IMG/VR virus record: IMGVR_UViG_3300020578_000043
Location: 1-64,000 of that record
Source: a virus
Length of the DNA: 64,000 bases
Direction: 5' to 3' (one strand)
Below, piece by piece: positions 1-64,000 of this stretch. The notes under the pieces were generated by a model that saw only the letters and a list, made by a program, of their open reading frames with translations, searched no databases and had not been told where the DNA came from. How positions within the stretch are numbered: position 1 is the first letter of the stretch; every line of letters starts with the position of its first letter. A program made the position numbers and the translations under genes.

Positions 1-1
1 C

Positions 2-490
2 TTGATATGCAATGACAGGAGACTTGACAGAAGCTGCTCCAGGGAGAAGAACGTTTCCGTTCTGAGCCGTGACGGGTGACAGACCTTTCTTGATCTTATC
101 ATCTCCCTTTTGAAGCTCAGAAAAATCATTTGAAAATGATGATGGTAAACTGTCTGAGAATTTTTCAGAATTTCCTGTGGGGCTTGGGCCAACAGGAAAA
201 CCATTATCCGTCAGTGATGACGGTAGTGTCGCATCAGTCGATGGGTCGATCGTGTATGCATTAGGAACTGAAGTGTACGGTGAGACCTGGCCTTTCGTTG
301 CATTGCTGAGATACGTACCGAGCGTGATCTTGGCCTGAGGAGCAATATCCTTGACGGTCTTGTCGACGGTCATGTCGCCTGGATCATACGAATCTGCAAC
401 GACGACGGCGACACCATTTGGATCGATCGTGTAGACCTTGCCGTCAACCGGATTGACGAATCCCTTGTTTCCCGTCTTCGTGCCTGACAT
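2..490 (-). CDS. Hypothetical protein, probably virion/baseplate-associated; runs off the window edge
   Basis: Manual translation from ATG at 490 (MSGTKTGNKGFVNPVDGKVYTIDPNG...) stays open to the window start; lies downstream of the tape measure gene. Confidence 0.7.
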   Translation of the reverse strand, partial: MSGTKTGNKGFVNPVDGKVYTIDPNGVAVVVADSYDPGDMTVDKTVKDIAPQAKITLGTYLSNATKGQVSPYTSVPNAYTIDPSTDATLPSSLTDNGFPVGPSPTGNSEKFSDSLPSSFSNDFSELQKGDDKIKKGLSPVTAQNGNVLLPGAASVKSPVIAYQ

Positions 491-495
491 CTACA

Positions 496-768
496 TCACT
501 TCTCTTTCGGCGTGAGGGGTGCCCCGTCGCTTTCCTTAATTATGTTGCCGCCGCCTTTCAGGACCTCTGCAATTTCCTTTGCGACATCAGGATTTTCCTG
601 TGCCGTTGATGCCATGAACGTGAATGCATCCAACATCGAATTCATGAGAGTCTCAACCGTTCCGATGATCTTGCGGCGTTCATCAGGAGGTGCTGCCTTC
701 AACAAGGATTGGTAGTCTTTGTCAGATCGTAGCTTCTTGAAGTATTCTTCTTTTGTCGGTATTCGCAT
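496..768 (-). CDS. Hypothetical protein (90 aa)
   Basis: Fills the gap between the tape measure gene and the next gene, same strand. Confidence 0.7.
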   Translation of the reverse strand: MRIPTKEEYFKKLRSDKDYQSLLKAAPPDERRKIIGTVETLMNSMLDAFTFMASTAQENPDVAKEIAEVLKGGGNIIKESDGAPLTPKEK

Positions 769-799
769 GATACGGATGTTCTCTTATAAATTAGCGGAA

Positions 800-3700
800 T
801 TACCCCTGCGTTTTAGTAACGCTCAATGGATTAGCGTTAGTGGTCCAGTTTCCGCCGGCATTACCAGCGGTGTGGAATGCTTGGAAGATGACCGTTCCCG
901 GTGCTGAAACCGCTTCAGACATTTCTTTTCCGCTGACTTGAACGTTTATCTTAAATTCAAAATTAATAGGGCCTCGTGCGATTGCATATGATGCATCTTT
1001 CACGCCTATTCCGTTTGCAATGGATCCAAGCTTAACGTTGATAGCCTGAGCATCTGCGCCTACTCCCGCAGGTAGACCTGCGTTAAACTGTTGTAATGCA
1101 GTCGCCAGAGCCGCTACATTTGTTTTTACTGCGACGGCAACGTCAGATATCGTCCTTTCAGACAATATAGATAGTTGTTGATCAAATCCTTCGGTGACCT
1201 CATTAAACTTGATTAGATTCGCCTTGGCGGTGCCGATAGCCGCTATTTTGTCTGCGGGCAACGTTGTGTTCATCGCCGCGATGGCTTCGGACAATTTGCC
1301 CAACGGCGAATCCTTACCACCCTTAGTTCCACCGGTAATGGCGTCCATCTTTTTTGCCATTGTTTCAAATTTTTGCGCCATTGTCGCTTGATCTGATACT
1401 GCGGTGGAACTTTGAGGTTGGCCTGCCGCAGCCTCGAACTCGTCGAGCGCGTCGGGCATGACACTTTGGCCTGACGGCGCTGCTCGCTGTTCTGCGAGAG
1501 CTTTTGCGCCTAGACCTTGCCGCTCGTCGGCCGTCGTCATTGTATAAAATGCATCGTCCATAGCGCTCTTCATGTCCTTGAACCCAGTCATCAAATCTTT
1601 TAGAGCCGCGACCTTTTCGATGGTGCCTTTCTTAAATGAAGGCAACAAGTCTGCTGCAAGAGATATCCTCACCAAGGTTGAATTAATACCATCGCCTGGT
1701 TCAGTTATCTTTTCCAGTAAAACCGCCATCACGTCGAAAGATTTCTTTATGTTATCAGCTAAAACGTTAGGATTGTCAATATGAAAATATTTTTTGCCTC
1801 CTTCTTTTTCTCCTTGCTCTGAAACGCCTACAACATAACCCATTGTTGCATGCATCGTCGGCATCAATTCATTCACTGCCTTCATCAACTCAGAGATGAC
1901 CTTGAAGATCTCTGACATAGCCTTTGCAGTCTGTATGTCACTTGCGTTCAAGGGGTTCTTTTTAATGATGCCCATGACCCTCTCGAGCATTGCAGGAAGA
2001 CCAGTCGCTGGATTGGCAAGCGTCTCTATAACTTTAGAAATATCTGGTAGGATGACGTTGTTTATCATCCCGCTGAAATCAACAGTATTTTTTACTGCGG
2101 CTTCAGAGTTTTTTATGTTTACTGATTTGTCCTCTAACGAAGGTTTTACGCTGATGTTGACTCCTTGAGCGCCTGTGGTCAAGGATCCGATCAGCTGACT
2201 TGCTGCTGCGATGATGTCAATGACCGCCTTAACTCCCTGCATCTTCTCAGGAGTTATGCCTTTCGCAGCATCGATGGCTGCGCTTGACACACCTCCCATC
2301 AATTTGGCCATCGAGTCGCCTAACTTTGGAGCTAATTCGCCTAGCTTTAAAGAGAAATTTTCAAACGCTTTTGCATCGAATTCTTCCAACGTTTGAACAT
2401 CGGTCGGGCCGATGGTGTGTTTGATGTCTGTTTTTGTCTTCTTTCTAAAATGCTGAACAGGTCCAGTCAACGCAGATAGAGTGGCAGCCACACCGTTCAT
2501 GATTTGCCCCAATCCTTCACCCATCTTGCCTAGAGAGGCAGCGGCGCGGGCATCTTTACCAGAAAAACTTCTCGTGATTGTGGTAACGATCGTGTTTGCA
2601 CCTGTCATTAAGTTTTGTATGATAGGTGCAGCTTCTTTGAGAGAATTTCCAAAACCTTCGATGCTCCCAGAATGATCTATAAGACCCAACAGAGAACTTT
2701 TGGCTTCTGCTTTTGACTTCAAGGAAGATATAGCTTGAGATATAGCACCTATCGTGGAAGCAATTGCTGATATAACTGGGGCTATCTTTGCTGCGGCTTC
2801 GATGTTGACAGCAGGAAGCGATGCTAGCGTTTTTAATCCATCAATTATACCTGCTATTCCTGTGCTTCCCGACACGGCCGGCCCCAGGCCGCCGCTGCGG
2901 CCCAATAATATGTCTATAAAATCTTTTGCTGAATTGAATGTGCTTTCGACCTTTTTTGTATCAGAAAACATGTTCATTGGAAGAGACTTTAGCACATCAG
3001 AGACAGACGTCAATAATGATGCTAAAGCCTGTATGATTGAAGCCATCGCTTCTGCCTTAGATTTGATCTCATTGCCTGAACCTGGCATGTTGGCAGTATG
3101 GGTGATAAGATCCTTCGCAATAAGGATCATCTCACCTGCTGCAAGAGATATCGCGGCCATTCCTGCAATGATGCTTCCCCCTGTGATGAGTGATCCTATT
3201 CCGCCGCCGGCCAACAACCCCATGCCGACAACCATGGCGCTGCCGATGACAGGTATTGACTTTATGAACAGTGTTCCAACCGCATCAACGACGGCCGCTA
3301 CACCTTTCAATGCTTTTGGGTTTTTTATCCTTGTTGCGTCCTCGATTATGTCCGAAGCAAGCAAGCACATTGCCCCGACCACAAGGCCTATCGGCATGAG
3401 ACCAGCAAGCACTTGTCCGATCCCTCCTGTTGAAACTTTCCCAAAACGACCCATTAAGCTTGTTATACCTGAGACCAATTGAGACTTGACGAAAAAGTCA
3501 ATCAATGCATCTATGATGACTCGGGCAGCTTCCATCTGTTCTTTTGTGAAGTTTTTTTCCTTAATATAGTCTAGTATTTTCGCAGTCGCTTGGAACATGA
3601 TATAAGCTTTCGCAGCAAACTCGCCTACATTTGCTAGTGCGGGGCCAACAGAAGAAGCAAATCCTTGCGAAAATGTCTTTGCAAATGATTGGGCTGGGGG

Positions 3701-6019
3701 GCCTAAACCTCCTTCGACTTGAGTCAGTTGATTGCCGAGCCCCGCGGCCGGGCCTCCAGCTCCAGCTTGAGGCAGCCTTTGTTCGAGTGTGCCAGCAATG
3801 TTGCTTAGTTGTTTTGCAATTGGGCCTTGTACAAGACGCGTCGTGGCGTAGGACATTAATCCTGATCCCAATCCAGAGACTAGAGAAGGTCCGATCATGT
3901 ACAACATGATCTTGCCATAATGCTCTTTGAAAGCATTTCCTAATTTTTCACTGGCCCACGACATGAACTTGTCGAACAGCTTTCCTAGGGGGCCTTTAAC
4001 TTTTTCAAACAGTCCGCTAAAAGCAGAAGTAATCGGTGAAACTTCTTCTCCAACCTTGCCTAAAGCCCCGCTTACTTTACTGTTATATTTTCCGTCTATG
4101 AGATCGATCAGCATGTTGAATCCATCTCTAAGCATGTCGCCGAGGTACTCTATAGCTGATGCAATGACCAGCTTCGCTGCCTTCCAGAATTCTTGCAATC
4201 CTTGAAGGACTTTTTGCCCTCCAGGGCCTGACTTTGTCAGGTAATCCATGAAGTTTTTCTGTAAAGCTTCCATCAGGCCCTTGACGGTTCCTTGTCCTAA
4301 GGAGATGTCTTTAAAAAACTTTATGAATGTTTGTTTATAGGATTCAAACAAACCGCCTATCTTGCCTGGTGATAGGATGTCTGCTAGACCCTCGAACAGC
4401 TTTTTCACTCCTGGAAACATCTCGACGAATGCGCGACCGAGCTCACGGCCTTTCTCCATGACGACGACGAAGGCCATCCTCAAGTTTTTTAGGATCTGCA
4501 TGAAGCTCTTTGACGTCGTGATTCCTTGCATGAATCCCTCAAAGAACATTCCTAACAGCGAATTGGATTCTGGGCCGCCACCACCGCCGCCCTGGATCAC
4601 ATGTTCGATGTCTTTCTTTAGAGCAGTCGTGGCTTCGGACGCAGTCATCGTCTTCTTTGCAAGGTGATCAGTCGACGCCGCCAATCGATTCATCGATATC
4701 GCTTGATTCTTTGACGATAATCCTTGACGAACCGCTTCTTCACTCATGCTCACTGTAGATGCAATGAGTTGAAGCTCTTGGCGATTCATGTTTTCGACGG
4801 ACTTACCTGCAGAAGCGAAAGAATCTTTCAACATCTTTAATGCGTCATCGGGCGTCTTGGCCTCTACAAGCTTCATGACATCGATGTTGACGCCGAAAGC
4901 CTGAGACAGCTTTGACACGTTCTCTGCGGCCTGGTCGAACGTGTTGAATGCATCGAGGATTCCCGTTATGTCTTTCAACTCAAGGCCCAAGCTGTGAGCA
5001 TATGCAGTTGCCTTTGCGATTTCCTTAACGCTTGAGTTTGCAAAGTGCTTCACGTCCTTCATCGCGCGGGACATGTCACGAGACATCAACTTAGAGTTGA
5101 GACCAAACTCAGAAGACAGACCTTTCGCGAACTTGGTCATGTTTATCTCAATGGACTCCATGGACTCGCCGGTGGCCTTTGAGGCGCTCATCAATCCTTG
5201 GAATTCTTCTTCACCGATTCCAAGGCCTTTCGCCATGATGAACACGTTCTTGCCCGTCTTTTCAAACTGATCCTTCAAACTGCTGAACAAGACAGGAGCA
5301 GGACCTGCCAGCTTCATGACATATTCTATGGTATCCTTCAACGTACCGAACTGTCTGGATACCTTAAACAGACCCGGAGCCATGTCGCCCCACCCAGCAA
5401 GCCCGCGCGCTGTGTCGATTATTTCTTTTCCTATGCCTTGCTTTGGATCACCAAAGACTTCGCGGATCTTGTTGATCGCTTCCAACAGCCCGCCACCACC
5501 ACCCCCGCCACCCTTGGCCATGCCGATGAGACCTTCCCACAGCTTAAACGGTATCGACAATATTGCTGCAGACAAATCGAATATGGCTCCGATCATGCTC
5601 GTCACGCCGCTGAGAAAGCTCTTGGCAAGGTTCATGGACAGCTTGAACCCAGAAGACATACCCTTCAGCCCAGCGCCGACCGCGGCCAAGGCCGCCGCGG
5701 CTTTCTTTCCTTCAGCACCCATGTTTTTTAAGATGGTTTTCATCACACCCGCAGCATCGCTAAAACTCTCAATGCTGTCGATGCTTTTTTGCAGATTTTC
5801 TCTAAATTTTTCAGCTGATCGATCTGCACCTTGAAGGGCAGCTTGAGCAGCATCCATCGATGCACGAACTTGGTTTCCAGCAGTTGCTGCATTTCCAGCA
5901 GGTCCAGCGATTTGTCCAAATGCAGCTGCTAATGCTTGGGTTGCAGCGACCATCTGCTGCATTGCTGTGGCTTGCGCGCTTAGATCATTTGCCGATGGTC
6001 CTTGAGGAGGCGTTGCCAT
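800..6019 (-). CDS. Tail tape measure protein (1739 aa)
   Basis: Very long Ala/Gly/Ser/Lys-rich helical protein with central hydrophobic stretches; canonical position after tube and chaperone genes. Confidence 0.85.
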   Translation of the reverse strand: MATPPQGPSANDLSAQATAMQQMVAATQALAAAFGQIAGPAGNAATAGNQVRASMDAAQAALQGADRSAEKFRENLQKSIDSIESFSDAAGVMKTILKNMGAEGKKAAAALAAVGAGLKGMSSGFKLSMNLAKSFLSGVTSMIGAIFDLSAAILSIPFKLWEGLIGMAKGGGGGGGGLLEAINKIREVFGDPKQGIGKEIIDTARGLAGWGDMAPGLFKVSRQFGTLKDTIEYVMKLAGPAPVLFSSLKDQFEKTGKNVFIMAKGLGIGEEEFQGLMSASKATGESMESIEINMTKFAKGLSSEFGLNSKLMSRDMSRAMKDVKHFANSSVKEIAKATAYAHSLGLELKDITGILDAFNTFDQAAENVSKLSQAFGVNIDVMKLVEAKTPDDALKMLKDSFASAGKSVENMNRQELQLIASTVSMSEEAVRQGLSSKNQAISMNRLAASTDHLAKKTMTASEATTALKKDIEHVIQGGGGGGPESNSLLGMFFEGFMQGITTSKSFMQILKNLRMAFVVVMEKGRELGRAFVEMFPGVKKLFEGLADILSPGKIGGLFESYKQTFIKFFKDISLGQGTVKGLMEALQKNFMDYLTKSGPGGQKVLQGLQEFWKAAKLVIASAIEYLGDMLRDGFNMLIDLIDGKYNSKVSGALGKVGEEVSPITSAFSGLFEKVKGPLGKLFDKFMSWASEKLGNAFKEHYGKIMLYMIGPSLVSGLGSGLMSYATTRLVQGPIAKQLSNIAGTLEQRLPQAGAGGPAAGLGNQLTQVEGGLGPPAQSFAKTFSQGFASSVGPALANVGEFAAKAYIMFQATAKILDYIKEKNFTKEQMEAARVIIDALIDFFVKSQLVSGITSLMGRFGKVSTGGIGQVLAGLMPIGLVVGAMCLLASDIIEDATRIKNPKALKGVAAVVDAVGTLFIKSIPVIGSAMVVGMGLLAGGGIGSLITGGSIIAGMAAISLAAGEMILIAKDLITHTANMPGSGNEIKSKAEAMASIIQALASLLTSVSDVLKSLPMNMFSDTKKVESTFNSAKDFIDILLGRSGGLGPAVSGSTGIAGIIDGLKTLASLPAVNIEAAAKIAPVISAIASTIGAISQAISSLKSKAEAKSSLLGLIDHSGSIEGFGNSLKEAAPIIQNLMTGANTIVTTITRSFSGKDARAAASLGKMGEGLGQIMNGVAATLSALTGPVQHFRKKTKTDIKHTIGPTDVQTLEEFDAKAFENFSLKLGELAPKLGDSMAKLMGGVSSAAIDAAKGITPEKMQGVKAVIDIIAAASQLIGSLTTGAQGVNISVKPSLEDKSVNIKNSEAAVKNTVDFSGMINNVILPDISKVIETLANPATGLPAMLERVMGIIKKNPLNASDIQTAKAMSEIFKVISELMKAVNELMPTMHATMGYVVGVSEQGEKEGGKKYFHIDNPNVLADNIKKSFDVMAVLLEKITEPGDGINSTLVRISLAADLLPSFKKGTIEKVAALKDLMTGFKDMKSAMDDAFYTMTTADERQGLGAKALAEQRAAPSGQSVMPDALDEFEAAAGQPQSSTAVSDQATMAQKFETMAKKMDAITGGTKGGKDSPLGKLSEAIAAMNTTLPADKIAAIGTAKANLIKFNEVTEGFDQQLSILSERTISDVAVAVKTNVAALATALQQFNAGLPAGVGADAQAINVKLGSIANGIGVKDASYAIARGPINFEFKINVQVSGKEMSEAVSAPGTVIFQAFHTAGNAGGNWTTNANPLSVTKTQG

Positions 6020-6027
6020 GCTTCACC

Positions 6028-6321
6028 TCATAGCAACCAAGGCATGCCTAGTTTTGACTCAAATACTCTAGCTGCCATCGATTTGATTTGCAATTTCTCA
6101 GTTATGGTTTGCAGAGTCGCATCAGGATCATGCAACTCATTTTGAAAATCTTTCGATGCGAGCATCGCATCTTTTACAGCATTGATCTGTGCGGTAGTTC
6201 CTTCAACATACAGGTTGTCCAATTTTTCATCAATCAACCATGATGCAATTGAAGAAAAAAATGACTCACTCACCGATGTAACTTCTTCATCATAAGATGA
6301 ATATTCGCTCTTCGACACCAT
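6028..6321 (-). CDS. Hypothetical protein (97 aa)
   Basis: ORF in the tail operon, tightly spaced. Confidence 0.7.
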   Translation of the reverse strand: MVSKSEYSSYDEEVTSVSESFFSSIASWLIDEKLDNLYVEGTTAQINAVKDAMLASKDFQNELHDPDATLQTITEKLQIKSMAARVFESKLGMPWLL

Positions 6322-6363
6322 GCATATATGTAGTTAGATTCAAAAAAAACATCCAAACAATAA

Positions 6364-6582
6364 TCAAGTAAATCTTCTTAACCTTGCTGGAGATTCAGAT
6401 CTAGACATGCCCATAAGGGCTCTAGCATCTGAGGGATTATGATGCAAAGCTCTAGAAGGAATTTGATTACTTCCTTCTTGGCTTCGAGTCATCTCCTTGT
6501 TTAATCGCTCGATGAACCATCGTTTATATGCAACGGGCATATTGTAAGTTTCCCTGTAAGAGAAACCACAATAATACATCAA
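6364..6582 (-). CDS. gp51-like baseplate hub assembly / tail chaperone C-terminal part, probably expressed by frameshift from the upstream gene
   Basis: GFSYRETYNMPVAYKRWFIERL motif; the frame is open upstream into the end of 6614..7489 (FFGLRSEDKEAIILEP...). Confidence 0.65.
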   Translation of the reverse strand: MMYYCGFSYRETYNMPVAYKRWFIERLNKEMTRSQEGSNQIPSRALHHNPSDARALMGMSRSESPARLRRFT

Positions 6583-6613
6583 TATAAACGATGGCTCTAA
6601 GATAATAGCTTCT

Positions 6614-7489
6614 TTATCTTCCGAACGAAGGCCAAAGAAACGTGATTCCGAGCGGCATGTTCACCTCCTCGGAATGTCCGCAAGATGGACATGTGACGTC
6701 TTGTTTCATAGTCAATCCAGGTTCATTATCACGGATGTAATTTCTGAGAGCTAGAGAATCGCGGGCAGGCATCATCTTGATGAAGTTTGAAATCTTAAAT
6801 CTATCTTCAACACCATCGATTGATACGATTGATTGATGCAACGAAGTCGTGACGTTTGACTCAGTTTGAATACCCATCTTCTTTTGCTTCTCTTGAGTGA
6901 CCGTTTGTTCTTCCTCGTCACGACCGGTCGTAAACTTAAATCTTACCTTCTTCTTCGTGTGAGGTAGTAAAAACTCAAACAAATTTGATCCTTCCGAGAC
7001 GGGCTCAATATCCAATCGTTTAATCGGCAATTCTGCGAGGTTGAAGACTTGCTCATTCTTCGCCTGACAATCTCCGCATTGAATCTCAGCAGTATAATCT
7101 GGACCGTATCCAGTTATTCTGACTGCGACCATCAATGCGTTTCGATCACCAAGAAGTATATCAGAAACGTTGATCGAACGATCAATCACACAAGCTTTGA
7201 TCAATTCGTTGACAACGGTTCCTTTTTTTATAAGAGCCCTTGACGTCAAGATGTCTTCTTCACGAGCAGTCATCGGGCGAATCTCTACTGTTTCTTTTAA
7301 ATGCAATGCCGATCCAGGAGGGTAAACCCTCCCGCCTGACGGAAGAGGAACCATCTCACTTGGAATGTCTAGGCCGAAATCTGCCTTCAGCTTCTCTGCT
7401 GCAGAAATCGATGGCATTCTTGGGTCAACTCCGGCAGGTGCATTTGATGAAGTAAATACTGCGTTCTTGGTCTCTCTCTGGTCTGACAT
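6614..7489 (-). CDS. T4 gp26-like baseplate hub / tail assembly chaperone
   Basis: LPSGG..YP, IRPMTAREEDIL, GDRNALMVAVRITGYG, two CxxC pairs, C-terminal FLWP; lies between tube and tape measure genes. Confidence 0.8.
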   Translation of the reverse strand: MSDQRETKNAVFTSSNAPAGVDPRMPSISAAEKLKADFGLDIPSEMVPLPSGGRVYPPGSALHLKETVEIRPMTAREEDILTSRALIKKGTVVNELIKACVIDRSINVSDILLGDRNALMVAVRITGYGPDYTAEIQCGDCQAKNEQVFNLAELPIKRLDIEPVSEGSNLFEFLLPHTKKKVRFKFTTGRDEEEQTVTQEKQKKMGIQTESNVTTSLHQSIVSIDGVEDRFKISNFIKMMPARDSLALRNYIRDNEPGLTMKQDVTCPSCGHSEEVNMPLGITFLWPSFGR

Positions 7490-7513
7490 ATATCTCCTAA
7501 AAGACTTTACTTC

Positions 7514-7542
7514 ATTATGTAATCAAGACTTAAAAAAGTAAA
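7514..7542 (-). promoter_or_regulatory. Putative sigma70-like promoter for the gp26-like gene
   Basis: TTTACT-N17-CATAAT on the minus strand, just after the tube terminator; AGGAG RBS downstream. Confidence 0.4.
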
Positions 7543-7552
7543 CCAAGACCAT

Positions 7553-7585
7553 AAAAAAACAAAAGGCCCAACAACGGGCCTTTTG
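7553..7585 (-). terminator. Rho-independent terminator after the tail tube gene
   Basis: CAAAAGGCCC-GTTGTT-GGGCCTTTTG hairpin followed by a T-run on the minus strand. Confidence 0.85.
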
Positions 7586-7607
7586 CTGTCATCATGCTGC
7601 TGATCAA

Positions 7608-8096
7608 TCAGTACTGCAATACACAGTTGTCATAGCGGAGAGTTAGAGCGATTTCAACCGGACCGCCGTCTTCATATGTGACTTCGTTGAAGTTTGCATC
7701 GGTGATGAATGCTCCCTTGATGTCCCACAGCTCGACGACCGTGCCGACAGGATCGAGCATCTTTAATTGGATGTCACGCTTATAAAAGTCTGCATAACCG
7801 GAACGACCAGAGACAGACTCGAAGTGAAGCCTGATCCATTCCATGACCTGTTGCGCACCTGATGGAGCGATTGGGTCATGAAGGGTCACGTTCATCGTGC
7901 TGAACGTCGTCTTACCTGCGAGGTACCGACGTGAGTTGATGAACGGAACTTCAACTTCTTCAGTTGTGATCTGAGGACGAGCTGCGGTTTTTAGAATGTA
8001 AGCGTCGATGCCTTCGATCATTAGAACCCAACGGTTTTTTCGTTTTGGTTCAAACTTGTTCGGAATCATTGACGTGACGTCAAGTGTTTCAGCCAT
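7608..8096 (-). CDS. Tail tube protein (T4 gp19-like)
   Basis: FEPKRKNRW, YKRDIQLKMLDPVG.VVE.W.IKGAF, LTLRYD; 162 aa; follows the sheath genes. Confidence 0.92.
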   Translation of the reverse strand: MAETLDVTSMIPNKFEPKRKNRWVLMIEGIDAYILKTAARPQITTEEVEVPFINSRRYLAGKTTFSTMNVTLHDPIAPSGAQQVMEWIRLHFESVSGRSGYADFYKRDIQLKMLDPVGTVVELWDIKGAFITDANFNEVTYEDGGPVEIALTLRYDNCVLQY

Positions 8097-8167
8097 GATG
8101 GGTTTCTCCTGCTAATGAAGCTAGCATAATTATTCTTTATCGATGATTATTAAAAAAAAATTGAACT

Positions 8168-11100
8168 TTATATCTCTGACTCTAACCCGTTGGACACTAT
8201 GAAGTCCAACGATACGAATTCTTTGATCTTGGTGGGGCGTAGATAAATCTTGCCTCTGATCGTGTTATTATCTATATCTTTCTGCGTCGTTGTCGACAAA
8301 TCTACCTTGACATTGTATTCTCTCAATCCAAACAGGCCTTGGATCACAGACAGCCGACGACCCATTTCACTAGAAAATATTCCTAGCGTAGTTTGAAGAT
8401 TTTGACTGAAAAGTAGTCCCAAGGCAACTTCTCTTGCCTGACGGCGGATTTCGATTAATAACCTACGAACGTTGATTCTACTGAGCGACGATGTAGAGCT
8501 AGAAACAGTCTTCTGTCCCAATATGACGACGCCGGAGTCTTTGTTACTGGCATTCTTCGTGACGTATAGAGGATTTATGTTATTTGAATATAGGGAATTA
8601 AGGTCATTTTCTGAAACATTTCCTATCGTCAGCAGCGTCCTAGGAAGATTGCCTCTAGTCGCACCGGCCGGTGCGAACCACGGCTGACCTATGCTGTCAT
8701 TCAACGACATCGCACCCAGCACCACGACAGACGGTGGGACTTCAACTCTATCGATCCCATAGACGACAGACGGTATGCTCTGAACGACGTCTGGGAAGTA
8801 TGCTGCTGCAAAGCTTGAGTTCAACCCACGAGCGGTGAATTGCCTGATTGTGCTCGATACGTCTGCACGGTCATTATTAACATACGCAGCGTATCTAGAC
8901 ATGTCGAGCGTCTCTCCTGAAATGTTAGATTGTTCAACGTCCATCACATACATCGCGTCGAACCTAGACTCAACGACCGATATCGCCTCGTCGGTCACGA
9001 CGGGATGCCTGATTCCAGGTATGGCCAACAAGTTCATGTCGAAATCAGAAACATTACCTAGGATGTCCAGCGCCTTGTGGTATGCTCTGACGTTCGGACC
9101 TTGTTCACGTCCTCGTTCTGGGTAATCCATGTCTGCCCTGACTGCGGCATTTGTAAGGTTTTTTTCCTCAAAGTCGAAGATGTTGAGGCCGTCAGATCCT
9201 CCTTGAAAGATCGTGTAGAAAGACAGGTAGTTCCTGCTCTGAGCATCACGAAGATCGTTCACTCCTACGGGCCTAGTCTTGAAAAAGTCTTCAGCAGCAA
9301 ATCCTCCATCCCTTACGTAAGAGGCAAAGACCCAGTCTTCCGCTGGATCAACGAATCCGTTTGACCCTGTCTTGATTCTTATATTCTCTAAAGTGAATAG
9401 GTTGTTGCAGAACCTATCTGCATCGATGATTCCCAACTGAGCCGTGTCAGGCGTTCCTTCGTTGTTTGAGACAGAAAAGTTTGCATACGTCGTTGAGTGG
9501 TTTGGGAAATGACGAGTCATCGCTTCAAGAGATTCGTTGAACGTCTTGCTTGCATTTGGATCCGTAGGATCGGTCGTCATCTCAAACCTGACGCCCCACC
9601 GTCTGGAAGCTGATGATTTGAAGTTTCCGTTACCATCCAATGCATTGAGGTTTTCCATCAGAGGTAGCGGTAATGCCGTCGTGTTGCGCAAGAAATTAGA
9701 AACAGACAGCGCACTGGCGTCTGTGCCTCCTAAAGACGCAAGGGGAGATGATCCTGACGTGACGAGATGAGACACTCCTCTGAACCCCATTGGAATGACA
9801 ACGGCTGGCGCGGATTGGTCTGAGACACCAGGTGAGACTTCGACACGTAGGATCCTGGATCTTACGGGATAATTTCCTTCTATGACGAACTTTTGTTCGC
9901 CCGCCGTTCGATCAAAGTCGTAATAGGCATGAGTGTCTCCTATGATCTTTGAGATGTATCGCGGTGAAGCAGGATCAAGGTTCACGTCGATGTACGTTTC
10001 TAGGTCAGGTGATGAATCATCCAGATCCCTAAAACTTCGAATTGAAACCGTGAAAGAAGCGTATTGGTAATCATCTGTCACAGCAGCAGGAATGATGTCG
10101 TGTATCAATACCTTGTATTGATTGGACACGTTGGATCCTGCATCAAGAGCATGAAACCTAAACAAGTTGACGTATTTTCCGTGGATTTTTTGTGAGATGA
10201 TCCATGGAGTCACTGCATGAGAAAACCTGTCCCTAAAGTTTTCGTAGTTGGGAGCAGTAGACGATCCAGCATTCCATCCTGAAGATCCTGTCAACAAGAA
10301 AACGGATCTCTCTTTTCCTAGGACTTGGTTCGTAGAGTTTGGAACATCACATCCTGCAGAGACGACGCCTGTACCCGTCAGGAATGCAACGCTTGGATGG
10401 ATGTCCCAATACGTTGAAAGATAGTGACCGGCCTGTTGAATGAATGAAGCTGACTGATTTAAGACCCGCCCTATGTAGTTGTCTGACTGCATGTCCAACG
10501 ATGCGGTGATGACATTGGGATACTCATCTGTTCCCTTATGGCCGTTCAGCAAGAGGACAAACTGCTGCAATGAAGTTCCTATGCCGTCATACAACACGAC
10601 TGAACCCAATGACGTTCCGTTCGATGATGCATCAGTCGCAACGAGGGATGAAGCAGGAGGGTTCGAGTTCCTTCCGCCACCAGACGCAGACAATCTCAAG
10701 ACGACGCCTGAAGGAGCCATGAGTATCGCACGCACGAGCGGAATGGAAGATGCTCCAGAGTTGTTCACGCTTCCCGTGCCTTGAATCTTTGCAGAGCTGA
10801 AGATCGTCGAACCCGCTGACTCAGACATGAAACATCCTAGAAAGTATGTGCGACCAGGTATGCCACCTGAGTTTGCATATGGATTGGAGCCTAATGTACC
10901 TGAAGAGTTGACGTAATCTGGTAGCTTTTCACCCACCGTGAAGCCTGCGTTGGCCACGTCTCCTGACGTGGCACCAGAATCAACTCTCTTGTTACCATCA
11001 CCGACCCCGAGGACTCGCAGGTACGTCAATGCAGTTGAGTTCTGTAACCATTCTTCAGACGCCATCAATCCGTAGTTCGTCGACGTCTCAGGTACTCCCA

Positions 11101-11302
11101 CGGTGGATCCTGATATGTTCGTGGCACCGAATGTTGTGAACAGATCCGTGACCGTCCGCAACGTCACAGGAACAAATGCAGGACCCTTTAGAGCAGGACC
11201 AATGACCGCTGCAGGAATTCCTGACGGGGCTTGCTTGAACGGGCCAACGAACCCCAGATCGCTAGCAAGCAATCCGGCGCCCTTTATCTCTCGCTTTGAC
11301 AT
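8168..11302 (-). CDS. Tail sheath protein paralog 3 (gp18-like, most divergent)
   Basis: GPAFVP, PWFAPAG, INP, GQKT, RINVRRLL and C-terminal EFVSLDF sheath motifs. Confidence 0.88.
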   Translation of the reverse strand: MSKREIKGAGLLASDLGFVGPFKQAPSGIPAAVIGPALKGPAFVPVTLRTVTDLFTTFGATNISGSTVGVPETSTNYGLMASEEWLQNSTALTYLRVLGVGDGNKRVDSGATSGDVANAGFTVGEKLPDYVNSSGTLGSNPYANSGGIPGRTYFLGCFMSESAGSTIFSSAKIQGTGSVNNSGASSIPLVRAILMAPSGVVLRLSASGGGRNSNPPASSLVATDASSNGTSLGSVVLYDGIGTSLQQFVLLLNGHKGTDEYPNVITASLDMQSDNYIGRVLNQSASFIQQAGHYLSTYWDIHPSVAFLTGTGVVSAGCDVPNSTNQVLGKERSVFLLTGSSGWNAGSSTAPNYENFRDRFSHAVTPWIISQKIHGKYVNLFRFHALDAGSNVSNQYKVLIHDIIPAAVTDDYQYASFTVSIRSFRDLDDSSPDLETYIDVNLDPASPRYISKIIGDTHAYYDFDRTAGEQKFVIEGNYPVRSRILRVEVSPGVSDQSAPAVVIPMGFRGVSHLVTSGSSPLASLGGTDASALSVSNFLRNTTALPLPLMENLNALDGNGNFKSSASRRWGVRFEMTTDPTDPNASKTFNESLEAMTRHFPNHSTTYANFSVSNNEGTPDTAQLGIIDADRFCNNLFTLENIRIKTGSNGFVDPAEDWVFASYVRDGGFAAEDFFKTRPVGVNDLRDAQSRNYLSFYTIFQGGSDGLNIFDFEEKNLTNAAVRADMDYPERGREQGPNVRAYHKALDILGNVSDFDMNLLAIPGIRHPVVTDEAISVVESRFDAMYVMDVEQSNISGETLDMSRYAAYVNNDRADVSSTIRQFTARGLNSSFAAAYFPDVVQSIPSVVYGIDRVEVPPSVVVLGAMSLNDSIGQPWFAPAGATRGNLPRTLLTIGNVSENDLNSLYSNNINPLYVTKNASNKDSGVVILGQKTVSSSTSSLSRINVRRLLIEIRRQAREVALGLLFSQNLQTTLGIFSSEMGRRLSVIQGLFGLREYNVKVDLSTTTQKDIDNNTIRGKIYLRPTKIKEFVSLDFIVSNGLESEI

Positions 11303-11375
11303 TTATACGTTTCTCTACGCAACATAACTATGTCGACGGCAATCTATGCGACCATCCTCGCAACGATTGACGCCA

Positions 11376-11410
11376 TAAAATAATTAAGGGCCTCCGAGGA
11401 AGCCCTTAAA
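11376..11410 (-). terminator. Terminator after sheath paralog 2
   Basis: TTAAGGGCTTCC-TC-GGAGGCCCTTAA hairpin followed by TTATTTT on the minus strand. Confidence 0.65.
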
Positions 11411-11464
11411 AATTAATTCAATATTTTGACACCTGAATTATTAGGTGCTTTTTTGTGATTTATT

Positions 11465-14400
11465 TCACTGGACTTGTTGAAGGTTGTTGGCCACAACGAA
11501 GTCCAAGGAGACGAACTCGATCGTCTTTGTTGGTTGCAAGAAGATCTTGCCTCTGACTGTGTTGTTTTCAATGTCCGCTTGTGTCGTCGTCGAAGAATCG
11601 ATGATGACGCGGAATCTCTCGAGACCAGCAAGGGCCTGGATTCTCTGGAGTCTTGGCGTGACTGCCGCAGTGAAGCGGGCGAGGGTCGCTTCACGGTTTG
11701 GCTCGAAGATGATCGTCTGTGCAATCTCACGAACCTGGCGGCGGACGTCGATGAGGAGGCGGCGGACGTTGATACGGTCGAGCGCTGACGCCGTCTGCAA
11801 CATCGTCTTCTGTCCCCAGACCACGACTCCACCCTTCGGATTCGTTCCTCCTCGTGTCGTCGTTGCCGGTGCATATATCGGATTGATGTCCTCATCGTAC
11901 AACGAGTCGAGATCCGCATCCTTCAACTGGATGCTCGTCTCTAGCGTCGTAGAAAGATCTCCTCTTGACAGACCCGCTGGTGCGAACCATGGATAACCTA
12001 TCGAATCATTTAGCGATAAGGCACCCATCACGACGACCGAAGGAGGAACCACGACTGTGTTCGTCGTCTTGACCGGATCTCTCATGAGGACGTCAGGGAA
12101 GTATGCCGCTGCGAAGGACGTGTTGATGTTACGTGCCTTGTGCTGATCGACTGTTTCCTTGACTGACGGCTTCGTTGCAGTAGCAATGTTGATCAGGTTT
12201 CCGTCCTTGTCGACCTGCTCAATGTCCATGATATAGAGGGCGTCAAACCTCTCTTCTGTGGACCTGATGGCCTCGTCAGTGATGACTGGAACTCTGATAC
12301 CAGGTATTGCAAGCAGCTGTATGTCGACGTTAGTTGTGTTCTTCATGACCTCGAGGGCCTTGAGGTATGCCGCAACGTTGGGTCCTGCAGAGCGACCACG
12401 ATTGACGTCGTTCATGTCTGCGACTGCGGCTGCATTGCTGATATCTGCTTCATCTTGGTTGAAGATGTTGACGCCGTCGAAGCCGCCTTGCATGATGAAT
12501 GAGAACTTTAAGAACTTGCGGTTCTGAGAGTTCGTGAGGTCGCTTGCTGCGACTGCCCTTGTCTTGGCTGCATTATCTGTAGTGATGTTGCCTTTCCTGA
12601 CATAATCGGCGTACTTCCAATCATCATTCTGTGCAACGGTACCGTTTGATCCCGTCAAGATCTTAATGTGCTCAAGTGAGAACAGGTTGTTGCAGAATCG
12701 ATCAGCATCAAGAATTCCGAGTTGTGCAGAATCGGCGACTCCGGAGTTGTCCCCGATGAGGACGTTCAGGTTCACTGTTGAGTGATTCGGGAAGTGCTTC
12801 GTGAAGCTGTGAATGGACTTGTCCTGAAGTATTGAGCTGTTCTGTTCTGATAGATCAGTTATGTGCTCGAACTTGACGCCCCAGTGGTAACGAGAGTTGA
12901 CCTGTGTCTGTTGACCCGTACCATCATTGAGGTGATTCCTGAATTGGAGCGGAGGCTCAACGACGTTGCGAAGTTCTGTTCCGCCGACTGAGACCAAAGA
13001 TCCTGAATCCAGACCACCGAGGGCAGCCAGTGGGGTCGATCCTGAAGTCACCAAGTGGTAGATGCCCCTGAAGCCCATCGGCACGGCTGTCGGATCGACC
13101 GATGCATCTGCGACTTCATTAGAGACCTCAACCCTTACGTAACGTGAGCGAAGCTCATAGTTACCTTCGATCACCAGCTTCTGCGCTGCATCGTCACGAT
13201 CGAAGTCATAGTATGCATTGATGTCACCGATCACCTTGGCGATGTAGCGATCTGATGAAGGATCGAGATTGATTCCTTCCCAACGTTCAAAGACCTTCTG
13301 GTCAATGTCGGTGTCAGTCAGGCTACGAATTGAAAGGCTGAAAGATCCGTACTTGTTCGTTGGGTCATTTGACGGCACGATGTTGTAGATTGAGACCTTG
13401 TACTTGTTTGAGATTCCTGCACCATCATCTAGAGCATGAAGCTTGAAGAGATTGACGGGTGATCCGCCGAACTTCTGAGAGATGACCCAAGGCGACTTTG
13501 CGCTTGAGAACCTATCGCGGTATCCTTCGTAATTCGGTGCAGTCGAAGATCCTACGTCACGAGCTCCAGATCCTGACAACAAGAATGCGCTGCGTTCTGC
13601 TCTGTATCCTGTATCAAAGATTGATCCTGAAGCGACGGCACCTGCGCCGGTGACGACCGCAAGAGCTGGATGGATATCCCAGTGTGCTGCAAGGTAGTGA
13701 CCTGCTTGTTCCATCTTGAAAGGATCTGTGTTCAGGACCTTGCTGATGTAGTTTGCTGCCGTGACGTCGAAAGACGCTGTCAACACGTTCGGATATGCTG
13801 CATCCGTTCCCTTGTGTCCGTTCAACAACAAGGTGAACTCTTGCTTCGATACATTGCTCGATGTCAAGATCATCATTCCCAGTGTCGTTCCTCTCGCTGA
13901 TGCATCGAGTGCAATCAGCGTTGAAGCAGGAGGAGCCGAATTGATTCCTACTGCAGAAGCCGACATGCGAAGAATGACTCCTGAAGGTGCCATCAACACG
14001 CCTCTCACGATCGGCACAGCAGCAGCAACGATGTTGTTGACGCTGCCGGTGCCTTGAAGACCTGCTGCGCTGAATGCGCTTGATCCTTGAGATTCTGACA
14101 TGAAGCAACCTAGGAAGTACGTACGACCAGGTATACCACCTGAGTTTGCATACGCGTTTGATGATAGAGCTCCATCAGTTGATGAAGGCTGCTTTTCACC
14201 TACTGTAAAGCCGGCGCTGGTCACGTCACCTGCCGTAGTACCGGAAGAGACTCTTTTCTTTCCATCACCGACTCCTAGAACCCTGAGATAAGTGACCGCC
14301 GTCGCTCGGCGCATCCACTCAGATACAGCAAGAGGACCAAACTTCTTCGCATCGCTCTCACCGAACTTTGCAAAGAAGTCCTTCAACGTTCCGTACGTCA

Positions 14401-14536
14401 GCGGAACGAAGGCTGGCCCCTTGACTGACGTTCCGACAACACCTGCCGGTACGCCCGCTGGACCAACCTCGACCGGTCCTGTTAGATCAATTTCTCTTGT
14501 CGTTACCCCTGCGCTTCCAAACTTGAGCTGTGCCAT
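11465..14536 (-). CDS. Tail sheath protein paralog 2 (gp18-like)
   Basis: SAGVTTREIDL, KGPAFVP, YPWFAPAG, WGQKT, LDRINVRRLL, FEPN, TIEFVSLDF. Confidence 0.92.
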   Translation of the reverse strand: MAQLKFGSAGVTTREIDLTGPVEVGPAGVPAGVVGTSVKGPAFVPLTYGTLKDFFAKFGESDAKKFGPLAVSEWMRRATAVTYLRVLGVGDGKKRVSSGTTAGDVTSAGFTVGEKQPSSTDGALSSNAYANSGGIPGRTYFLGCFMSESQGSSAFSAAGLQGTGSVNNIVAAAVPIVRGVLMAPSGVILRMSASAVGINSAPPASTLIALDASARGTTLGMMILTSSNVSKQEFTLLLNGHKGTDAAYPNVLTASFDVTAANYISKVLNTDPFKMEQAGHYLAAHWDIHPALAVVTGAGAVASGSIFDTGYRAERSAFLLSGSGARDVGSSTAPNYEGYRDRFSSAKSPWVISQKFGGSPVNLFKLHALDDGAGISNKYKVSIYNIVPSNDPTNKYGSFSLSIRSLTDTDIDQKVFERWEGINLDPSSDRYIAKVIGDINAYYDFDRDDAAQKLVIEGNYELRSRYVRVEVSNEVADASVDPTAVPMGFRGIYHLVTSGSTPLAALGGLDSGSLVSVGGTELRNVVEPPLQFRNHLNDGTGQQTQVNSRYHWGVKFEHITDLSEQNSSILQDKSIHSFTKHFPNHSTVNLNVLIGDNSGVADSAQLGILDADRFCNNLFSLEHIKILTGSNGTVAQNDDWKYADYVRKGNITTDNAAKTRAVAASDLTNSQNRKFLKFSFIMQGGFDGVNIFNQDEADISNAAAVADMNDVNRGRSAGPNVAAYLKALEVMKNTTNVDIQLLAIPGIRVPVITDEAIRSTEERFDALYIMDIEQVDKDGNLINIATATKPSVKETVDQHKARNINTSFAAAYFPDVLMRDPVKTTNTVVVPPSVVVMGALSLNDSIGYPWFAPAGLSRGDLSTTLETSIQLKDADLDSLYDEDINPIYAPATTTRGGTNPKGGVVVWGQKTMLQTASALDRINVRRLLIDVRRQVREIAQTIIFEPNREATLARFTAAVTPRLQRIQALAGLERFRVIIDSSTTTQADIENNTVRGKIFLQPTKTIEFVSLDFVVANNLQQVQ

Positions 14537-14593
14537 TTATCTCGCTCCTACGCTTTGCTGATTAAGTATCAATTTATCTGCGAATTTTCAGTA

Positions 14594-17500
14594 TCAAACG
14601 AACTGAACGCCCGCATTTGTGACGATGAAGTCGATGGCGATGAATTCGATCGCTCTTGTCGGGACCACAACGATCCTTCCATTTAAACGATTGAGATCGA
14701 CATCTTCTTGTGTGTTGTTCGTTTCGTTCATCACGACCTGGAACGCTTCGATACCTGCCTGCGCTTGGATGAGGCTCAATTGAAGCGTAGAGTCAGCAAC
14801 GAACTTATTGCGAACCGCCGGCGTGTTCTGCTCGAACACGATCCTGTTTGCTATGTTTATGATCAATCTCTTCACCTCGAGGAGGAGGCGTCGAACGTTG
14901 ACTCTATCAAGAGCCGACTTCCTGATCTGCAGAGTCTTTTGACCGTATATCACGAATCCAAGACGTGGGAACGTCGCGATCGGATTGATGCGTGCATCGT
15001 AGAGTCGATCTCTATCTGACACATTCAATCTGACCTCTACGTTGTTGACGAAGTCAAGAGCTGCGCGGTTGAAACCGGCCGGCGCAAACCATGGGTATGC
15101 ATTCCTGTCGTTGAATCCTATCGCACCCAGTGCTGCGACAGAAGCCGGTACCTTGACATAGCGGTTGTTGACGGCATCATTAATGTAGACGTTAGGGAAG
15201 TATGTCGCAACGTAGTTGTTGTCGAATGTCCTGTCCTCAAACGTCGATGCAGTGTTCTCTATGTTTATCTTGGCAGTCGAGTCATCATAGATGCGATTGT
15301 TGTTGTCATCATAGTTCGGAAGATCCATAACATACATTGAGAGGCCGTAATCACGAACCTTCTTTGATGTGTAGTTGGTAATGTAATCTTCACGAATTCC
15401 AGGAAGCGCCAACAGGTTGACGTTGACCTGCAATGCATCTGTCATCACGTCGACGGCAGTGATGTAAGAGTTGACTGAGTTGTTATCAACTCCAACACCG
15501 GCTTGATTGGTCGTCAGCCCAGGAGAGACGTATGTCGTTGATGCTGCGCCTAGAGGAGTCTCAAATGAGGTTGCCTTGTCATTCATTCTTGCGGCTGCTG
15601 AATCAAGGATGTTTAGACCGTCGAAACCTCCTTGCATGAATGACGTGAATTTAGCAAATGAAGAATACTTGTTGAATTCATAAGGCTGCCCGTTCGACAA
15701 CAGAGATGCAAAGGTGATACGATTTCCTAGAACCGGATCATTGATCGTGTAGTTTGACGGATCGACATTCGCATTTCTGACGTATGCAGCTTCTCTCATG
15801 TGAGCTCTGATCGTTCCCGTCAGTGCTGATATCGCGGTCGCTGAGAATGCAACCTTGGACAATGAGAACTTGTTGTTGTTCAACACGTCAGCGCCAGATC
15901 CTGTGACGAGAACGTCAAGCTTCTTGATGCCAGAGAACTTGGTGAAGCTCTCGAGCAAAGGATTCTTGACTTCTGTCAAGTTCGCATTTAGAGGTACATC
16001 ATTTCTCTCAAACTTGACACCCCAATAGAACTGAGGTGATGCTGCCTCTTGAGGGCCGGGGCTTCCGTCCCAGCTTGTCGTTGAAGGAATCTCGCCCTTT
16101 GTGACCTTAAAACGGTAAGGAACAGGAGGAACGATGGATTGCGAAAGTATGCCTGACGATGGAACGTCAAACACACCTGCAAGCCTCTTTGCTCCTGTCA
16201 CACCATCTGATAGAGAATCATTCGTCTTTATGACCTCGTGACCTCTGAATCCGAAAGGTAGAGATTTTGCAGGAACCTTCTTGTCCTCGACCGCAGTCGG
16301 TATGATGACCCTAACGAGCTTGGAAACGTTGGCATATTTACCGCTTGTAATGACTCTACGTTCGCTGACAATGTCTTGATCAAAGTCGTACGTCACCTTG
16401 CGGTCGCCGATCAACTTACCGATGTAGTTGTCTGCATCAGGATTGAACGAACAGTTGACGAACTCCTCTAGAATCTGAGGGTTGATGTCTGTGTCATTCC
16501 AATCGCGGATCTGAACGTTGAACGTTCCGTATTCATCAGCTTCGTTCTCAGACACCTTAAGGTTTGCTATCGAAACCTTGTACAGGCTGTTGGCATATGC
16601 TCCATCATCAAGAGCCTCTAGGGCGAAAAGATCATACTCAGTCGTGCCGAAAGGCTGAGATATGAAGTGTGGAGTCTTCGGCGTGGTAAAGCGAGTGTCA
16701 AAACCTCCGAATGCATTTCTAAACACGGTTGAAGGCTCTCCAGATACGTTGCTGGTGTTTGTTGATCCCGACAGGACTGCGACGTAATCGTCATTGACGA
16801 CAGTGGCAATCTCGTCATCAACGGCAAAATCTGCATACAACAAGTGTTGGTACTGAGCAAATTTCTCTGGATCCCTGTTAAGAACCTTACCGAAGTAATC
16901 ATCGCTGCTGGGATTCATTGATGCAGTGTAGACCTTGACACCTGGAAGCTTGTCATCGAAAGCAAAGTTAGATCCCAACGTAGAGGATATGACTAGCTTA
17001 AACTTACCTAGTTTAACCAATGCAGCATCATCGAGCGTCGTGGCACCGACAAATGCCGAAGGAACCAATTGATTACCATCAAGCACCATCATTCTAGCAC
17101 CGGACGCCATCATGACGACACCACGGACGAGATTCATATTGCTTGACTGCGAACGTGAATCATTGTCCGTAAAGATCGGCATGCCGTATGCCTCACTAGC
17201 TTGCAGGGTGTGATCTGCAACGAGGTACTGCACTGATCCAACGTGACGGCCCAATGCATCATGGGACGCTACAGATCCTTCTATTTTGAATCCAGCGTTT
17301 CTAACTCGTCCTGTCGATACGGTCGTTGAGATGTCCGTTGTGCTCTTGTTTGCACCAGCTCCAAGAACTCTCATGAACGTCAACGCAGTACGATTCTTCA
17401 AGAACTCATTAACTGCATACGGACCAAACTTCTTCGGATCTAGATCTCCAAAGATGCTTGTGAATTCATTAAAACTCGCGACGGCGACGGGAACGAAAGC

Positions 17501-17623
17501 AGGACCCTTATTCGATGTACCTATCACTCCTGCAGGAACCCCAACGGGACCTGACGGTGGCGGGACCCTTAACTCAATCTCACGCTCAAAAAACCCAGGA
17601 GACCTAAAAACTTGCTCGGCCAT
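14594..17623 (-). CDS. Tail sheath protein paralog 1 (gp18-like)
   Basis: SPGFFEREI, KGPAFVP, YPWFAPAGFNR, INPIATFP, YGQKTLQ, LDRVNVRRLL, FEQN, AIEFIAIDF. Confidence 0.92.
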   Translation of the reverse strand: MAEQVFRSPGFFEREIELRVPPPSGPVGVPAGVIGTSNKGPAFVPVAVASFNEFTSIFGDLDPKKFGPYAVNEFLKNRTALTFMRVLGAGANKSTTDISTTVSTGRVRNAGFKIEGSVASHDALGRHVGSVQYLVADHTLQASEAYGMPIFTDNDSRSQSSNMNLVRGVVMMASGARMMVLDGNQLVPSAFVGATTLDDAALVKLGKFKLVISSTLGSNFAFDDKLPGVKVYTASMNPSSDDYFGKVLNRDPEKFAQYQHLLYADFAVDDEIATVVNDDYVAVLSGSTNTSNVSGEPSTVFRNAFGGFDTRFTTPKTPHFISQPFGTTEYDLFALEALDDGAYANSLYKVSIANLKVSENEADEYGTFNVQIRDWNDTDINPQILEEFVNCSFNPDADNYIGKLIGDRKVTYDFDQDIVSERRVITSGKYANVSKLVRVIIPTAVEDKKVPAKSLPFGFRGHEVIKTNDSLSDGVTGAKRLAGVFDVPSSGILSQSIVPPVPYRFKVTKGEIPSTTSWDGSPGPQEAASPQFYWGVKFERNDVPLNANLTEVKNPLLESFTKFSGIKKLDVLVTGSGADVLNNNKFSLSKVAFSATAISALTGTIRAHMREAAYVRNANVDPSNYTINDPVLGNRITFASLLSNGQPYEFNKYSSFAKFTSFMQGGFDGLNILDSAAARMNDKATSFETPLGAASTTYVSPGLTTNQAGVGVDNNSVNSYITAVDVMTDALQVNVNLLALPGIREDYITNYTSKKVRDYGLSMYVMDLPNYDDNNNRIYDDSTAKINIENTASTFEDRTFDNNYVATYFPNVYINDAVNNRYVKVPASVAALGAIGFNDRNAYPWFAPAGFNRAALDFVNNVEVRLNVSDRDRLYDARINPIATFPRLGFVIYGQKTLQIRKSALDRVNVRRLLLEVKRLIINIANRIVFEQNTPAVRNKFVADSTLQLSLIQAQAGIEAFQVVMNETNNTQEDVDLNRLNGRIVVVPTRAIEFIAIDFIVTNAGVQFV

Positions 17624-17697
17624 TATCTTGCTCCTTCATGCAACAGACAAACTTTCCTTATAAGTATCTCAAGAAAACCAAAAAACATTTTTGAATA

Positions 17698-19053
17698 TCA
17701 AAAGTCTTTGGTCACGTGATAGGTAAGACCACCGAGCAACTCATCAGGAGTTAACGGCGCCTGATTTGATTTATTGGACCCTGGTTGTGTCACTGAACCT
17801 GGTTTTACAATGGACTCTCCAGACGACTTATTGACAGAGTATACTCTGACGTATCCAGTTTGAGATTTCCCGTCTAATCCGTTCGATGTTACTTTTAGGT
17901 ATTGAGGAAGATTTTGCCGTTGTGTTCTGTTGGACAATGCAGGATCGATCATTACGTTTGGATCCTTCGGGTCATAGTTTCCGATTCCTGTCCTTCGTTG
18001 ATCTGATCTCAGGTTTTTTTCTGCAGAAAGAGGTAACGTCGGATCGTCCGATCCAAGAAATGGATCATTGACGACGTTCGGTAGTTGATCTTGAACTGAA
18101 TTTGATGACGTTCCTACGTCAAAGCTTACAACAGGAGATGAAACGTATCTCTTGATCGGTATTCCTACACCAGGTTGCTGGGTCGCAAAGATGTACGCTT
18201 TAACATTGACGTTAAACTTATACTTGATGATTCTCTCTTCTTGACCCATCTCATCATAATTTCCTTCAGGGTTGTAGGAGTTACCTTCGACCATGGCAAG
18301 GAACCAGTATCCCTTAGATGTGTTTATTCTCCAAGAATTTCCTTGAGGTAAGAAAGAAGAGATCAACTGTTCGATCAACTGATTCATGTGTTGTGTGTAC
18401 TGAGTCCACATGCTGACTTCATAGTCTATCGTGCAGAACTGAGGCGCAGGTATGACTATCGTCTCATATATGTTGTTCTTCTTGATGTCTGCAAGCCAAG
18501 CTCCGTCCCTAAATGTGGGGTCTGTCTCATCCGCCCCGACCTCACGCTCAGTTAAGAGTTGGCCTTCGGCGTGGTCAGAATTAGGATCGACAGCAACGTT
18601 TTTCTGGTTCTTCAACAAGAACCTGTTGATCAGATTTTGATAACCCCTGTCGGACTTGTCTAACCTTCTGTGAATCACGATCTCATTTGTCTGCTGATTG
18701 ATGCCACGACCGACTATGTCTGACGTGGCATCTTGAGTTATGTTCGTCCGCGCGATCGTTACCAGGGGAAGTATCAAAGAATTGTTTCGATCCCTCAAGG
18801 CTCGTTTTTTCTTCAACAATGCCCACTTTTCACCTGATGCGAAGATGACAGGAACCTTCTTGGGCTCTGCATTATTTCCTTCAACTTGCAACTTAATCTC
18901 ATTTTCAAACAATTTAAATAGAGCAACGTCGACATCCTCTATGCCTACTGGTGCGATAGACAGATCAGGTATACCTTGATGCGTGTCGGCATTAATCCCG
19001 ATGACGCCGAAGGTAGACTGACTCTTTGAATTAAAACGTGTTGGCATAATCAC
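17698..19053 (-). CDS. Tail terminator / sheath stabilizer (gp15-like)
   Basis: KVPVIFASGEKW, ILPL, YEVSMWTQY..HMNQLIEQ; lies between neck and sheath genes. Confidence 0.65.
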   Translation of the reverse strand: MIMPTRFNSKSQSTFGVIGINADTHQGIPDLSIAPVGIEDVDVALFKLFENEIKLQVEGNNAEPKKVPVIFASGEKWALLKKKRALRDRNNSLILPLVTIARTNITQDATSDIVGRGINQQTNEIVIHRRLDKSDRGYQNLINRFLLKNQKNVAVDPNSDHAEGQLLTEREVGADETDPTFRDGAWLADIKKNNIYETIVIPAPQFCTIDYEVSMWTQYTQHMNQLIEQLISSFLPQGNSWRINTSKGYWFLAMVEGNSYNPEGNYDEMGQEERIIKYKFNVNVKAYIFATQQPGVGIPIKRYVSSPVVSFDVGTSSNSVQDQLPNVVNDPFLGSDDPTLPLSAEKNLRSDQRRTGIGNYDPKDPNVMIDPALSNRTQRQNLPQYLKVTSNGLDGKSQTGYVRVYSVNKSSGESIVKPGSVTQPGSNKSNQAPLTPDELLGGLTYHVTKDF

Positions 19054-19715
19054 TCATCATAGAAAGAACTTCCAGTTCCTGTAGAATCTCCCAATCCAGA
19101 AACCTCCCTAGGTCCTGACAACGGAGGATCAAGGACACCGTTCTTGACCAAGTCTCTAACGTCTGCAGTTGGGCCATCCTTGTTCTCAGCGACTCCTCTT
19201 TGTTGCACAAATGTCTCTTGAACGGCATCTGGATCTGCGTACTTGATATCCGTCGGTCCATTTGTGATGGCCTTAAACTGGCTCTCACGTACTCTAGTTC
19301 CCATCAATGAAACTCCATCGATGTTCTCTGCCTGGCCATAAATCGTGCGCATGTACTTGTATTCTGTGATCTCGTAGAAGATCGATCCGAATGAGAAGTA
19401 ATCGCCTATCGACGGATTCAACCCCTTCTCGACCATATCTCTGTGTTGTATGTAAACTTCCAACGTAAATTGAGAATCAATACCAAACTTCGTTATCTTC
19501 GTCTCGTTCTGAAACTGTGCGTTTACAAGAGCCTCTACGACGATCGGATTGTCAAACACTTTCTGTAGAGCCTCGTCATAGACCTCATGAGACTGAGTCT
19601 TCGTCTCTGAGATGGGATAGTAATAGATCTTTTGACCGATGACGTCCTTGACGATCTCTTTTGTGAGATCTGAAATGAAGTTGATCTCTCTGGGTGTGAT
19701 GAATAATCTTGCCAT
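19050..19715 (-). CDS. Neck / head-closure protein (gp14-like)
   Basis: GQKIYYYPI, VYDEA, FGID, P.IGDYF motifs; follows the gp13-like gene. Confidence 0.7.
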   Translation of the reverse strand: MARLFITPREINFISDLTKEIVKDVIGQKIYYYPISETKTQSHEVYDEALQKVFDNPIVVEALVNAQFQNETKITKFGIDSQFTLEVYIQHRDMVEKGLNPSIGDYFSFGSIFYEITEYKYMRTIYGQAENIDGVSLMGTRVRESQFKAITNGPTDIKYADPDAVQETFVQQRGVAENKDGPTADVRDLVKNGVLDPPLSGPREVSGLGDSTGTGSSFYDE

Positions 19716-19721
19716 GGCCTA

Positions 19722-20909
19722 TCAACCTATCACGATTCCCTTGCCTAGAGGCATGGGTATGTATCTCAACTGTTTCTGCATGTTTTCTGCTGCAAGAGCG
19801 TCAGCTTCCAATAGCTTCTGATGGGTCAGGTTAGCCAAGAACTCTTTCATTTGAGTCGTCAACTTTTCTTTATCTTCACGAGACTGGGTCAACAAGTCAG
19901 AGCCGTTTAGTTGTAGATCTGCATTTGGAATAGGAATCGTTTGAAATTTTGATCGTATGAGTCCTAATAGCTCTTTGCATAGAGCCAGGGTGTACTGACG
20001 AATCCATTGTTTTCCAGGTTGATTTATTGTGGTGAAGGGAATGTTGCCAAAGGGTATGTTGCTTGGTCCTGATATTCCGTATATCGTGTCATCTTCATAT
20101 GATGTTGGATTCAAGGGATCATGAGGTTCCATCACCTTTACGAACATCTTACCCATCTGAAGATCTGATGAAGGTATGGGATAAATCCTTAGATTGCTTC
20201 CTATGACATCATAACTGTATTGAGATCTTCTGACTCTGAACGCAGTCTCAAGCATTCCTCTTCGCAGAACGTCTTCAAACACAGGCAACACATAAAACAC
20301 AGTTGAGTTAACGTATGATTCATAGTTAAAGTTTGTGGCAAGAAAATTTGTGATGTTCGATGCATTGAGAAGGAACTGCTGCGCTGCAAGAGGCTCAAAG
20401 TGAAATATCTCGACTATCTTTAATTTTCCTTTTCTTCCAGCTGGCAACGTACTGTAGATAGAGCTACCTGACAGGCTTCCAGAAGCGACCTTAAGATCTT
20501 CATACAGGTTATAATCCTGTTTATCCTTGATCAGGTCGATGTAACCTAACGTGGCGTCAAAAGATCCTCCTACATATGCTTCCGTCGCATATGGCTCTGC
20601 CATTCTTAGCAGGTATTCTACTGTTCTCTTGGCATATCTGTTCGTTAGGTCATTCGAACCTGTAGGAAGACCCATGACGTTCGTCAGATCTGACGTTATC
20701 TTCATTTCATGTATCAAACGTGAATATTCACAACATGCTTCTTCGAAACATGCCCAAATCTCTTTCTTTGTCAACTCTACTGACAGGACATCGTCACCTA
20801 GCTTTCGTTTGACGAACGTCACCATACCATCGGCTTCAGTCTGAAAAGCTGAATCAGAATCAAAGAAACCGAACGGCGTGGGGCTTATTGTTGAGGCGAA
20901 TGTTGTCAT
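19722..20909 (-). CDS. Neck protein / head-tail adaptor (gp13-like)
   Basis: KRKLG...VELT, WIRQYTLALCKELLGLIRSKF..IP.P....LNG motifs. Confidence 0.8.
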   Translation of the reverse strand: MTTFASTISPTPFGFFDSDSAFQTEADGMVTFVKRKLGDDVLSVELTKKEIWACFEEACCEYSRLIHEMKITSDLTNVMGLPTGSNDLTNRYAKRTVEYLLRMAEPYATEAYVGGSFDATLGYIDLIKDKQDYNLYEDLKVASGSLSGSSIYSTLPAGRKGKLKIVEIFHFEPLAAQQFLLNASNITNFLATNFNYESYVNSTVFYVLPVFEDVLRRGMLETAFRVRRSQYSYDVIGSNLRIYPIPSSDLQMGKMFVKVMEPHDPLNPTSYEDDTIYGISGPSNIPFGNIPFTTINQPGKQWIRQYTLALCKELLGLIRSKFQTIPIPNADLQLNGSDLLTQSREDKEKLTTQMKEFLANLTHQKLLEADALAAENMQKQLRYIPMPLGKGIVIG

Positions 20910-20992
20910 ATACGTACGTCACCTAACACTCAAATTCTTAGATAAAAATATGGATGAGCGGCAAAAAAAAATCTTACTAAATAGAATCGTAG

Positions 20993-21322
20993 TCAAACTA
21001 CTCTAGAGTACGTGACACTTATCTTGTCGCCTGTCTTTGGAGCCGTGTTAAAAATCAACAGCCTGTCAGACAACGAATAATCAACCCCAGATGATATTTG
21101 CAGGACATCATTTAAGAACACCAACGTCTTATCAGGATTCGGTTGGTATGAGATGACAAAAGTGCTGTTGTTTCCATCTACCTCACCTGTGGGAGTTTCA
21201 TTCCACACCATCACATCGTACGAATCATACGAGTTGTTGTCAACGACTTGCTGGACTGGACGAGGTCTGTAGTAGGAATAGACCTTCCTAGATCTAGATG
21301 CATCTCTTCTTGTGATCGACAT
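20993..21322 (-). CDS. Small virion-associated beta-rich protein
   Basis: ETPTGEVDGNNSTF...VFLN.VLQ..G.DY...F..AP..GD.I.V.Y, a unit typical of phage structural proteins. Confidence 0.55.
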   Translation of the reverse strand: MSITRRDASRSRKVYSYYRPRPVQQVVDNNSYDSYDVMVWNETPTGEVDGNNSTFVISYQPNPDKTLVFLNDVLQISSGVDYSLSDRLLIFNTAPKTGDKISVTYSRVV

Positions 21323-21363
21323 ATCAATGATTAACTATTGACATGACAAAGACGTTCGACTGA

Positions 21364-22152
21364 TCAAAGCATCTTATAGGCTTCAAAATGCATTCCATCA
21401 GGTCTATTTGGAAACCATCCGCCCCAATAGAATCCATGGTCATAAGCTATGCCGACCAATTCTCTCACTGAGCCAGTGGCTCCCCGTAAAGCAGGTTGAA
21501 CGCCGAGTTGATTCCATTGAACGTTGATGTCAAACGCCGTTCCCCAGGCATGGTTTGATAAAGCTGTCCTTGACCCTCGAATGAATCTAGGAGCCCATGT
21601 TCCTCCCCATGTCATGATCAAGTATGTCAATCCTGCAGAGTGCCATGCGTCAAATAGATCAAGGAACTGTTTGGACAGCGCTGAATGAATCGTCACGTTG
21701 CCTGATTTTGAGAATCCAGGAATGCTCGTCAAACGTGGGATGTTGACTGTCGTGATGTTCTTCTTTGCCCAATCGCCGATGATCGATATTCCTTCTGGGT
21801 TCGACGTCGTCGGGGCAGGCGTGAAAGAGAACTTTCCAAACATCTTCTCTCTATCAATCGGATTTAGAGATCCATGATTTGGAGGCTGAGGCCAGTTAGG
21901 TCCATTTATGTCCGCCGTTGGATCATCCATCAAGGGAAAGCCACACTGAAGAGCAGCAGAGATCGTTTTTGAACCGACAACGCCATCAGGGGTGAGACCT
22001 TTCCTGTTTTGAAAGTACTTGGTCTCTGTTTCAGTAAATGCATCAAAATCGCCATTGACGATGATGTGGCTGTCTGCAACCAAACCCCTAAGGAAATTTT
22101 GCCACTTTTCGACCTGAAGGCCTGTCGAACCCCTGCGTAAGATCTGCATCAT
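21364..22152 (-). CDS. Endolysin: N-terminal peptidoglycan-binding domain plus M15-family Zn peptidase
   Basis: LRRGSTG..V..WQ..L and FQ...GL.PDGVVG..T (PG_binding_1); SNHAWGTAFDIN and WGG.F...DGMHFE (Peptidase M15). Confidence 0.88.
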   Translation of the reverse strand: MMQILRRGSTGLQVEKWQNFLRGLVADSHIIVNGDFDAFTETETKYFQNRKGLTPDGVVGSKTISAALQCGFPLMDDPTADINGPNWPQPPNHGSLNPIDREKMFGKFSFTPAPTTSNPEGISIIGDWAKKNITTVNIPRLTSIPGFSKSGNVTIHSALSKQFLDLFDAWHSAGLTYLIMTWGGTWAPRFIRGSRTALSNHAWGTAFDINVQWNQLGVQPALRGATGSVRELVGIAYDHGFYWGGWFPNRPDGMHFEAYKML

Positions 22153-22160
22153 GTGCTACC

Positions 22161-22382
22161 TCAGAATGTCGACAATGCCCTGATCGCAATCTTCACTCGT
22201 TCTCGAAGCTCTTCGGGTAGAGCAGACAACAAGACATATGTCTCAGGACGAACTGCGCTCTCTACCAAGCCACCAACGGTCTCTTGATTGCTGCGAGACA
22301 CCCCAACGTTGATCGCAAGAGGAGGAGCTCCGACTCTAACATGAAGCATCGGTTGATATAGATCTACTTTTTGCATGTTCAT
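22161..22382 (-). CDS. Hypothetical protein (73 aa)
   Basis: Start overlaps the upstream ORF's stop (ATGA coupling). Confidence 0.6.
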   Translation of the reverse strand: MNMQKVDLYQPMLHVRVGAPPLAINVGVSRSNQETVGGLVESAVRPETYVLLSALPEELRERVKIAIRALSTF

Positions 22383-22558
22383 CCCTTTAAGACGCCTTGA
22401 GGTTTATTTAGAGCTTCATTCAATGTCGCAAACTGTGTCTTCAATGACAACAATACTTCTTCTAGTTGAAACGTGTTCTCTCCCCTAGAACGAGCATCAT
22501 TGATCCTACCTTCAAGATCGACTATCTGTAATAACAGGTTTTCTGTTGCGGCTGACAT
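22379..22558 (-). CDS. Small coiled-coil protein (59 aa; not in the ORF track)
   Basis: Manual translation MSAATENLLLQIVDLEGRINDARSRGENTFQLEEVLLSLKTQFATLNEALNKPQGVLKG*; stop overlaps the next ATG. Confidence 0.65.
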   Translation of the reverse strand: MSAATENLLLQIVDLEGRINDARSRGENTFQLEEVLLSLKTQFATLNEALNKPQGVLKG

Positions 22559-22612
22559 GTTCGAATATTATTCTAATGTGGAATAAAATAAACTTCACCC
22601 TGACGGGGGAGC

Positions 22613-23011
22613 TTATTGTTTTGCAAAATCTGATGCTTGTGTTTTTAAATCAGCCAAAATTGTTGTTAGCGTAGTAGGCACAATTTCACCAGTCAGAATT
22701 TTTACAGCAAAACGAGCTAATGCCCCTTGATCTGTCGTGCTTAATGCTTGTTGTATTGCTGCTTTGTCAGCACCTGATTCTAGCCCCTTAACGTCTTTTA
22801 GTGCTGAAGCAAGTTGAGATGCAAGCTGATCATCTTTTAAAGCCGGTTTAAGCTTAGTTAAGATTTTATCTAACATTTGATCTCGTTTTTTATCCGCTTG
22901 AGAATCTTGTCCCATCCCAGGAAGAGACAATTGTTCTCCTGCTTCTGTCAATCTCTTGACTTGCGAATAGACCAACTTACGTAATTGAGCCTCAGTGATA
23001 CGATGCTTCAT
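22613..23011 (-). CDS. Hypothetical protein, possible internal head protein
   Basis: N-terminal ITEAQLRKLV...LTE leader; GGAG RBS. Confidence 0.7.
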   Translation of the reverse strand: MKHRITEAQLRKLVYSQVKRLTEAGEQLSLPGMGQDSQADKKRDQMLDKILTKLKPALKDDQLASQLASALKDVKGLESGADKAAIQQALSTTDQGALARFAVKILTGEIVPTTLTTILADLKTQASDFAKQ

Positions 23012-23049
23012 GATTAATCTCCGAAATGTCTACACATAAATACACGGAA

Positions 23050-23100
23050 AAATAAAAAACATAAAAACAAAAGGCCCTGGAGATAAATCCAGAGCCTTTG
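23050..23100 (-). terminator. Rho-independent terminator
   Basis: CAAAGGCTCTGGA-TTTATC-TCCAGGGCCTTTTG followed by T-runs on the minus strand. Confidence 0.8.
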
Positions 23101-23120
23101 TGATCAATGGGTCTGTGACA

Positions 23121-23564
23121 TCATAGACCGCTAATGACGCATGATCCGGATGCTGCCATCACCAAAAAGCTCTTTCCGTCGCTGACAAGAGCCACAGAGG
23201 AACCTTCTGCCGAAGCCAGTGCGATCTTGCTTCCCTGTTCGTCAGGTGTCGCACCGGCTTGACCTGCGAACACCTTAACACCGGCTGTCTCTAGAGACCC
23301 TGTCAAAGCATGAGCATGGGCAGATGTCGAACGAAAGACGAAGACGCCTCCAGGAACCGATTCTGCAGTAGGCATCACCATTGTGATCGCGGCTACTGAA
23401 GACGAAAGAGTATAAACTCCAGGCGATCCGATCGTCTCAGCCGCAGACTTTGCAACGACTGACGTCGTCGGCAACGAAGATAAAGAAAGCGAAGTGCTGA
23501 CTTCAAATCCGGAACCTGCCTGTTGAACCAAACCTTGTGAATCATTAACAACAACTTTAGGCAT
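23121..23564 (-). CDS. Hypothetical small beta-rich protein, possibly virion decoration
   Basis: Ser/Ala/Gly-rich 147 aa; GGGGAG RBS; own terminator. Confidence 0.7.
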   Translation of the reverse strand: MPKVVVNDSQGLVQQAGSGFEVSTSLSLSSLPTTSVVAKSAAETIGSPGVYTLSSSVAAITMVMPTAESVPGGVFVFRSTSAHAHALTGSLETAGVKVFAGQAGATPDEQGSKIALASAEGSSVALVSDGKSFLVMAASGSCVISGL

Positions 23565-23644
23565 CTTGCAATCTCCCCTGATACACCTTAATTATTCAGG
23601 GATCAGCTATTTTTTTAATCTTAAAAGATTTTTAAGAAAATCGA

Positions 23645-23860
23645 TCACAGCATTGATGCAACTTTAATCATCTCTTCAATGTCGTTGATAGATTTTTTTA
23701 ATTTTTCTTCAATGGGCAAAATGGCGAACGGTATGACACCCCTTCCGTCAACGCCGTTCTTCTTCCATGTAGAGACAGTGACCAGCAGACTCTCAAGGTC
23801 TTTTTTTGCCTTGAGAAGTGAAGCTATGACGACATGAGACTTGCTGACTATCTTTGCCAC
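23645..23860 (-). CDS. Hypothetical protein (71 aa)
   Basis: GTG-start ORF on the gene-dense strand. Confidence 0.55.
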   Translation of the reverse strand: MAKIVSKSHVVIASLLKAKKDLESLLVTVSTWKKNGVDGRGVIPFAILPIEEKLKKSINDIEEMIKVASML

Positions 23861-23893
23861 TGTTTCATTGCATAGGTATGCAAGCCATTATAT

Positions 23894-23932
23894 AAAACAA
23901 AAAAGAAAAGGAGATCGTATGATCTCCTTTTC
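23894..23932 (-). terminator. Rho-independent terminator
   Basis: Perfect 12-bp stem GAAAAGGAGATC-ATAC-GATCTCCTTTTC followed by a T-run. Confidence 0.85.
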
Positions 23933-23957
23933 AAGGAAGACTAAGTAAGTCTTGTGT

Positions 23958-24224
23958 TCAACGACGCGGCTTGCCAGTGAATTCGTAATGATTGCGAAGC
24001 AGGCGATACAACGTTCGTGCCTCGCGGCCTGTGAACTCAACCGTCTGTTGCTCAAGATCGATAAAGAATCGAGTTGAGTCGTTACGAGAATCTGTCGTCA
24101 CTGCAGCATTGAAACCATCATCACGACGAGCAGTCTCGGTTCGAAGCTTGCCAGTGCGATCAACACGGCTACGGATGATTGCATTCTTGTTCGTTGAAGT
24201 GTAGTTTTTCTTATTCCTTGGCAT
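23958..24224 (-). CDS. Small basic protein (88 aa) in its own transcription unit
   Basis: Arg-rich; GGAGA RBS; upstream promoter and downstream terminator. Confidence 0.75.
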   Translation of the reverse strand: MPRNKKNYTSTNKNAIIRSRVDRTGKLRTETARRDDGFNAAVTTDSRNDSTRFFIDLEQQTVEFTGREARTLYRLLRNHYEFTGKPRR

Positions 24225-24277
24225 ATAGTCTCTCCAATTTTTGGTTTTTTACGATCGGCTCATTTGATGCTTGCCGA

Positions 24278-24306
24278 ATGATAGAAGGATACTTTTACTG
24301 CATCAA
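24278..24306 (-). promoter_or_regulatory. sigma70-like promoter
   Basis: TTGATG-N17-TATCAT on the minus strand. Confidence 0.55.
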
Positions 24307-24347
24307 CATGTACACGATGAGAAATTTGCCTTAAATCGTGAAAGAGA

Positions 24348-25949
24348 TCATTTGCTGTTGATCAATCCTGTGATCATCGACACGGAGTTTCCATACTCTG
24401 AAGTCTTGTTTGAATCCCCACGCGCGGTGGCATATACCGCTGCAGTGGATGAGAATGATGACATTTGATCCGACGTCTTTGATGAATCATCCAATCCCGA
24501 AGCGGGATTGTATCCGACTGCATTCTTTCCTGACATTTTGTTTGCATAGACGTGACCGAACCATCCGTTCTTGATGTAACCCTTTGGATCCATCACGTAT
24601 GTCCAATTACAGGCATCAGGAGTCGCATCAGGCCATGTCGATCCTTGAAGCGGAGTATGGGGTGTGTCGCCGTATGCAACGAACACCGTACTCTGATCGA
24701 GTCGTTCCGTGGGATTCTCAGGATCAACCTGTTGAGACAGGTAGTTGTAGAATCCATTCAACACCTTGCCTAAGTGCTTCGTGGTATTTCTACCTTGGTT
24801 CATCAAGGTCATAGAATCAAAAGTAACGTGTGGATCAGTGAAGGTCGTGTCGCTCGTCGGACCAGGAGATAGAGCTACGATGGCTGTCTTGGACAGACCG
24901 AGCGTGAATGCCTTTGCAACGACGATCAAGGTTCTACCAAATTCTTCAATGCCCTTACGTTGCGCAGGAGTCATGTACGAAGAAGATGAGTTTAGACCGT
25001 CAATCATCTCTTGAACTCCAAAATCGATTAGATCTTGACTGGTCGGAGTCAACTGAGATGCAAAATTGAGACCGATGATCCTTGCAGCATTCTTTGTGAC
25101 TTGCATCTGCGGTGCCCACGAAGTTCTATTCGATGACTTACGAAGTCCTAGTAACGCCTTGTAATATACCTCAAACAGCTCTTGATCTGCCTTGGATGCT
25201 AATGCAAACTGACTTGCGGCGCTGTTGAACAGATCAATCATTCCTGTTGAACTTGGAACAGTTGCGACCTCAGGAGCACCAGGGGCTCGGCCATATTTCA
25301 CGGGATCGATACCTAAAACTGGAACTATAGCTGATGATCCAACTGCACCTAAAGATGCCAATGCAGCCTGCATTGAAGAATTTCCTGAAAGGGCAACCTG
25401 CGAGGCAGGAAATTCCGTATGGGTCTCATCCTTACCTGACATGAAAGCAGAGACAGGATACTTTGGAATTCCTGTTGCATGATCAAACCATGGAGCATCT
25501 GGACCGTAGAAGAATGACCTATCTCCTCCTGACCATCCTTTCACGCCGTTAGGAAGCGTTGGCATTACATTTCCCTTGCCCCATGTATAAGTTCCTCTGT
25601 ATCCGTTAGCCGGATTGTATCCATATTGTTGTGTGTACAGGTAGGAAGAGAATCCACCGAAGTTAGAAGTCAATCCTGAGACGTTGGCATTTTGACATGC
25701 CTTGAAACCAACATCTGCGACAGGCCATAACTCTTGAAACCAAGCTTGTGAACCGTTCGGGGCAGGTACGAGCAATGATCGTCCGTATGTCGATCCTGCA
25801 GCTTCTGCTAGACCTGTGCCTCCCTCATCAGAAAGAAAATTCAGCAAATCTGACCTTGATATTCCCACTGCTGCGGCCATCACACCGCACATCTTTAAAA
25901 AGCTTCTTCTGCGGTCGTTGCGTAGGTCCTTTAGCTTCCAATTGGTCAT
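24348..25949 (-). CDS. Tat-exported protein, DUF1501/DUF1552-like
   Basis: Twin-arginine signal RRRSFLK plus h-region and AEA site; FTDPH and TVFVAYGDTPHTP resemble the DUF1501 WDTH and SEFGRTP motifs. Confidence 0.65.
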   Translation of the reverse strand: MTNWKLKDLRNDRRRSFLKMCGVMAAAVGISRSDLLNFLSDEGGTGLAEAAGSTYGRSLLVPAPNGSQAWFQELWPVADVGFKACQNANVSGLTSNFGGFSSYLYTQQYGYNPANGYRGTYTWGKGNVMPTLPNGVKGWSGGDRSFFYGPDAPWFDHATGIPKYPVSAFMSGKDETHTEFPASQVALSGNSSMQAALASLGAVGSSAIVPVLGIDPVKYGRAPGAPEVATVPSSTGMIDLFNSAASQFALASKADQELFEVYYKALLGLRKSSNRTSWAPQMQVTKNAARIIGLNFASQLTPTSQDLIDFGVQEMIDGLNSSSSYMTPAQRKGIEEFGRTLIVVAKAFTLGLSKTAIVALSPGPTSDTTFTDPHVTFDSMTLMNQGRNTTKHLGKVLNGFYNYLSQQVDPENPTERLDQSTVFVAYGDTPHTPLQGSTWPDATPDACNWTYVMDPKGYIKNGWFGHVYANKMSGKNAVGYNPASGLDDSSKTSDQMSSFSSTAAVYATARGDSNKTSEYGNSVSMITGLINSK

Positions 25950-25961
25950 TTGTTCTCTCCG

Positions 25962-26993
25962 TTATTGACAAGAATGAGCAGCGCTTAACAGCGTTGCGAC
26001 GGCAATGACTCGTTTCTTTGTTAGATCAGATGAGTCACCCACCTTCGCCTTTTGAACGATCAAGTTGCATAACAACATGTGATCATCAGTCGCCGGGATA
26101 CCTATGAGGCAGCTTACTGTCTCTTCGACGCATGATCCGTCAGCAGGATCGAACATGGGTCTATTCTTTCCACCCAACGTGCATGCTGGTGCTTTAGAAG
26201 GATCACCAATGTTTGCAATGATCTGCGGAGCGGATTGAATGAACACGTCCATCATTTTCATTGCAGATGCAGTTGAATGCTCTTCTTTTTCTCCAAGACG
26301 AGAATCAAGCTTGGGATATCCCAATGCATCCTTAGCTGTGAAGTACAAGTAGCCTGCCGTTGACGGTTTAGATACACAATACCCATCGGCTGCATCTGGT
26401 GAGTTGTTTCCGACATCGAGGCAACCTCTGTTGTTCTGATTGAGCTTGTCGTCTTGGTTGCAGAAGCAAGACTCATTTGCTGGGCAAAGCGGATCATTTG
26501 TGCCGTTGGCGTCAGTCACAGCCATCTCGCATGCCGCGCCGCTACCACCGAAGATGCTACCTAACGTCATCGTCTGACCAAAGACGCTGACTTGCGTCGT
26601 ACGAACATCTGAGACATTTCCAGGAGGAATGCTGACCCCTCTGCTTCTCAAGAACGTTCCGAGCTGGGCATAAGAGGGTTTACGACATCCATGCAATCTT
26701 GACATGATCTCATCAGCAGCAGGAACTTCAAATTGAGGAAGAGGATCACTCATCCCAGTTCCTGTTGAGACCGTCGCCTGAGGGGTTTCTGAAGATCCTC
26801 CCATTCCGCTTGTAGTGGACGACGAAGTGACTGCTATGACAGTCGAGTCAGTCACATGTTGAGGGTCTTCAACGCTTGGACAGTCATTTGCTCCAACGTC
26901 AGGTGCCGTTGATCCGCAAGAATTGACCCATAAAAATGTTGCAAATACTCCAAGCAGTGACCATAACAGGTTTTTTGTACGTTTTTTTTGCAT
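25962..26993 (-). CDS. Cys-rich lipoprotein
   Basis: Basic N-terminus, h-region, lipobox VNSC; Ser/Thr/Gly linker; 14 Cys. Confidence 0.7.
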   Translation of the reverse strand: MQKKRTKNLLWSLLGVFATFLWVNSCGSTAPDVGANDCPSVEDPQHVTDSTVIAVTSSSTTSGMGGSSETPQATVSTGTGMSDPLPQFEVPAADEIMSRLHGCRKPSYAQLGTFLRSRGVSIPPGNVSDVRTTQVSVFGQTMTLGSIFGGSGAACEMAVTDANGTNDPLCPANESCFCNQDDKLNQNNRGCLDVGNNSPDAADGYCVSKPSTAGYLYFTAKDALGYPKLDSRLGEKEEHSTASAMKMMDVFIQSAPQIIANIGDPSKAPACTLGGKNRPMFDPADGSCVEETVSCLIGIPATDDHMLLCNLIVQKAKVGDSSDLTKKRVIAVATLLSAAHSCQ

Positions 26994-26996
26994 GGC

Positions 26997-28475
26997 TTAG
27001 AACCTCGTGAAGTCATCTGAAATCAGGACCGTGCGTAGTACCTGTTTTAAGTTATATCCGTTACCCTTAAATTGTGCAACTAGCTTGGACAACGTCACAA
27101 TCTCAGGATTCGGATCCTTCCTATCAGGTAGACTCACCCAGGATCGACCACCCACCTCGGTGATGTCAGGTCGTCCCATTGCATAGTTCCACGCTCGTTT
27201 CACCGCACATTCGATGACCTCATCGTCTTTAGACATCCGTTGACCTAACTCTGTAAGGTTTGACGCAGATCCAGACGTCTCAATGCCGTCGACCCTCATC
27301 ATCTTCTTCCATGCAGTTCCGTTCTGGCCACCGTTTGGGCATTTTGAAGGTTCGATGCACAACCAATCGGACAACTTTGCTCGAGGTGAACCGTTCACCG
27401 GAACGAACACCGAGTATTCCCCTGCTGGTGTCAACATCTGGAAGATTCCCTTTGAGTCAAATTGGCTGAACAAGGGCGCTCTGTGATTCCACGTTGAGTG
27501 ACAGTTGGCGCAGACGTTGCTAGAATTGTAATCATGAAAATCTACCCGACCTCCGTTACACTTACCAGCAATCTCGTTAACGGGCCACTTATTGTTGTAC
27601 CCAGGAATGGATTTTTGATCTCCGCACGGTGGATCAACCGGAGGTTGATCGGTCGGCTCACCGCCTGATTGTTCATTACCGTTTTTGCACAGGAATGTCT
27701 CATGAAAGAAACGATTCCTCCTGAAGGACAGGTTGCCGTAGTACAGGCTTTGAGCACCAGGATCTGTCAAGATTCCTGAATGATTCATCCCGGCAGGAAG
27801 ATTGCTACAAGACCCATCAACAAAGGTGTTGCTTGCAGGATTAAAAGTAGGACATGTATTAGACTGTTGAGTGAGGATGTTACGCCAATCTTTTCCTTCA
27901 TAGACGACCTTTGCCGCAAATGATGGAGCAGTGTCACGAGTCGGTTCACCTGCCGTCGTCGATGCACCGCCCATCTTGAACGTATATTTGAAGAACTCGA
28001 CCAGAGTCGCAGCGAACCGCGGATCGGCAAGCTTCTTATCGATCAATTCCTCATACTTCGCAGCCTGCACGTCGGGAGGAAGATCACCGAGTTCATAGAT
28101 CTCTGACAACGTCGGGACATCTCCAACTAGAAGAATGCTAGCCGTACGAAGAGCTTCTGAGTAGTCGGTTTCCCTTTCGTCTAGTTCTGTCATCTCTTGC
28201 TTCTGTTCTTGACTCGAACCTGTCGAAACCGTCGTCGTCGAGGGTGAGGTCGTGACGCCTGACACTGTCTCTGCAGAAGTTGAAGCGACGGTCGTCTGGG
28301 ATGAGACGTCAGACGTCGAAGGGACATGCGGGGTGGGACAATCTTCAAAGACAGCCGACGTGTCGCCGGCCAGCTTGTAAGGATTCTGACGTTCACAACC
28401 GTAGATCGACAAGGTACTTGCAAGACCAACCGAGATCAATCCATGCTTGATGATATCTTTCTTTTCCATAGCCAT
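26997..28475 (-). CDS. Lipoprotein with c-type heme motif, DUF1549/DUF1588/DUF1585-like (planctomycete/myxobacterial cytochrome c type)
   Basis: Lipobox IYGC, Ser/Thr linker, LRTASILLVGDVPT, YEELIDKKLADPRF, GILT, CANCH, C.VKRAWNYAMGR, F...GYNLKQVLR.V..SDDF. Confidence 0.72.
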   Translation of the reverse strand: MAMEKKDIIKHGLISVGLASTLSIYGCERQNPYKLAGDTSAVFEDCPTPHVPSTSDVSSQTTVASTSAETVSGVTTSPSTTTVSTGSSQEQKQEMTELDERETDYSEALRTASILLVGDVPTLSEIYELGDLPPDVQAAKYEELIDKKLADPRFAATLVEFFKYTFKMGGASTTAGEPTRDTAPSFAAKVVYEGKDWRNILTQQSNTCPTFNPASNTFVDGSCSNLPAGMNHSGILTDPGAQSLYYGNLSFRRNRFFHETFLCKNGNEQSGGEPTDQPPVDPPCGDQKSIPGYNNKWPVNEIAGKCNGGRVDFHDYNSSNVCANCHSTWNHRAPLFSQFDSKGIFQMLTPAGEYSVFVPVNGSPRAKLSDWLCIEPSKCPNGGQNGTAWKKMMRVDGIETSGSASNLTELGQRMSKDDEVIECAVKRAWNYAMGRPDITEVGGRSWVSLPDRKDPNPEIVTLSKLVAQFKGNGYNLKQVLRTVLISDDFTRF

Positions 28476-28611
28476 ATAGACATAGGTACCACAAGAATTA
28501 AAAAAGTATAAATCTGATGTAAACCACGGCGGATTTTATCCGATTTTTCTAGAAAGATCGTCACGTCATCTTAGCAGAAGATGATGAGCAGTGTCGGCCA
28601 CATGCGACACA

Positions 28612-29031
28612 TTATTTCTGCGCGCGGAAGGCGATCGCCTTGACTTCGTCGAGCCACTTCAGAAATAGTTCGCCCGGGCCAACAGGTACATCTGGACCAC
28701 CAGGTTTACTTTGGACCTTCGGGCTGTTTCTATTGACGGCAGCTTCTAAAGCCGCGATATAATTTTCTTTATAATTTTTAATCTCATTTTCATCTTTGTT
28801 TTCATCTTTGGCCATGGTCTCGATGTCTTCGAGCGTCTCGTTGATGCTGTTGGTAAGATAATTGGAAAGGTCTTCATCACTCAAGTCGGGTGAGTACATG
28901 TCAAAGAAGCTTCGCCATAGTTCATTTGCGTCTTTATCCAACAATTGATTGATTGGATCGATACGATCTTCACCTTCATTAACAAACCTTCGCCAGCCCT
29001 CAAATAGAACTTTCATGTCTGCGTTTTTCAT
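28612..29031 (-). CDS. Hypothetical protein, possible internal head protein
   Basis: N-terminal MKVLFEGWRRFVNE leader; acidic. Confidence 0.65.
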   Translation of the reverse strand: MKNADMKVLFEGWRRFVNEGEDRIDPINQLLDKDANELWRSFFDMYSPDLSDEDLSNYLTNSINETLEDIETMAKDENKDENEIKNYKENYIAALEAAVNRNSPKVQSKPGGPDVPVGPGELFLKWLDEVKAIAFRAQK

Positions 29032-29064
29032 ATTGATTATATATACTCACCCCAGGAGACAACA

Positions 29065-30492
29065 TCACGATAAATCGATGACGTATATGTGTGATCCACA
29101 TCCATAAATCCTTGAGACTCTCGCCTCAATTTCAATCTGACGTTCTGACTTACCACCTTTTGCTCTAAACTTGAACCTATCGTAACGAAGTTGGTTATCA
29201 GTGTACCAATAATCTATAGTCGTTGATCCTAGAAAAGAAAACCCTACAGATTTATATCCGCCCCCTTCTCCCACACGTCTATCGACGTACGTCATGATTC
29301 CGCGGTATCCGTTTTTTGCACACCACTCTTTGGCGCGTTTCACCAGCTTAGACAAGCCTCCAGGAACAGAGGTCGCTATAGCCGTGCTGTACCGAGCAAT
29401 TTCTAGGTAACCTTCGTACTTCTTACCGTTCCTCGGAGCACGAAGCGACAGGGCAGCAACGACGATACCGTTCTTATCTCTCAAGCCCCACGTTACCTTG
29501 GACGGGACGTATCCTGCGATGTGCGTAGAATCGAAGAAAGACCTTTGTTCTTGCGTGTTTAATTCGACGACTCTTGTTGACCACGTCTTACACCTGTGAC
29601 GATCCATGACGAGGCGGTGGCGGATCATTGACTCGCATATCGTTCGCTTGTCTCGCCACTCGTCCTCAAAGATCTGCAGCAATTTTATGCCGTTCTTCGC
29701 AGCGAGGACGGATTTTTCTAGATGCTTGTTCTTATCAAAAACCTCTTGTTTAGAACCTTCGCTGTGCCAGTACAACCCATGACACTCTATCCCAAATTTT
29801 TTGGAAGGAACATACACGTCGATTTCCTTCGGAGACATCGCCTTCTTATCACCTGATATCACATCAGGTGCTAGCGATTGGACGAATGTGAACACCTCTA
29901 GTTCCCAATTGGACTTGCTGAATGGGTGGCACTTATAACACCTGCTTCCTCTTTCAAATGCCTGCAGGGTCTTTGGCTGAACTTCTCCACATCGATTACA
30001 TTGAAACTTAAGGTACTGCTCTTGCCGAGAGATGTATTCTTCTAACGGAGTAATGAGGATGAACTCAGATTGCCTCTCCAATAATCTTTCTTTTAGCGTA
30101 GATGTTTCCAACATCTTACTTAAGCTAAGTTTTTCTAGGGTCTCTCGTGTATGGCGGCGACCATAGAATGGGTTACCTTCGCCTGTCATTGATTCAGACT
30201 GGCGCTTTATCCTCGGATCTGTATCCTTAGTTTGCCCCTTATTCCAAGCTTCGGCCTTTCCGCCACGGGCTCCGCCTTCTTTCATAGCGAGACGGGAATG
30301 GTCTTTGCAGAATCTTTTAAAAGAAAAAGAAACGTATCTGACGGAGGATGAACACACTTCGCAAACAGGTTTTTTACCTCCGTGGTATACTTCAACAGTG
30401 TAATCCTCTGATGACAGACCGTGAATTGACCTGATGTGGTTTGTCAGTTTCTTTGCATCATCATGTCGAAAGTCACATAGCCTACAGTCCAT
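29065..30492 (-). CDS. Free-standing Hef-like homing endonuclease (Zn finger, NUMOD3, Vsr/DUF559-like nuclease, GNAT-like C-terminus)
   Basis: CRLC..HIRSIH C2H2 finger; AWNKG and GEGNPFYGRRHT; EIDVYVP..KFGIECHGLYWHS; IFEDEW. Confidence 0.75.
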   Translation of the reverse strand: MDCRLCDFRHDDAKKLTNHIRSIHGLSSEDYTVEVYHGGKKPVCEVCSSSVRYVSFSFKRFCKDHSRLAMKEGGARGGKAEAWNKGQTKDTDPRIKRQSESMTGEGNPFYGRRHTRETLEKLSLSKMLETSTLKERLLERQSEFILITPLEEYISRQEQYLKFQCNRCGEVQPKTLQAFERGSRCYKCHPFSKSNWELEVFTFVQSLAPDVISGDKKAMSPKEIDVYVPSKKFGIECHGLYWHSEGSKQEVFDKNKHLEKSVLAAKNGIKLLQIFEDEWRDKRTICESMIRHRLVMDRHRCKTWSTRVVELNTQEQRSFFDSTHIAGYVPSKVTWGLRDKNGIVVAALSLRAPRNGKKYEGYLEIARYSTAIATSVPGGLSKLVKRAKEWCAKNGYRGIMTYVDRRVGEGGGYKSVGFSFLGSTTIDYWYTDNQLRYDRFKFRAKGGKSERQIEIEARVSRIYGCGSHIYVIDLS

Positions 30493-30519
30493 GTCATTAC
30501 ACCCTTATATGGACTATAT

Positions 30520-30548
30520 AGTATACAGTTGGTTGGATTTTGTTACAA
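30520..30548 (-). promoter_or_regulatory. sigma70-like promoter of the homing endonuclease
   Basis: TTGTAA-N17-TATACT directly after the capsid terminator. Confidence 0.6.
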
Positions 30549-30585
30549 ATAAAAAAGAAGAAAGGCCACCTTTCGGCGGCCTTTC
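30549..30585 (-). terminator. Terminator after the major capsid gene
   Basis: GAAAGGCCGCC-GAAA-GGTGGCCTTTC hairpin followed by TTCTTTTTT. Confidence 0.9.
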
Positions 30586-30611
30586 ATATCAAAGATGGTC
30601 GTTTCCGACTA

Positions 30612-32507
30612 TCAGATGATGTTCATGTCGAGACACGTCACTGTTCCGAAGAAATCGCTGCGAACCATTTTCTTACCGTAGCGAGTCATCACACCCTTAC
30701 GCGGTGTGAAATCTTCCGGTGCGAAGATGGTCGGAGTGACGATGAGCGGAACGTACGGGGCGTAGACGTAGCCGGTCTCGAGGTAGCTGCCGCCCTTGTA
30801 GCCGACGAGGATCTTGTTTCTGACGAAGTAAGGATCCTTGTAGACTGTGAAGCGGTTGCTGAGAGAGCCGATTGCCTCTGCTCCGATTGTGAACGGAGAC
30901 GCGACTTGACCTTCACCGTCGATGGAGAACTTCGGCTTGTAGAGCACCGAAGACTCGAGGACCGTGGCGACGTCCGGGCCGCAAACGAGGAAGTTTGCAG
31001 AGCCGCGGAGTGTCTTGCGGTGGATGGTGTTGGCGACGTCGATGATCGTCTCGACGAGGGTCTCGTACCACTCACGAACTGTACCTGTGAAGGCCGGTCC
31101 GATTGAGAGGGATGAGGCAAGTGTGACCGGTGAACCGGTTGTCTTGTTAACGAACCTGCCTGGAGCACGGCTCCAGTAGTAGTTCGCGCCGTTTGCTTGT
31201 GTGACGAGGTCATTGAGGATCTCGCGGTCGATCTCAAGAGCAATCTGCTCAGAGAGGATCGAGGTGAGCTCGACCTCTGCATCCATTGAGTGGTATGCAT
31301 TGAGGTCTTGTGCGAGTTCCGGTGACCAACGAGCACGTAGCTTGCGGGTCGCCGCGGTGATCGCGAGAGACTCGATCTTGATGTCGATCTCCGGGATTGC
31401 CGGGGACGGTGTTGCACCGAAATCGGACTCGAACGACGGTACCGTGAGGGTCGCACCGGTTCCACCTGAATCAGCGCCGAGGGCAACGACTGAATCAGCC
31501 TTGGCAAAAGTAACGCGACCTGCACCGGCTGTCAATCCCGCCGAGCTGAGACCGTTTGCGCCCTTGACGACGAACTGAACGTGTGTGCCGTTCAATGCAT
31601 CAGGAGTGAAGTATGGAGCAACTGAGTTGCTGAAGTTTCCACGCTTGTTGAGGCGACGAAGGTTAAGAACGCCGCTTCCTCCTTGATATGTTTGACCCCA
31701 TGCCGTTGCATTTCCTCCTAAGCCGCTGAACATTGCGATTTGATCAACTGCGAGAAGATCTGCACCAGACAAAGCACTCGTCGGAACGTAAACGAAGAGA
31801 GCATCGAGAGCGTTGTTTGTGAGATCAGTCTCAACTTGGCTGTCGTAGTCAGCAAAACGACCGTTCGAACCCGAGAACATGCCACCCGAAGAAACGATAA
31901 GACCTGATGTCCATGTATCTCCATTGGTTCCGCCGTAAGCACCAGAATGAACTGTTGCTGCAGAGAAGTCTAGAGCTTGGAGGGAACCGGTAACCTTGGA
32001 ATAACCTGTTCCGACGAGGTCGTACATACCACCAGCTGCAAGAGATCCGGATTGGACTCCACGACCTGTGGGGTTGTTGTAGATAGAGGTACCACGTGAG
32101 TAGGTTGCCTCAGATGACTGACCTGCGGCCTGACCGACGTTGGTTCCGTAGGTGTAATCAAGATAGAAGATGAGGCCAGAGGGGAGACTCATCGGTTGGA
32201 TCGAGACGAGCTCATTGGCGACGAGGCCACCGAACACGCGGCGGACGATTGGGAAGGCGATGTTGCTAAAGCCTTGGATCTGTCCACCGTTGGCAACGTT
32301 GCCGCCGCCTGTTGAGAGAGCTGAGCTCTCCTTCAGGACCTGGGCAGCTTGGTTCTCGAGAAGTTGTGACATCATCTCGCGGCGTTGACCGTCGAGACCA
32401 CGGAGGAGACCGGTGCGGCTCCACTTCTCTGTCAAACGAGCACGCTCAGCACCGACGTGGCGTTCACGGATGCCTTGTGCTAACTGATCAATCGTAAAAG
32501 TCTTCAT
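30612..32507 (-). CDS. Major capsid protein (T4 gp23-like, 631 aa)
   Basis: KW..TGLL.GL, LLENQ, FPIVRRVF..L.A.ELVSIQPM..PSGLIFYL, RKLRARWSPELAQDLNAYH, EIDREI, YAPYVPL, PRKGVMTRY; start moved to ATG 32507 because of the AGGAG RBS. Confidence 0.96.
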   Translation of the reverse strand: MKTFTIDQLAQGIRERHVGAERARLTEKWSRTGLLRGLDGQRREMMSQLLENQAAQVLKESSALSTGGGNVANGGQIQGFSNIAFPIVRRVFGGLVANELVSIQPMSLPSGLIFYLDYTYGTNVGQAAGQSSEATYSRGTSIYNNPTGRGVQSGSLAAGGMYDLVGTGYSKVTGSLQALDFSAATVHSGAYGGTNGDTWTSGLIVSSGGMFSGSNGRFADYDSQVETDLTNNALDALFVYVPTSALSGADLLAVDQIAMFSGLGGNATAWGQTYQGGSGVLNLRRLNKRGNFSNSVAPYFTPDALNGTHVQFVVKGANGLSSAGLTAGAGRVTFAKADSVVALGADSGGTGATLTVPSFESDFGATPSPAIPEIDIKIESLAITAATRKLRARWSPELAQDLNAYHSMDAEVELTSILSEQIALEIDREILNDLVTQANGANYYWSRAPGRFVNKTTGSPVTLASSLSIGPAFTGTVREWYETLVETIIDVANTIHRKTLRGSANFLVCGPDVATVLESSVLYKPKFSIDGEGQVASPFTIGAEAIGSLSNRFTVYKDPYFVRNKILVGYKGGSYLETGYVYAPYVPLIVTPTIFAPEDFTPRKGVMTRYGKKMVRSDFFGTVTCLDMNII

Positions 32508-32553
32508 TGTTTTTCTCCTGTTGCGTATCAAAAAGTTGTTAGAAAGTTGTTGC

Positions 32554-34503
32554 TCACTTGCTGATGCCAGCGAGCTTTGCCCAACGCTCTGCCTCAACTC
32601 CCTCTGACAAGGTCTGTGTTGAAGCGGGGCGAGTTGCCTGTGAAGATGATCCGAACACGCGACCCTCTGTCACAGTCCTACGAGGCTTCACCAATGTCTT
32701 GGAGAGGCTCTCGTAAACGAGCTTCGCTTCGCGAATCGTCTCAGCCGCATCGAGTTGCTCAATTACCTGTGCCTTTTGGCGAGCAGTGAGCGACTCTGTC
32801 TGAAGAAGCTTATTCGTGAAGAGGAGCTTCGCGTTGAGCAGATTCGTTTCTGCCAACTTCTTGCTTAGCGTGTTGTCTGTGCTAGCACCAGGTTTGACGC
32901 GGCTATTTGAGCGAGCGTTGACTCCCTCCTTGAGGGATTGTGAAAGGTTATTGAAGCGAACGACTGAGCGATTGTAACGTTCGGCTGCTTCAGCGTATGC
33001 AGCCTTTAATTGAGCCGCACGGGAAGCTGCTTGTCTTGCTTCAACCAAAGTTGTAGCATCTTTTGTGGCAGCATAAAGCTTCTTTAATTGAGAAGCACGA
33101 AGACGTAATGATTCTTGAAGCTTGAGCTCTTTAGCCATTTGTAGACGAACTGACTCATTGGCAGGTTGTCTTTTCTGGACATTCTTGTCCTTGGTATTGT
33201 GCTCGTCGTTGTCTTTTGCTTGACCCATAGAAACTATTTCGTCCACATCAACTTCTAATAAGTCGTCTTCATCGAGGCATTGTTTAGCTTCCATCTTCTT
33301 TTTAGGTGCTTTAGCAGCAGCGGCTGAAGTTCCTTCATCACCACCGGCCTTATCTGTCTCATCCGTCATAGTAAGCTCGTCGAGATAAGCTTCAACTTTT
33401 GCCATGGCATCAATTTCATCCATGCCATACATTTCCTCGTCCATACCGCATGATGCTTCGGTAAGATCCATGTCTAAAGGTTCACCTTCTTCTTCGGCGC
33501 CGCCGAAGTCATCGAACTCTTCAGGACCAGGACGTTCGCCTACTTCAAGTGCGCCTGATTCTGATTCGTCAGCTTCACGAAGAAGCTTCATGAAAGCGAT
33601 TTCACGACGAAGCATGTTTTCATCGATTTCAACGACGGCATCGTCATCAAGGCCCAGTACTTCAAGAAGACCTTCTTCTTTTTCTGGTTCACCTTCTTCA
33701 CCTGGAACTGCTCCAGCTTTAGAGGCTTCTTCTTCGCCTTCTTCGCCTTCATCAGGTTCTTCGCCTTCAGCGCCTTCTTCTTCTTCGCCCTCACCATCGA
33801 GGACGAGATCTACTGATGCATCATCAAGAACTTCTCCTAGGTCAACACCAGGAAGATCCAGTTCGATGGTAACCTTATCTTCATTTAGTCTTCTTTTCAT
33901 TGTTGTCTCCTGAAGCTTTTCTAGCTTTTCTAAACATTTTCTAACTTTCAAACCGTATCCTAACCTGGTGGTAGGATCATCAATCTTCTTGTCTATGAAC
34001 TCATAGATCACGTCGATCATGTCTCCCAAGTGAGACACATTAGAATCAAACTCTGCTGATTCAGTGATTCGTGAGTCCACCTTCGCCAACGCCTCAACCA
34101 TTTTTTCGACGTAGCGTAGCTTTTGTTCCATTTGGCCGGTGGATGACGGCATCTTGGCAGAGACGAGGTTTTTTACGGAAGCATCGAAAGACTCAACCTT
34201 CGCTGAAGGTGCTAGTTGAGCAAGGTCGACGACTAGTTTTTTTGTTGTACGTCTTTTAACTTCTTCGACGTCTTTACCATTGGGTTCAACTATAAGTTTT
34301 TCGCCTTTATCACCACAGCGATTGACGACTTCTTCTTCTTCCACTTCAAGATCTTCGACCGCTTCTGCCAAAAGTTCTTTTTCAATCAGCTCCCGAATGC
34401 GAGGAGCGACCGCCTCGACGACAGCACGTTTCGCATTGTCTTCGGCGATTTCCTTGACCTTCTTCAAATCCGCAATTGCTTCTTCATAGAGCTGCTTTGA
34501 CAT
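32554..34503 (-). CDS. Prohead core scaffold protein (gp22-like)
   Basis: Highly acidic coiled-coil directly upstream of the capsid gene; LAETNLLNAKLLFTNKL, RWAKLAGI C-terminus; many L-x-E sites. Confidence 0.8.
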   Translation of the reverse strand: MSKQLYEEAIADLKKVKEIAEDNAKRAVVEAVAPRIRELIEKELLAEAVEDLEVEEEEVVNRCGDKGEKLIVEPNGKDVEEVKRRTTKKLVVDLAQLAPSAKVESFDASVKNLVSAKMPSSTGQMEQKLRYVEKMVEALAKVDSRITESAEFDSNVSHLGDMIDVIYEFIDKKIDDPTTRLGYGLKVRKCLEKLEKLQETTMKRRLNEDKVTIELDLPGVDLGEVLDDASVDLVLDGEGEEEEGAEGEEPDEGEEGEEEASKAGAVPGEEGEPEKEEGLLEVLGLDDDAVVEIDENMLRREIAFMKLLREADESESGALEVGERPGPEEFDDFGGAEEEGEPLDMDLTEASCGMDEEMYGMDEIDAMAKVEAYLDELTMTDETDKAGGDEGTSAAAAKAPKKKMEAKQCLDEDDLLEVDVDEIVSMGQAKDNDEHNTKDKNVQKRQPANESVRLQMAKELKLQESLRLRASQLKKLYAATKDATTLVEARQAASRAAQLKAAYAEAAERYNRSVVRFNNLSQSLKEGVNARSNSRVKPGASTDNTLSKKLAETNLLNAKLLFTNKLLQTESLTARQKAQVIEQLDAAETIREAKLVYESLSKTLVKPRRTVTEGRVFGSSSQATRPASTQTLSEGVEAERWAKLAGISK

Positions 34504-34526
34504 GATCTTTTATTACTCCGTATAAA

Positions 34527-35024
34527 TCAACCGCCGCTGGAATCAGATGATCCCATCTTTCCTTGGACGCCCAAGACCTGTGCGGCAACTTTCTTAGCAT
34601 ATGCAGCAGGTGACTTGGTGCCTGTGTTCGGGCCGCCAGGAACGTACGACGGCTTGATGTCGCTTGCGGCAATCTTTGGATCTGAATTCTTGTCAACACC
34701 CTCTGTCTTGCCCGGCCCAGGAGACGATTGATCGGGAGAAAAAGAGTTTGCAGGATCACCGGCTTGCTTCCAAGCGCCTTCAGCTCCAGCCAAAATGTCA
34801 GGAGCATCTGCAAAGTCCAGGTTCACTCCGTTACCGAAATAAGAATCTCCAACTTGAGATGCCGGCTTTAGGCTTGTGTTACCTGAACTTACGACCGCCG
34901 TACGATAACCTACTTCATTACCAACGAAGGCGCTGGTCGGACCTGCTGGGAACAGTTTACTCAATAAAATGTTCTTTGCATTGCTTTCAGGAGCATAAAT
35001 TGTGTATTTTCCTTGACCAGACAT
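34527..35024 (-). CDS. Hypothetical head-module protein (165 aa)
   Basis: Gly/Pro/Ala-rich ORF with GGAGG RBS. Confidence 0.7.
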   Translation of the reverse strand: MSGQGKYTIYAPESNAKNILLSKLFPAGPTSAFVGNEVGYRTAVVSSGNTSLKPASQVGDSYFGNGVNLDFADAPDILAGAEGAWKQAGDPANSFSPDQSSPGPGKTEGVDKNSDPKIAASDIKPSYVPGGPNTGTKSPAAYAKKVAAQVLGVQGKMGSSDSSGG

Positions 35025-35066
35025 ATCATCCTCCGCTTCTACGAATGAATCTCATACAGCACAGAT

Positions 35067-35417
35067 TCACTTTCCGTGTTTTGCTGCCGCCTTCTTGTCT
35101 GCCATCTTCTTTGCAGCAGCCTTCTTGTTTGCCATCTCCTTGTCTGCCATCTTCTTTGCGGCAGCCTTCTTTGCGGCACTCTTCTTGGCCTCATGGATCT
35201 GTGCAAGACGATGGATCAGGCGAGTCTCCTCGAGGCCTAGGGCCTTGTAGTGATCGATGGGATTTTCAAGAGCATTGTCGGTTCCGAACTCATCAGCATC
35301 GAGCTCGTCGGCATCGACGTCTTCGGGCTGTCTCATGTCGCCGAACAGCTTGGACTCATTGAATCTTGAAAGTTCTTCTGCAATGATCTTCTTTAAAACG
35401 GTCGTTGTTAGTTTCAT
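35067..35417 (-). CDS. Putative internal head protein with histone-H1-like KKAAAKK tail
   Basis: MKLTTTVLKKIIAEE leader, acidic middle, Lys/Ala repeats. Confidence 0.7.
   Translation of the reverse strand: MKLTTTVLKKIIAEELSRFNESKLFGDMRQPEDVDADELDADEFGTDNALENPIDHYKALGLEETRLIHRLAQIHEAKKSAAKKAAAKKMADKEMANKKAAAKKMADKKAAAKHGK
35080..35180 (-). repeat. Imperfect coding repeats (KKAAAKKMADK)
   Basis: GCCATCTTCTTTGC(A/G)GCAGCCTTCTT occurs twice on the + strand, with partial copies nearby. Confidence 0.7.
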
Positions 35418-35472
35418 AATGGCAAACCTCGTGCAAATATATATTGTTTAATTATTATAGCTTAGAAAAAAA

Positions 35473-35904
35473 TTAAAATTTCTTTGGCGTTTCCATGAAA
35501 GCGAGTTGAGCCCACTTCGAAGAAGCATCATCGCCAAACAGATCTTCAGGCGCTGTTGCCGCAACAATGCTTTCTATCGAGCCTGCAGGTGGAGGAGGCT
35601 GCTGTCTCGTGTTCTCGTTCATCATTGACGGTAACGTGTTCATCGCTGTGTCGGCAAGGATGGACGCCATCACGGGATTTCCTTTAGACTCCCTTTTTAT
35701 CGTCTCGGCCATCGTTTGTCCGTATTTCACGTGATCTCCTCGGCGAGGAGTATGAGATTGCTGTTTGATCTGAGGAACCTGCTTCCTGGATCTCATTGCA
35801 GCCTCTTGAAGCGGTGTTGCTGATGAAGACCCTATTCCCTCAGAGAGGATCTCTACAAGGCATTCTTTTACAACGTTTTTTAATTGTTGCTTTGTAATTC
35901 CCAT
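35473..35904 (-). CDS. Hypothetical prohead-associated protein
   Basis: Start reassigned to MGITKQQLKNVVKECLVEILSE, just after the upstream stop. Confidence 0.7.
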   Translation of the reverse strand: MGITKQQLKNVVKECLVEILSEGIGSSSATPLQEAAMRSRKQVPQIKQQSHTPRRGDHVKYGQTMAETIKRESKGNPVMASILADTAMNTLPSMMNENTRQQPPPPAGSIESIVAATAPEDLFGDDASSKWAQLAFMETPKKF

Positions 35905-35905
35905 A

Positions 35906-36310
35906 TCAACCAATACCTTCCCAAAAGGTATCTCCATTTAAAGATCCAGTTAAAACCGGCATCATCGAAGCATCTATTCCTACTAATTCTGCAAATATGC
36001 TAACAGGATGAGATTGGCTAGAGTCAGAACGCAAAAACAAATCTTTTATTCTACAATCAAATTCAAATTGTTCTCCGCCGTCTATTTTAAAATAGTTTGC
36101 ATTTTCTACACCATTTTTTGTAAAACCCACACGGACGTGGTCGTTGCTTCCAGTGTAGTGATTCCATACAAAAACGCTTTTAGTAATTTTTTTGAAGCTG
36201 TATTGATATGTAACACCTGGTAAAATTACTGATGATGTAACCCACGGCAGTCCGGATCCCATGAACTCTGTGACGGAGTTAAACCCACTTCTTGGATCAT
36301 TCATTCCCAT
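35906..36310 (-). CDS. Hypothetical head-module protein (134 aa)
   Basis: Tightly packed after the protease gene; beta-rich. Confidence 0.7.
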   Translation of the reverse strand: MGMNDPRSGFNSVTEFMGSGLPWVTSSVILPGVTYQYSFKKITKSVFVWNHYTGSNDHVRVGFTKNGVENANYFKIDGGEQFEFDCRIKDLFLRSDSSQSHPVSIFAELVGIDASMMPVLTGSLNGDTFWEGIG

Positions 36311-36313
36311 GGT

Positions 36314-36925
36314 TCATTTACCTTTCGACGACAATATGTCGTTTATGATTCTATCAATTCTATCTGATTTTGTGAACAGTTTTTGTAATTCTTCTGGATT
36401 TATTTGACGACCTTCAGCCATCATAAAAGCTCCGGGTGTCGAAGGTTCTGAGACAAAGTCCCAGCATATCAGCTGAAAATCATCCTGCACTATCTGATAA
36501 TCACCTTGCTTCTTGGTCGTTCCGACTCCACGAGAAGAGATGCCAAGCTTCACGCCTGACTCAACTAGAGACTGAAGGATCTTTCCAGAAGGTGTGTCAA
36601 GTATCTCAACAGTTCCATAGACGACGTCACCATCAACATGAGCCTCACGAACGATGTGAGACACGTTCTTCAAGTTAACGACAGAGGAATCAGGATGATC
36701 CAACTCGCCTAGGGCCCTATTCTCAATAATGAACTTTTGATAATTTCTAACTTCACGTTCAAGAACGTTACGAGGATAGATTCTTCCATTCTGATTCAAG
36801 GTGTCTGATTTTTGCAAGACACCTTTCATCATGATCTTTCCGTTGTTGGTCTCGCGCATCTCCTTGATCATGTCAGGAGTGTAATCAAAAACTTGGTAGG
36901 AATTTAACAATCTTAAATCAGACAT
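36314..36925 (-). CDS. Prohead core protease (T4 gp21-like)
   Basis: NQNGRIYP, ALGELDHP, NVSH, TPSGKIL, GISSRGVG, DFVSEPSTPGA; start set at ATG 36925 (GGAGGAG RBS). Confidence 0.93.
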   Translation of the reverse strand: MSDLRLLNSYQVFDYTPDMIKEMRETNNGKIMMKGVLQKSDTLNQNGRIYPRNVLEREVRNYQKFIIENRALGELDHPDSSVVNLKNVSHIVREAHVDGDVVYGTVEILDTPSGKILQSLVESGVKLGISSRGVGTTKKQGDYQIVQDDFQLICWDFVSEPSTPGAFMMAEGRQINPEELQKLFTKSDRIDRIINDILSSKGK

Positions 36926-37778
36926 TTTCTCCTCCTGACAGCTCATCAATCAATTTTATGTACAACATATATTCAGCGACGGTGTTATCATCGGGAGCAG
37001 ATACTTCATTTAAAAGTTGTTCCTTGACTTCCGTCAGTTTGTTAGATAGGTATTTTTCTTTGTTGTCGTTGTCATCAACATACTTGTCAATTGCGGTCAA
37101 CAGATTCTCTCTAATCTCTTTTAGTTTTAGAAGGACGGTCTTGTTATCATCACCATTTGCGGCAGAAAATGCATATGCTTTGATCAATGACTTCTGTTCA
37201 GCCGTCAATGTGCCGTCATACTTTTCGCTGAGCTTGTTCATCATGATCTTCATCAACAACCTGCTTGAACCCGCTGACGACTCAGCGACAATCTGTTCAT
37301 TTGGTTCTTGCTTCGCAAAAGTAAGCCACTTGACGACCTGATCTTCATACTCAGCCAACCTGGAAAGATCAGGAGAAGAGGATCTCCAATCGTTGATCAA
37401 GTTTTGCACAGTGGCAAACGTCCTGTACTCTCTTATGTGTTGATCATAAAAATGATCATCATTCAATTGATGATTGATTGATCTTATTAAGAGAGATTTT
37501 TCCCTATCTAATTCTGCGGTATCGTGCGTCCGGGCAGCAGCCTTTGCTTCACCTAAGATTGATGCAGCAACTGCATCAGAACTGACCGTGGTCTTCATGA
37601 TTGAATTAATCAATCTAAATTCCTTATACAGTTCAGATCCAGGTCTAAAGTGCGCTTTGACGATCTTCAGCGCCTTGGACGATTTCTTCTTATCATCGTC
37701 AACAAGAGCCTGTGATATCGTACGAACCAAGAACTCGTATAACAATCCTGTGTTTCTTTTCTTATTGTGAGCCGACAT
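36918..37778 (-). CDS. Hypothetical protein between portal and protease
   Basis: HNKKRNTGLLYEFL N-terminus; helical, 286 aa. Confidence 0.75.
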   Translation of the reverse strand: MSAHNKKRNTGLLYEFLVRTISQALVDDDKKKSSKALKIVKAHFRPGSELYKEFRLINSIMKTTVSSDAVAASILGEAKAAARTHDTAELDREKSLLIRSINHQLNDDHFYDQHIREYRTFATVQNLINDWRSSSPDLSRLAEYEDQVVKWLTFAKQEPNEQIVAESSAGSSRLLMKIMMNKLSEKYDGTLTAEQKSLIKAYAFSAANGDDNKTVLLKLKEIRENLLTAIDKYVDDNDNKEKYLSNKLTEVKEQLLNEVSAPDDNTVAEYMLYIKLIDELSGGENV

Positions 37779-37868
37779 TTAGGTCAGATCCTTTCAAAAA
37801 CCAATCTAAATAATCCGGTGATTAACAACGGATAGCAAATATGGCATAAATATCGAGAATTTTCTATT

Positions 37869-40800
37869 TTATTCCTCGACATTCAGGTCAATTTCTTCTT
37901 GAGCCTCAGTCAACAGACCATCTGTCTTTTGTTGAGTTTTGCTCATGCCGAGAGACGTAGACATTTTCTTCAATGTAGACACCATATTGGGAGACAACGC
38001 TGGAGCAGGCAAATGTGATGAACCTCTAGACGTTGACTCTGAGAAAGGATCATTTAAGCTCTTAAAGAACGACTTATCATGAGGGTCTTTTAATGATACG
38101 TTCTTTGAGCTCAACATGCTTCCAAAGTCAGGCATGTGTAGAGTTCGACGTTTGCGTTTCCTGTTATACATGTACCTCTTTGCATATGCTCCAGGTTTGA
38201 CAGGAAGACCATCCTTTTCGTCAAGTTGGGGGAGCGTCTCATCCTCATCTATGTCACCTGACATCAGAAGTTGAGCATCATCATCAGCATCATCTGCAAT
38301 GTCATCAGATGCAAATAAGCTCTCACCTTCTCCGCCTTCTTTTCCTCCTTCTTCACCTTCAGGAGGCTTCTCTTCTGCTTGTGCTTCTTCTGCTCCTCCT
38401 GTCGCTGCAGGCATGGCAGCCTCTCCGGCGGCTGGTGTACCTGCAGCTTGAGCTCCTTCAATCGCGAGATCCATGGACTTTTCTTCGTACCTTTGCTCGT
38501 TGATCTCCTCGACTTGGTCATCATTCAAGCCCCAGATCTCCTTCTGAACGAAGGTTCTGCTGCCCATTCCTTCAGGAAGAGCTCCTGCGATCTCAAACTT
38601 GGCCTTCCAAAGTTCCAGCTTCTGTGATTGAGCGATCGTAGACGGATTAGAGAGTCGCAGAGTAAAGTTTTGAAGTTCTTCTCCGTCGTATCCATTTGAG
38701 TATAGATGAATTATCGCAAGCTTATTAAGCTCAGATATCAACGTCTTTTGAATGACGCTGATCGTTCTAGAGAACCTGATGTCTTCTTGCGCTAGAGTCG
38801 CCTTGGAAGACAACATTTCATCATATCCTAGGTAAGCTCGTGGCACCTTTAACGCAGCAAACAACTTTTTCTGCATGTACTGCACGTCTTCTACTGAGGC
38901 TGCATTCTGTCCACCTGACAGAGTGTCGATCTTAGTTCCAGATTCTCCGCCTCTGACTGCGATGAAGTAATCGTCCTCAACGCTCAATGGAGAATACCTT
39001 AGATCGACTCTGCCTGTGTTGCGATCGATGACTTGATTCGTGCGAAGATTCTTACGTTGTTCCTCGACGTACATCGGTACGTTTTCAGGAGGAATGTTTG
39101 CAACATCGATGTAAAACACACGGCGTTCGGGCGCGCGGACGAGGCGATACACCAACATCGCATCTTCCAAAAGAATCAATTGTCTCCATATACGGCGAGC
39201 AGGTTCTATCAGAGAAGAACCGTATGGCAAGAACATATCATTTCCTAAGAGACGAAAGTGCGTTACCTCCCAATTCTCTAAAGTTCTATTTCCTAACGTG
39301 GACCACCGATATCGAACTGCAAACGGATCTTCTCTATCGTAGTTCTCTTCGCGCTCGATCTCATTGACTGGTATTGGAAACGCATGAACTACGCCTTGTG
39401 TGGGAGAAACATCGTTATATAAAAAGAAATCACCATACTTGACGAGGTTTCTTGCCCACGACCTAAGGTTAAATTCTACGTTAAGGATGTTGTAGAACAA
39501 ATCTTCAAGTATGTCTCTTGTCTTTTCATCATCTGAATAAATGTGAAGAATTCGACCTTTATCATCCTGAGCAACAGTTTCATCAGCATAAATGTCCATT
39601 GCAGCTGCAATTTCGGCAGTGTTATGGGATATCACTGAATCTGTTGCAAAATTTTTATAACCGTCAACTGTCAGGTCGTACAAGGGAATGATTTCACCCG
39701 GCTCTATGGAAACAACCTTCATGTTTTCATAAGAACTTGAAAAATCAGTATAGTTTTTGTATCCAGCTTGCTTTATTCTCTTGTCTAAGATCGTCGCTGT
39801 GGTAGAAACTTCTTCTGCTAACTTCGCCTTTGACATGCCTTTAGAGAATTTTGAGCATATCAAATCAAAAGTTACCCCGTGCTCATAACGAGGATTTTTT
39901 TCACCTCTGTTATCCCAAGCATGGTTTCTCCAATCTGGATTATAGGCCTTTGCAAACGTCTCAAAGTTTTGATAACCATGCCTGCGCAATCTTCTTTTAA
40001 TTACGTTAGGATCTGTACCAAAAACTTCACACACCCTGTAAAGATTAAAGTCGACACTTTCACTTATTTCAAGTATCCTACCGAAAGTTATGTCTCTTCT
40101 TTCAGCAGGATTGTTCTCAGTCATAAACCTTGAATGATTGACCTTAAACTGCTCAATCCACCCTGAATTTTGCTCTGACCATTTCACTCCGTTGATAATC
40201 TTTGAGTGAAGATTTCGATGCTCTAGATCAGTCATAACCCGAAGGTTCTCTAATCGATTATCATTTTTTTTGAAGTTGACGTGGTGCACTACTTCATTTT
40301 CTTCAAGCGAGGATCCTTTTAGCATTTCACCGAGTATTCGGTGTTCTGCAACCCATCCGTTCATCTTGGATCTACGGTCCATTGAATAGATCCAACGATA
40401 TCCTTCACCTTCTTCTTTACACCCATTGAACAAGTCCCTTCTGTAAAAGGGCATCATTGCGTCGCCGGGTTTGAGGTTTTCAATCATGCAATAAATGCCG
40501 TCTCGTTTCATGAGACGATGATTCGAAGATCCGGTGATTTTTTGACCGTTATCAAAAGTAACAACGTATGATTGATCAACCGTCGTTTGCCTAGCCTGCT
40601 TTGCCAGTGCTGGAACTATTCTTCCTAAATTATGATCATAAGAATAGACCACAAATTTATAGTCAGGGTTCTTAGAACATTCTTCTGAAAGTTCTTTAAT
40701 CGTTCTATAGCCTCCAGGAACGGCTATTAACGTATCTCCGTGTAGGCAGTATTCCATTTCCTGGAAATCTTGATACCTCATCAAACGTTCTGAGAGGTTG

Positions 40801-40991
40801 TAAGAGTTTGCAGTTATTACAGAATATGACGGCGACGTAGAGCGCTGAAATAGCAATGCACCAGAAGATTTCACCTTGTCAGCGATTGCTATTGTAGTAT
40901 CAACTCTTTTTATCTTACGCTTCACCACAGGGCCGCTTTTAAACAGCCTTGTTAAACGTTGAAACAAGTTTTTATTATCGTTCTTTGCCAC
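37869..40991 (-). CDS. Portal protein (gp20-like) containing an intein
   Basis: AMDIYADE, RNLVKYGDFF, HFRL, PYGSS, EDAMLVYR..RAPERRVFYIDV, EDDYF, IDTLSGG, ALKVP, EDIRFSRTI. Confidence 0.93.
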   Translation of the reverse strand: MAKNDNKNLFQRLTRLFKSGPVVKRKIKRVDTTIAIADKVKSSGALLFQRSTSPSYSVITANSYNLSERLMRYQDFQEMEYCLHGDTLIAVPGGYRTIKELSEECSKNPDYKFVVYSYDHNLGRIVPALAKQARQTTVDQSYVVTFDNGQKITGSSNHRLMKRDGIYCMIENLKPGDAMMPFYRRDLFNGCKEEGEGYRWIYSMDRRSKMNGWVAEHRILGEMLKGSSLEENEVVHHVNFKKNDNRLENLRVMTDLEHRNLHSKIINGVKWSEQNSGWIEQFKVNHSRFMTENNPAERRDITFGRILEISESVDFNLYRVCEVFGTDPNVIKRRLRRHGYQNFETFAKAYNPDWRNHAWDNRGEKNPRYEHGVTFDLICSKFSKGMSKAKLAEEVSTTATILDKRIKQAGYKNYTDFSSSYENMKVVSIEPGEIIPLYDLTVDGYKNFATDSVISHNTAEIAAAMDIYADETVAQDDKGRILHIYSDDEKTRDILEDLFYNILNVEFNLRSWARNLVKYGDFFLYNDVSPTQGVVHAFPIPVNEIEREENYDREDPFAVRYRWSTLGNRTLENWEVTHFRLLGNDMFLPYGSSLIEPARRIWRQLILLEDAMLVYRLVRAPERRVFYIDVANIPPENVPMYVEEQRKNLRTNQVIDRNTGRVDLRYSPLSVEDDYFIAVRGGESGTKIDTLSGGQNAASVEDVQYMQKKLFAALKVPRAYLGYDEMLSSKATLAQEDIRFSRTISVIQKTLISELNKLAIIHLYSNGYDGEELQNFTLRLSNPSTIAQSQKLELWKAKFEIAGALPEGMGSRTFVQKEIWGLNDDQVEEINEQRYEEKSMDLAIEGAQAAGTPAAGEAAMPAATGGAEEAQAEEKPPEGEEGGKEGGEGESLFASDDIADDADDDAQLLMSGDIDEDETLPQLDEKDGLPVKPGAYAKRYMYNRKRKRRTLHMPDFGSMLSSKNVSLKDPHDKSFFKSLNDPFSESTSRGSSHLPAPALSPNMVSTLKKMSTSLGMSKTQQKTDGLLTEAQEEIDLNVEE
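39621..40748 (-). mobile_element. Intein (376 aa) with HNH homing endonuclease
   Basis: Block A CLHGDTLI after MEY; block B NHRL; HNH (EHR..., VVHHVNFKKNDNRLENL); blocks F/G LYDLTVDGYKNF...ISHN followed by Thr+1. Confidence 0.92.
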
Positions 40992-41041
40992 AGGACGCTT
41001 TCAGGATTAAACAGATAATATAACGTTAAGAAGACAATTGA

Positions 41042-41392
41042 TTAAGCTCTGCCAATTTCTTCTTCATCTTCTTCAGAATCTACGTCCATATCCATGTCCA
41101 TTTCATCCTCATCAGAAGATTCAAACTCTTCAGATTCTTCATCTTCTGCACGAGAGACGTAGTTCAACGGCTCACGAAGCATGTTTTCAAGCATGCTTTG
41201 AACTTGTTGAAGATGAGGAGACAGTGCATTTAATGCAGCAGGAGGAGCTTCCTTTTCAAATGCGTTGATTTCCTCGTATAGATCGACGACAAGAACGTAT
41301 AGGCTCTTTGCCTCGGCCGTGTTGAGAGACTCGTAGATGACTTGCGCATTCTTGTTGATGCTTTCCTGCAACTTCTTAAGATCGATTTTCAT
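41042..41392 (-). CDS. Hypothetical acidic protein (116 aa)
   Basis: Between terminase and portal; D/E-rich C-terminus; GAGG RBS. Confidence 0.7.
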   Translation of the reverse strand: MKIDLKKLQESINKNAQVIYESLNTAEAKSLYVLVVDLYEEINAFEKEAPPAALNALSPHLQQVQSMLENMLREPLNYVSRAEDEESEEFESSDEDEMDMDMDVDSEEDEEEIGRA

Positions 41393-41422
41393 GTCCTTTT
41401 ACCTCTGCGTATATCTATACAC

Positions 41423-43057
41423 TCACTTGTACAACCAAGACATATCATCCATACCGTGATTAAATTTAGGATCAAGGTGTTTGACCTGTGAAGGTTCTCT
41501 TAATTTATAAACGTTCGTTTGATTGATTTGATTCGACCCCTTAGAATTCGCTCCTAACGTATATGTAGGATTGTTTGGAATAGCTCTAGCGTCGATGCTT
41601 GACACTCCGGTCGCTTTTAACATCGCCATCGCCATGGCATATCCAGAATCATTGTTTCCTTGAGCACCTTCCGTCAACCAGCTTCCTATTGCAAGACTCA
41701 TTATCAAATCGTCATGGCTATCCTTAGAAGCCATCGGCTTGTTACCATTCCATATAAAGGCCTGTAGTTGATCATATAGCCTTTGAGAATAACTTTTTAA
41801 AGTCTTATTACGGATCAATTCCTCTAATTTCGTAAGAATTTGTACTCTTGTTTTCTGGTTGGTAGGAAACCCAGGCAATTCATCTTGATTCAGCGGCGTG
41901 TAGTTCATTATGTCACCGCGATTGTTGTAATAGTACATCCTCGGATACCCGGTATCTCGAAGCTTAACGTTCACGAAATACCCAAACGTATTGTTCTCAG
42001 GACAGATCAATGCACCGTTGTATTTCTTGCCCCATTCTGCAAGTAGATCTGCAAACTTTTCTGGAGGTATCTTACCCATGTACTCAGCAACGACTTCTGA
42101 CGTTTTGTAATCTAAAACATGAAAAGTAGAATAATCTGAAGCATCGCCTCGGGCGACGTCTGCTGACAAAACGTAGGTTTTTGCTGGATCTGGCTGCTCC
42201 CAAATCCAAACATTTCTATCAAATCCAGACTTTTCAAGAGGGGGTCTTATCATAGACCTTAAATCCTCTAGGTCTTCTGATTGCAAAAATGTGTCACCCG
42301 ACGTGATGAAGTCACAAAGGTACTCTTGACTTACTTTTCTCTTTGGAAGATTACGAGTCTCTTTTACGAACCACGCCTCATCATGTTCAGGATGAACGGT
42401 CCACGGCAGTCTTATCGGATTGAACTCATTCGTTCCAGCTTCCGCCTCAACCCATAATCTGTAGTACAATCCACCGACACCATTTGGAGATGAAATAAGT
42501 ATTGCATTACCACCTGTCGTCAGCGTGGGATACAAGCCTGTCCAGATCGTATCAAAGTCTCTAATGAATGCACACTCATCGACGATGAGAAGCGATAGAG
42601 ACTCAGAACGACCTGCATCTTCTGACGTAGGAACTGCTTTTATTTGAGAACCATTGCTGAATGATATCTGCTGTTTGGACGGTTCAAAACGAGGCATCAA
42701 CAACCACTTTGGAAGAGATTGAAGCATGACGTGAACCTTCTTAATGAAGTTCTGCGCAGTGGCCAGTTTTGTTGCGATGATAAGGATGTTCTTGTCCTTG
42801 TAGAAGATCGCAAGCCATGTCGCATACGCAGCAGATATTGTAGACAGGCCTAATTGACGAGACTTTAGGACTATGTTAAAGCGTTGCTCTTGAAATGCTT
42901 TTACACAATCGTTCTGAAAGTCATACGTATTAAAAGGAATCGTGCCTTTCAGCGGATGCTGGATCTTAGCATAGTTCTTAATGAAATAGATTGGGTCTTT
43001 ACCGCAAGCGACAATCTCATTGACCTGCTGCTGTTTCGTTAATGGTTTTTCTTGCAT
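41423..43057 (-). CDS. Terminase large subunit (gp17-like)
   Basis: DPIYFIKNY, Walker A KSRQLGLST, Walker B LLIVDECAF, SSPNG, nuclease ADVARG..DYS, ENN, HDDLIM. Confidence 0.95.
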   Translation of the reverse strand: MQEKPLTKQQQVNEIVACGKDPIYFIKNYAKIQHPLKGTIPFNTYDFQNDCVKAFQEQRFNIVLKSRQLGLSTISAAYATWLAIFYKDKNILIIATKLATAQNFIKKVHVMLQSLPKWLLMPRFEPSKQQISFSNGSQIKAVPTSEDAGRSESLSLLIVDECAFIRDFDTIWTGLYPTLTTGGNAILISSPNGVGGLYYRLWVEAEAGTNEFNPIRLPWTVHPEHDEAWFVKETRNLPKRKVSQEYLCDFITSGDTFLQSEDLEDLRSMIRPPLEKSGFDRNVWIWEQPDPAKTYVLSADVARGDASDYSTFHVLDYKTSEVVAEYMGKIPPEKFADLLAEWGKKYNGALICPENNTFGYFVNVKLRDTGYPRMYYYNNRGDIMNYTPLNQDELPGFPTNQKTRVQILTKLEELIRNKTLKSYSQRLYDQLQAFIWNGNKPMASKDSHDDLIMSLAIGSWLTEGAQGNNDSGYAMAMAMLKATGVSSIDARAIPNNPTYTLGANSKGSNQINQTNVYKLREPSQVKHLDPKFNHGMDDMSWLYK

Positions 43058-43061
43058 TCAA

Positions 43062-43442
43062 TCAACCTACCTCAAAGACAACTTGCTTTCTATAGATTGC
43101 AGTTCTCTTGGGGTTATGAACTCCAAAACCAACAATTTCCACTGAATCTGATGATGATACTTCTTTCAGCTTTAGAGCCTTGGAGGTCTTTTCTTTGTAA
43201 GAGTTCTTGACTGCATCAAGCACAGCTTTAATGTTATGAGAAGAAGCTTCAACCTCGCGTAACTTGACCTGTAACATCTGTCTTTCAGAGGCAAAGTTAA
43301 CGATTGTTTGATATGAGACAGACAACATGTCAGGTCCGATCATTCTCATCTTCACGGAAAATGAATTGACGATCGGCGCGGCTGATCTTCCCCAGGAAGT
43401 ATCGATGGCTTGGCCTAAAGCATTATAATCTAATTCTGGCAT
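43062..43442 (-). CDS. Hypothetical protein (126 aa)
   Basis: ORF immediately upstream of the terminase gene. Confidence 0.7.
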   Translation of the reverse strand: MPELDYNALGQAIDTSWGRSAAPIVNSFSVKMRMIGPDMLSVSYQTIVNFASERQMLQVKLREVEASSHNIKAVLDAVKNSYKEKTSKALKLKEVSSSDSVEIVGFGVHNPKRTAIYRKQVVFEVG

Positions 43443-43481
43443 GATAGACAGTAATCCTCAGTAACTAAATATTGAGATGGT

Positions 43482-43778
43482 CTAAAACAACATATTGACG
43501 GTCATCTTTTTTCCACCCTTTAACTTTTCGTTGACTTGTTCCTTCGTTGGGCGCCATCCTTCTTTCCATGCAGGTTGATTTGGACGGGCCCAAAAAGTCT
43601 CACAATGTTCGCAACATTTAAATTGGTGGTACGACTTTTCATCTGCGGCTGTGCGTAACAGGTATTCACATACTGGACAAGCCAGCGGGATCGTTTCTTT
43701 TTCTTGCTCTGGTTTGATGACAAAGAAGCCATCACAATCTTTTATCAACCTATTGTTTAGGTAAGGACGCCACATCAT
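43482..43778 (-). CDS. Small Zn-binding protein
   Basis: CPVC...CCEHC motifs; WKEGWRP; overlaps the SbcCD stop. Confidence 0.7.
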   Translation of the reverse strand: MMWRPYLNNRLIKDCDGFFVIKPEQEKETIPLACPVCEYLLRTAADEKSYHQFKCCEHCETFWARPNQPAWKEGWRPTKEQVNEKLKGGKKMTVNMLF

Positions 43779-46700
43779 ACGTACACCATCTTAGAATCCT
43801 TCTCGTTCTTAGTGATTTCTAGAATTTGGTCTGCAACGTCTTTGATTCCGTCGACATGAGTTATGACCAGTATGATCCTAAAAAATTTCTTTAAGCTTAT
43901 CAATAGACGATTGCAAGCCTCGACTCCAGCATCATCCAACGTTCCGAATCCTTCATCTATGATGAACATATCAGGCTTTGACAATGAAGATATGTTGATC
44001 AATGCGACCCTTAGCGCAATTGATGCAATGGTCTTCTCCATTCCTGAACACAACTCGATGATTCGTCTCGAATCTCCATAGTTGATGTAGATCTCTGATG
44101 CATCTGACTCATCATCATTCTCGAGCTCAACAGAAAAATCGACGATACCATGTAGAATCTTTGCTATCTCTGCATTGATCAATGGCAATTGTGACCTTGT
44201 GATGATCAGCGGGATTCCTTTCTTCGAAAAAGCATTGCTGATTATCTCATAGATTTTCATCTCTTTTAAAAGCTTGTCTCGAGATGCTCTTTCAGAATCT
44301 AACTTCTCAATCTCTGACAACAGACGTCCTCGTTGCGTGGCCAGCGTGATCTTTGCCTCATCCCATTCCTTGGTTGATCTAGACAATGATTCTATTTTTG
44401 ACCTAAGAGAAACAACCTCTGAATTTTCGTCATTTTTTAAAGCATCCTGGAGGTCGATTAGTTTTTGCTCTGCATCTTTGACTGATTGAGTCAAAGAATC
44501 ACAAGACGACCTGTTTTTCTCAATCTCTGTTTCTTTCTTTGAGATCTCTAGTTTCAACTTTGATGATAGTGAGGTTGCCTTCTCAAGTCTAGACAACTTT
44601 GCCACCAACGAATCCTTGTTTAACTTCTCTAAAGAAGCCTTTAGATCGTTTAACTTCTTCAACGTTAATGAAACCTTTTCTAATTGAGAACCAACCTTTG
44701 ACTTATCTATGTGAGCATCCTTAATGAACTTGCATGCTGGATACTCATCCCCACACGGCACGTCATCAAGGATTTTCAAAGACTTTTGCTGAGACTTCAG
44801 CAGAGTCGATTCTTTGTCATACAGGTGTTGTAGATCAACGACGGATTTTTCAAGAGCATCAATGGCAGAGAGCTTGCTCTTTAGTTCTTCGGCATCATCA
44901 GATGATTCAATGTCTTCAACAGTGACTAATTTGTCTCTTAGAGACTTTATCTCCACGTTCAAAGACTCGATCTTAGAGCAACAGTCAGAACACTGAAGTC
45001 TCAATGTCATGATCTTTTGTTCTTGAGTTTTGACGTCTGATGGAGTCACTGCCTTGTGGCTTTGATGAGACGACAACTGAGACCTTAGGTCAGAAGATTG
45101 CGTTTGGGCATCTGAGATTTTTGATGCCAGATCATCAATCTGATCTGATAGGTCTAGGACTTTTTGACCGTGAGTCAACAACATGTCATCCCAGTTTCTA
45201 TCAGGAAAGTTCTTCAACTGAGATTTGTACCCGCTTAAGTCTTTGCTCGCGGTATCACACATCTTATCAAAGACGTCTAGGCCTAGAAACCTGGATAGTA
45301 TTGCCCTACGCTTTGTTGATCCTTGATTGATGAACGCGTTGATGTCACCTTGAGATGATAGAGCAGTCATCGAAAAATCTTCATGAGATCCGACCAATCC
45401 TCTGATTGCCTTTTCGGTTCCTGTCCTCAGATCATCGCACAGGTCATCGAGATCTCCTTCTTCATTCATTCTAAAGAAATTCAAAGAAGTAGAAGCAGTC
45501 GTCACGCCACGTTTGTTGATCGACTTAGTTGTTTGTCTCTCTGCGATGTAGACTTTGCTATTGTGGTTAAACACGGCGCGAGCATAGCAGTGATGTTTTC
45601 TAATGTTGCAAACGTGTAGATTTTTTAAAGAACCCCTGTCCGTCGTGTTGAATAGAGCATATGCCAGAGTACCGACAATGGAAGACTTTCCTGTTCGGTT
45701 TGGACCGAATATTCCTACGATACCATTCAGCTTAGTAAAATCAATCTCATTGTCTTCACCATAGGAAAAAGTATTGTCCCATTTGAGATGTCTCAACGAC
45801 CACTTGGATCCCTTGACGTAATCTTCTGATGATGTGACTGCAAACATGTACTTCTTGATTTGATTCGTCATGACGTCCCAATCGACGTCAACATTCCCAT
45901 TCTCTTTGCAGTATGTCTGTATTAGGCTCAAGATGACGTCATGAGATCCTAGGTCTGATTTTGCTATCGTTGTTGATCCTGCCTTAATCTTCTCACTTTC
46001 GGCACGATACTCAGATTTGAATGTCACTTCAGTTGCAGAGAATGTCGACTTTAGCGTCTCATTCAAAAAGCTGACATCATCCTGGTTTAATTCTAATTGT
46101 GATTTGATCCTAAACCTAGATTGCTTGGGATAGTTCCTTGCTTCCTTTAAGAAATCTTCTTGCGATCCTGTCCACTGTAACGTCACATAAGGTTTTGGAT
46201 TTGGAAGCTTATTGAATGCTACGTTCCACGTTGACTCATCAACAATATCCCATAGCAGGTATCCATGATCCAACTCTTCTGCATAGTTTTGTTGAATGGG
46301 AGTTCCTGGGTATGATATCCACGGTTTCTTTTCTCCAGATGAAGTCTCTCTATATCCTAGATGCTGCATCTGATGAATATCGCCTAAGAAAACAAAGGGA
46401 TAGTCTTTAAAAAACTCTACCTTCGTTTGCGCATCATCAAGCTCCCAGCCAGACTCTGTCACGGATCCGTACATCGCACCGTGATAACATGCAATGTTGA
46501 GTTTTCCTGCTACAGGTTTGACGTTCTTCCAGCCATCTTCATCAAAGAGGCTGTAGACACACCAGTTATATCCAGGATGAAACTCATACACTCCACTTTT
46601 TTTATATAAGTGAATCCTTGGATTATTCAACGCAGTCACAATGGGAGAGACTGCGTCTTGACGAGTTAGATTGACTAGGTTACCATCATGGTTGCCTAAC

Positions 46701-46933
46701 GTCATGTGAACATGAGCAACCTCAGCCATTGACTCAAGCCACCACGTCAAAAAATCTATGTACTCAGGAGAGATACCTGTAGTCTTCGTGTGAAAGATAT
46801 CACCACCGATGAAGATGTGATCAACGTTTTTCTTCTTACAATCGTTAATGAACGCAGTGAACACTTCGCGGTATTCATCATGACGCGAAAGAGAGCGAAT
46901 GTGAACGTCTGCAGTATGTGCAATTCGAACCAT
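43775..46933 (-). CDS. Fused SbcD/Mre11 nuclease - SbcC/Rad50 ATPase (gp47-gp46 fusion)
   Basis: Phosphoesterase motifs DVH, GGD, GNHD, GDIH; Walker A GPNRTGKS; Q-loop SQG; coiled coil; signature CSGME; Walker B IIDEGFGTLD; ITH. Confidence 0.9.
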   Translation of the reverse strand: MVRIAHTADVHIRSLSRHDEYREVFTAFINDCKKKNVDHIFIGGDIFHTKTTGISPEYIDFLTWWLESMAEVAHVHMTLGNHDGNLVNLTRQDAVSPIVTALNNPRIHLYKKSGVYEFHPGYNWCVYSLFDEDGWKNVKPVAGKLNIACYHGAMYGSVTESGWELDDAQTKVEFFKDYPFVFLGDIHQMQHLGYRETSSGEKKPWISYPGTPIQQNYAEELDHGYLLWDIVDESTWNVAFNKLPNPKPYVTLQWTGSQEDFLKEARNYPKQSRFRIKSQLELNQDDVSFLNETLKSTFSATEVTFKSEYRAESEKIKAGSTTIAKSDLGSHDVILSLIQTYCKENGNVDVDWDVMTNQIKKYMFAVTSSEDYVKGSKWSLRHLKWDNTFSYGEDNEIDFTKLNGIVGIFGPNRTGKSSIVGTLAYALFNTTDRGSLKNLHVCNIRKHHCYARAVFNHNSKVYIAERQTTKSINKRGVTTASTSLNFFRMNEEGDLDDLCDDLRTGTEKAIRGLVGSHEDFSMTALSSQGDINAFINQGSTKRRAILSRFLGLDVFDKMCDTASKDLSGYKSQLKNFPDRNWDDMLLTHGQKVLDLSDQIDDLASKISDAQTQSSDLRSQLSSHQSHKAVTPSDVKTQEQKIMTLRLQCSDCCSKIESLNVEIKSLRDKLVTVEDIESSDDAEELKSKLSAIDALEKSVVDLQHLYDKESTLLKSQQKSLKILDDVPCGDEYPACKFIKDAHIDKSKVGSQLEKVSLTLKKLNDLKASLEKLNKDSLVAKLSRLEKATSLSSKLKLEISKKETEIEKNRSSCDSLTQSVKDAEQKLIDLQDALKNDENSEVVSLRSKIESLSRSTKEWDEAKITLATQRGRLLSEIEKLDSERASRDKLLKEMKIYEIISNAFSKKGIPLIITRSQLPLINAEIAKILHGIVDFSVELENDDESDASEIYINYGDSRRIIELCSGMEKTIASIALRVALINISSLSKPDMFIIDEGFGTLDDAGVEACNRLLISLKKFFRIILVITHVDGIKDVADQILEITKNEKDSKMVYV

Positions 46934-46942
46934 TAAACAACC

Positions 46943-46971
46943 AATCTACAACAATTGAACGCAGTGTTCAA
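46943..46971 (-). promoter_or_regulatory. sigma70-like promoter with overlapping inverted repeat
   Basis: TTGAAC-N17-TAGATT; ATTGAAC-N5-GTTCAAT palindrome over the -35 element. Confidence 0.5.
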
Positions 46972-46978
46972 TGACTAA

Positions 46979-47956
46979 TCAAAACCTGAAACTTGATGAA
47001 ACGAACTTATCAAGTTTGGTCAAAAACCTATCTTCCCAATACAACGGCTTTGCCTCAGACAAGGCTTTTTCAAACTCGGCCTTCGACATGCTTCCTGGAT
47101 CACCCCAAGGTCTAACGTCGACGACAACTACGTCTATGTCGTATTCTTGAAGCTTTTTTACTATCTTAGGGGTTTTCTTACTCCACATGTCACCATCAAG
47201 CGCTAACGCTACAGGCGTGTTGTGAAGCAAGATCTTGTTGAAGATCTCATGACGTTCATCTAGATCAGAACCTAAAAGTGCAGTAGAATTTTCAGGACAC
47301 TTTACCATATCAAAAGGACCTTCGCACAAGGTCATTCGTTTGGTCCAATCTAAATTTATCTCATTAAACACGATGGGATTCTTGTCGACATCTGGGTTGT
47401 CATATTTTGGTTTTCTATCCTTATCGATTGCTCTTGCAACAAAGTAATTCAATTCACCTGACGCATCAAAGGACGGCATGATGACTCTACGTTTCCACCG
47501 CGGTTCATCAGAAATTCCAAATTTGTAATACCACGCATCACGGTCGAACAACCCCCTAGAGTAGACATACCTCCATGCAGCCTTGACGTCAGGATCCATG
47601 TCATTTGCTAAGGTCAATAACCTAAAATCGTTAGGGAGCTGGGCCTTTTGTTCTTTTTCGACTTGTACTGTGATGAGAGATGTTTTGCCGTCCAGCCCCA
47701 TCATTTGACGATACGCATCTAGGTGTTCTTGCGTACCGTACTTTCGTAACAGCGGAACAAGGCTTCTTGCTTTCCATCCGCATACCCAACAATGGTTTGC
47801 GTCGTCTGTTGTGCGAATTGCCAGCTTCTTTTTTGAAGCGTCAGAGGGGGCACATATAGGGCATCTGACGTCGAAATTGATACCGTTGCCAGATATCCTA
47901 CCACGACCGAAAATCGACTCGTAAAACTTTATCTTATCGGTCAGTGAATGGACCAC
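46979..47956 (-). CDS. DNA primase (gp61/DnaG-like)
   Basis: Zn finger CPIC...HCWVC; RVIMP, YFVAR, KY.NP; TOPRIM CEGPFD, LDGD, DP. Confidence 0.88.
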   Translation of the reverse strand: MVHSLTDKIKFYESIFGRGRISGNGINFDVRCPICAPSDASKKKLAIRTTDDANHCWVCGWKARSLVPLLRKYGTQEHLDAYRQMMGLDGKTSLITVQVEKEQKAQLPNDFRLLTLANDMDPDVKAAWRYVYSRGLFDRDAWYYKFGISDEPRWKRRVIMPSFDASGELNYFVARAIDKDRKPKYDNPDVDKNPIVFNEINLDWTKRMTLCEGPFDMVKCPENSTALLGSDLDERHEIFNKILLHNTPVALALDGDMWSKKTPKIVKKLQEYDIDVVVVDVRPWGDPGSMSKAEFEKALSEAKPLYWEDRFLTKLDKFVSSSFRF

Positions 47957-47962
47957 GAGACG

Positions 47963-47992
47963 ATTGTAACGTATGAATCACACGTTTTTCAA
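47963..47992 (-). promoter_or_regulatory. sigma70-like promoter for primase
   Basis: TTGAAA-N18-TACAAT on the minus strand. Confidence 0.5.
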
Positions 47993-48550
47993 GGGTCCGT
48001 CAATACACGCTGCTTTAGAGATCACGTATGCATCAGTCGCATCCCGACTCCACTCAACTGCGCAACCATTTTTCTTTACAGGCCATTTGACATGCTTTAA
48101 GTCATGCTCTGACATGTACTTGAAAACCTGTTCTTTTCCGCTCATCCCGGCAATGGAAGTTCTTTGCATCTTGATGCCGCACAATTTTCTTGCGTGGGAT
48201 GATGAGATGTATTCCGGATCGACCTTGAATATTTCCCTAGAGATGTAGGAGACAATTCCGTTGAACCTCATCAACGTCGTTATCGTCGAAGCCGAAGACA
48301 TTCCTGTTCGAAATCCCATCAACGGTTCCTCTAAGGCAACCCTGTACTCACCGGGAATTTTTTTCAACAGTTCGGCCAACTCAAAAGCGACCACGTCCGC
48401 CTTTTCCCACAGGGTCTTACATTTCTTAAATTCGATTCTATCAAGGTGAAGGATGTGAGACCCGGACGCATCAGGTTGTAACGCCGGATCGACAACACAA
48501 ACACCTGTCACCGACGTACTCACGTCCAACCCCAATACCAACGGTCTCAT
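47978..48550 (-). CDS. RuvC-like Holliday junction resolvase
   Basis: LGLDVSTSVTG, ALEE, K..V, D.TDAYVI RNase H-fold motifs. Confidence 0.78.
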   Translation of the reverse strand: MRPLVLGLDVSTSVTGVCVVDPALQPDASGSHILHLDRIEFKKCKTLWEKADVVAFELAELLKKIPGEYRVALEEPLMGFRTGMSSASTITTLMRFNGIVSYISREIFKVDPEYISSSHARKLCGIKMQRTSIAGMSGKEQVFKYMSEHDLKHVKWPVKKNGCAVEWSRDATDAYVISKAACIDGPLKNV

Positions 48551-48591
48551 GCAGTCATTCTTTAATCCAGAATGACATTAGTAAAATCGAG

Positions 48592-48996
48592 CTATAGCAG
48601 ACCCATATCTTTTAGTTCTATTTCCGTGAGTATTTTGTAGGTCAAATCGTGGGCCGTGCACCACTCCATTGCCGCGCGGATCTTCTTGATGACCGTGGAT
48701 TGATCCAGTTTTCTAGATGGTTTGATTTCTATGATGAACTTAGCGCCGTCCTTATACTCAACCTGAAAATCTGGATAGTATTTTCTTATCTTTTTGGTCC
48801 TTTGGTTGGAGACATATTCAATGATGAGCTTTTCGTATGACCACGTCTGGACGTTTGGATTTGAGTCCAAATGTTCCATGTACTTCTGTTCCCACCCCGA
48901 TCGATACTTACACTCACCTGCAATCGGCGAAATATGTGTGCCGCGATGATAGCGACTTTTTTTCTTCCTGCGTCGACGAGGTTTTTTTTGTGCCAT
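48592..48996 (-). CDS. Head completion nuclease (T4 gp4-like, TnsA N-terminal fold)
   Basis: YRSGWE, W.YE...I.Y, YYPDF, IEIKP, K..AA..WC, ILTE. Confidence 0.85.
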   Translation of the reverse strand: MAQKKPRRRRKKKSRYHRGTHISPIAGECKYRSGWEQKYMEHLDSNPNVQTWSYEKLIIEYVSNQRTKKIRKYYPDFQVEYKDGAKFIIEIKPSRKLDQSTVIKKIRAAMEWCTAHDLTYKILTEIELKDMGLL

Positions 48997-48997
48997 G

Positions 48998-51496
48998 TTA
49001 AAAATCGTACTTGACCTTGAACATGATCTTTTCAGAATGTCGCTTCATGATTGGTTGGGCTAATTGGGTCTTCATGATGACGTTTAAGTTATCATCATGG
49101 AAATTTATTCCTGTTACATACACGAAGTTAGGATCAGGATCATTTGGTTTCGTTGAAGCAGGTAATGATCTATACGTAGGATTTGAAGATGAATTTAGGT
49201 GATTGACAGGAGCCACGGCTTCAACTCTTAGAACGTGAAGATTTTGCTCACCCTTGAACGACATCTCATATTGATGCTGTCCAAAGAAGTACAGATGAGG
49301 ACTCTTTATTGCAATGATTCCTTCGTTGTAGAATATCGTTCCAACTGAATTCCACGTCGATGCAGGAGAATCAGAGTCAGCCCTGTATAACGTTCCGTTG
49401 CCGTCATCCTTGATCGTCATCTTTACTACTCCACCAGATCCAGACAAAGATGAATCAGACATGACGAAGCTACGCGGAAGAATCCTCAACCCATAATACA
49501 TGTTGCTGATGTCAAAGAACGTCACCTGATTTGAAGATGAGTCTTGCGTCCTTTGATATATCGCAAGAGGAGCGTTTTCTTGTAATCCTTGGCTGAAATT
49601 GCCATCCGCTATTGCCTTATTGATGGAATTTCTATAATTTGAATATGCCGGCCCGACAGGAGCAGCAGGAGACTCAGGAGTGAAACCTATGCTTTGGTTT
49701 GCAAAAAAGTTCGCTTGATCTTGCGTCTTGTTAACGTCATCAAAAGTCGTCTTAAACAGCAATGATGACGTTGATAGCATGTCATTCAAACTTATGAATC
49801 CTATCGTAGGACTTCCTAAATCATCAACGTACAGGTTTTGTAGCGGTTCAAACTTCAACAAATCATAGTTGGGATAAAAGTTTCCATCATCGCATGGCAA
49901 TATTGTAAGATTTCTCTTTCTAACGAACGGTTGATTATACAGAAAGTCATTCGCCGATTGAGCTGTCGTCGTGATGTCTATTGCTACACCAGTCAGGTGG
50001 TGTTGTCGAGGATCGTGACCTGATGCAAAATCTTTTAAAAAGTTTTCTGTGTTTATGTAGTGGCCACCGACTCCAAAAGATAGAGCAACGTTGAATGGAT
50101 CTGCTGTCGTTCCGTCGATCTCTAAGAATGGAGTCTGTAAGATTCCACCATGGTCTCCAACAAATCTACGAATTGAAGAAGACTCTATAAAGAAAGGAGG
50201 AACATAGAAACAAACCCCTGTGTCGTTACCAACGAAAGATATTCCAGTTGAACTTGACGCCGATATATCAACGTCAGTCATGTAATATTGTTTGATTGCG
50301 ACGTCATGCAGCTCTGCCTGAAGAGGATGCCTAAATTTGTATACGTCTGGATCATTTATCGACGTGGCATTCTTTAGAGTTATCAGACCATCACGAGTAG
50401 CTGGGTCTGTTGCGAAGAACATCTTTAGCTCGTTGTTTCCAGAGTTGCTACCTTCGTAATAATTGCCTAGGCACAGTACATCAGGATTAGTAGGAGACAT
50501 TCCAGTATCAGGATATACCAGCGGAGCGACTGTTCCTGAGTATATCAAGAACGTTCCTCGGTCAGCTCCGTTTATGTTGAATGAACCCGTTCCATGATTG
50601 ACGAGACTGGTACCCCACCGAACTACAACGTGGTGCCACTTGTTCCACTCTAAAGAATTGTCGTCAGATAAGAACACTAAGTTCTTTGGATAAGCTCCGT
50701 ATGAAGCCAGCGATGGAGAGATGTCTGCGCTGTGACTCAGTTGCAGTTGAAGCCTAAACGCTGCAGGGCGGCCGTTCTCATCCTTTAAAGAACCGCTAAC
50801 TAGAGACAGAGCATAACTTGAAGATAGGTGGAATATAGTTCCTGCAGCAAAGTGTCCAGATGAGTCAAGCTGTTTGTATCGAGGGTTGATGTAAAAATCA
50901 AAACTGAACGCTCCGCTGAGTGCGTACCTTCCAAAAGAATATCCTTCATGTAGGACATCATTATCATCATTTGGATACAACAACACCGAAGACGTAGGAA
51001 CTGTAGAAGAAGAGAAGAAATTCAAACAATTATAGTTTGAATATGCCCAGTGTGATGACGGATACGCGGTTCTATAATACTCAGAAAGGTTATCCTTAAT
51101 GATAAGTTTTCTTACGGTATTTGAAGTAAAGTTGAAAGAAGGCGTGAACCTGATGATGTCAAGCACCTTTTGCTTTTTTGCAGATACGCTTTGGGCATTG
51201 ACTGCTTTCAAATAGTCATTCAACTGATTAAAAATCGTACCATCTGACTGTGAGTTGTTGTTCTTGCTTTTTGCGATGTTCTTTATGTTATCTAAGGTCG
51301 CGGCAAGATCAGAGTCGTTGTGAGTTGCCTCAACGAATGATGACAGAGGCGTCATCTCTTTCTCTATATCAGATCTTCTTGCAAAAACATAGACAGAACC
51401 CGTGACTCCGCTTGAGCTTGAAGAATAGTGTCTCGACGGATTTGTCGCGATTGTCACGCTCTGAAAATCAGTTGAGTTTACCTTGTAGATGGACAT
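48998..51496 (-). CDS. Virion structural protein with LamG-like domain (baseplate/tail associated)
   Basis: FSFDFYINP, WHHVVVRW; C-terminal NSSSNPTY...YVTGINFHDDNLNVIMKTQLAQPI.K is paralogous to the adjacent gene. Confidence 0.6.
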   Translation of the reverse strand: MSIYKVNSTDFQSVTIATNPSRHYSSSSSGVTGSVYVFARRSDIEKEMTPLSSFVEATHNDSDLAATLDNIKNIAKSKNNNSQSDGTIFNQLNDYLKAVNAQSVSAKKQKVLDIIRFTPSFNFTSNTVRKLIIKDNLSEYYRTAYPSSHWAYSNYNCLNFFSSSTVPTSSVLLYPNDDNDVLHEGYSFGRYALSGAFSFDFYINPRYKQLDSSGHFAAGTIFHLSSSYALSLVSGSLKDENGRPAAFRLQLQLSHSADISPSLASYGAYPKNLVFLSDDNSLEWNKWHHVVVRWGTSLVNHGTGSFNINGADRGTFLIYSGTVAPLVYPDTGMSPTNPDVLCLGNYYEGSNSGNNELKMFFATDPATRDGLITLKNATSINDPDVYKFRHPLQAELHDVAIKQYYMTDVDISASSSTGISFVGNDTGVCFYVPPFFIESSSIRRFVGDHGGILQTPFLEIDGTTADPFNVALSFGVGGHYINTENFLKDFASGHDPRQHHLTGVAIDITTTAQSANDFLYNQPFVRKRNLTILPCDDGNFYPNYDLLKFEPLQNLYVDDLGSPTIGFISLNDMLSTSSLLFKTTFDDVNKTQDQANFFANQSIGFTPESPAAPVGPAYSNYRNSINKAIADGNFSQGLQENAPLAIYQRTQDSSSNQVTFFDISNMYYGLRILPRSFVMSDSSLSGSGGVVKMTIKDDGNGTLYRADSDSPASTWNSVGTIFYNEGIIAIKSPHLYFFGQHQYEMSFKGEQNLHVLRVEAVAPVNHLNSSSNPTYRSLPASTKPNDPDPNFVYVTGINFHDDNLNVIMKTQLAQPIMKRHSEKIMFKVKYDF

Positions 51497-51590
51497 CTAA
51501 TTCTCAAGTAATTATACAACATTACAAATATGATGACATCGACCACACTCTAAAACAAGCATAGTCGATGAAATCGATTCCTTGAGACCG

Positions 51591-52814
51591 TCAGAAGTCC
51601 AATCTAACCCTGAATGTCAAGTCTCTTTCAGGACTCTTTTCAACTGGTCTGCTTAACTTTGCGACGGCCAACAAGTTATCGTTTGCGTCGTAAAGGCCGA
51701 CTGACGTTACGAATGTAAACGTTTGTTGCACGTCTTCTTGTCCTGAATCAATCACAACGATCCTGTTGTTTGAATCCGTGAATGTCGGATTTGATGAGTA
51801 ATTGAACTCATCAGCTGAAGCTCTACAGAATATCAACGTGCTATTGATATTCGTCGTGTTCTGGAATGCTATGGCCGTCTGCGATCCTGAGCTAAAACGA
51901 GTTGAGCAGATGTTGTCAAGGATGTTGTCAATTGAAGCAGAAACCATGAAGTCAGGTATGAACTTTGACGTCTTTGCTGATTCTGTGCCTGTGGCACCTA
52001 AAACAGTTAACCCAGTCGGAGTCATTGCATCGATGACCCCTGACACGAACTGGCTTGCTGAAGTTATCTTTTCTAGATCCAGGATCGCAATCCCTCTGTC
52101 ATAGAACAGAAGACCGACTGTGCGACTAGTGTCGGATGCATCAACTATGTTACCAAGCTGGCCTCCGAATTCGGTTAGCTTCGTTGTTGACGCACCGATG
52201 TCAGTATAGATCGAAACACCTGTCTCTGAAGTCCTGTATAGGTTAGGTATCTGTTGTGCTGGCGTCGGAGCTGCAAGCGTTGGATCTTGAATTGACGCAG
52301 ATTGGTAGAATCTTAATGCAAAAGACTCACGCTTGATTTGATCTCTTGCAAATAATCTCTTAAATGCAACGAAGAAAGCTGCATCAATCTTATCATTTTC
52401 GGTCACTGATCCATACGGGGCGTTGAATTGAGAATCAGCATCGCCTAATAACATTTGCGCGAACTGTCTGTAGTTGTCCATCTTCTCTCTCATCATCAAC
52501 GATGATGAAGGAAAAATCTCTTTGCCGACTGAATCTACTGATGAAAGTGAAGATGAAACGACGTCAGAATTCTGAAACAATCCGACGGTACAATCGAATA
52601 TTGGATTAGCGGTCTGAAGAGTAAAATCTTGATCATACACTGTCTGGAACAGAGAAGACGTTATTCCAGGTCCTATACCACCCGTGACGAATACCTGATA
52701 CTTTCGCCTTGACGTTGACCCGCTGATGTCTTCTTGTATAACATCAATCAGCTGACTCAAGAAAGAACGAGCGGTTTTTATGTCTGATGGTTCTAGGTTC
52801 TTAAACGTTGCCAT
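51591..52814 (-). CDS. Virion structural protein (baseplate wedge / tail-collar-like C-terminus)
   Basis: FCRA...EFNYSSNPTF, FVTSVGLYD....LLAVAKLSRPVEK. Confidence 0.65.
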   Translation of the reverse strand: MATFKNLEPSDIKTARSFLSQLIDVIQEDISGSTSRRKYQVFVTGGIGPGITSSLFQTVYDQDFTLQTANPIFDCTVGLFQNSDVVSSSLSSVDSVGKEIFPSSSLMMREKMDNYRQFAQMLLGDADSQFNAPYGSVTENDKIDAAFFVAFKRLFARDQIKRESFALRFYQSASIQDPTLAAPTPAQQIPNLYRTSETGVSIYTDIGASTTKLTEFGGQLGNIVDASDTSRTVGLLFYDRGIAILDLEKITSASQFVSGVIDAMTPTGLTVLGATGTESAKTSKFIPDFMVSASIDNILDNICSTRFSSGSQTAIAFQNTTNINSTLIFCRASADEFNYSSNPTFTDSNNRIVVIDSGQEDVQQTFTFVTSVGLYDANDNLLAVAKLSRPVEKSPERDLTFRVRLDF

Positions 52815-52821
52815 GTAGATT

Positions 52822-53541
52822 TCACTTCTTGATGTTAATTGCTATGTCCTTGACTGCGCCAGATTGCATTCCAGTGACTCTAACGTAGGTCTTGATAGTA
52901 TCTTTTGAAGTGCCTGTTCCATATACATCGAACACAGTCTGTGTCAAAGACTTTGCGTTAATTATAAAGCTTAGAGATGATCCTAACGTGCTTGTCGTAC
53001 CTGACTTTGTCAATGTATAATATGCTCTTTGTTGATTGTCAATGTTATTGGGAGTCTTGCTCGCATTGTCAACAACTAAGAATAGATTAGGAACGTCCAC
53101 TAGGAAAGTCTGATCTCTTAGCTCAACGTCTATCGACGTTTCATTCAGCAACGTCTGTTCGAATCGTAGAGTTGCAGAAGTCTGTCGGCCGGTTCCTGTT
53201 GTCGTGTAGATCGTCACTGTTTCGTTAGATGTCGTGGAATCTCCAGTAAAATTGAAACTCGGCAATCTGATTAGGCTGGGGTTTGAAACGCTGATTAACT
53301 TAAATTTTTGAGAATGAGCCTGATTTGTCAGCGCTTCGAAGATGGGAGTGTTTTTCTCAATCTTCTCTCTACCTACAGACCTACCATACTTTATGATTAT
53401 GTTGTAGTTCACTTCGTCATCGCCGAGAGCGAACTTAAACAGAGTAAAATCTCCGTTGTTTCTAGATAAAAACTGCCGGCCGGTATCTGTCAATACCGCA
53501 TCTAGGATTATGTTGTTGGTGCTGTGGTCTAAAAATCCCAT
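52822..53541 (-). CDS. Virion structural protein (baseplate-associated)
   Basis: MGFLD....ILDAVLTDTGRQFL...KFALGDDEVNY...PIFEA. Confidence 0.65.
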   Translation of the reverse strand: MGFLDHSTNNIILDAVLTDTGRQFLSRNNGDFTLFKFALGDDEVNYNIIIKYGRSVGREKIEKNTPIFEALTNQAHSQKFKLISVSNPSLIRLPSFNFTGDSTTSNETVTIYTTTGTGRQTSATLRFEQTLLNETSIDVELRDQTFLVDVPNLFLVVDNASKTPNNIDNQQRAYYTLTKSGTTSTLGSSLSFIINAKSLTQTVFDVYGTGTSKDTIKTYVRVTGMQSGAVKDIAINIKK

Positions 53542-53590
53542 AATATCTCGACTAAAAAATCTTACATGTAACTATTGACCAAGTAAATTT

Positions 53591-55483
53591 TTAAGGTTGA
53601 CTTTTTAAGCTAAAGTTGTTGGAGGACACTTTTTGAACTGGTTTTTTGGAGCGAAGATCTGAGATTGAAATCTCAAGTTGTGAGCTTAACTGATTTTCTA
53701 TATTGATAAAATTGATCTTATACTTCGAACCTTTATTCGAAGAGTTTATCACGTTCGTTGTTTGACCTTCACCGTTAATCACGTCATAACAGTCAGGAGT
53801 CATGTACACGTGTAGAGTCATCTTATCAGACGTCTTGATCGAGTCAATAAATAAATCGTTTTGTATGTATAAGTTAGGATATTGTTTAGGGGCTCCAGCC
53901 ACGGAAACAAGAGTTTTCTTTAGTTGGTTCTTACTAGAATCAAAACTAACCATGAATTGCTCTGAATAATTTGAGGTTAATCCGTGAGCGTCGATCGTCG
54001 CAACTGCATAGATGTATTCTGAAGTTTTATAAAAATCATCGTCAAAATAGCTAGACTCTATCTTTTGCTTCTCTATTAGTTTTTCGTTCATTGAGTCTTC
54101 TAAGTCAGGAAACACTAGCTGCGCATCATTAAAATCATACACTTTTATGAGTTCAAATGGATCTGATACCTTCGATCTTCTGAACACTTGAAACTTTTTT
54201 ATGTCCATTTGAGAGTTGACTGGGAATGACCAATAGATCATCAGCGATCCTCTCATTCCTGTGTTCGGATACGGCCTGTTACTGATAGGATCAAACGTTG
54301 CTGTTGAGGGATTAACCCTGTCATAATCCCAAACAAAGTGAAGTCCTGTAGGAGGAGGAGGAGCAACGTTTTCAGTCGTCTCAACCAATGTCGTCACTGG
54401 TTTTGAGCTTATCAACGAACTTATCAAAGACGTGTTTCCTGTCGCGTTATCGACAGCAGGAATCGTAACATCCATGATCGTTCTAACTTTGTAAACGTAC
54501 ACTGTTCCGTATCTTACGTTTGAATCCAACAATGCAGTAGAACCGGGATTTTCTATGATTATAGGATCAAATGCTCGCTGAGTTCCATCCTCAAATAATT
54601 CATACTTTTCTACAACGTATCCTATCAACGATGACTTTGAGGGAGCTGAAATGTCGATATTTGTTGTTGATATTTTGTAATATGGTATGCTAGGTTTAAA
54701 TTCATCATCGCTTAGGTCAAAATTGTTGTTTGAACGAGAAACATTCCTTGCTGTCTTTACTGCCTTACGCAGAGCAACTTTTCTTTCGTTTAGTTCCTGA
54801 ATTGAAGCAGTCGCAGTCAGATCCAACAATAGGTTGTTGCTAACTTGAGAATATGAAGTTAGTTTCTTCATTCCTTCAAAATATGTGTTGATTCTCTTCT
54901 TTCCGCTACCACTCTTGTATATCGTACCTCTAGTGTAGTCTTGTTGGTTCAAGATGTTGGATACGACATTCATATTTGAAGACCCTATTGTCGATTTAGC
55001 CAAGAGGTAACTCGTGAAGGTCTTACCTCTCTTTACGGTAGAAGAATTTCTAGTCACCTTCAAAGACTGTTCAAAAACATCGACGGCATTTTTATCAACT
55101 TTTCCATTGTCAAACGTAAGCGACGTATAGTAGCTGGAAGAAAACTTTTCTTCATCAACTATGTTTCGTAGATTGTTTTTTATCAGATCCTTCGTCGGTT
55201 GTCCATACGGCACGGACGTTGGCCTTGTGAATCTTATTTTCACAAATCTTGGGAATTTTCTTTCAGCATAATCGAGATACTTTTCTGCTATCTCTATGCT
55301 GTTTTTACTGATGATGTTTTGAGATATGTTCATCTTTTTCAATGAATCATCAGTTAAGACGTCCTTATCTCTTAGGCTCTCGTTTGGAATGTAGTAATTG
55401 TATTGAAATTCTGATGTCAGCTCCGTTACTTCAGGTACGTCGACTGAAAAAATTACTTTTGATGGAATTGATTTAATGCCCAT
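53591..55483 (-). CDS. Large hypothetical protein with FN3-like segments, probably structural
   Basis: GYVVEK...YVYKVR, PPPPTGL, FQVFRR, YIYAVATID..G.TSNYS. Confidence 0.6.
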   Translation of the reverse strand: MGIKSIPSKVIFSVDVPEVTELTSEFQYNYYIPNESLRDKDVLTDDSLKKMNISQNIISKNSIEIAEKYLDYAERKFPRFVKIRFTRPTSVPYGQPTKDLIKNNLRNIVDEEKFSSSYYTSLTFDNGKVDKNAVDVFEQSLKVTRNSSTVKRGKTFTSYLLAKSTIGSSNMNVVSNILNQQDYTRGTIYKSGSGKKRINTYFEGMKKLTSYSQVSNNLLLDLTATASIQELNERKVALRKAVKTARNVSRSNNNFDLSDDEFKPSIPYYKISTTNIDISAPSKSSLIGYVVEKYELFEDGTQRAFDPIIIENPGSTALLDSNVRYGTVYVYKVRTIMDVTIPAVDNATGNTSLISSLISSKPVTTLVETTENVAPPPPTGLHFVWDYDRVNPSTATFDPISNRPYPNTGMRGSLMIYWSFPVNSQMDIKKFQVFRRSKVSDPFELIKVYDFNDAQLVFPDLEDSMNEKLIEKQKIESSYFDDDFYKTSEYIYAVATIDAHGLTSNYSEQFMVSFDSSKNQLKKTLVSVAGAPKQYPNLYIQNDLFIDSIKTSDKMTLHVYMTPDCYDVINGEGQTTNVINSSNKGSKYKINFINIENQLSSQLEISISDLRSKKPVQKVSSNNFSLKSQP

Positions 55484-55489
55484 ACTGAT

Positions 55490-58400
55490 CTACTTTTTGT
55501 ATACGTTTTTCACGTTGTTTTTTGCTGCAGAATTTTTTAAGCTGTTACCTAACAAAGAATTAGATTGTAATGCCTTGTTCTTATCCGCCAGACCTCTTGA
55601 TGCAGCAACAATCTCAAACTGATTTGCATGAGTCTCTATGACGACAAAGTAGTTGTCTAGAGTGACGTTTTGAGGAGACTTATCTGCGTCAACATACTCA
55701 TTAACGTTAGGTCTCTTTTGCATGATCTTTCTTTCTTGGATCAGCAGCTTCAACTTTTCAGCTCCTAGCGATGTAGCGACAGTCTTTTCATAATCAATCT
55801 CAAACTCAGGGTCGAATACGACGTTAAACACCCTGTCAAACTTCTTCGGTTGAACTAGCTTAGTTATATAAGCGGATGGGCTGAACTTGTAATAAGGTAT
55901 CGCTTTTAGCGCTCTACCTACGGGGCTACTAGATAATTGCCTGATCTGTTGACTTGCTGATTTAAAGTTTTTTAAGCTTATTCCAGCTGCAATCTCGCCA
56001 GATCCTGCAGGCTTGAAAAACGTGCTTAGGTTTTTACCCCCTGATCCCAATCCACTTAAAGACGTGTTTGAAAACTTGATGCTTCTTGAACTAGAAGTCT
56101 CGCTAGAAGATTTTGCGAATAACGTATTATAAGATTTTTGAGCTTCTTGAAAGACTACAGGATCAGGATCTAGTTTGACCAACGCTTCGATCTCTCTTGA
56201 ATCCAATGAAAACGTCAATTCGTCGAAAGACAATCCTGTGATTATCTTCATGTAGTTTTCTAAGATGTAGCTAGTAACGTGATTCTCTATTATTTCTCTC
56301 TTTTCATCGCTTGACAAAAATGAGTACTCGTTTCCAAAAGCATTACTCTTATCATCCCAATACGTAGGGTTTCCTGACTCTGTAGCCTTTCCGTTAACAA
56401 ACATTGAATAGTTTCTAGTAGAGATTGCTCTAAAAATCTTCCTATAGTCAGACTTGGTCGTGTTCTTTATATCAGAGTACACTCTGACGGGGTATCTTGA
56501 TGCCTCAAATAAGAACACCTTGGGACGATAGATTATCTCACCGTTCAGTACGTCTGTCTTATACACAGAAATTTTGAAAATATCATTGTGCTTGCTATTA
56601 TTAGAATTTAGAGAAGATTTTTTTAAGAGCTTGTCAAACATCCCCTGAGGCACTCCAACAGTCAGTATCTTCTTGTTGTAACCCTTCCTTGAAGTATACT
56701 CTTGATTGTCCTTGAACAACAATTCATAGATGTCAGTCAACTTAGGATAATAATGAATGTTCTCAGAGTAATTTGTGAACATGTTGTTCTCTTCTCCAGG
56801 CTGCTTATCATCATCGTTGAAATCGTTGAATGACTGATAAATGTCCTCGACGGTCGAGAGAGCAAGCATCAGCTGAGGTTCTCTTAAAAATAAACTAAGT
56901 TTTCTAGGATCGTTATTGAGATATCGTAACAAAGTTCCCATTGAATTAGAATTGAACTTCTTTAAGACTGCCGCGATACTTTTTACGTTTGAATTCAAAA
57001 CGTCTAATGTGTTTAAAATGCACATTAACAATTTTGCAGTTGAGGTAAGCTCTTTTTGAACGTATGAACTTATCTCATTTTTTTTCATAGTACGAGGAAC
57101 GTACTCAGTGTTGACGTACAACACTAGTTCATAATTGTGAATTCCTAAAAAGTTTAGAGACTCAGACTTATCATCATCACCATCATATTGGTCAAAGATA
57201 TGTCGAAAAGCACCGCTAGTGTCCTTTGCTTCTCCGTATCTGCTGCTAGACAGCGATTTATAATCGACTGGATAATCATCTTTTGCTATAGAAACTATTC
57301 TGTTGTCTGAGAACTGTGATATCATCTTGCACATTGATGTGAAGAACAACAGCGCAATATTGTCCAAGCTTATGCCAGAAAACACACTCTTAGTTCCTCC
57401 TTTTGCTGCATATCTTGAGTATGTTATCTTTAGCTCTTTAAAGATACCTACAAGTTCAAGCACAAAAGGATTTGACCTTAACGCCTTACTGAAGTTGACA
57501 ACATTGAAAAATTTGCAAGGAACGTACTTATAAGCAGAAGACGTATTTCCTTTAGCATTGTCATAGATGTTTGCAAGGTCTGACTTAGTATATTGAACAG
57601 TATAGCTGTTGCCGTCGACATCGCCAAAGTCTTGAGGCGATTTGTTAAAGTTTTTTTCTAACGTTTTTGACAACCAATTTGACAACGTTATCTTTTGCTG
57701 CGTGATAACGTTCTCAACATCAATGACTCTAGGGAATGATTGAGCAATGAGCCCTTTCAATGAAGCAAAAAACATTGAATCAATCTCTGTGTTGTTCGAT
57801 GATTGTGCCATGTCATCCATCAACAAGAACAAATAAGATCTTACTGTTCGACCCATTTCATTTTCTTGCGCAGCCATGGCAAACAGAGAAGAAATTCCTC
57901 TATCCATCTGCAAAAACTTCCAACCCTCGCTCGTAAAACCCAACGCCTCAGCAGAAGTAATCTTGAACGTTTTTGAAAGTCCGTTTTCATCGACCATCAT
58001 TGATAGAACATTTTCAATGAATGTGTAGGGATTTGATGAAAGAGTAGAGGGTTTTTGAGGCTCTAAATTTCCTCCTTGGTCATCGTTTGGATTCTTTATT
58101 GATACATCGAATATAGAGTCATCTGCCGGCAACAATCCAAAGTTTCCAGCAATTTCAAAAAAGTTGTTATCAAGCCTGTTCAGCGTGCTTTGTAAGAACT
58201 CTATTCTGTCTAAGTTGAGCCTTGCCCCGACTATGTTAGTGAATATGTCTTCAATGTCAAAGAAGTATTTTGATCCAACCGTTAAATCAGTAGAAATATT
58301 GCTTCTTTCTTTTTCTTCAAGAACAAGGACTGCTTTGTTTTGATTTGAAAAATCCCTAGAATAAGCTAGATCAGATAACCCTAGATTCACTGTCGTGAAA

Positions 58401-59596
58401 TCAGGCGATTTCTTATAGACGTCGTATCCGTAAACATCCATTCCAAAGATGCTGTCAAAGAAGTTTTTCGAATTTATTGCTTGGGTTCCTGGTCCTCTGA
58501 AAGACTTCAATGCCTGAGAATCTTGATCGAAGCATGTAGAATATCGTAGCTCTTTCGCCAATAGATCGAACACAACTGCAATCTTAGCTTCGTCGTTTTT
58601 TACGACTTTTAACAGCGTGTCTATTTTTGAAAAAGCATTAGTAATCGTCTTTGTTGCATCAGCGATTGATGCAACGCTGGCTACGGAGGGAAGGCCAAGA
58701 TAGTTTAGCGCGGCGGGCTGAACAACTGTTACAACGCTAATGTTATTGTCTCCTACGCTGGCTTGGAAAGCCTGCAAAGACAAACGTAGGGTCTTGTCTA
58801 TCGGCAATAGAGAAGGAGATTCATCAACGTTTTGCTTCATTATAGGCGGTAACATGTGCCTGGAATGAGACGTCATTAATCTTTTTAATTCAGTTATAGC
58901 CAACAACCAAAGCTTTGTTGAAGAATATTTTGATGATGCATTAGGAGGCAAACCCAATAAATCAGAAACAGTTGAATCTAGATTTATGTTATTCGGTAGC
59001 TTGCTGATTATAGGCGCTAGATTAGACTTTTTTGTCTTCTTTGAATCATCATCGTCGAACGATTTTTCTAAGAACTCATTTGGAGAAAAGTCATAGATCT
59101 TGTTATGCAAGTTCAAGTTGCTGCTTGCTAATGAAACAGACTTTATCAGCGCGTTGAACTCTGATAGTTTTTGTCTAATCTGGGTTATCTCAGACTTAAA
59201 CTGATCATTCTTGCTTTTTAGATAGTTTTTATCCTGTATTTCACTATACAACTTTTGTGTTGTTGCGTCTATCTGTCGCAGAGTCTCAACATAGACGTCA
59301 AGAAGCTTACCATTCTCTGTTTTGTTTCCAAACTCATCATATAAGGGACTGAACGATGATAAAGATATGATCTCCGGTCTTTCTTCTGAAACGTTTGAAA
59401 GTTCTTCAAACTCAGTTATCTTACGCTTATTTGCAATTTTTGACTTTATTGACGTATCGACTTTTGGCCTTGTTTCTGAGTCATTTGAGATAGGTGATGC
59501 AGCAACATTCTTTTCATGCACCATTTTATTAGGTTGAGACTGGACATCTCCTGATTTAAACTTAGAGCCGTTGTTTGCTTTTGGAAATTTGAACAT
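55490..59596 (-). CDS. Large hypothetical protein (1368 aa)
   Basis: Long AT-rich ORF in the structural cluster; no recognised motif. Confidence 0.75.
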   Translation of the reverse strand: MFKFPKANNGSKFKSGDVQSQPNKMVHEKNVAASPISNDSETRPKVDTSIKSKIANKRKITEFEELSNVSEERPEIISLSSFSPLYDEFGNKTENGKLLDVYVETLRQIDATTQKLYSEIQDKNYLKSKNDQFKSEITQIRQKLSEFNALIKSVSLASSNLNLHNKIYDFSPNEFLEKSFDDDDSKKTKKSNLAPIISKLPNNINLDSTVSDLLGLPPNASSKYSSTKLWLLAITELKRLMTSHSRHMLPPIMKQNVDESPSLLPIDKTLRLSLQAFQASVGDNNISVVTVVQPAALNYLGLPSVASVASIADATKTITNAFSKIDTLLKVVKNDEAKIAVVFDLLAKELRYSTCFDQDSQALKSFRGPGTQAINSKNFFDSIFGMDVYGYDVYKKSPDFTTVNLGLSDLAYSRDFSNQNKAVLVLEEKERSNISTDLTVGSKYFFDIEDIFTNIVGARLNLDRIEFLQSTLNRLDNNFFEIAGNFGLLPADDSIFDVSIKNPNDDQGGNLEPQKPSTLSSNPYTFIENVLSMMVDENGLSKTFKITSAEALGFTSEGWKFLQMDRGISSLFAMAAQENEMGRTVRSYLFLLMDDMAQSSNNTEIDSMFFASLKGLIAQSFPRVIDVENVITQQKITLSNWLSKTLEKNFNKSPQDFGDVDGNSYTVQYTKSDLANIYDNAKGNTSSAYKYVPCKFFNVVNFSKALRSNPFVLELVGIFKELKITYSRYAAKGGTKSVFSGISLDNIALLFFTSMCKMISQFSDNRIVSIAKDDYPVDYKSLSSSRYGEAKDTSGAFRHIFDQYDGDDDKSESLNFLGIHNYELVLYVNTEYVPRTMKKNEISSYVQKELTSTAKLLMCILNTLDVLNSNVKSIAAVLKKFNSNSMGTLLRYLNNDPRKLSLFLREPQLMLALSTVEDIYQSFNDFNDDDKQPGEENNMFTNYSENIHYYPKLTDIYELLFKDNQEYTSRKGYNKKILTVGVPQGMFDKLLKKSSLNSNNSKHNDIFKISVYKTDVLNGEIIYRPKVFLFEASRYPVRVYSDIKNTTKSDYRKIFRAISTRNYSMFVNGKATESGNPTYWDDKSNAFGNEYSFLSSDEKREIIENHVTSYILENYMKIITGLSFDELTFSLDSREIEALVKLDPDPVVFQEAQKSYNTLFAKSSSETSSSRSIKFSNTSLSGLGSGGKNLSTFFKPAGSGEIAAGISLKNFKSASQQIRQLSSSPVGRALKAIPYYKFSPSAYITKLVQPKKFDRVFNVVFDPEFEIDYEKTVATSLGAEKLKLLIQERKIMQKRPNVNEYVDADKSPQNVTLDNYFVVIETHANQFEIVAASRGLADKNKALQSNSLLGNSLKNSAAKNNVKNVYKK

Positions 59597-59606
59597 GTCT
59601 AAATCT

Positions 59607-62108
59607 CTAACCTTCTACTTGGGTAATTAACAGTGGGTTTGAAACCGAAGCCTGTCCTGAAGAAAAATCGCTAAAGATAGGTATCAATATGAATCTTGTG
59701 TATCCCACATCATGTTTTGACACCTTATAGGAAAACGTTGCTTGTTCTCTTGACAATGCATGACACTTTCCAATGATCCTTCTAACTCCATCTATCTCTG
59801 TCAAAATCACTAAATGATCTATTAAGTTTTGGTCTCCCCTTATTGACCATGTCAAGTATGCATTATCATCGTTCAGCATAGATGCATTAAAATTGCTTAT
59901 TGATGGCTTCTGCGCAGTTAAAGATAGATTTGTTTGATAAGAAGTTCCTATAAATCCGTACAAATTGTCATTCTTTGGATCAGACTCTTGTTCTATGACT
60001 CTCTTTGAAACGACGCTGCCTCTATTTAGCGTAAGAGGATGCAGGTGCTTTCTTGGATTCACGTTGTACTTTTTTCTAGTCTCTGAGTCTCTTAACTCTT
60101 TCTTTTGAGAAATTACAGTTTCAGGGTCACGAACAAGAGGATATATCATGTACGTGTACTGATTGTTATAAGCTAGATGTTTTGCAGAATACAAAGCACT
60201 TCTGTTTGAGTCAACGAAGGTTGCTCCGTTCGGAATTATACCTAGATCTTCAACTTCACCAGTGCTTATGTTGTACCTTACTATGCTAAAAGATATGAAT
60301 TTATCATAATTTGCTTTTCTAGATGTAAGCTGTCTTTCATCATACGTTGCATCGACTTGATTCAATAGAGCCTTAAACACCCCTATTTGATCTTGAATTA
60401 ATTCCGCAGTCACAGAAAACTGCATGTCATTTCCAGAATTAATAGAATTTGATATGTTCACCGAGAATGGATTTCCGATATAAGGAACGTATTCAAAAAA
60501 TGTAGAGTAAGATGACATCGTCTCAACTCCATTTTTTTCTATGATCATAGTAGTCAATTCATACAAGTGATATGGTATTAAATTACTGTCTAAAAGTAGA
60601 GATGATTCAGAGTCTGGATTTTGAAAGTAAAAAACATCATTTATCTTAGTATATTTGGTTTGACGCTTTGTAATGTTTCTTATCAATAGACGAGCAGCGG
60701 CTATATTGAAATAACCACCATATGCTGTCACAACTATCCCTTTATTTGTGTGTTGAGGAATGATGACAAGCTTCTTGTTCGTGCTAGTCGTGTGTTTGTT
60801 ATTAATGAGGACGTCTGAAAAAACAGGCGGCAAAAAATCAGGAGAAAACTTGTTGTATGGAATGACTCTGTAGATGACGTTCTCTTCATTTAGATTCGTA
60901 TACGTGAAGCTCATTAAGCCGTTCTCTTTGCTCAAGCTCGCTGTATCAATCAAGTTATATGAAGTCATAACGTTACGATCACTGATTGAAAAAGCTTTTT
61001 TATAGATTCTCAACCCGTTTGACCTATCATCGTTTTGCTTTATCTGTAACGTAACATTTGAACCTGATCTAGATGCAACTGCAGTCGGGGGTAACGAAGG
61101 GGTGAAGTAATTCCTAAGATGCTCTTCTATGTTTAGTTCTTTTTCAATGACTTCTATTGGAAAGACTTGTCTCGTTCCTGATTCATTAGACGTCTGAAGC
61201 AATTCAAACTTGACGTTAACCAACGAAGAAAATTGGTTTCGTATCGTCTTGACTATGTCGTTCTTTATGGACACTCTAGTCTTTATCGTTATCGTATCAT
61301 CGAATGTTTGGCCAACTGAAGTGACGTACTCTGATACTTGACGAGTTCCTTGTCCTTGAAAAATGTAAGAATTCACCAATTTTGTAAGAGGGTTTCCAAC
61401 ATACTCAGGGTATGTGTTCTTTCTAATCAATCCGTTCAAGTGATTGTGAGTGCTCAATGATCTGTCTGAAGTCACAGTTACGACAGAAGGCGGAAGAGAT
61501 TTTTTTTGAATCAAGTCTATGATCGCTTCCCTGCTGTCGATCAACGAATCACTGTTGATGTTTAATCCTGTTCCGCTTGTCGCTGCATGACCCACGTTTC
61601 TTTTGATTATTCCAGATACCTGAGTTTCTTCTGAATCTTTTTCTTCTATCTTAGTGACGATTATCTTGTTTTTTTGCAGCCCAACGCCCTCAAGAGGAAA
61701 CTTGTTTTTTAACAAAGGAAGAATTTGATTGTTGATCTTTGCAGTGATGTCGCTTTCCTTATATGCAAGAATGACGCTTCTTTCATTCTGCCTGATGTTG
61801 TTCATCTTAGCTTTGTGACCAAGAATGTTATCAAGAAGCTTGTCAGTGTCAATATCACCTAACTTCCTAGACGTCACGATGACCGGCCGGGGAGGCATCC
61901 TAGTCCTCAACGTTATTGCGACAGAAAAAGAATTTTGCTCTATTGCTTTTAACTGTGATAACTTATAAGAGAACTCAAACTGTAATTCATTTTCAGAAAA
62001 TTGAGCTCGTGGGTGAGGGGAGCTTGTGGTAACGTTGACCAACGTGGCAAAATTATCATCTATTTGTAATATGCCATTGCTCGTTTTTGTTTTATTGTTA
62101 AAATACAC
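59607..62108 (-). CDS. Large hypothetical beta-rich protein (833 aa), probably structural
   Basis: Repeated Ig/FN3-like patterns (YRVIP, YELT, YTYMIYP, FILIP). Confidence 0.7.
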   Translation of the reverse strand: MYFNNKTKTSNGILQIDDNFATLVNVTTSSPHPRAQFSENELQFEFSYKLSQLKAIEQNSFSVAITLRTRMPPRPVIVTSRKLGDIDTDKLLDNILGHKAKMNNIRQNERSVILAYKESDITAKINNQILPLLKNKFPLEGVGLQKNKIIVTKIEEKDSEETQVSGIIKRNVGHAATSGTGLNINSDSLIDSREAIIDLIQKKSLPPSVVTVTSDRSLSTHNHLNGLIRKNTYPEYVGNPLTKLVNSYIFQGQGTRQVSEYVTSVGQTFDDTITIKTRVSIKNDIVKTIRNQFSSLVNVKFELLQTSNESGTRQVFPIEVIEKELNIEEHLRNYFTPSLPPTAVASRSGSNVTLQIKQNDDRSNGLRIYKKAFSISDRNVMTSYNLIDTASLSKENGLMSFTYTNLNEENVIYRVIPYNKFSPDFLPPVFSDVLINNKHTTSTNKKLVIIPQHTNKGIVVTAYGGYFNIAAARLLIRNITKRQTKYTKINDVFYFQNPDSESSLLLDSNLIPYHLYELTTMIIEKNGVETMSSYSTFFEYVPYIGNPFSVNISNSINSGNDMQFSVTAELIQDQIGVFKALLNQVDATYDERQLTSRKANYDKFISFSIVRYNISTGEVEDLGIIPNGATFVDSNRSALYSAKHLAYNNQYTYMIYPLVRDPETVISQKKELRDSETRKKYNVNPRKHLHPLTLNRGSVVSKRVIEQESDPKNDNLYGFIGTSYQTNLSLTAQKPSISNFNASMLNDDNAYLTWSIRGDQNLIDHLVILTEIDGVRRIIGKCHALSREQATFSYKVSKHDVGYTRFILIPIFSDFSSGQASVSNPLLITQVEG

Positions 62109-62116
62109 CTGATCAC

Positions 62117-63100
62117 CTATTCAAAAACTAGAGTAAACATCCTGACAAAAGTTTGAGTTCCATTGTCATCTATGAACACCTTGCCTGCAAAATAAACGCT
62201 CTTTGTGACGTCATTATACCTGTATGTACCGTACTCAACGACGTCAAGTTTTTTCATATCCGAATCATTTATCTCAAAGATCTGCGACACCAACTTGTTG
62301 TTCAAAGAAGTTGGATCAAATATGATCGTCTTTTTATATCCTATGTCTTCAAGCTCTTTTAGATCATCTTCTATCTCTACGCTGGTATATTCGTCATACT
62401 CTCCGAACCTAGAATAATCTCCTATCTTATTTTCTTCTATTATCGCTGGATCTGATTTGGTGACAAGAGGGTTATCAAGCCTGTTGATGGGAGGCAAATA
62501 TTTAAAGTTTATAGATTTGCTGAATACTTTATCGTCAAAAATGCTTGGTAAGTCATTTATGAGCCTGGAATGGAATTCATTATCCTTTATAGGATTTTCA
62601 TCCGTCACCTTAAACTCTATTGATGAAACGCCAGTTCCAAATCCTTCATCTTCAAAGACATAATCTCTAGTTCCAAGAACGTATAGGTTCTTAAAGTTAT
62701 CGATAGAAGATGCAAGCAAATCAGCTGCAGTTGAGGCAAACTGTGATCCAGACAGGTAACTTACTGTTTCTCTTGCAGAACCTGAATATTCATCTTTAAA
62801 TTTGTAGCTAGATATCTTTCCGCTAGAAAGATTAATGTTCTTATTATTCTTGAATGGTTTTAGCTTTCCAGAGTCATCTGCTTCAAAAGTTATCTGATCT
62901 TGCGGAAGGTGACACTGTTCAAAGTATAATCTAGCTGTTGCATCTGCGGATCCGCTAACGACGCTTGGGTCATAGAAAGAAGTTGCGTCTGTGAAGCTTA
63001 CGTATTCTATCTTAAGCTTTCCATCTGCCATCTGTCGTCGACCTTCAAGGGTGACGATGGTATCCATTATTCTAGTTCTGTTGTCTAGGATCCCACTCAT
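62117..63100 (-). CDS. Structural protein, N-terminally paralogous to 52822..53541
   Basis: GILD...IMDTIVTLEGRRQM versus GFLD...ILDAVLTDTGRQFL. Confidence 0.65.
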   Translation of the reverse strand: MSGILDNRTRIMDTIVTLEGRRQMADGKLKIEYVSFTDATSFYDPSVVSGSADATARLYFEQCHLPQDQITFEADDSGKLKPFKNNKNINLSSGKISSYKFKDEYSGSARETVSYLSGSQFASTAADLLASSIDNFKNLYVLGTRDYVFEDEGFGTGVSSIEFKVTDENPIKDNEFHSRLINDLPSIFDDKVFSKSINFKYLPPINRLDNPLVTKSDPAIIEENKIGDYSRFGEYDEYTSVEIEDDLKELEDIGYKKTIIFDPTSLNNKLVSQIFEINDSDMKKLDVVEYGTYRYNDVTKSVYFAGKVFIDDNGTQTFVRMFTLVFE

Positions 63101-63149
63101 TGCAATATCAATTATGCGTCAACGGCAATAATTGGCCCCTCATCGATCA

Positions 63150-63998
63150 TCATAAAATCTTTGAAGCAAGCGTCGCCAATGGGCTTCTTTCTCCCTTAAG
63201 AAGTGTAACGTGTGCTGCTATTGGATACTCTTTAAACTTTTCAATTGCGTACGTTAAGCCGTTTGTATAAGCATCAACATCAACGTTATCGATTTGTTCG
63301 ATGTCTCCCGTCAAAACGATCTTCGTTCCTTCTCCAACTCTTGTGACGATCGTCTTTAGCTCATGTATCGTGAGGTTTTGAGCTTCATCGATGACGATAA
63401 ATGCGTTGGGTATTGATCTTCCTCTTATGAACGAGATCGCTTCTATCTCTATCAATCCACGTTGTTGCATCAGCTCCATGTAAGGATCAGATGACATTAG
63501 ATTATCTTTCGATTTTCTTCCTATTTTCTTACCACTGATACCTAAGAGAAAATCTAGATTGTCTTTGACAGGCGCGATCCATGGTTCCATCTTCTCTTCT
63601 AGAGTTCCAGGAAGGTAGCCTATGTCTTTACCTACAGGTTGTACTGGACGTGAGACTATCAGCTTATGATACTTCGGCTGCGATCCTATCGTATTGAGTT
63701 GTTCTAATCCTGCCGCAAGAGCAAGAAGGGTTTTACCACAACCAGCTTTTCCGACCATCGATAGAAGTTTGACGTTATCGTCCATCAACAAGTCAAGAGA
63801 AAATTGTTGCTCTTTGTTGCGAGGTCTTAAGCCAAAGACGCTCTCAATCTTTGCAAGAGACTTAAGCATTCCATCATCATGAGCTCTTGACATTCCAGAC
63901 TTTATGGTGTTTCCATTTGTGTCTATAGACTTTAAAATCACTATTTGGTTTGGAAAGATAGGTTCTTTTGTCGCTTCATCTATCTTGACGTTTCCATT
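63150..63998 (-). CDS. phoH: PhoH-family ATPase (5'-truncated)
   Basis: PRNKEQ, GKAGCGKT, SRP, IGYLPG.LEEKM.PW, IRGRS, DEAQN, TRVGEG.K...GD..QID, RS.LA; the frame stays open to the window end. Confidence 0.92.
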   Translation of the reverse strand, partial: NGNVKIDEATKEPIFPNQIVILKSIDTNGNTIKSGMSRAHDDGMLKSLAKIESVFGLRPRNKEQQFSLDLLMDDNVKLLSMVGKAGCGKTLLALAAGLEQLNTIGSQPKYHKLIVSRPVQPVGKDIGYLPGTLEEKMEPWIAPVKDNLDFLLGISGKKIGRKSKDNLMSSDPYMELMQQRGLIEIEAISFIRGRSIPNAFIVIDEAQNLTIHELKTIVTRVGEGTKIVLTGDIEQIDNVDVDAYTNGLTYAIEKFKEYPIAAHVTLLKGERSPLATLASKIL

Positions 63999-64000
63999 CT

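Follow-up and report, generated by a model that had tools for sequence, protein, structure and literature searches.

An auxiliary cassette from Polyangiaceae, with a probable envelope function, in uncultured T4-like lake phages

In an uncultured T4-like lake phage, the Gp23 capsid gene is separated from the neck genes by a region that includes three contiguous genes, here called A, B and C. These very probably constitute a functional cassette that is host-derived, with the Polyangiaceae (myxobacteria) as donor. The fuller explanation, in which this auxiliary cassette serves an envelope function, is the one that we favour, with moderate confidence, while the biochemical role proposed for it below is tentative. 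The locus was analysed in a window of 64,000 nucleotides (the whole stretch of DNA under study). All three genes are co-oriented on the minus strand, with intergenic gaps of 3 nt and 12 nt, and their products comprise 492, 343 and 533 aa, respectively; the outer ends, gaps and placement are exactly those given in an earlier, sequence-only reading. The features of the region are:

17698-19053: gp15
19722..20909, minus strand: neck/head-tail adaptor gene, downstream boundary of the region
21364-22152: M15/PG-binding endolysin, ~2 kb from the trio
23958..24224, minus strand: 88-aa ORF downstream of C, kept in all related phage loci
24348..25949, minus strand: gene C, predicted Tat-exported protein of 533 aa with an alkaline-phosphatase-superfamily core
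25962..26993, minus strand: gene B, Cys-rich lipoprotein of 343 aa, with lipid Cys26 and a Ser/Thr linker
26997..28475, minus strand: gene A, lipoprotein of 492 aa, with lipid Cys27
28612..29031, minus strand: 139-aa acidic ORF between the HNH gene and A
29065..30492, minus strand: HNH/NUMOD3 homing endonuclease, which some relatives have and others lack
30612..32597, minus strand: Gp23-type major capsid protein, upstream boundary of the locus

The closest homologues of the trio are annotated as Proteobacteria, Deltaproteobacteria or Polyangiaceae MAG proteins, as would be seen for an assembly chimera or for bacterial DNA mis-binned in a viral contig. However, in four other lake runs, contigs span both junctions (24348 and 28475) with 0 mismatches, and bridging by independent runs indicates that the trio is not a chimera. 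The arrangement also recurs in at least 20 viral contigs in IMG/VR, many of them independent contigs with phage genes flanking both sides, and at least 23 lake runs contain the trio stretch. Its GC content (47–50%) is like that of the phage, as opposed to 61–63% in cellular copies. A chimeric origin was rejected on these grounds, its probability being close to nil.

The order and adjacency of A-B-C were identical in 20 viral loci and in ~75 loci of Myxococcota (Polyangia), 60 cellular loci having a fourth gene, Z (a lipoprotein), upstream of A-B-C. In a phylogeny of C comprising 95 rows, the 18 from phages formed one clade (SH-aLRT 87), with five copies from freshwater Polyangiaceae MAGs as its sister (joint support 100; 75–76% identity to phage C), and both together were placed inside Polyangiaceae sequences. 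The identity rankings of A and B across loci agree with that of C. The sister copies are chromosomal, with flanks encoding ClpB, DnaJ, NuoL/M/N and GH35 and a GC content of 63%. When A and C were used as queries against 50,697 GenBank phage records, zero matches were obtained. These data uphold the earlier view of the trio as host-derived and not standard phage cargo; of the lineages then named, the nesting of the C tree retains Myxococcota as the donor and removes Planctomycetota.

Related phages that lack the cassette include a 278-kb record that is 84% complete, and C was absent from 12 of the 25 related loci in which the sequence upstream of the neck gene extends for 9 kb or more, so the cassette is accessory. 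This, together with the mobile HNH gene that adjoins it in some genomes, would suit neutral passenger DNA without a role in infection, moved for example with the homing endonuclease. By contrast, the cassette is kept irrespective of the presence of the HNH gene, all three frames were intact in each phage copy examined, and the dN/dS of the phage trio genes was 0.05–0.12, with dS saturated. Their GC3 was 0.43–0.51, versus 0.77 in the cellular copy, and the composition of the phage trio is fully ameliorated. In addition, a different A-B-C set lies between the MCP/HNH genes and the 88-aa ORF of a related 200-kb phage (record G006); the C of this set is 34% identical to that of the window and 58–67% identical to the other cellular paralogue group. 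The lipoboxes, a twin-arginine motif (RRKFLR) and CANCH are all retained in this version, and its A passes both the PSCyt2 and PSCyt3 cut-offs; the 139-aa acidic ORF, for which no family match was found, is missing from it. The occurrence in G006 of a separate, different version in this position indicates that the trio probably matters for infection, and carriage as a passenger is considered very unlikely.

The cassette sits within the late structural block of the phage; a terminator-like hairpin (23905-23932) follows the 88-aa ORF, and no promoter was recognisable upstream of the cassette. The same-strand site between capsid and neck genes, near the M15 endolysin, is where genes for lysis (spanin-like, by envelope disruption) or for virion components might be sought, and the pair of lipoproteins recalls o-spanins. 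However, the sizes of the three products and the Tat signal are unlike those of spanins, full-length chromosomal orthologues exist in non-phage settings, PHROG structural and lysis families gave zero matches for the trio, and virions assembled in the cytoplasm cannot take up exported, lipidated proteins. A role of either kind is therefore considered very unlikely.

All three products carry export signals, as had been read from the sequence, and these are kept across the homologues of each. The motifs of A and C discussed below are:

28395..28412, minus strand: lipobox of A, L22-S-I-Y-G-C27, the pattern being present in 100/119 full-length homologues
27498..27512, minus strand: CANCH, C322-H326, candidate covalent heme-attachment motif of A
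25893..25913, minus strand: RRRSFLK, twin-arginine motif of C, residues 13-19, passing TIGR01409
24828..24836, minus strand: D372-P-H374 of C, an invariant candidate metal ligand pair that aligns with 'WDTH' of DUF1501

The N-terminus of A (MAMEKKDIIKHGLISVGLASTLSIYG followed by C) fits a PROSITE-type lipobox pattern, with C27 kept in at least 90% of sequences. The signal peptide and lipobox precede a ~65-aa Ser/Thr linker and a ~400-aa domain, within which PSCyt2-like, PSCyt3-like (CxxCH) and PSD2/DUF1585 segments were distinguished. Of the three Pfam families suggested earlier, PSD2/DUF1585 passed its cut-off (29.0 bits versus 25.8), whereas DUF1549 (PSCyt2; 19.7 versus 29.8) and DUF1588 (PSCyt3; 14.3 versus 27) were sub-threshold; membership of A in the PSCyt/PSD domain world is supported. 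C322, C325 and H326 were invariant in 31/31 aligned sequences, and CxxCH was found in 118/120 homologues, the remaining two being fragments. CANCH sits at the beginning of a predicted helix (residues 320–330). In the AF2 model of A (pLDDT 75; residues 1–92 disordered), no fold matching a solved structure was found, cytochrome c included. The earlier label of c-type cytochrome is thus a tentative one, drawn from the invariant CxxCH and the weak PSCyt3 similarity, with no cytochrome fold recognised.

For B, no known family was found. Its lipobox (ending FLWVNS before the lipid Cys) has an atypical N at -2; the strict pattern was seen in 87/117 homologues and a relaxed one in 106/117, and the lipid Cys was invariant in 22/22 aligned sequences. 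Besides Cys26, 13 Cys residues and H101, H239 and H305 are invariant.

In C, TIGR01409 scored 18.9 against a cut-off of 16.7, R14 and R15 were invariant in 33 sequences, and the RR motif was found in 115/121 homologues; the conserved L47-A48-x-A50 is a likely signal-peptidase site. The AF2 model (pLDDT 82) includes a large helical insert (~234–350) that is partly of low confidence. With VIA-align, the best 50 PDB representatives all belonged to the alkaline phosphatase superfamily (Z 8.2–11.6; 213–280 residues aligned; rmsd 4.1–7.0 Å, with a single match above 5.2 Å), at sequence identities of 4–12%, and Foldseek gave weak matches, all from this superfamily among those listed (to about rank 20). 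No profile-level sequence match to PDB chains was found. Similarly, 0/33 C-family members matched the PF07394 (DUF1501) or PF07586 (DUF1552) models at E<=1, and hhalign against both gave a motif-on-motif alignment with E 0.003 and a probability of ~10%; membership in either family was thus rejected. At the same time, 26 of the 30 nearest named clusters by language-model features were DUF1501. Together these results support C as a remote DUF1501/DUF1552-like relative with an alkaline-phosphatase fold, from a family that has no Pfam model, so the earlier DUF1501-like description stands for remote kinship and not for Pfam membership. The strand-1 loop reads NGGPSHLDTWDP in DUF1501 and NGSQAWFQELWP in C, and since its Ser/His/Asp residues are gone from C, neither a canonical nucleophile nor the second metal site could be recognised; a formylglycine motif (C/S-x-P-x-R) is likewise absent. 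C may have an altered catalysis, or may serve as a binding protein.

The matches to the C fold include EptA, MCR-1, EptC, LtaS, GacH and BcsG (Z 8.7–9.7), and EptA/MCR-1, LtaS and BcsG are envelope-modifying members. This raises the prospect of superinfection exclusion or receptor modification, in which the trio would alter or cover a receptor polymer (LPS, EPS) that bears phosphate or sulfate groups, shielding the infected cell from more phages or keeping progeny off debris. Exclusion is a common role of phage-encoded lipoproteins, and each phage version resembles a different host paralogue group, as expected for a host-specific envelope fit. Nevertheless, C is without the membrane domain of EptA/LtaS-type transferases, soluble sulfatases and NPPs rank highest among its fold matches, and PADLOC defence families gave zero matches. 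Moreover, the trio is a chromosomal operon without phage context in ~75 Myxococcota genomes, which argues that its primary role is cellular. We regard exclusion as unlikely.

The proposed auxiliary envelope cassette has its nearest counterparts in the PSCyt2-PSD1 (DUF1549-DUF1553) plus DUF1501 pairs of Planctomycetota, Verrucomicrobiota and Myxococcota, the function of which is, as for the trio, unknown (PMC5615132). In both, a secreted PSCyt/PSD gene lies upstream of a gene with a Tat signal and alkaline-phosphatase fold (directly so in the pairs), A has a sub-threshold PSCyt2 segment, and hhalign pairs DPH and GDTPHTP of C with 'WDTH' and 'GDFGRTP' of DUF1501. Unlike the pairs, the trio has no detected PSD1 or PSCyt1 domain, A is far smaller than the PSCyt2-PSD1 partners, A and B are lipoproteins, and the Cys-rich B is inserted between A and C. 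With the PSD5-PSD4-PSCyt3-PSD2 (DUF1595/1592/1588/1585) plus DUF1552/HXXSHH pairs, the trio shares the C-terminal PSCyt3-like, PSD2 order of A, a Tat signal and a weak alignment of the C-terminal half of C, but A is without PSD4 and PSD5, C is without HXXSHH, and nothing equivalent to B is found in these pairs. Canonical examples of either pair are encoded separately, elsewhere in the same Polyangia genomes, and the analogy drawn earlier to these uncharacterised pairs holds. Compared with the wider alkaline phosphatase superfamily (sulfatases, NPP/ENPP, cofactor-independent PGM, EptA/MCR-1, LtaS), C shares the core fold and a conserved D-x-H and Asp in equivalent regions, and differs in its low identity, helical insert and lack of an identifiable nucleophile.

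Cyanophage pstS/phoA-type phosphate-acquisition genes are phage auxiliary genes for envelope or periplasmic functions. Like them, the trio is host-derived, resides in a T4-like genome, is under purifying selection and encodes products for periplasmic export; unlike them, it is a three-gene operon with two lipoproteins and a Myxococcota donor, occurs as two different paralogous versions in related phages, and has A and C homologues absent from the deposited phage genomes.

Taken together, we propose that the cassette represents a third variant, miniature and divergent, of the pairs that combine PSCyt/PSD domains with a Tat-exported alkaline-phosphatase-fold protein. Its source is very probably a freshwater Polyangiaceae chromosome; there, A, B and C form an operon of constant order, which Z precedes in most cases. 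C, which bears the Tat signal, would be exported by the host already folded, and A and B would be lipidated by host Lgt/Lsp and sent to the outer membrane, as neither has Lys at +2. In the periplasm, C may function as a metal-dependent hydrolase or transferase of phospho- or sulfo-esters, with the invariant H177, D372-x-H374, D428 and D441 as candidate metal ligands, while A, possibly with covalent heme at CxxCH, and the disulfide-rich B may tether C or present its substrate. The physical redox/metallo-enzyme complex of A, B and C envisaged previously is a possible arrangement suggested by the fixed synteny. The phage copy would most likely sustain or boost an existing host envelope function, the leading guesses being nutrient-ester scavenging, which the late-block position does not obviously fit, or envelope polymer turnover, and would thereby lead to a higher phage yield.

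Three co-oriented genes, here called A, B and C, occupy 24348-28475 exactly as the sequence-only reading had described, with gaps of 3 and 12 nt between them. The window is one strand-coherent phage gene block, from a record of 78.7 kb estimated to be 22% complete. The trio and its neighbours are as follows.

Trio and neighbouring phage genes in the window
17698-19053, gp15 sheath stabiliser
19722-20909, neck adaptor
21364-22152, endolysin with M15 peptidase and peptidoglycan (PG)-binding parts
24348-25949, minus strand, C, ORF of 533 aa
25962-26993, minus strand, B, ORF of 343 aa
26997-28475, minus strand, A, ORF of 492 aa
29065-30492, HNH/NUMOD3 homing endonuclease, beside the capsid gene
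30612-32597, Gp23-type capsid protein (PF07068, 2.5e-77)

The flanking gene set therefore identifies the phage as a T4-like myovirus, and its capsid protein is at most 49% identical to that of any deposited phage. The capsid ORF measures 661 aa and the Gp23 profile spans only residues ~317-650, leaving an N-terminal extension of ~300 aa outside the profile. At 8168-17623, three tail-sheath ORFs of ~1000 aa cross-match shared regions in related contigs (25-87% identity), consistent with their being tandem paralogues. The HNH/NUMOD3 gene, immediately downstream of the capsid gene, is 86-95% identical in four of the retrieved loci (L010, L012, L013 and L016) and 63% identical in the related 200-kb phage record G006, and is absent from four others (L003, L004, L006 and L008); it behaves as a mobile element beside the cassette insertion site. 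Upstream of A, the exact ATANTTA motif was not found within 145 nt, and sigma-70-like matches were at chance level.

A chimeric or mis-binned assembly, which would place cellular genes in a phage record artificially, was considered for genes with so many cellular homologues. Both trio junctions, flagged by the sequence-only reading as points to be checked, were crossed without mismatch by contigs of four runs not flagged as a possible source of the record. This, together with the repeat of the arrangement in other contigs and the phage-like composition of the genes, led us to reject that explanation. A 5.4-kb stretch (23800-29200) was near-identical, that is, with at least half of the sampled words present, in at least 23 metagenome runs of lake water from 2018, and this recurrence therefore indicates a persistent phage population; the runs listed as carrying it include no RNA run. 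Within B, at 26413-26514, contigs from all four independent lake runs end at about 26442-26480, read depth rises to 17-26x versus about 7x in three runs (with a smaller spike in the fourth), and a T>G variant lies at 26481; these features suggest microdiversity, with a short segment common to co-existing strains.

Protein A begins with a signal peptide whose end forms a lipobox (...LSIYG|C27) that fits the PROSITE-type pattern, followed by a Ser/Thr linker of ~65 residues that is disordered in the AF2 model. The lipid Cys is kept in at least 90% of 31 aligned homologues, and the PROSITE-type lipobox is found in 100 of 119 full-length homologues. The body of ~400 residues consists of a PSCyt2-like N-terminus followed by PSCyt3-like and PSD2 segments. 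Of the three domain resemblances proposed earlier for A, the one to DUF1585 stands, with PF07624 (PSD2) passed at 29.0 bits against a gathering cut-off of 25.8 over residues 405-436 and carried by many homologues in precomputed annotation, whereas the other two fall below cut-off in the window's own protein. PF07583 (PSCyt2, DUF1549) scored 19.7 bits against 29.8 (E 9e-4), with only the N-terminal third of the model matched, and PF07627 (PSCyt3, DUF1588) scored 14.3 bits against 27 over residues 310-346, which span the CANCH motif. Cellular homologues of A are flagged as PF07583. The expectation that CxxCH would be conserved was borne out: C322, C325 and H326 are invariant in 31/31 aligned phage and cellular homologues, as are N330, H331 and R332, and exactly one CxxCH occurs in 118 of 120 homologues, the remaining two being fragments. 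The only grounds for calling A a putative 'cytochrome' are this motif and the PSCyt3 similarity, and A may carry a covalent heme. Compared with the PDB, the AF2 model (pLDDT 75) matched nothing above Z 5.2, a 45-residue three-helix piece located elsewhere than the CxxCH, and Foldseek gave a best E-value of 2.1; a missing fold match of this kind does not make the fold new. A PDB sequence-profile search with the A alignment likewise returned chance-level matches only.

Protein B carries an invariant lipid Cys26, then a Ser/Thr linker, and 13 further Cys and three His that are invariant in the alignment. Its lipobox departs from the pattern at position -2 (N) only; among 117 homologues, 87 fit the strict pattern and 106 a relaxed one. 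B has no Pfam, NCBIfam, PHROG or PADLOC family, and the Atlas cluster that holds it is mostly viral. Searches with all three proteins gave only the Tat signal in NCBIfam and no family in PHROGs or PADLOC. The weak structural look-alikes of B in the Atlas, found with a low-confidence model, are PSD1, PSD2 and PSCyt proteins (TM 0.42-0.46); these hint, as no more than a lead, that A and B together might represent a DUF1549-DUF1553 protein split in two.

Protein C carries the twin-arginine motif RRRSFLK, with R14 and R15 invariant in the alignment, and TIGR01409 is matched at 18.9 against a cut-off of 16.7. PF10518 matches 17/33 C family members, and cleavage of the signal is likely at a conserved L-A-x-A near residue 50. 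Export signals on all three proteins, as the sequence-only reading had proposed, are thus seen both in the window and in homologues. By lipobox and invariant Cys, A and B are predicted to be bacterial lipoproteins (signal peptidase II substrates), and by its twin-arginine signal C is a predicted Tat substrate. The lipoproteins would probably reside in the outer membrane, and the three products may form a physical complex. A complex prediction of A(96-492) with C(53-533), run with alignments, scored 0.00, which counts neither for nor against binding.

The proposed DUF1501-like nature of C holds as a remote relation of fold and features, but not at the level of the family models. Apart from Tat-signal models, no Pfam domain was found in the C family members tested. 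PF07394 (DUF1501) did not match C or any of 33 family members at E<=1, and ten more distant relatives had no Pfam family; PF07586 (DUF1552, HXXSHH) gave no HMM match, and the HXXSHH motif itself is missing from the C sequence. The AF2 model of C (pLDDT 82, pTM 0.80) gave weak Foldseek scores (E 0.14), with the matches listed to about rank 20 all in the alkaline phosphatase superfamily. VIA-align also placed in this superfamily the entire top 50 of 48,161 PDB representatives (Z 8.2-11.6 over 213-280 residues), among them sulfatases, ENPPs, iPGM, PafA, EptA/MCR-1 and LtaS-type enzymes. The modelled core alpha/beta fold of C is that of the alkaline phosphatase superfamily. A PDB sequence-profile search with the C alignment gave chance-level matches only. 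When C was compared by hhalign with profiles of DUF1501 and DUF1552 built from genuine members in Polyangia genomes, probabilities were 10.8% (E 0.0029) and 10.5% (E 0.003), respectively, and the control comparison of DUF1501 with DUF1552 reached 89%. The alignment with DUF1501 pairs the invariant D372-P-H374 of C with the DUF1501 'WDTH' and its GDTPHTP with 'GDFGRTP'. By language-model features, 26 of the 30 Atlas clusters nearest to C belong to the DUF1501 set (top score 0.90). C is a remote, un-modelled relative of DUF1501/DUF1552 and a member of neither. H177, D372, H374, D428 and D441 are invariant in the alignment. The strand-1 loop does not hold the expected Asp and Ser/Thr/Cys, and because the Ser/His/Asp of the corresponding DUF1501 loop are missing, a catalytic site cannot be assigned; esterase or transferase chemistry would be conceivable. 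The family is small, with only 369 representative clusters among 1.84 billion proteins. A sister tier (P0430-P0495) of ~400-440 aa proteins matches the C profile over that profile's C-terminal half (E 1e-56 to 1e-33); none of the seven sampled has a Pfam family, which makes the tier another undescribed branch of the DUF1501-like group.

The Polyangia genomes with A-B-C also encode two canonical pairs at other sites: a PSCyt2-PSD1 protein followed by DUF1501, and a PSD5-PSD4-PSCyt3-PSD2 protein followed by DUF1552. By comparison, A joins segments like PSCyt2 and PSCyt3 to a PSD2 segment, C is a divergent Tat protein of alkaline phosphatase fold, and B is an addition without counterpart. A-B-C is a third, smaller and distant variant of the PSCyt/PSD + DUF1501/DUF1552 theme. 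The view that such genes are not standard phage cargo is upheld, as neither A nor C has a homologue in 50,697 deposited phage genomes, and the literature searched describes no phage-borne PSCyt/DUF1501-like cassette.

More than 100 homologue clusters were found for each of A, B and C, with the three families occurring together on contigs. A scan with one genome per species recovered 80 loci, all in Myxococcota, including Polyangiaceae, Byssovorax, Polyangium, Kofleriaceae and Chondromyces apiculatus DSM 436. When synteny was compared by tblastn, as had been proposed, A-B-C order and adjacency were the same in every cellular locus long enough to judge and in 20 IMG/VR loci. A role in lysis or in the virion, which the setting among capsid, endolysin and neck genes might suggest, is unlikely for a unit held in this order in cellular genomes. 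A is directly preceded in 60 Myxococcota loci by a fourth gene, Z (for example L031:4630-5832 and L066:4786-5970), whose product is a lipoprotein of about 340-400 aa that has one or two CxxCH motifs and belongs to no Pfam family. Z is missing from the window, with the 60 cellular loci as positive control, and was not found in four phage records in a search run without such a control. Beyond Z, the conserved neighbours of the cellular loci (T2SS E/F-like genes, DUF3570, Ser/Thr kinases) are lineage-specific and give no functional clue.

The cellular loci most similar to the phage cassette (L022-L030; C 61-76% identical) are chromosomal, as there are no phage genes nearby, GC is 63% and the flanks encode ClpB, DnaJ, HAD, GST, NuoL/M/N and GH35. 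One freshwater Polyangiaceae MAG (L022, L024, L027 and L051) contains three phage-like modules without Z and one module of the other paralogue type, and with these four copies the module is multicopy in the likely host lineage. A maximum-likelihood tree of C (95 rows, root not inferred) groups the 18 phage sequences in a single clade (SH-aLRT 87), whose sister group, with joint support of 100, consists of five copies found in two freshwater Polyangiaceae MAGs. Two Lake Baikal-type MAG copies (100) branch next, then three further Polyangia copies (100), and the phage clade and these neighbours are all nested inside Polyangiaceae. The 28-row subclade of phage and nearest cellular C copies is the one without Z. 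A and B give the same identity ranking across loci as C, and the three genes have therefore moved as one unit. On parsimony the transfer went from cell to phage, a direction that is tentative for the step between the phage clade and the five copies sister to it. With phage genes on both sides, cellular homologues and a nested clade, A-B-C is a host-derived auxiliary cassette of the phage.

GC3 of the phage trio (0.43-0.51) resembles that of other phage genes, and that of the cellular copy is 0.77. Between pairs of phage copies, dN/dS is 0.05-0.12 and dS is saturated, at about 2; export signals and motifs are all retained. The phage cassette is kept under strong purifying selection. That the genes are neutral cargo, as their patchy occurrence might allow, is unlikely. 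Among IMG/VR relatives found via the neck protein, A-B-C was present in 5/5 loci holding both capsid and neck genes, and C in 13 of the 25 loci that extend 9 kb or more beyond the neck gene on its upstream side. Whole-record searches did not find the cassette in some relatives, including a 278-kb, 84%-complete record, and it is thus accessory in the wider phage group.

A second version was seen in G006, whose capsid protein is 79% identical to that of the window. Its trio occupies the corresponding genomic site, flanked by the capsid/HNH genes and a conserved 88-aa ORF.

Second version of the trio in locus L194 (G006:C1:101000-119000)
8030-9409, minus strand, C, 459 aa
9428-10153, minus strand, B, 241 aa
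10169-11335, minus strand, A, 388 aa
11399-11800, membrane-protein ORF of 133 aa, in place of the window's 139-aa ORF

Here C is 34% identical to the window's C and 58-67% identical to the other cellular paralogue group, whose cellular members have Z; this copy was placed by BLAST identity, outside the C tree. Both lipoboxes, RRKFLR and CANCH are retained, and A passes PSCyt2 (29.9 against 29.8) and PSCyt3 (28.8 against 27). We read the two versions at one site as the probable outcome of separate captures or of replacement of one cassette by another. That two related phages hold different paralogue versions at the same position is the strongest argument for a benefit of A-B-C, without Z, to the phage. 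From purifying selection and these two versions it follows that the three-gene unit works on its own without Z.

Taken together, these data confirm the observation made in the sequence-only reading and partly support its interpretation of a host-derived envelope complex installed by the phage. We favour an auxiliary role in which the cassette would maintain or boost a function of the host envelope. The main rival is modification of a receptor or of the envelope for exclusion. A bolder extension, which we regard as rather improbable, is that A-B-C is a host-matched envelope-remodelling machine swapped like a cassette, each phage carrying the paralogue found in its own Polyangiaceae host, since the complex must dock with envelope partners or polymers specific to that host. 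In that case the trio would determine host range or the productivity of infection. Myxobacteria exchange outer-membrane lipoproteins between kin cells, and for that reason the phage lipoproteins might even act on neighbouring cells. If this extension were true, the cassette would be the first genetically minimal, transferable form of the PSCyt/PSD + DUF1501/DUF1552 theme, and would open the function of those systems to experiment.

Under the auxiliary reading that we favour, the cassette adds an exported envelope system of several components to the known range of phage auxiliary genes; this system would need the Tat and lipoprotein pathways of the host and possibly cytochrome c maturation. As gene-based evidence, the cassette points clearly to freshwater Polyangiaceae as the probable hosts of an abundant, uncultured and widespread clade of ~200-kb T4-like lake phages; we know of no cultured phage of freshwater Polyangiaceae, and no Polyangiaceae phage is described in the literature searched. 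B and C represent undescribed families without a Pfam model. In Planctomycetota, Verrucomicrobiota and Myxococcota, few families of unknown function are as large as the PSCyt/PSD proteins and their partners DUF1501 and DUF1552, and for these the trio offers a compact target for biochemistry and structure.
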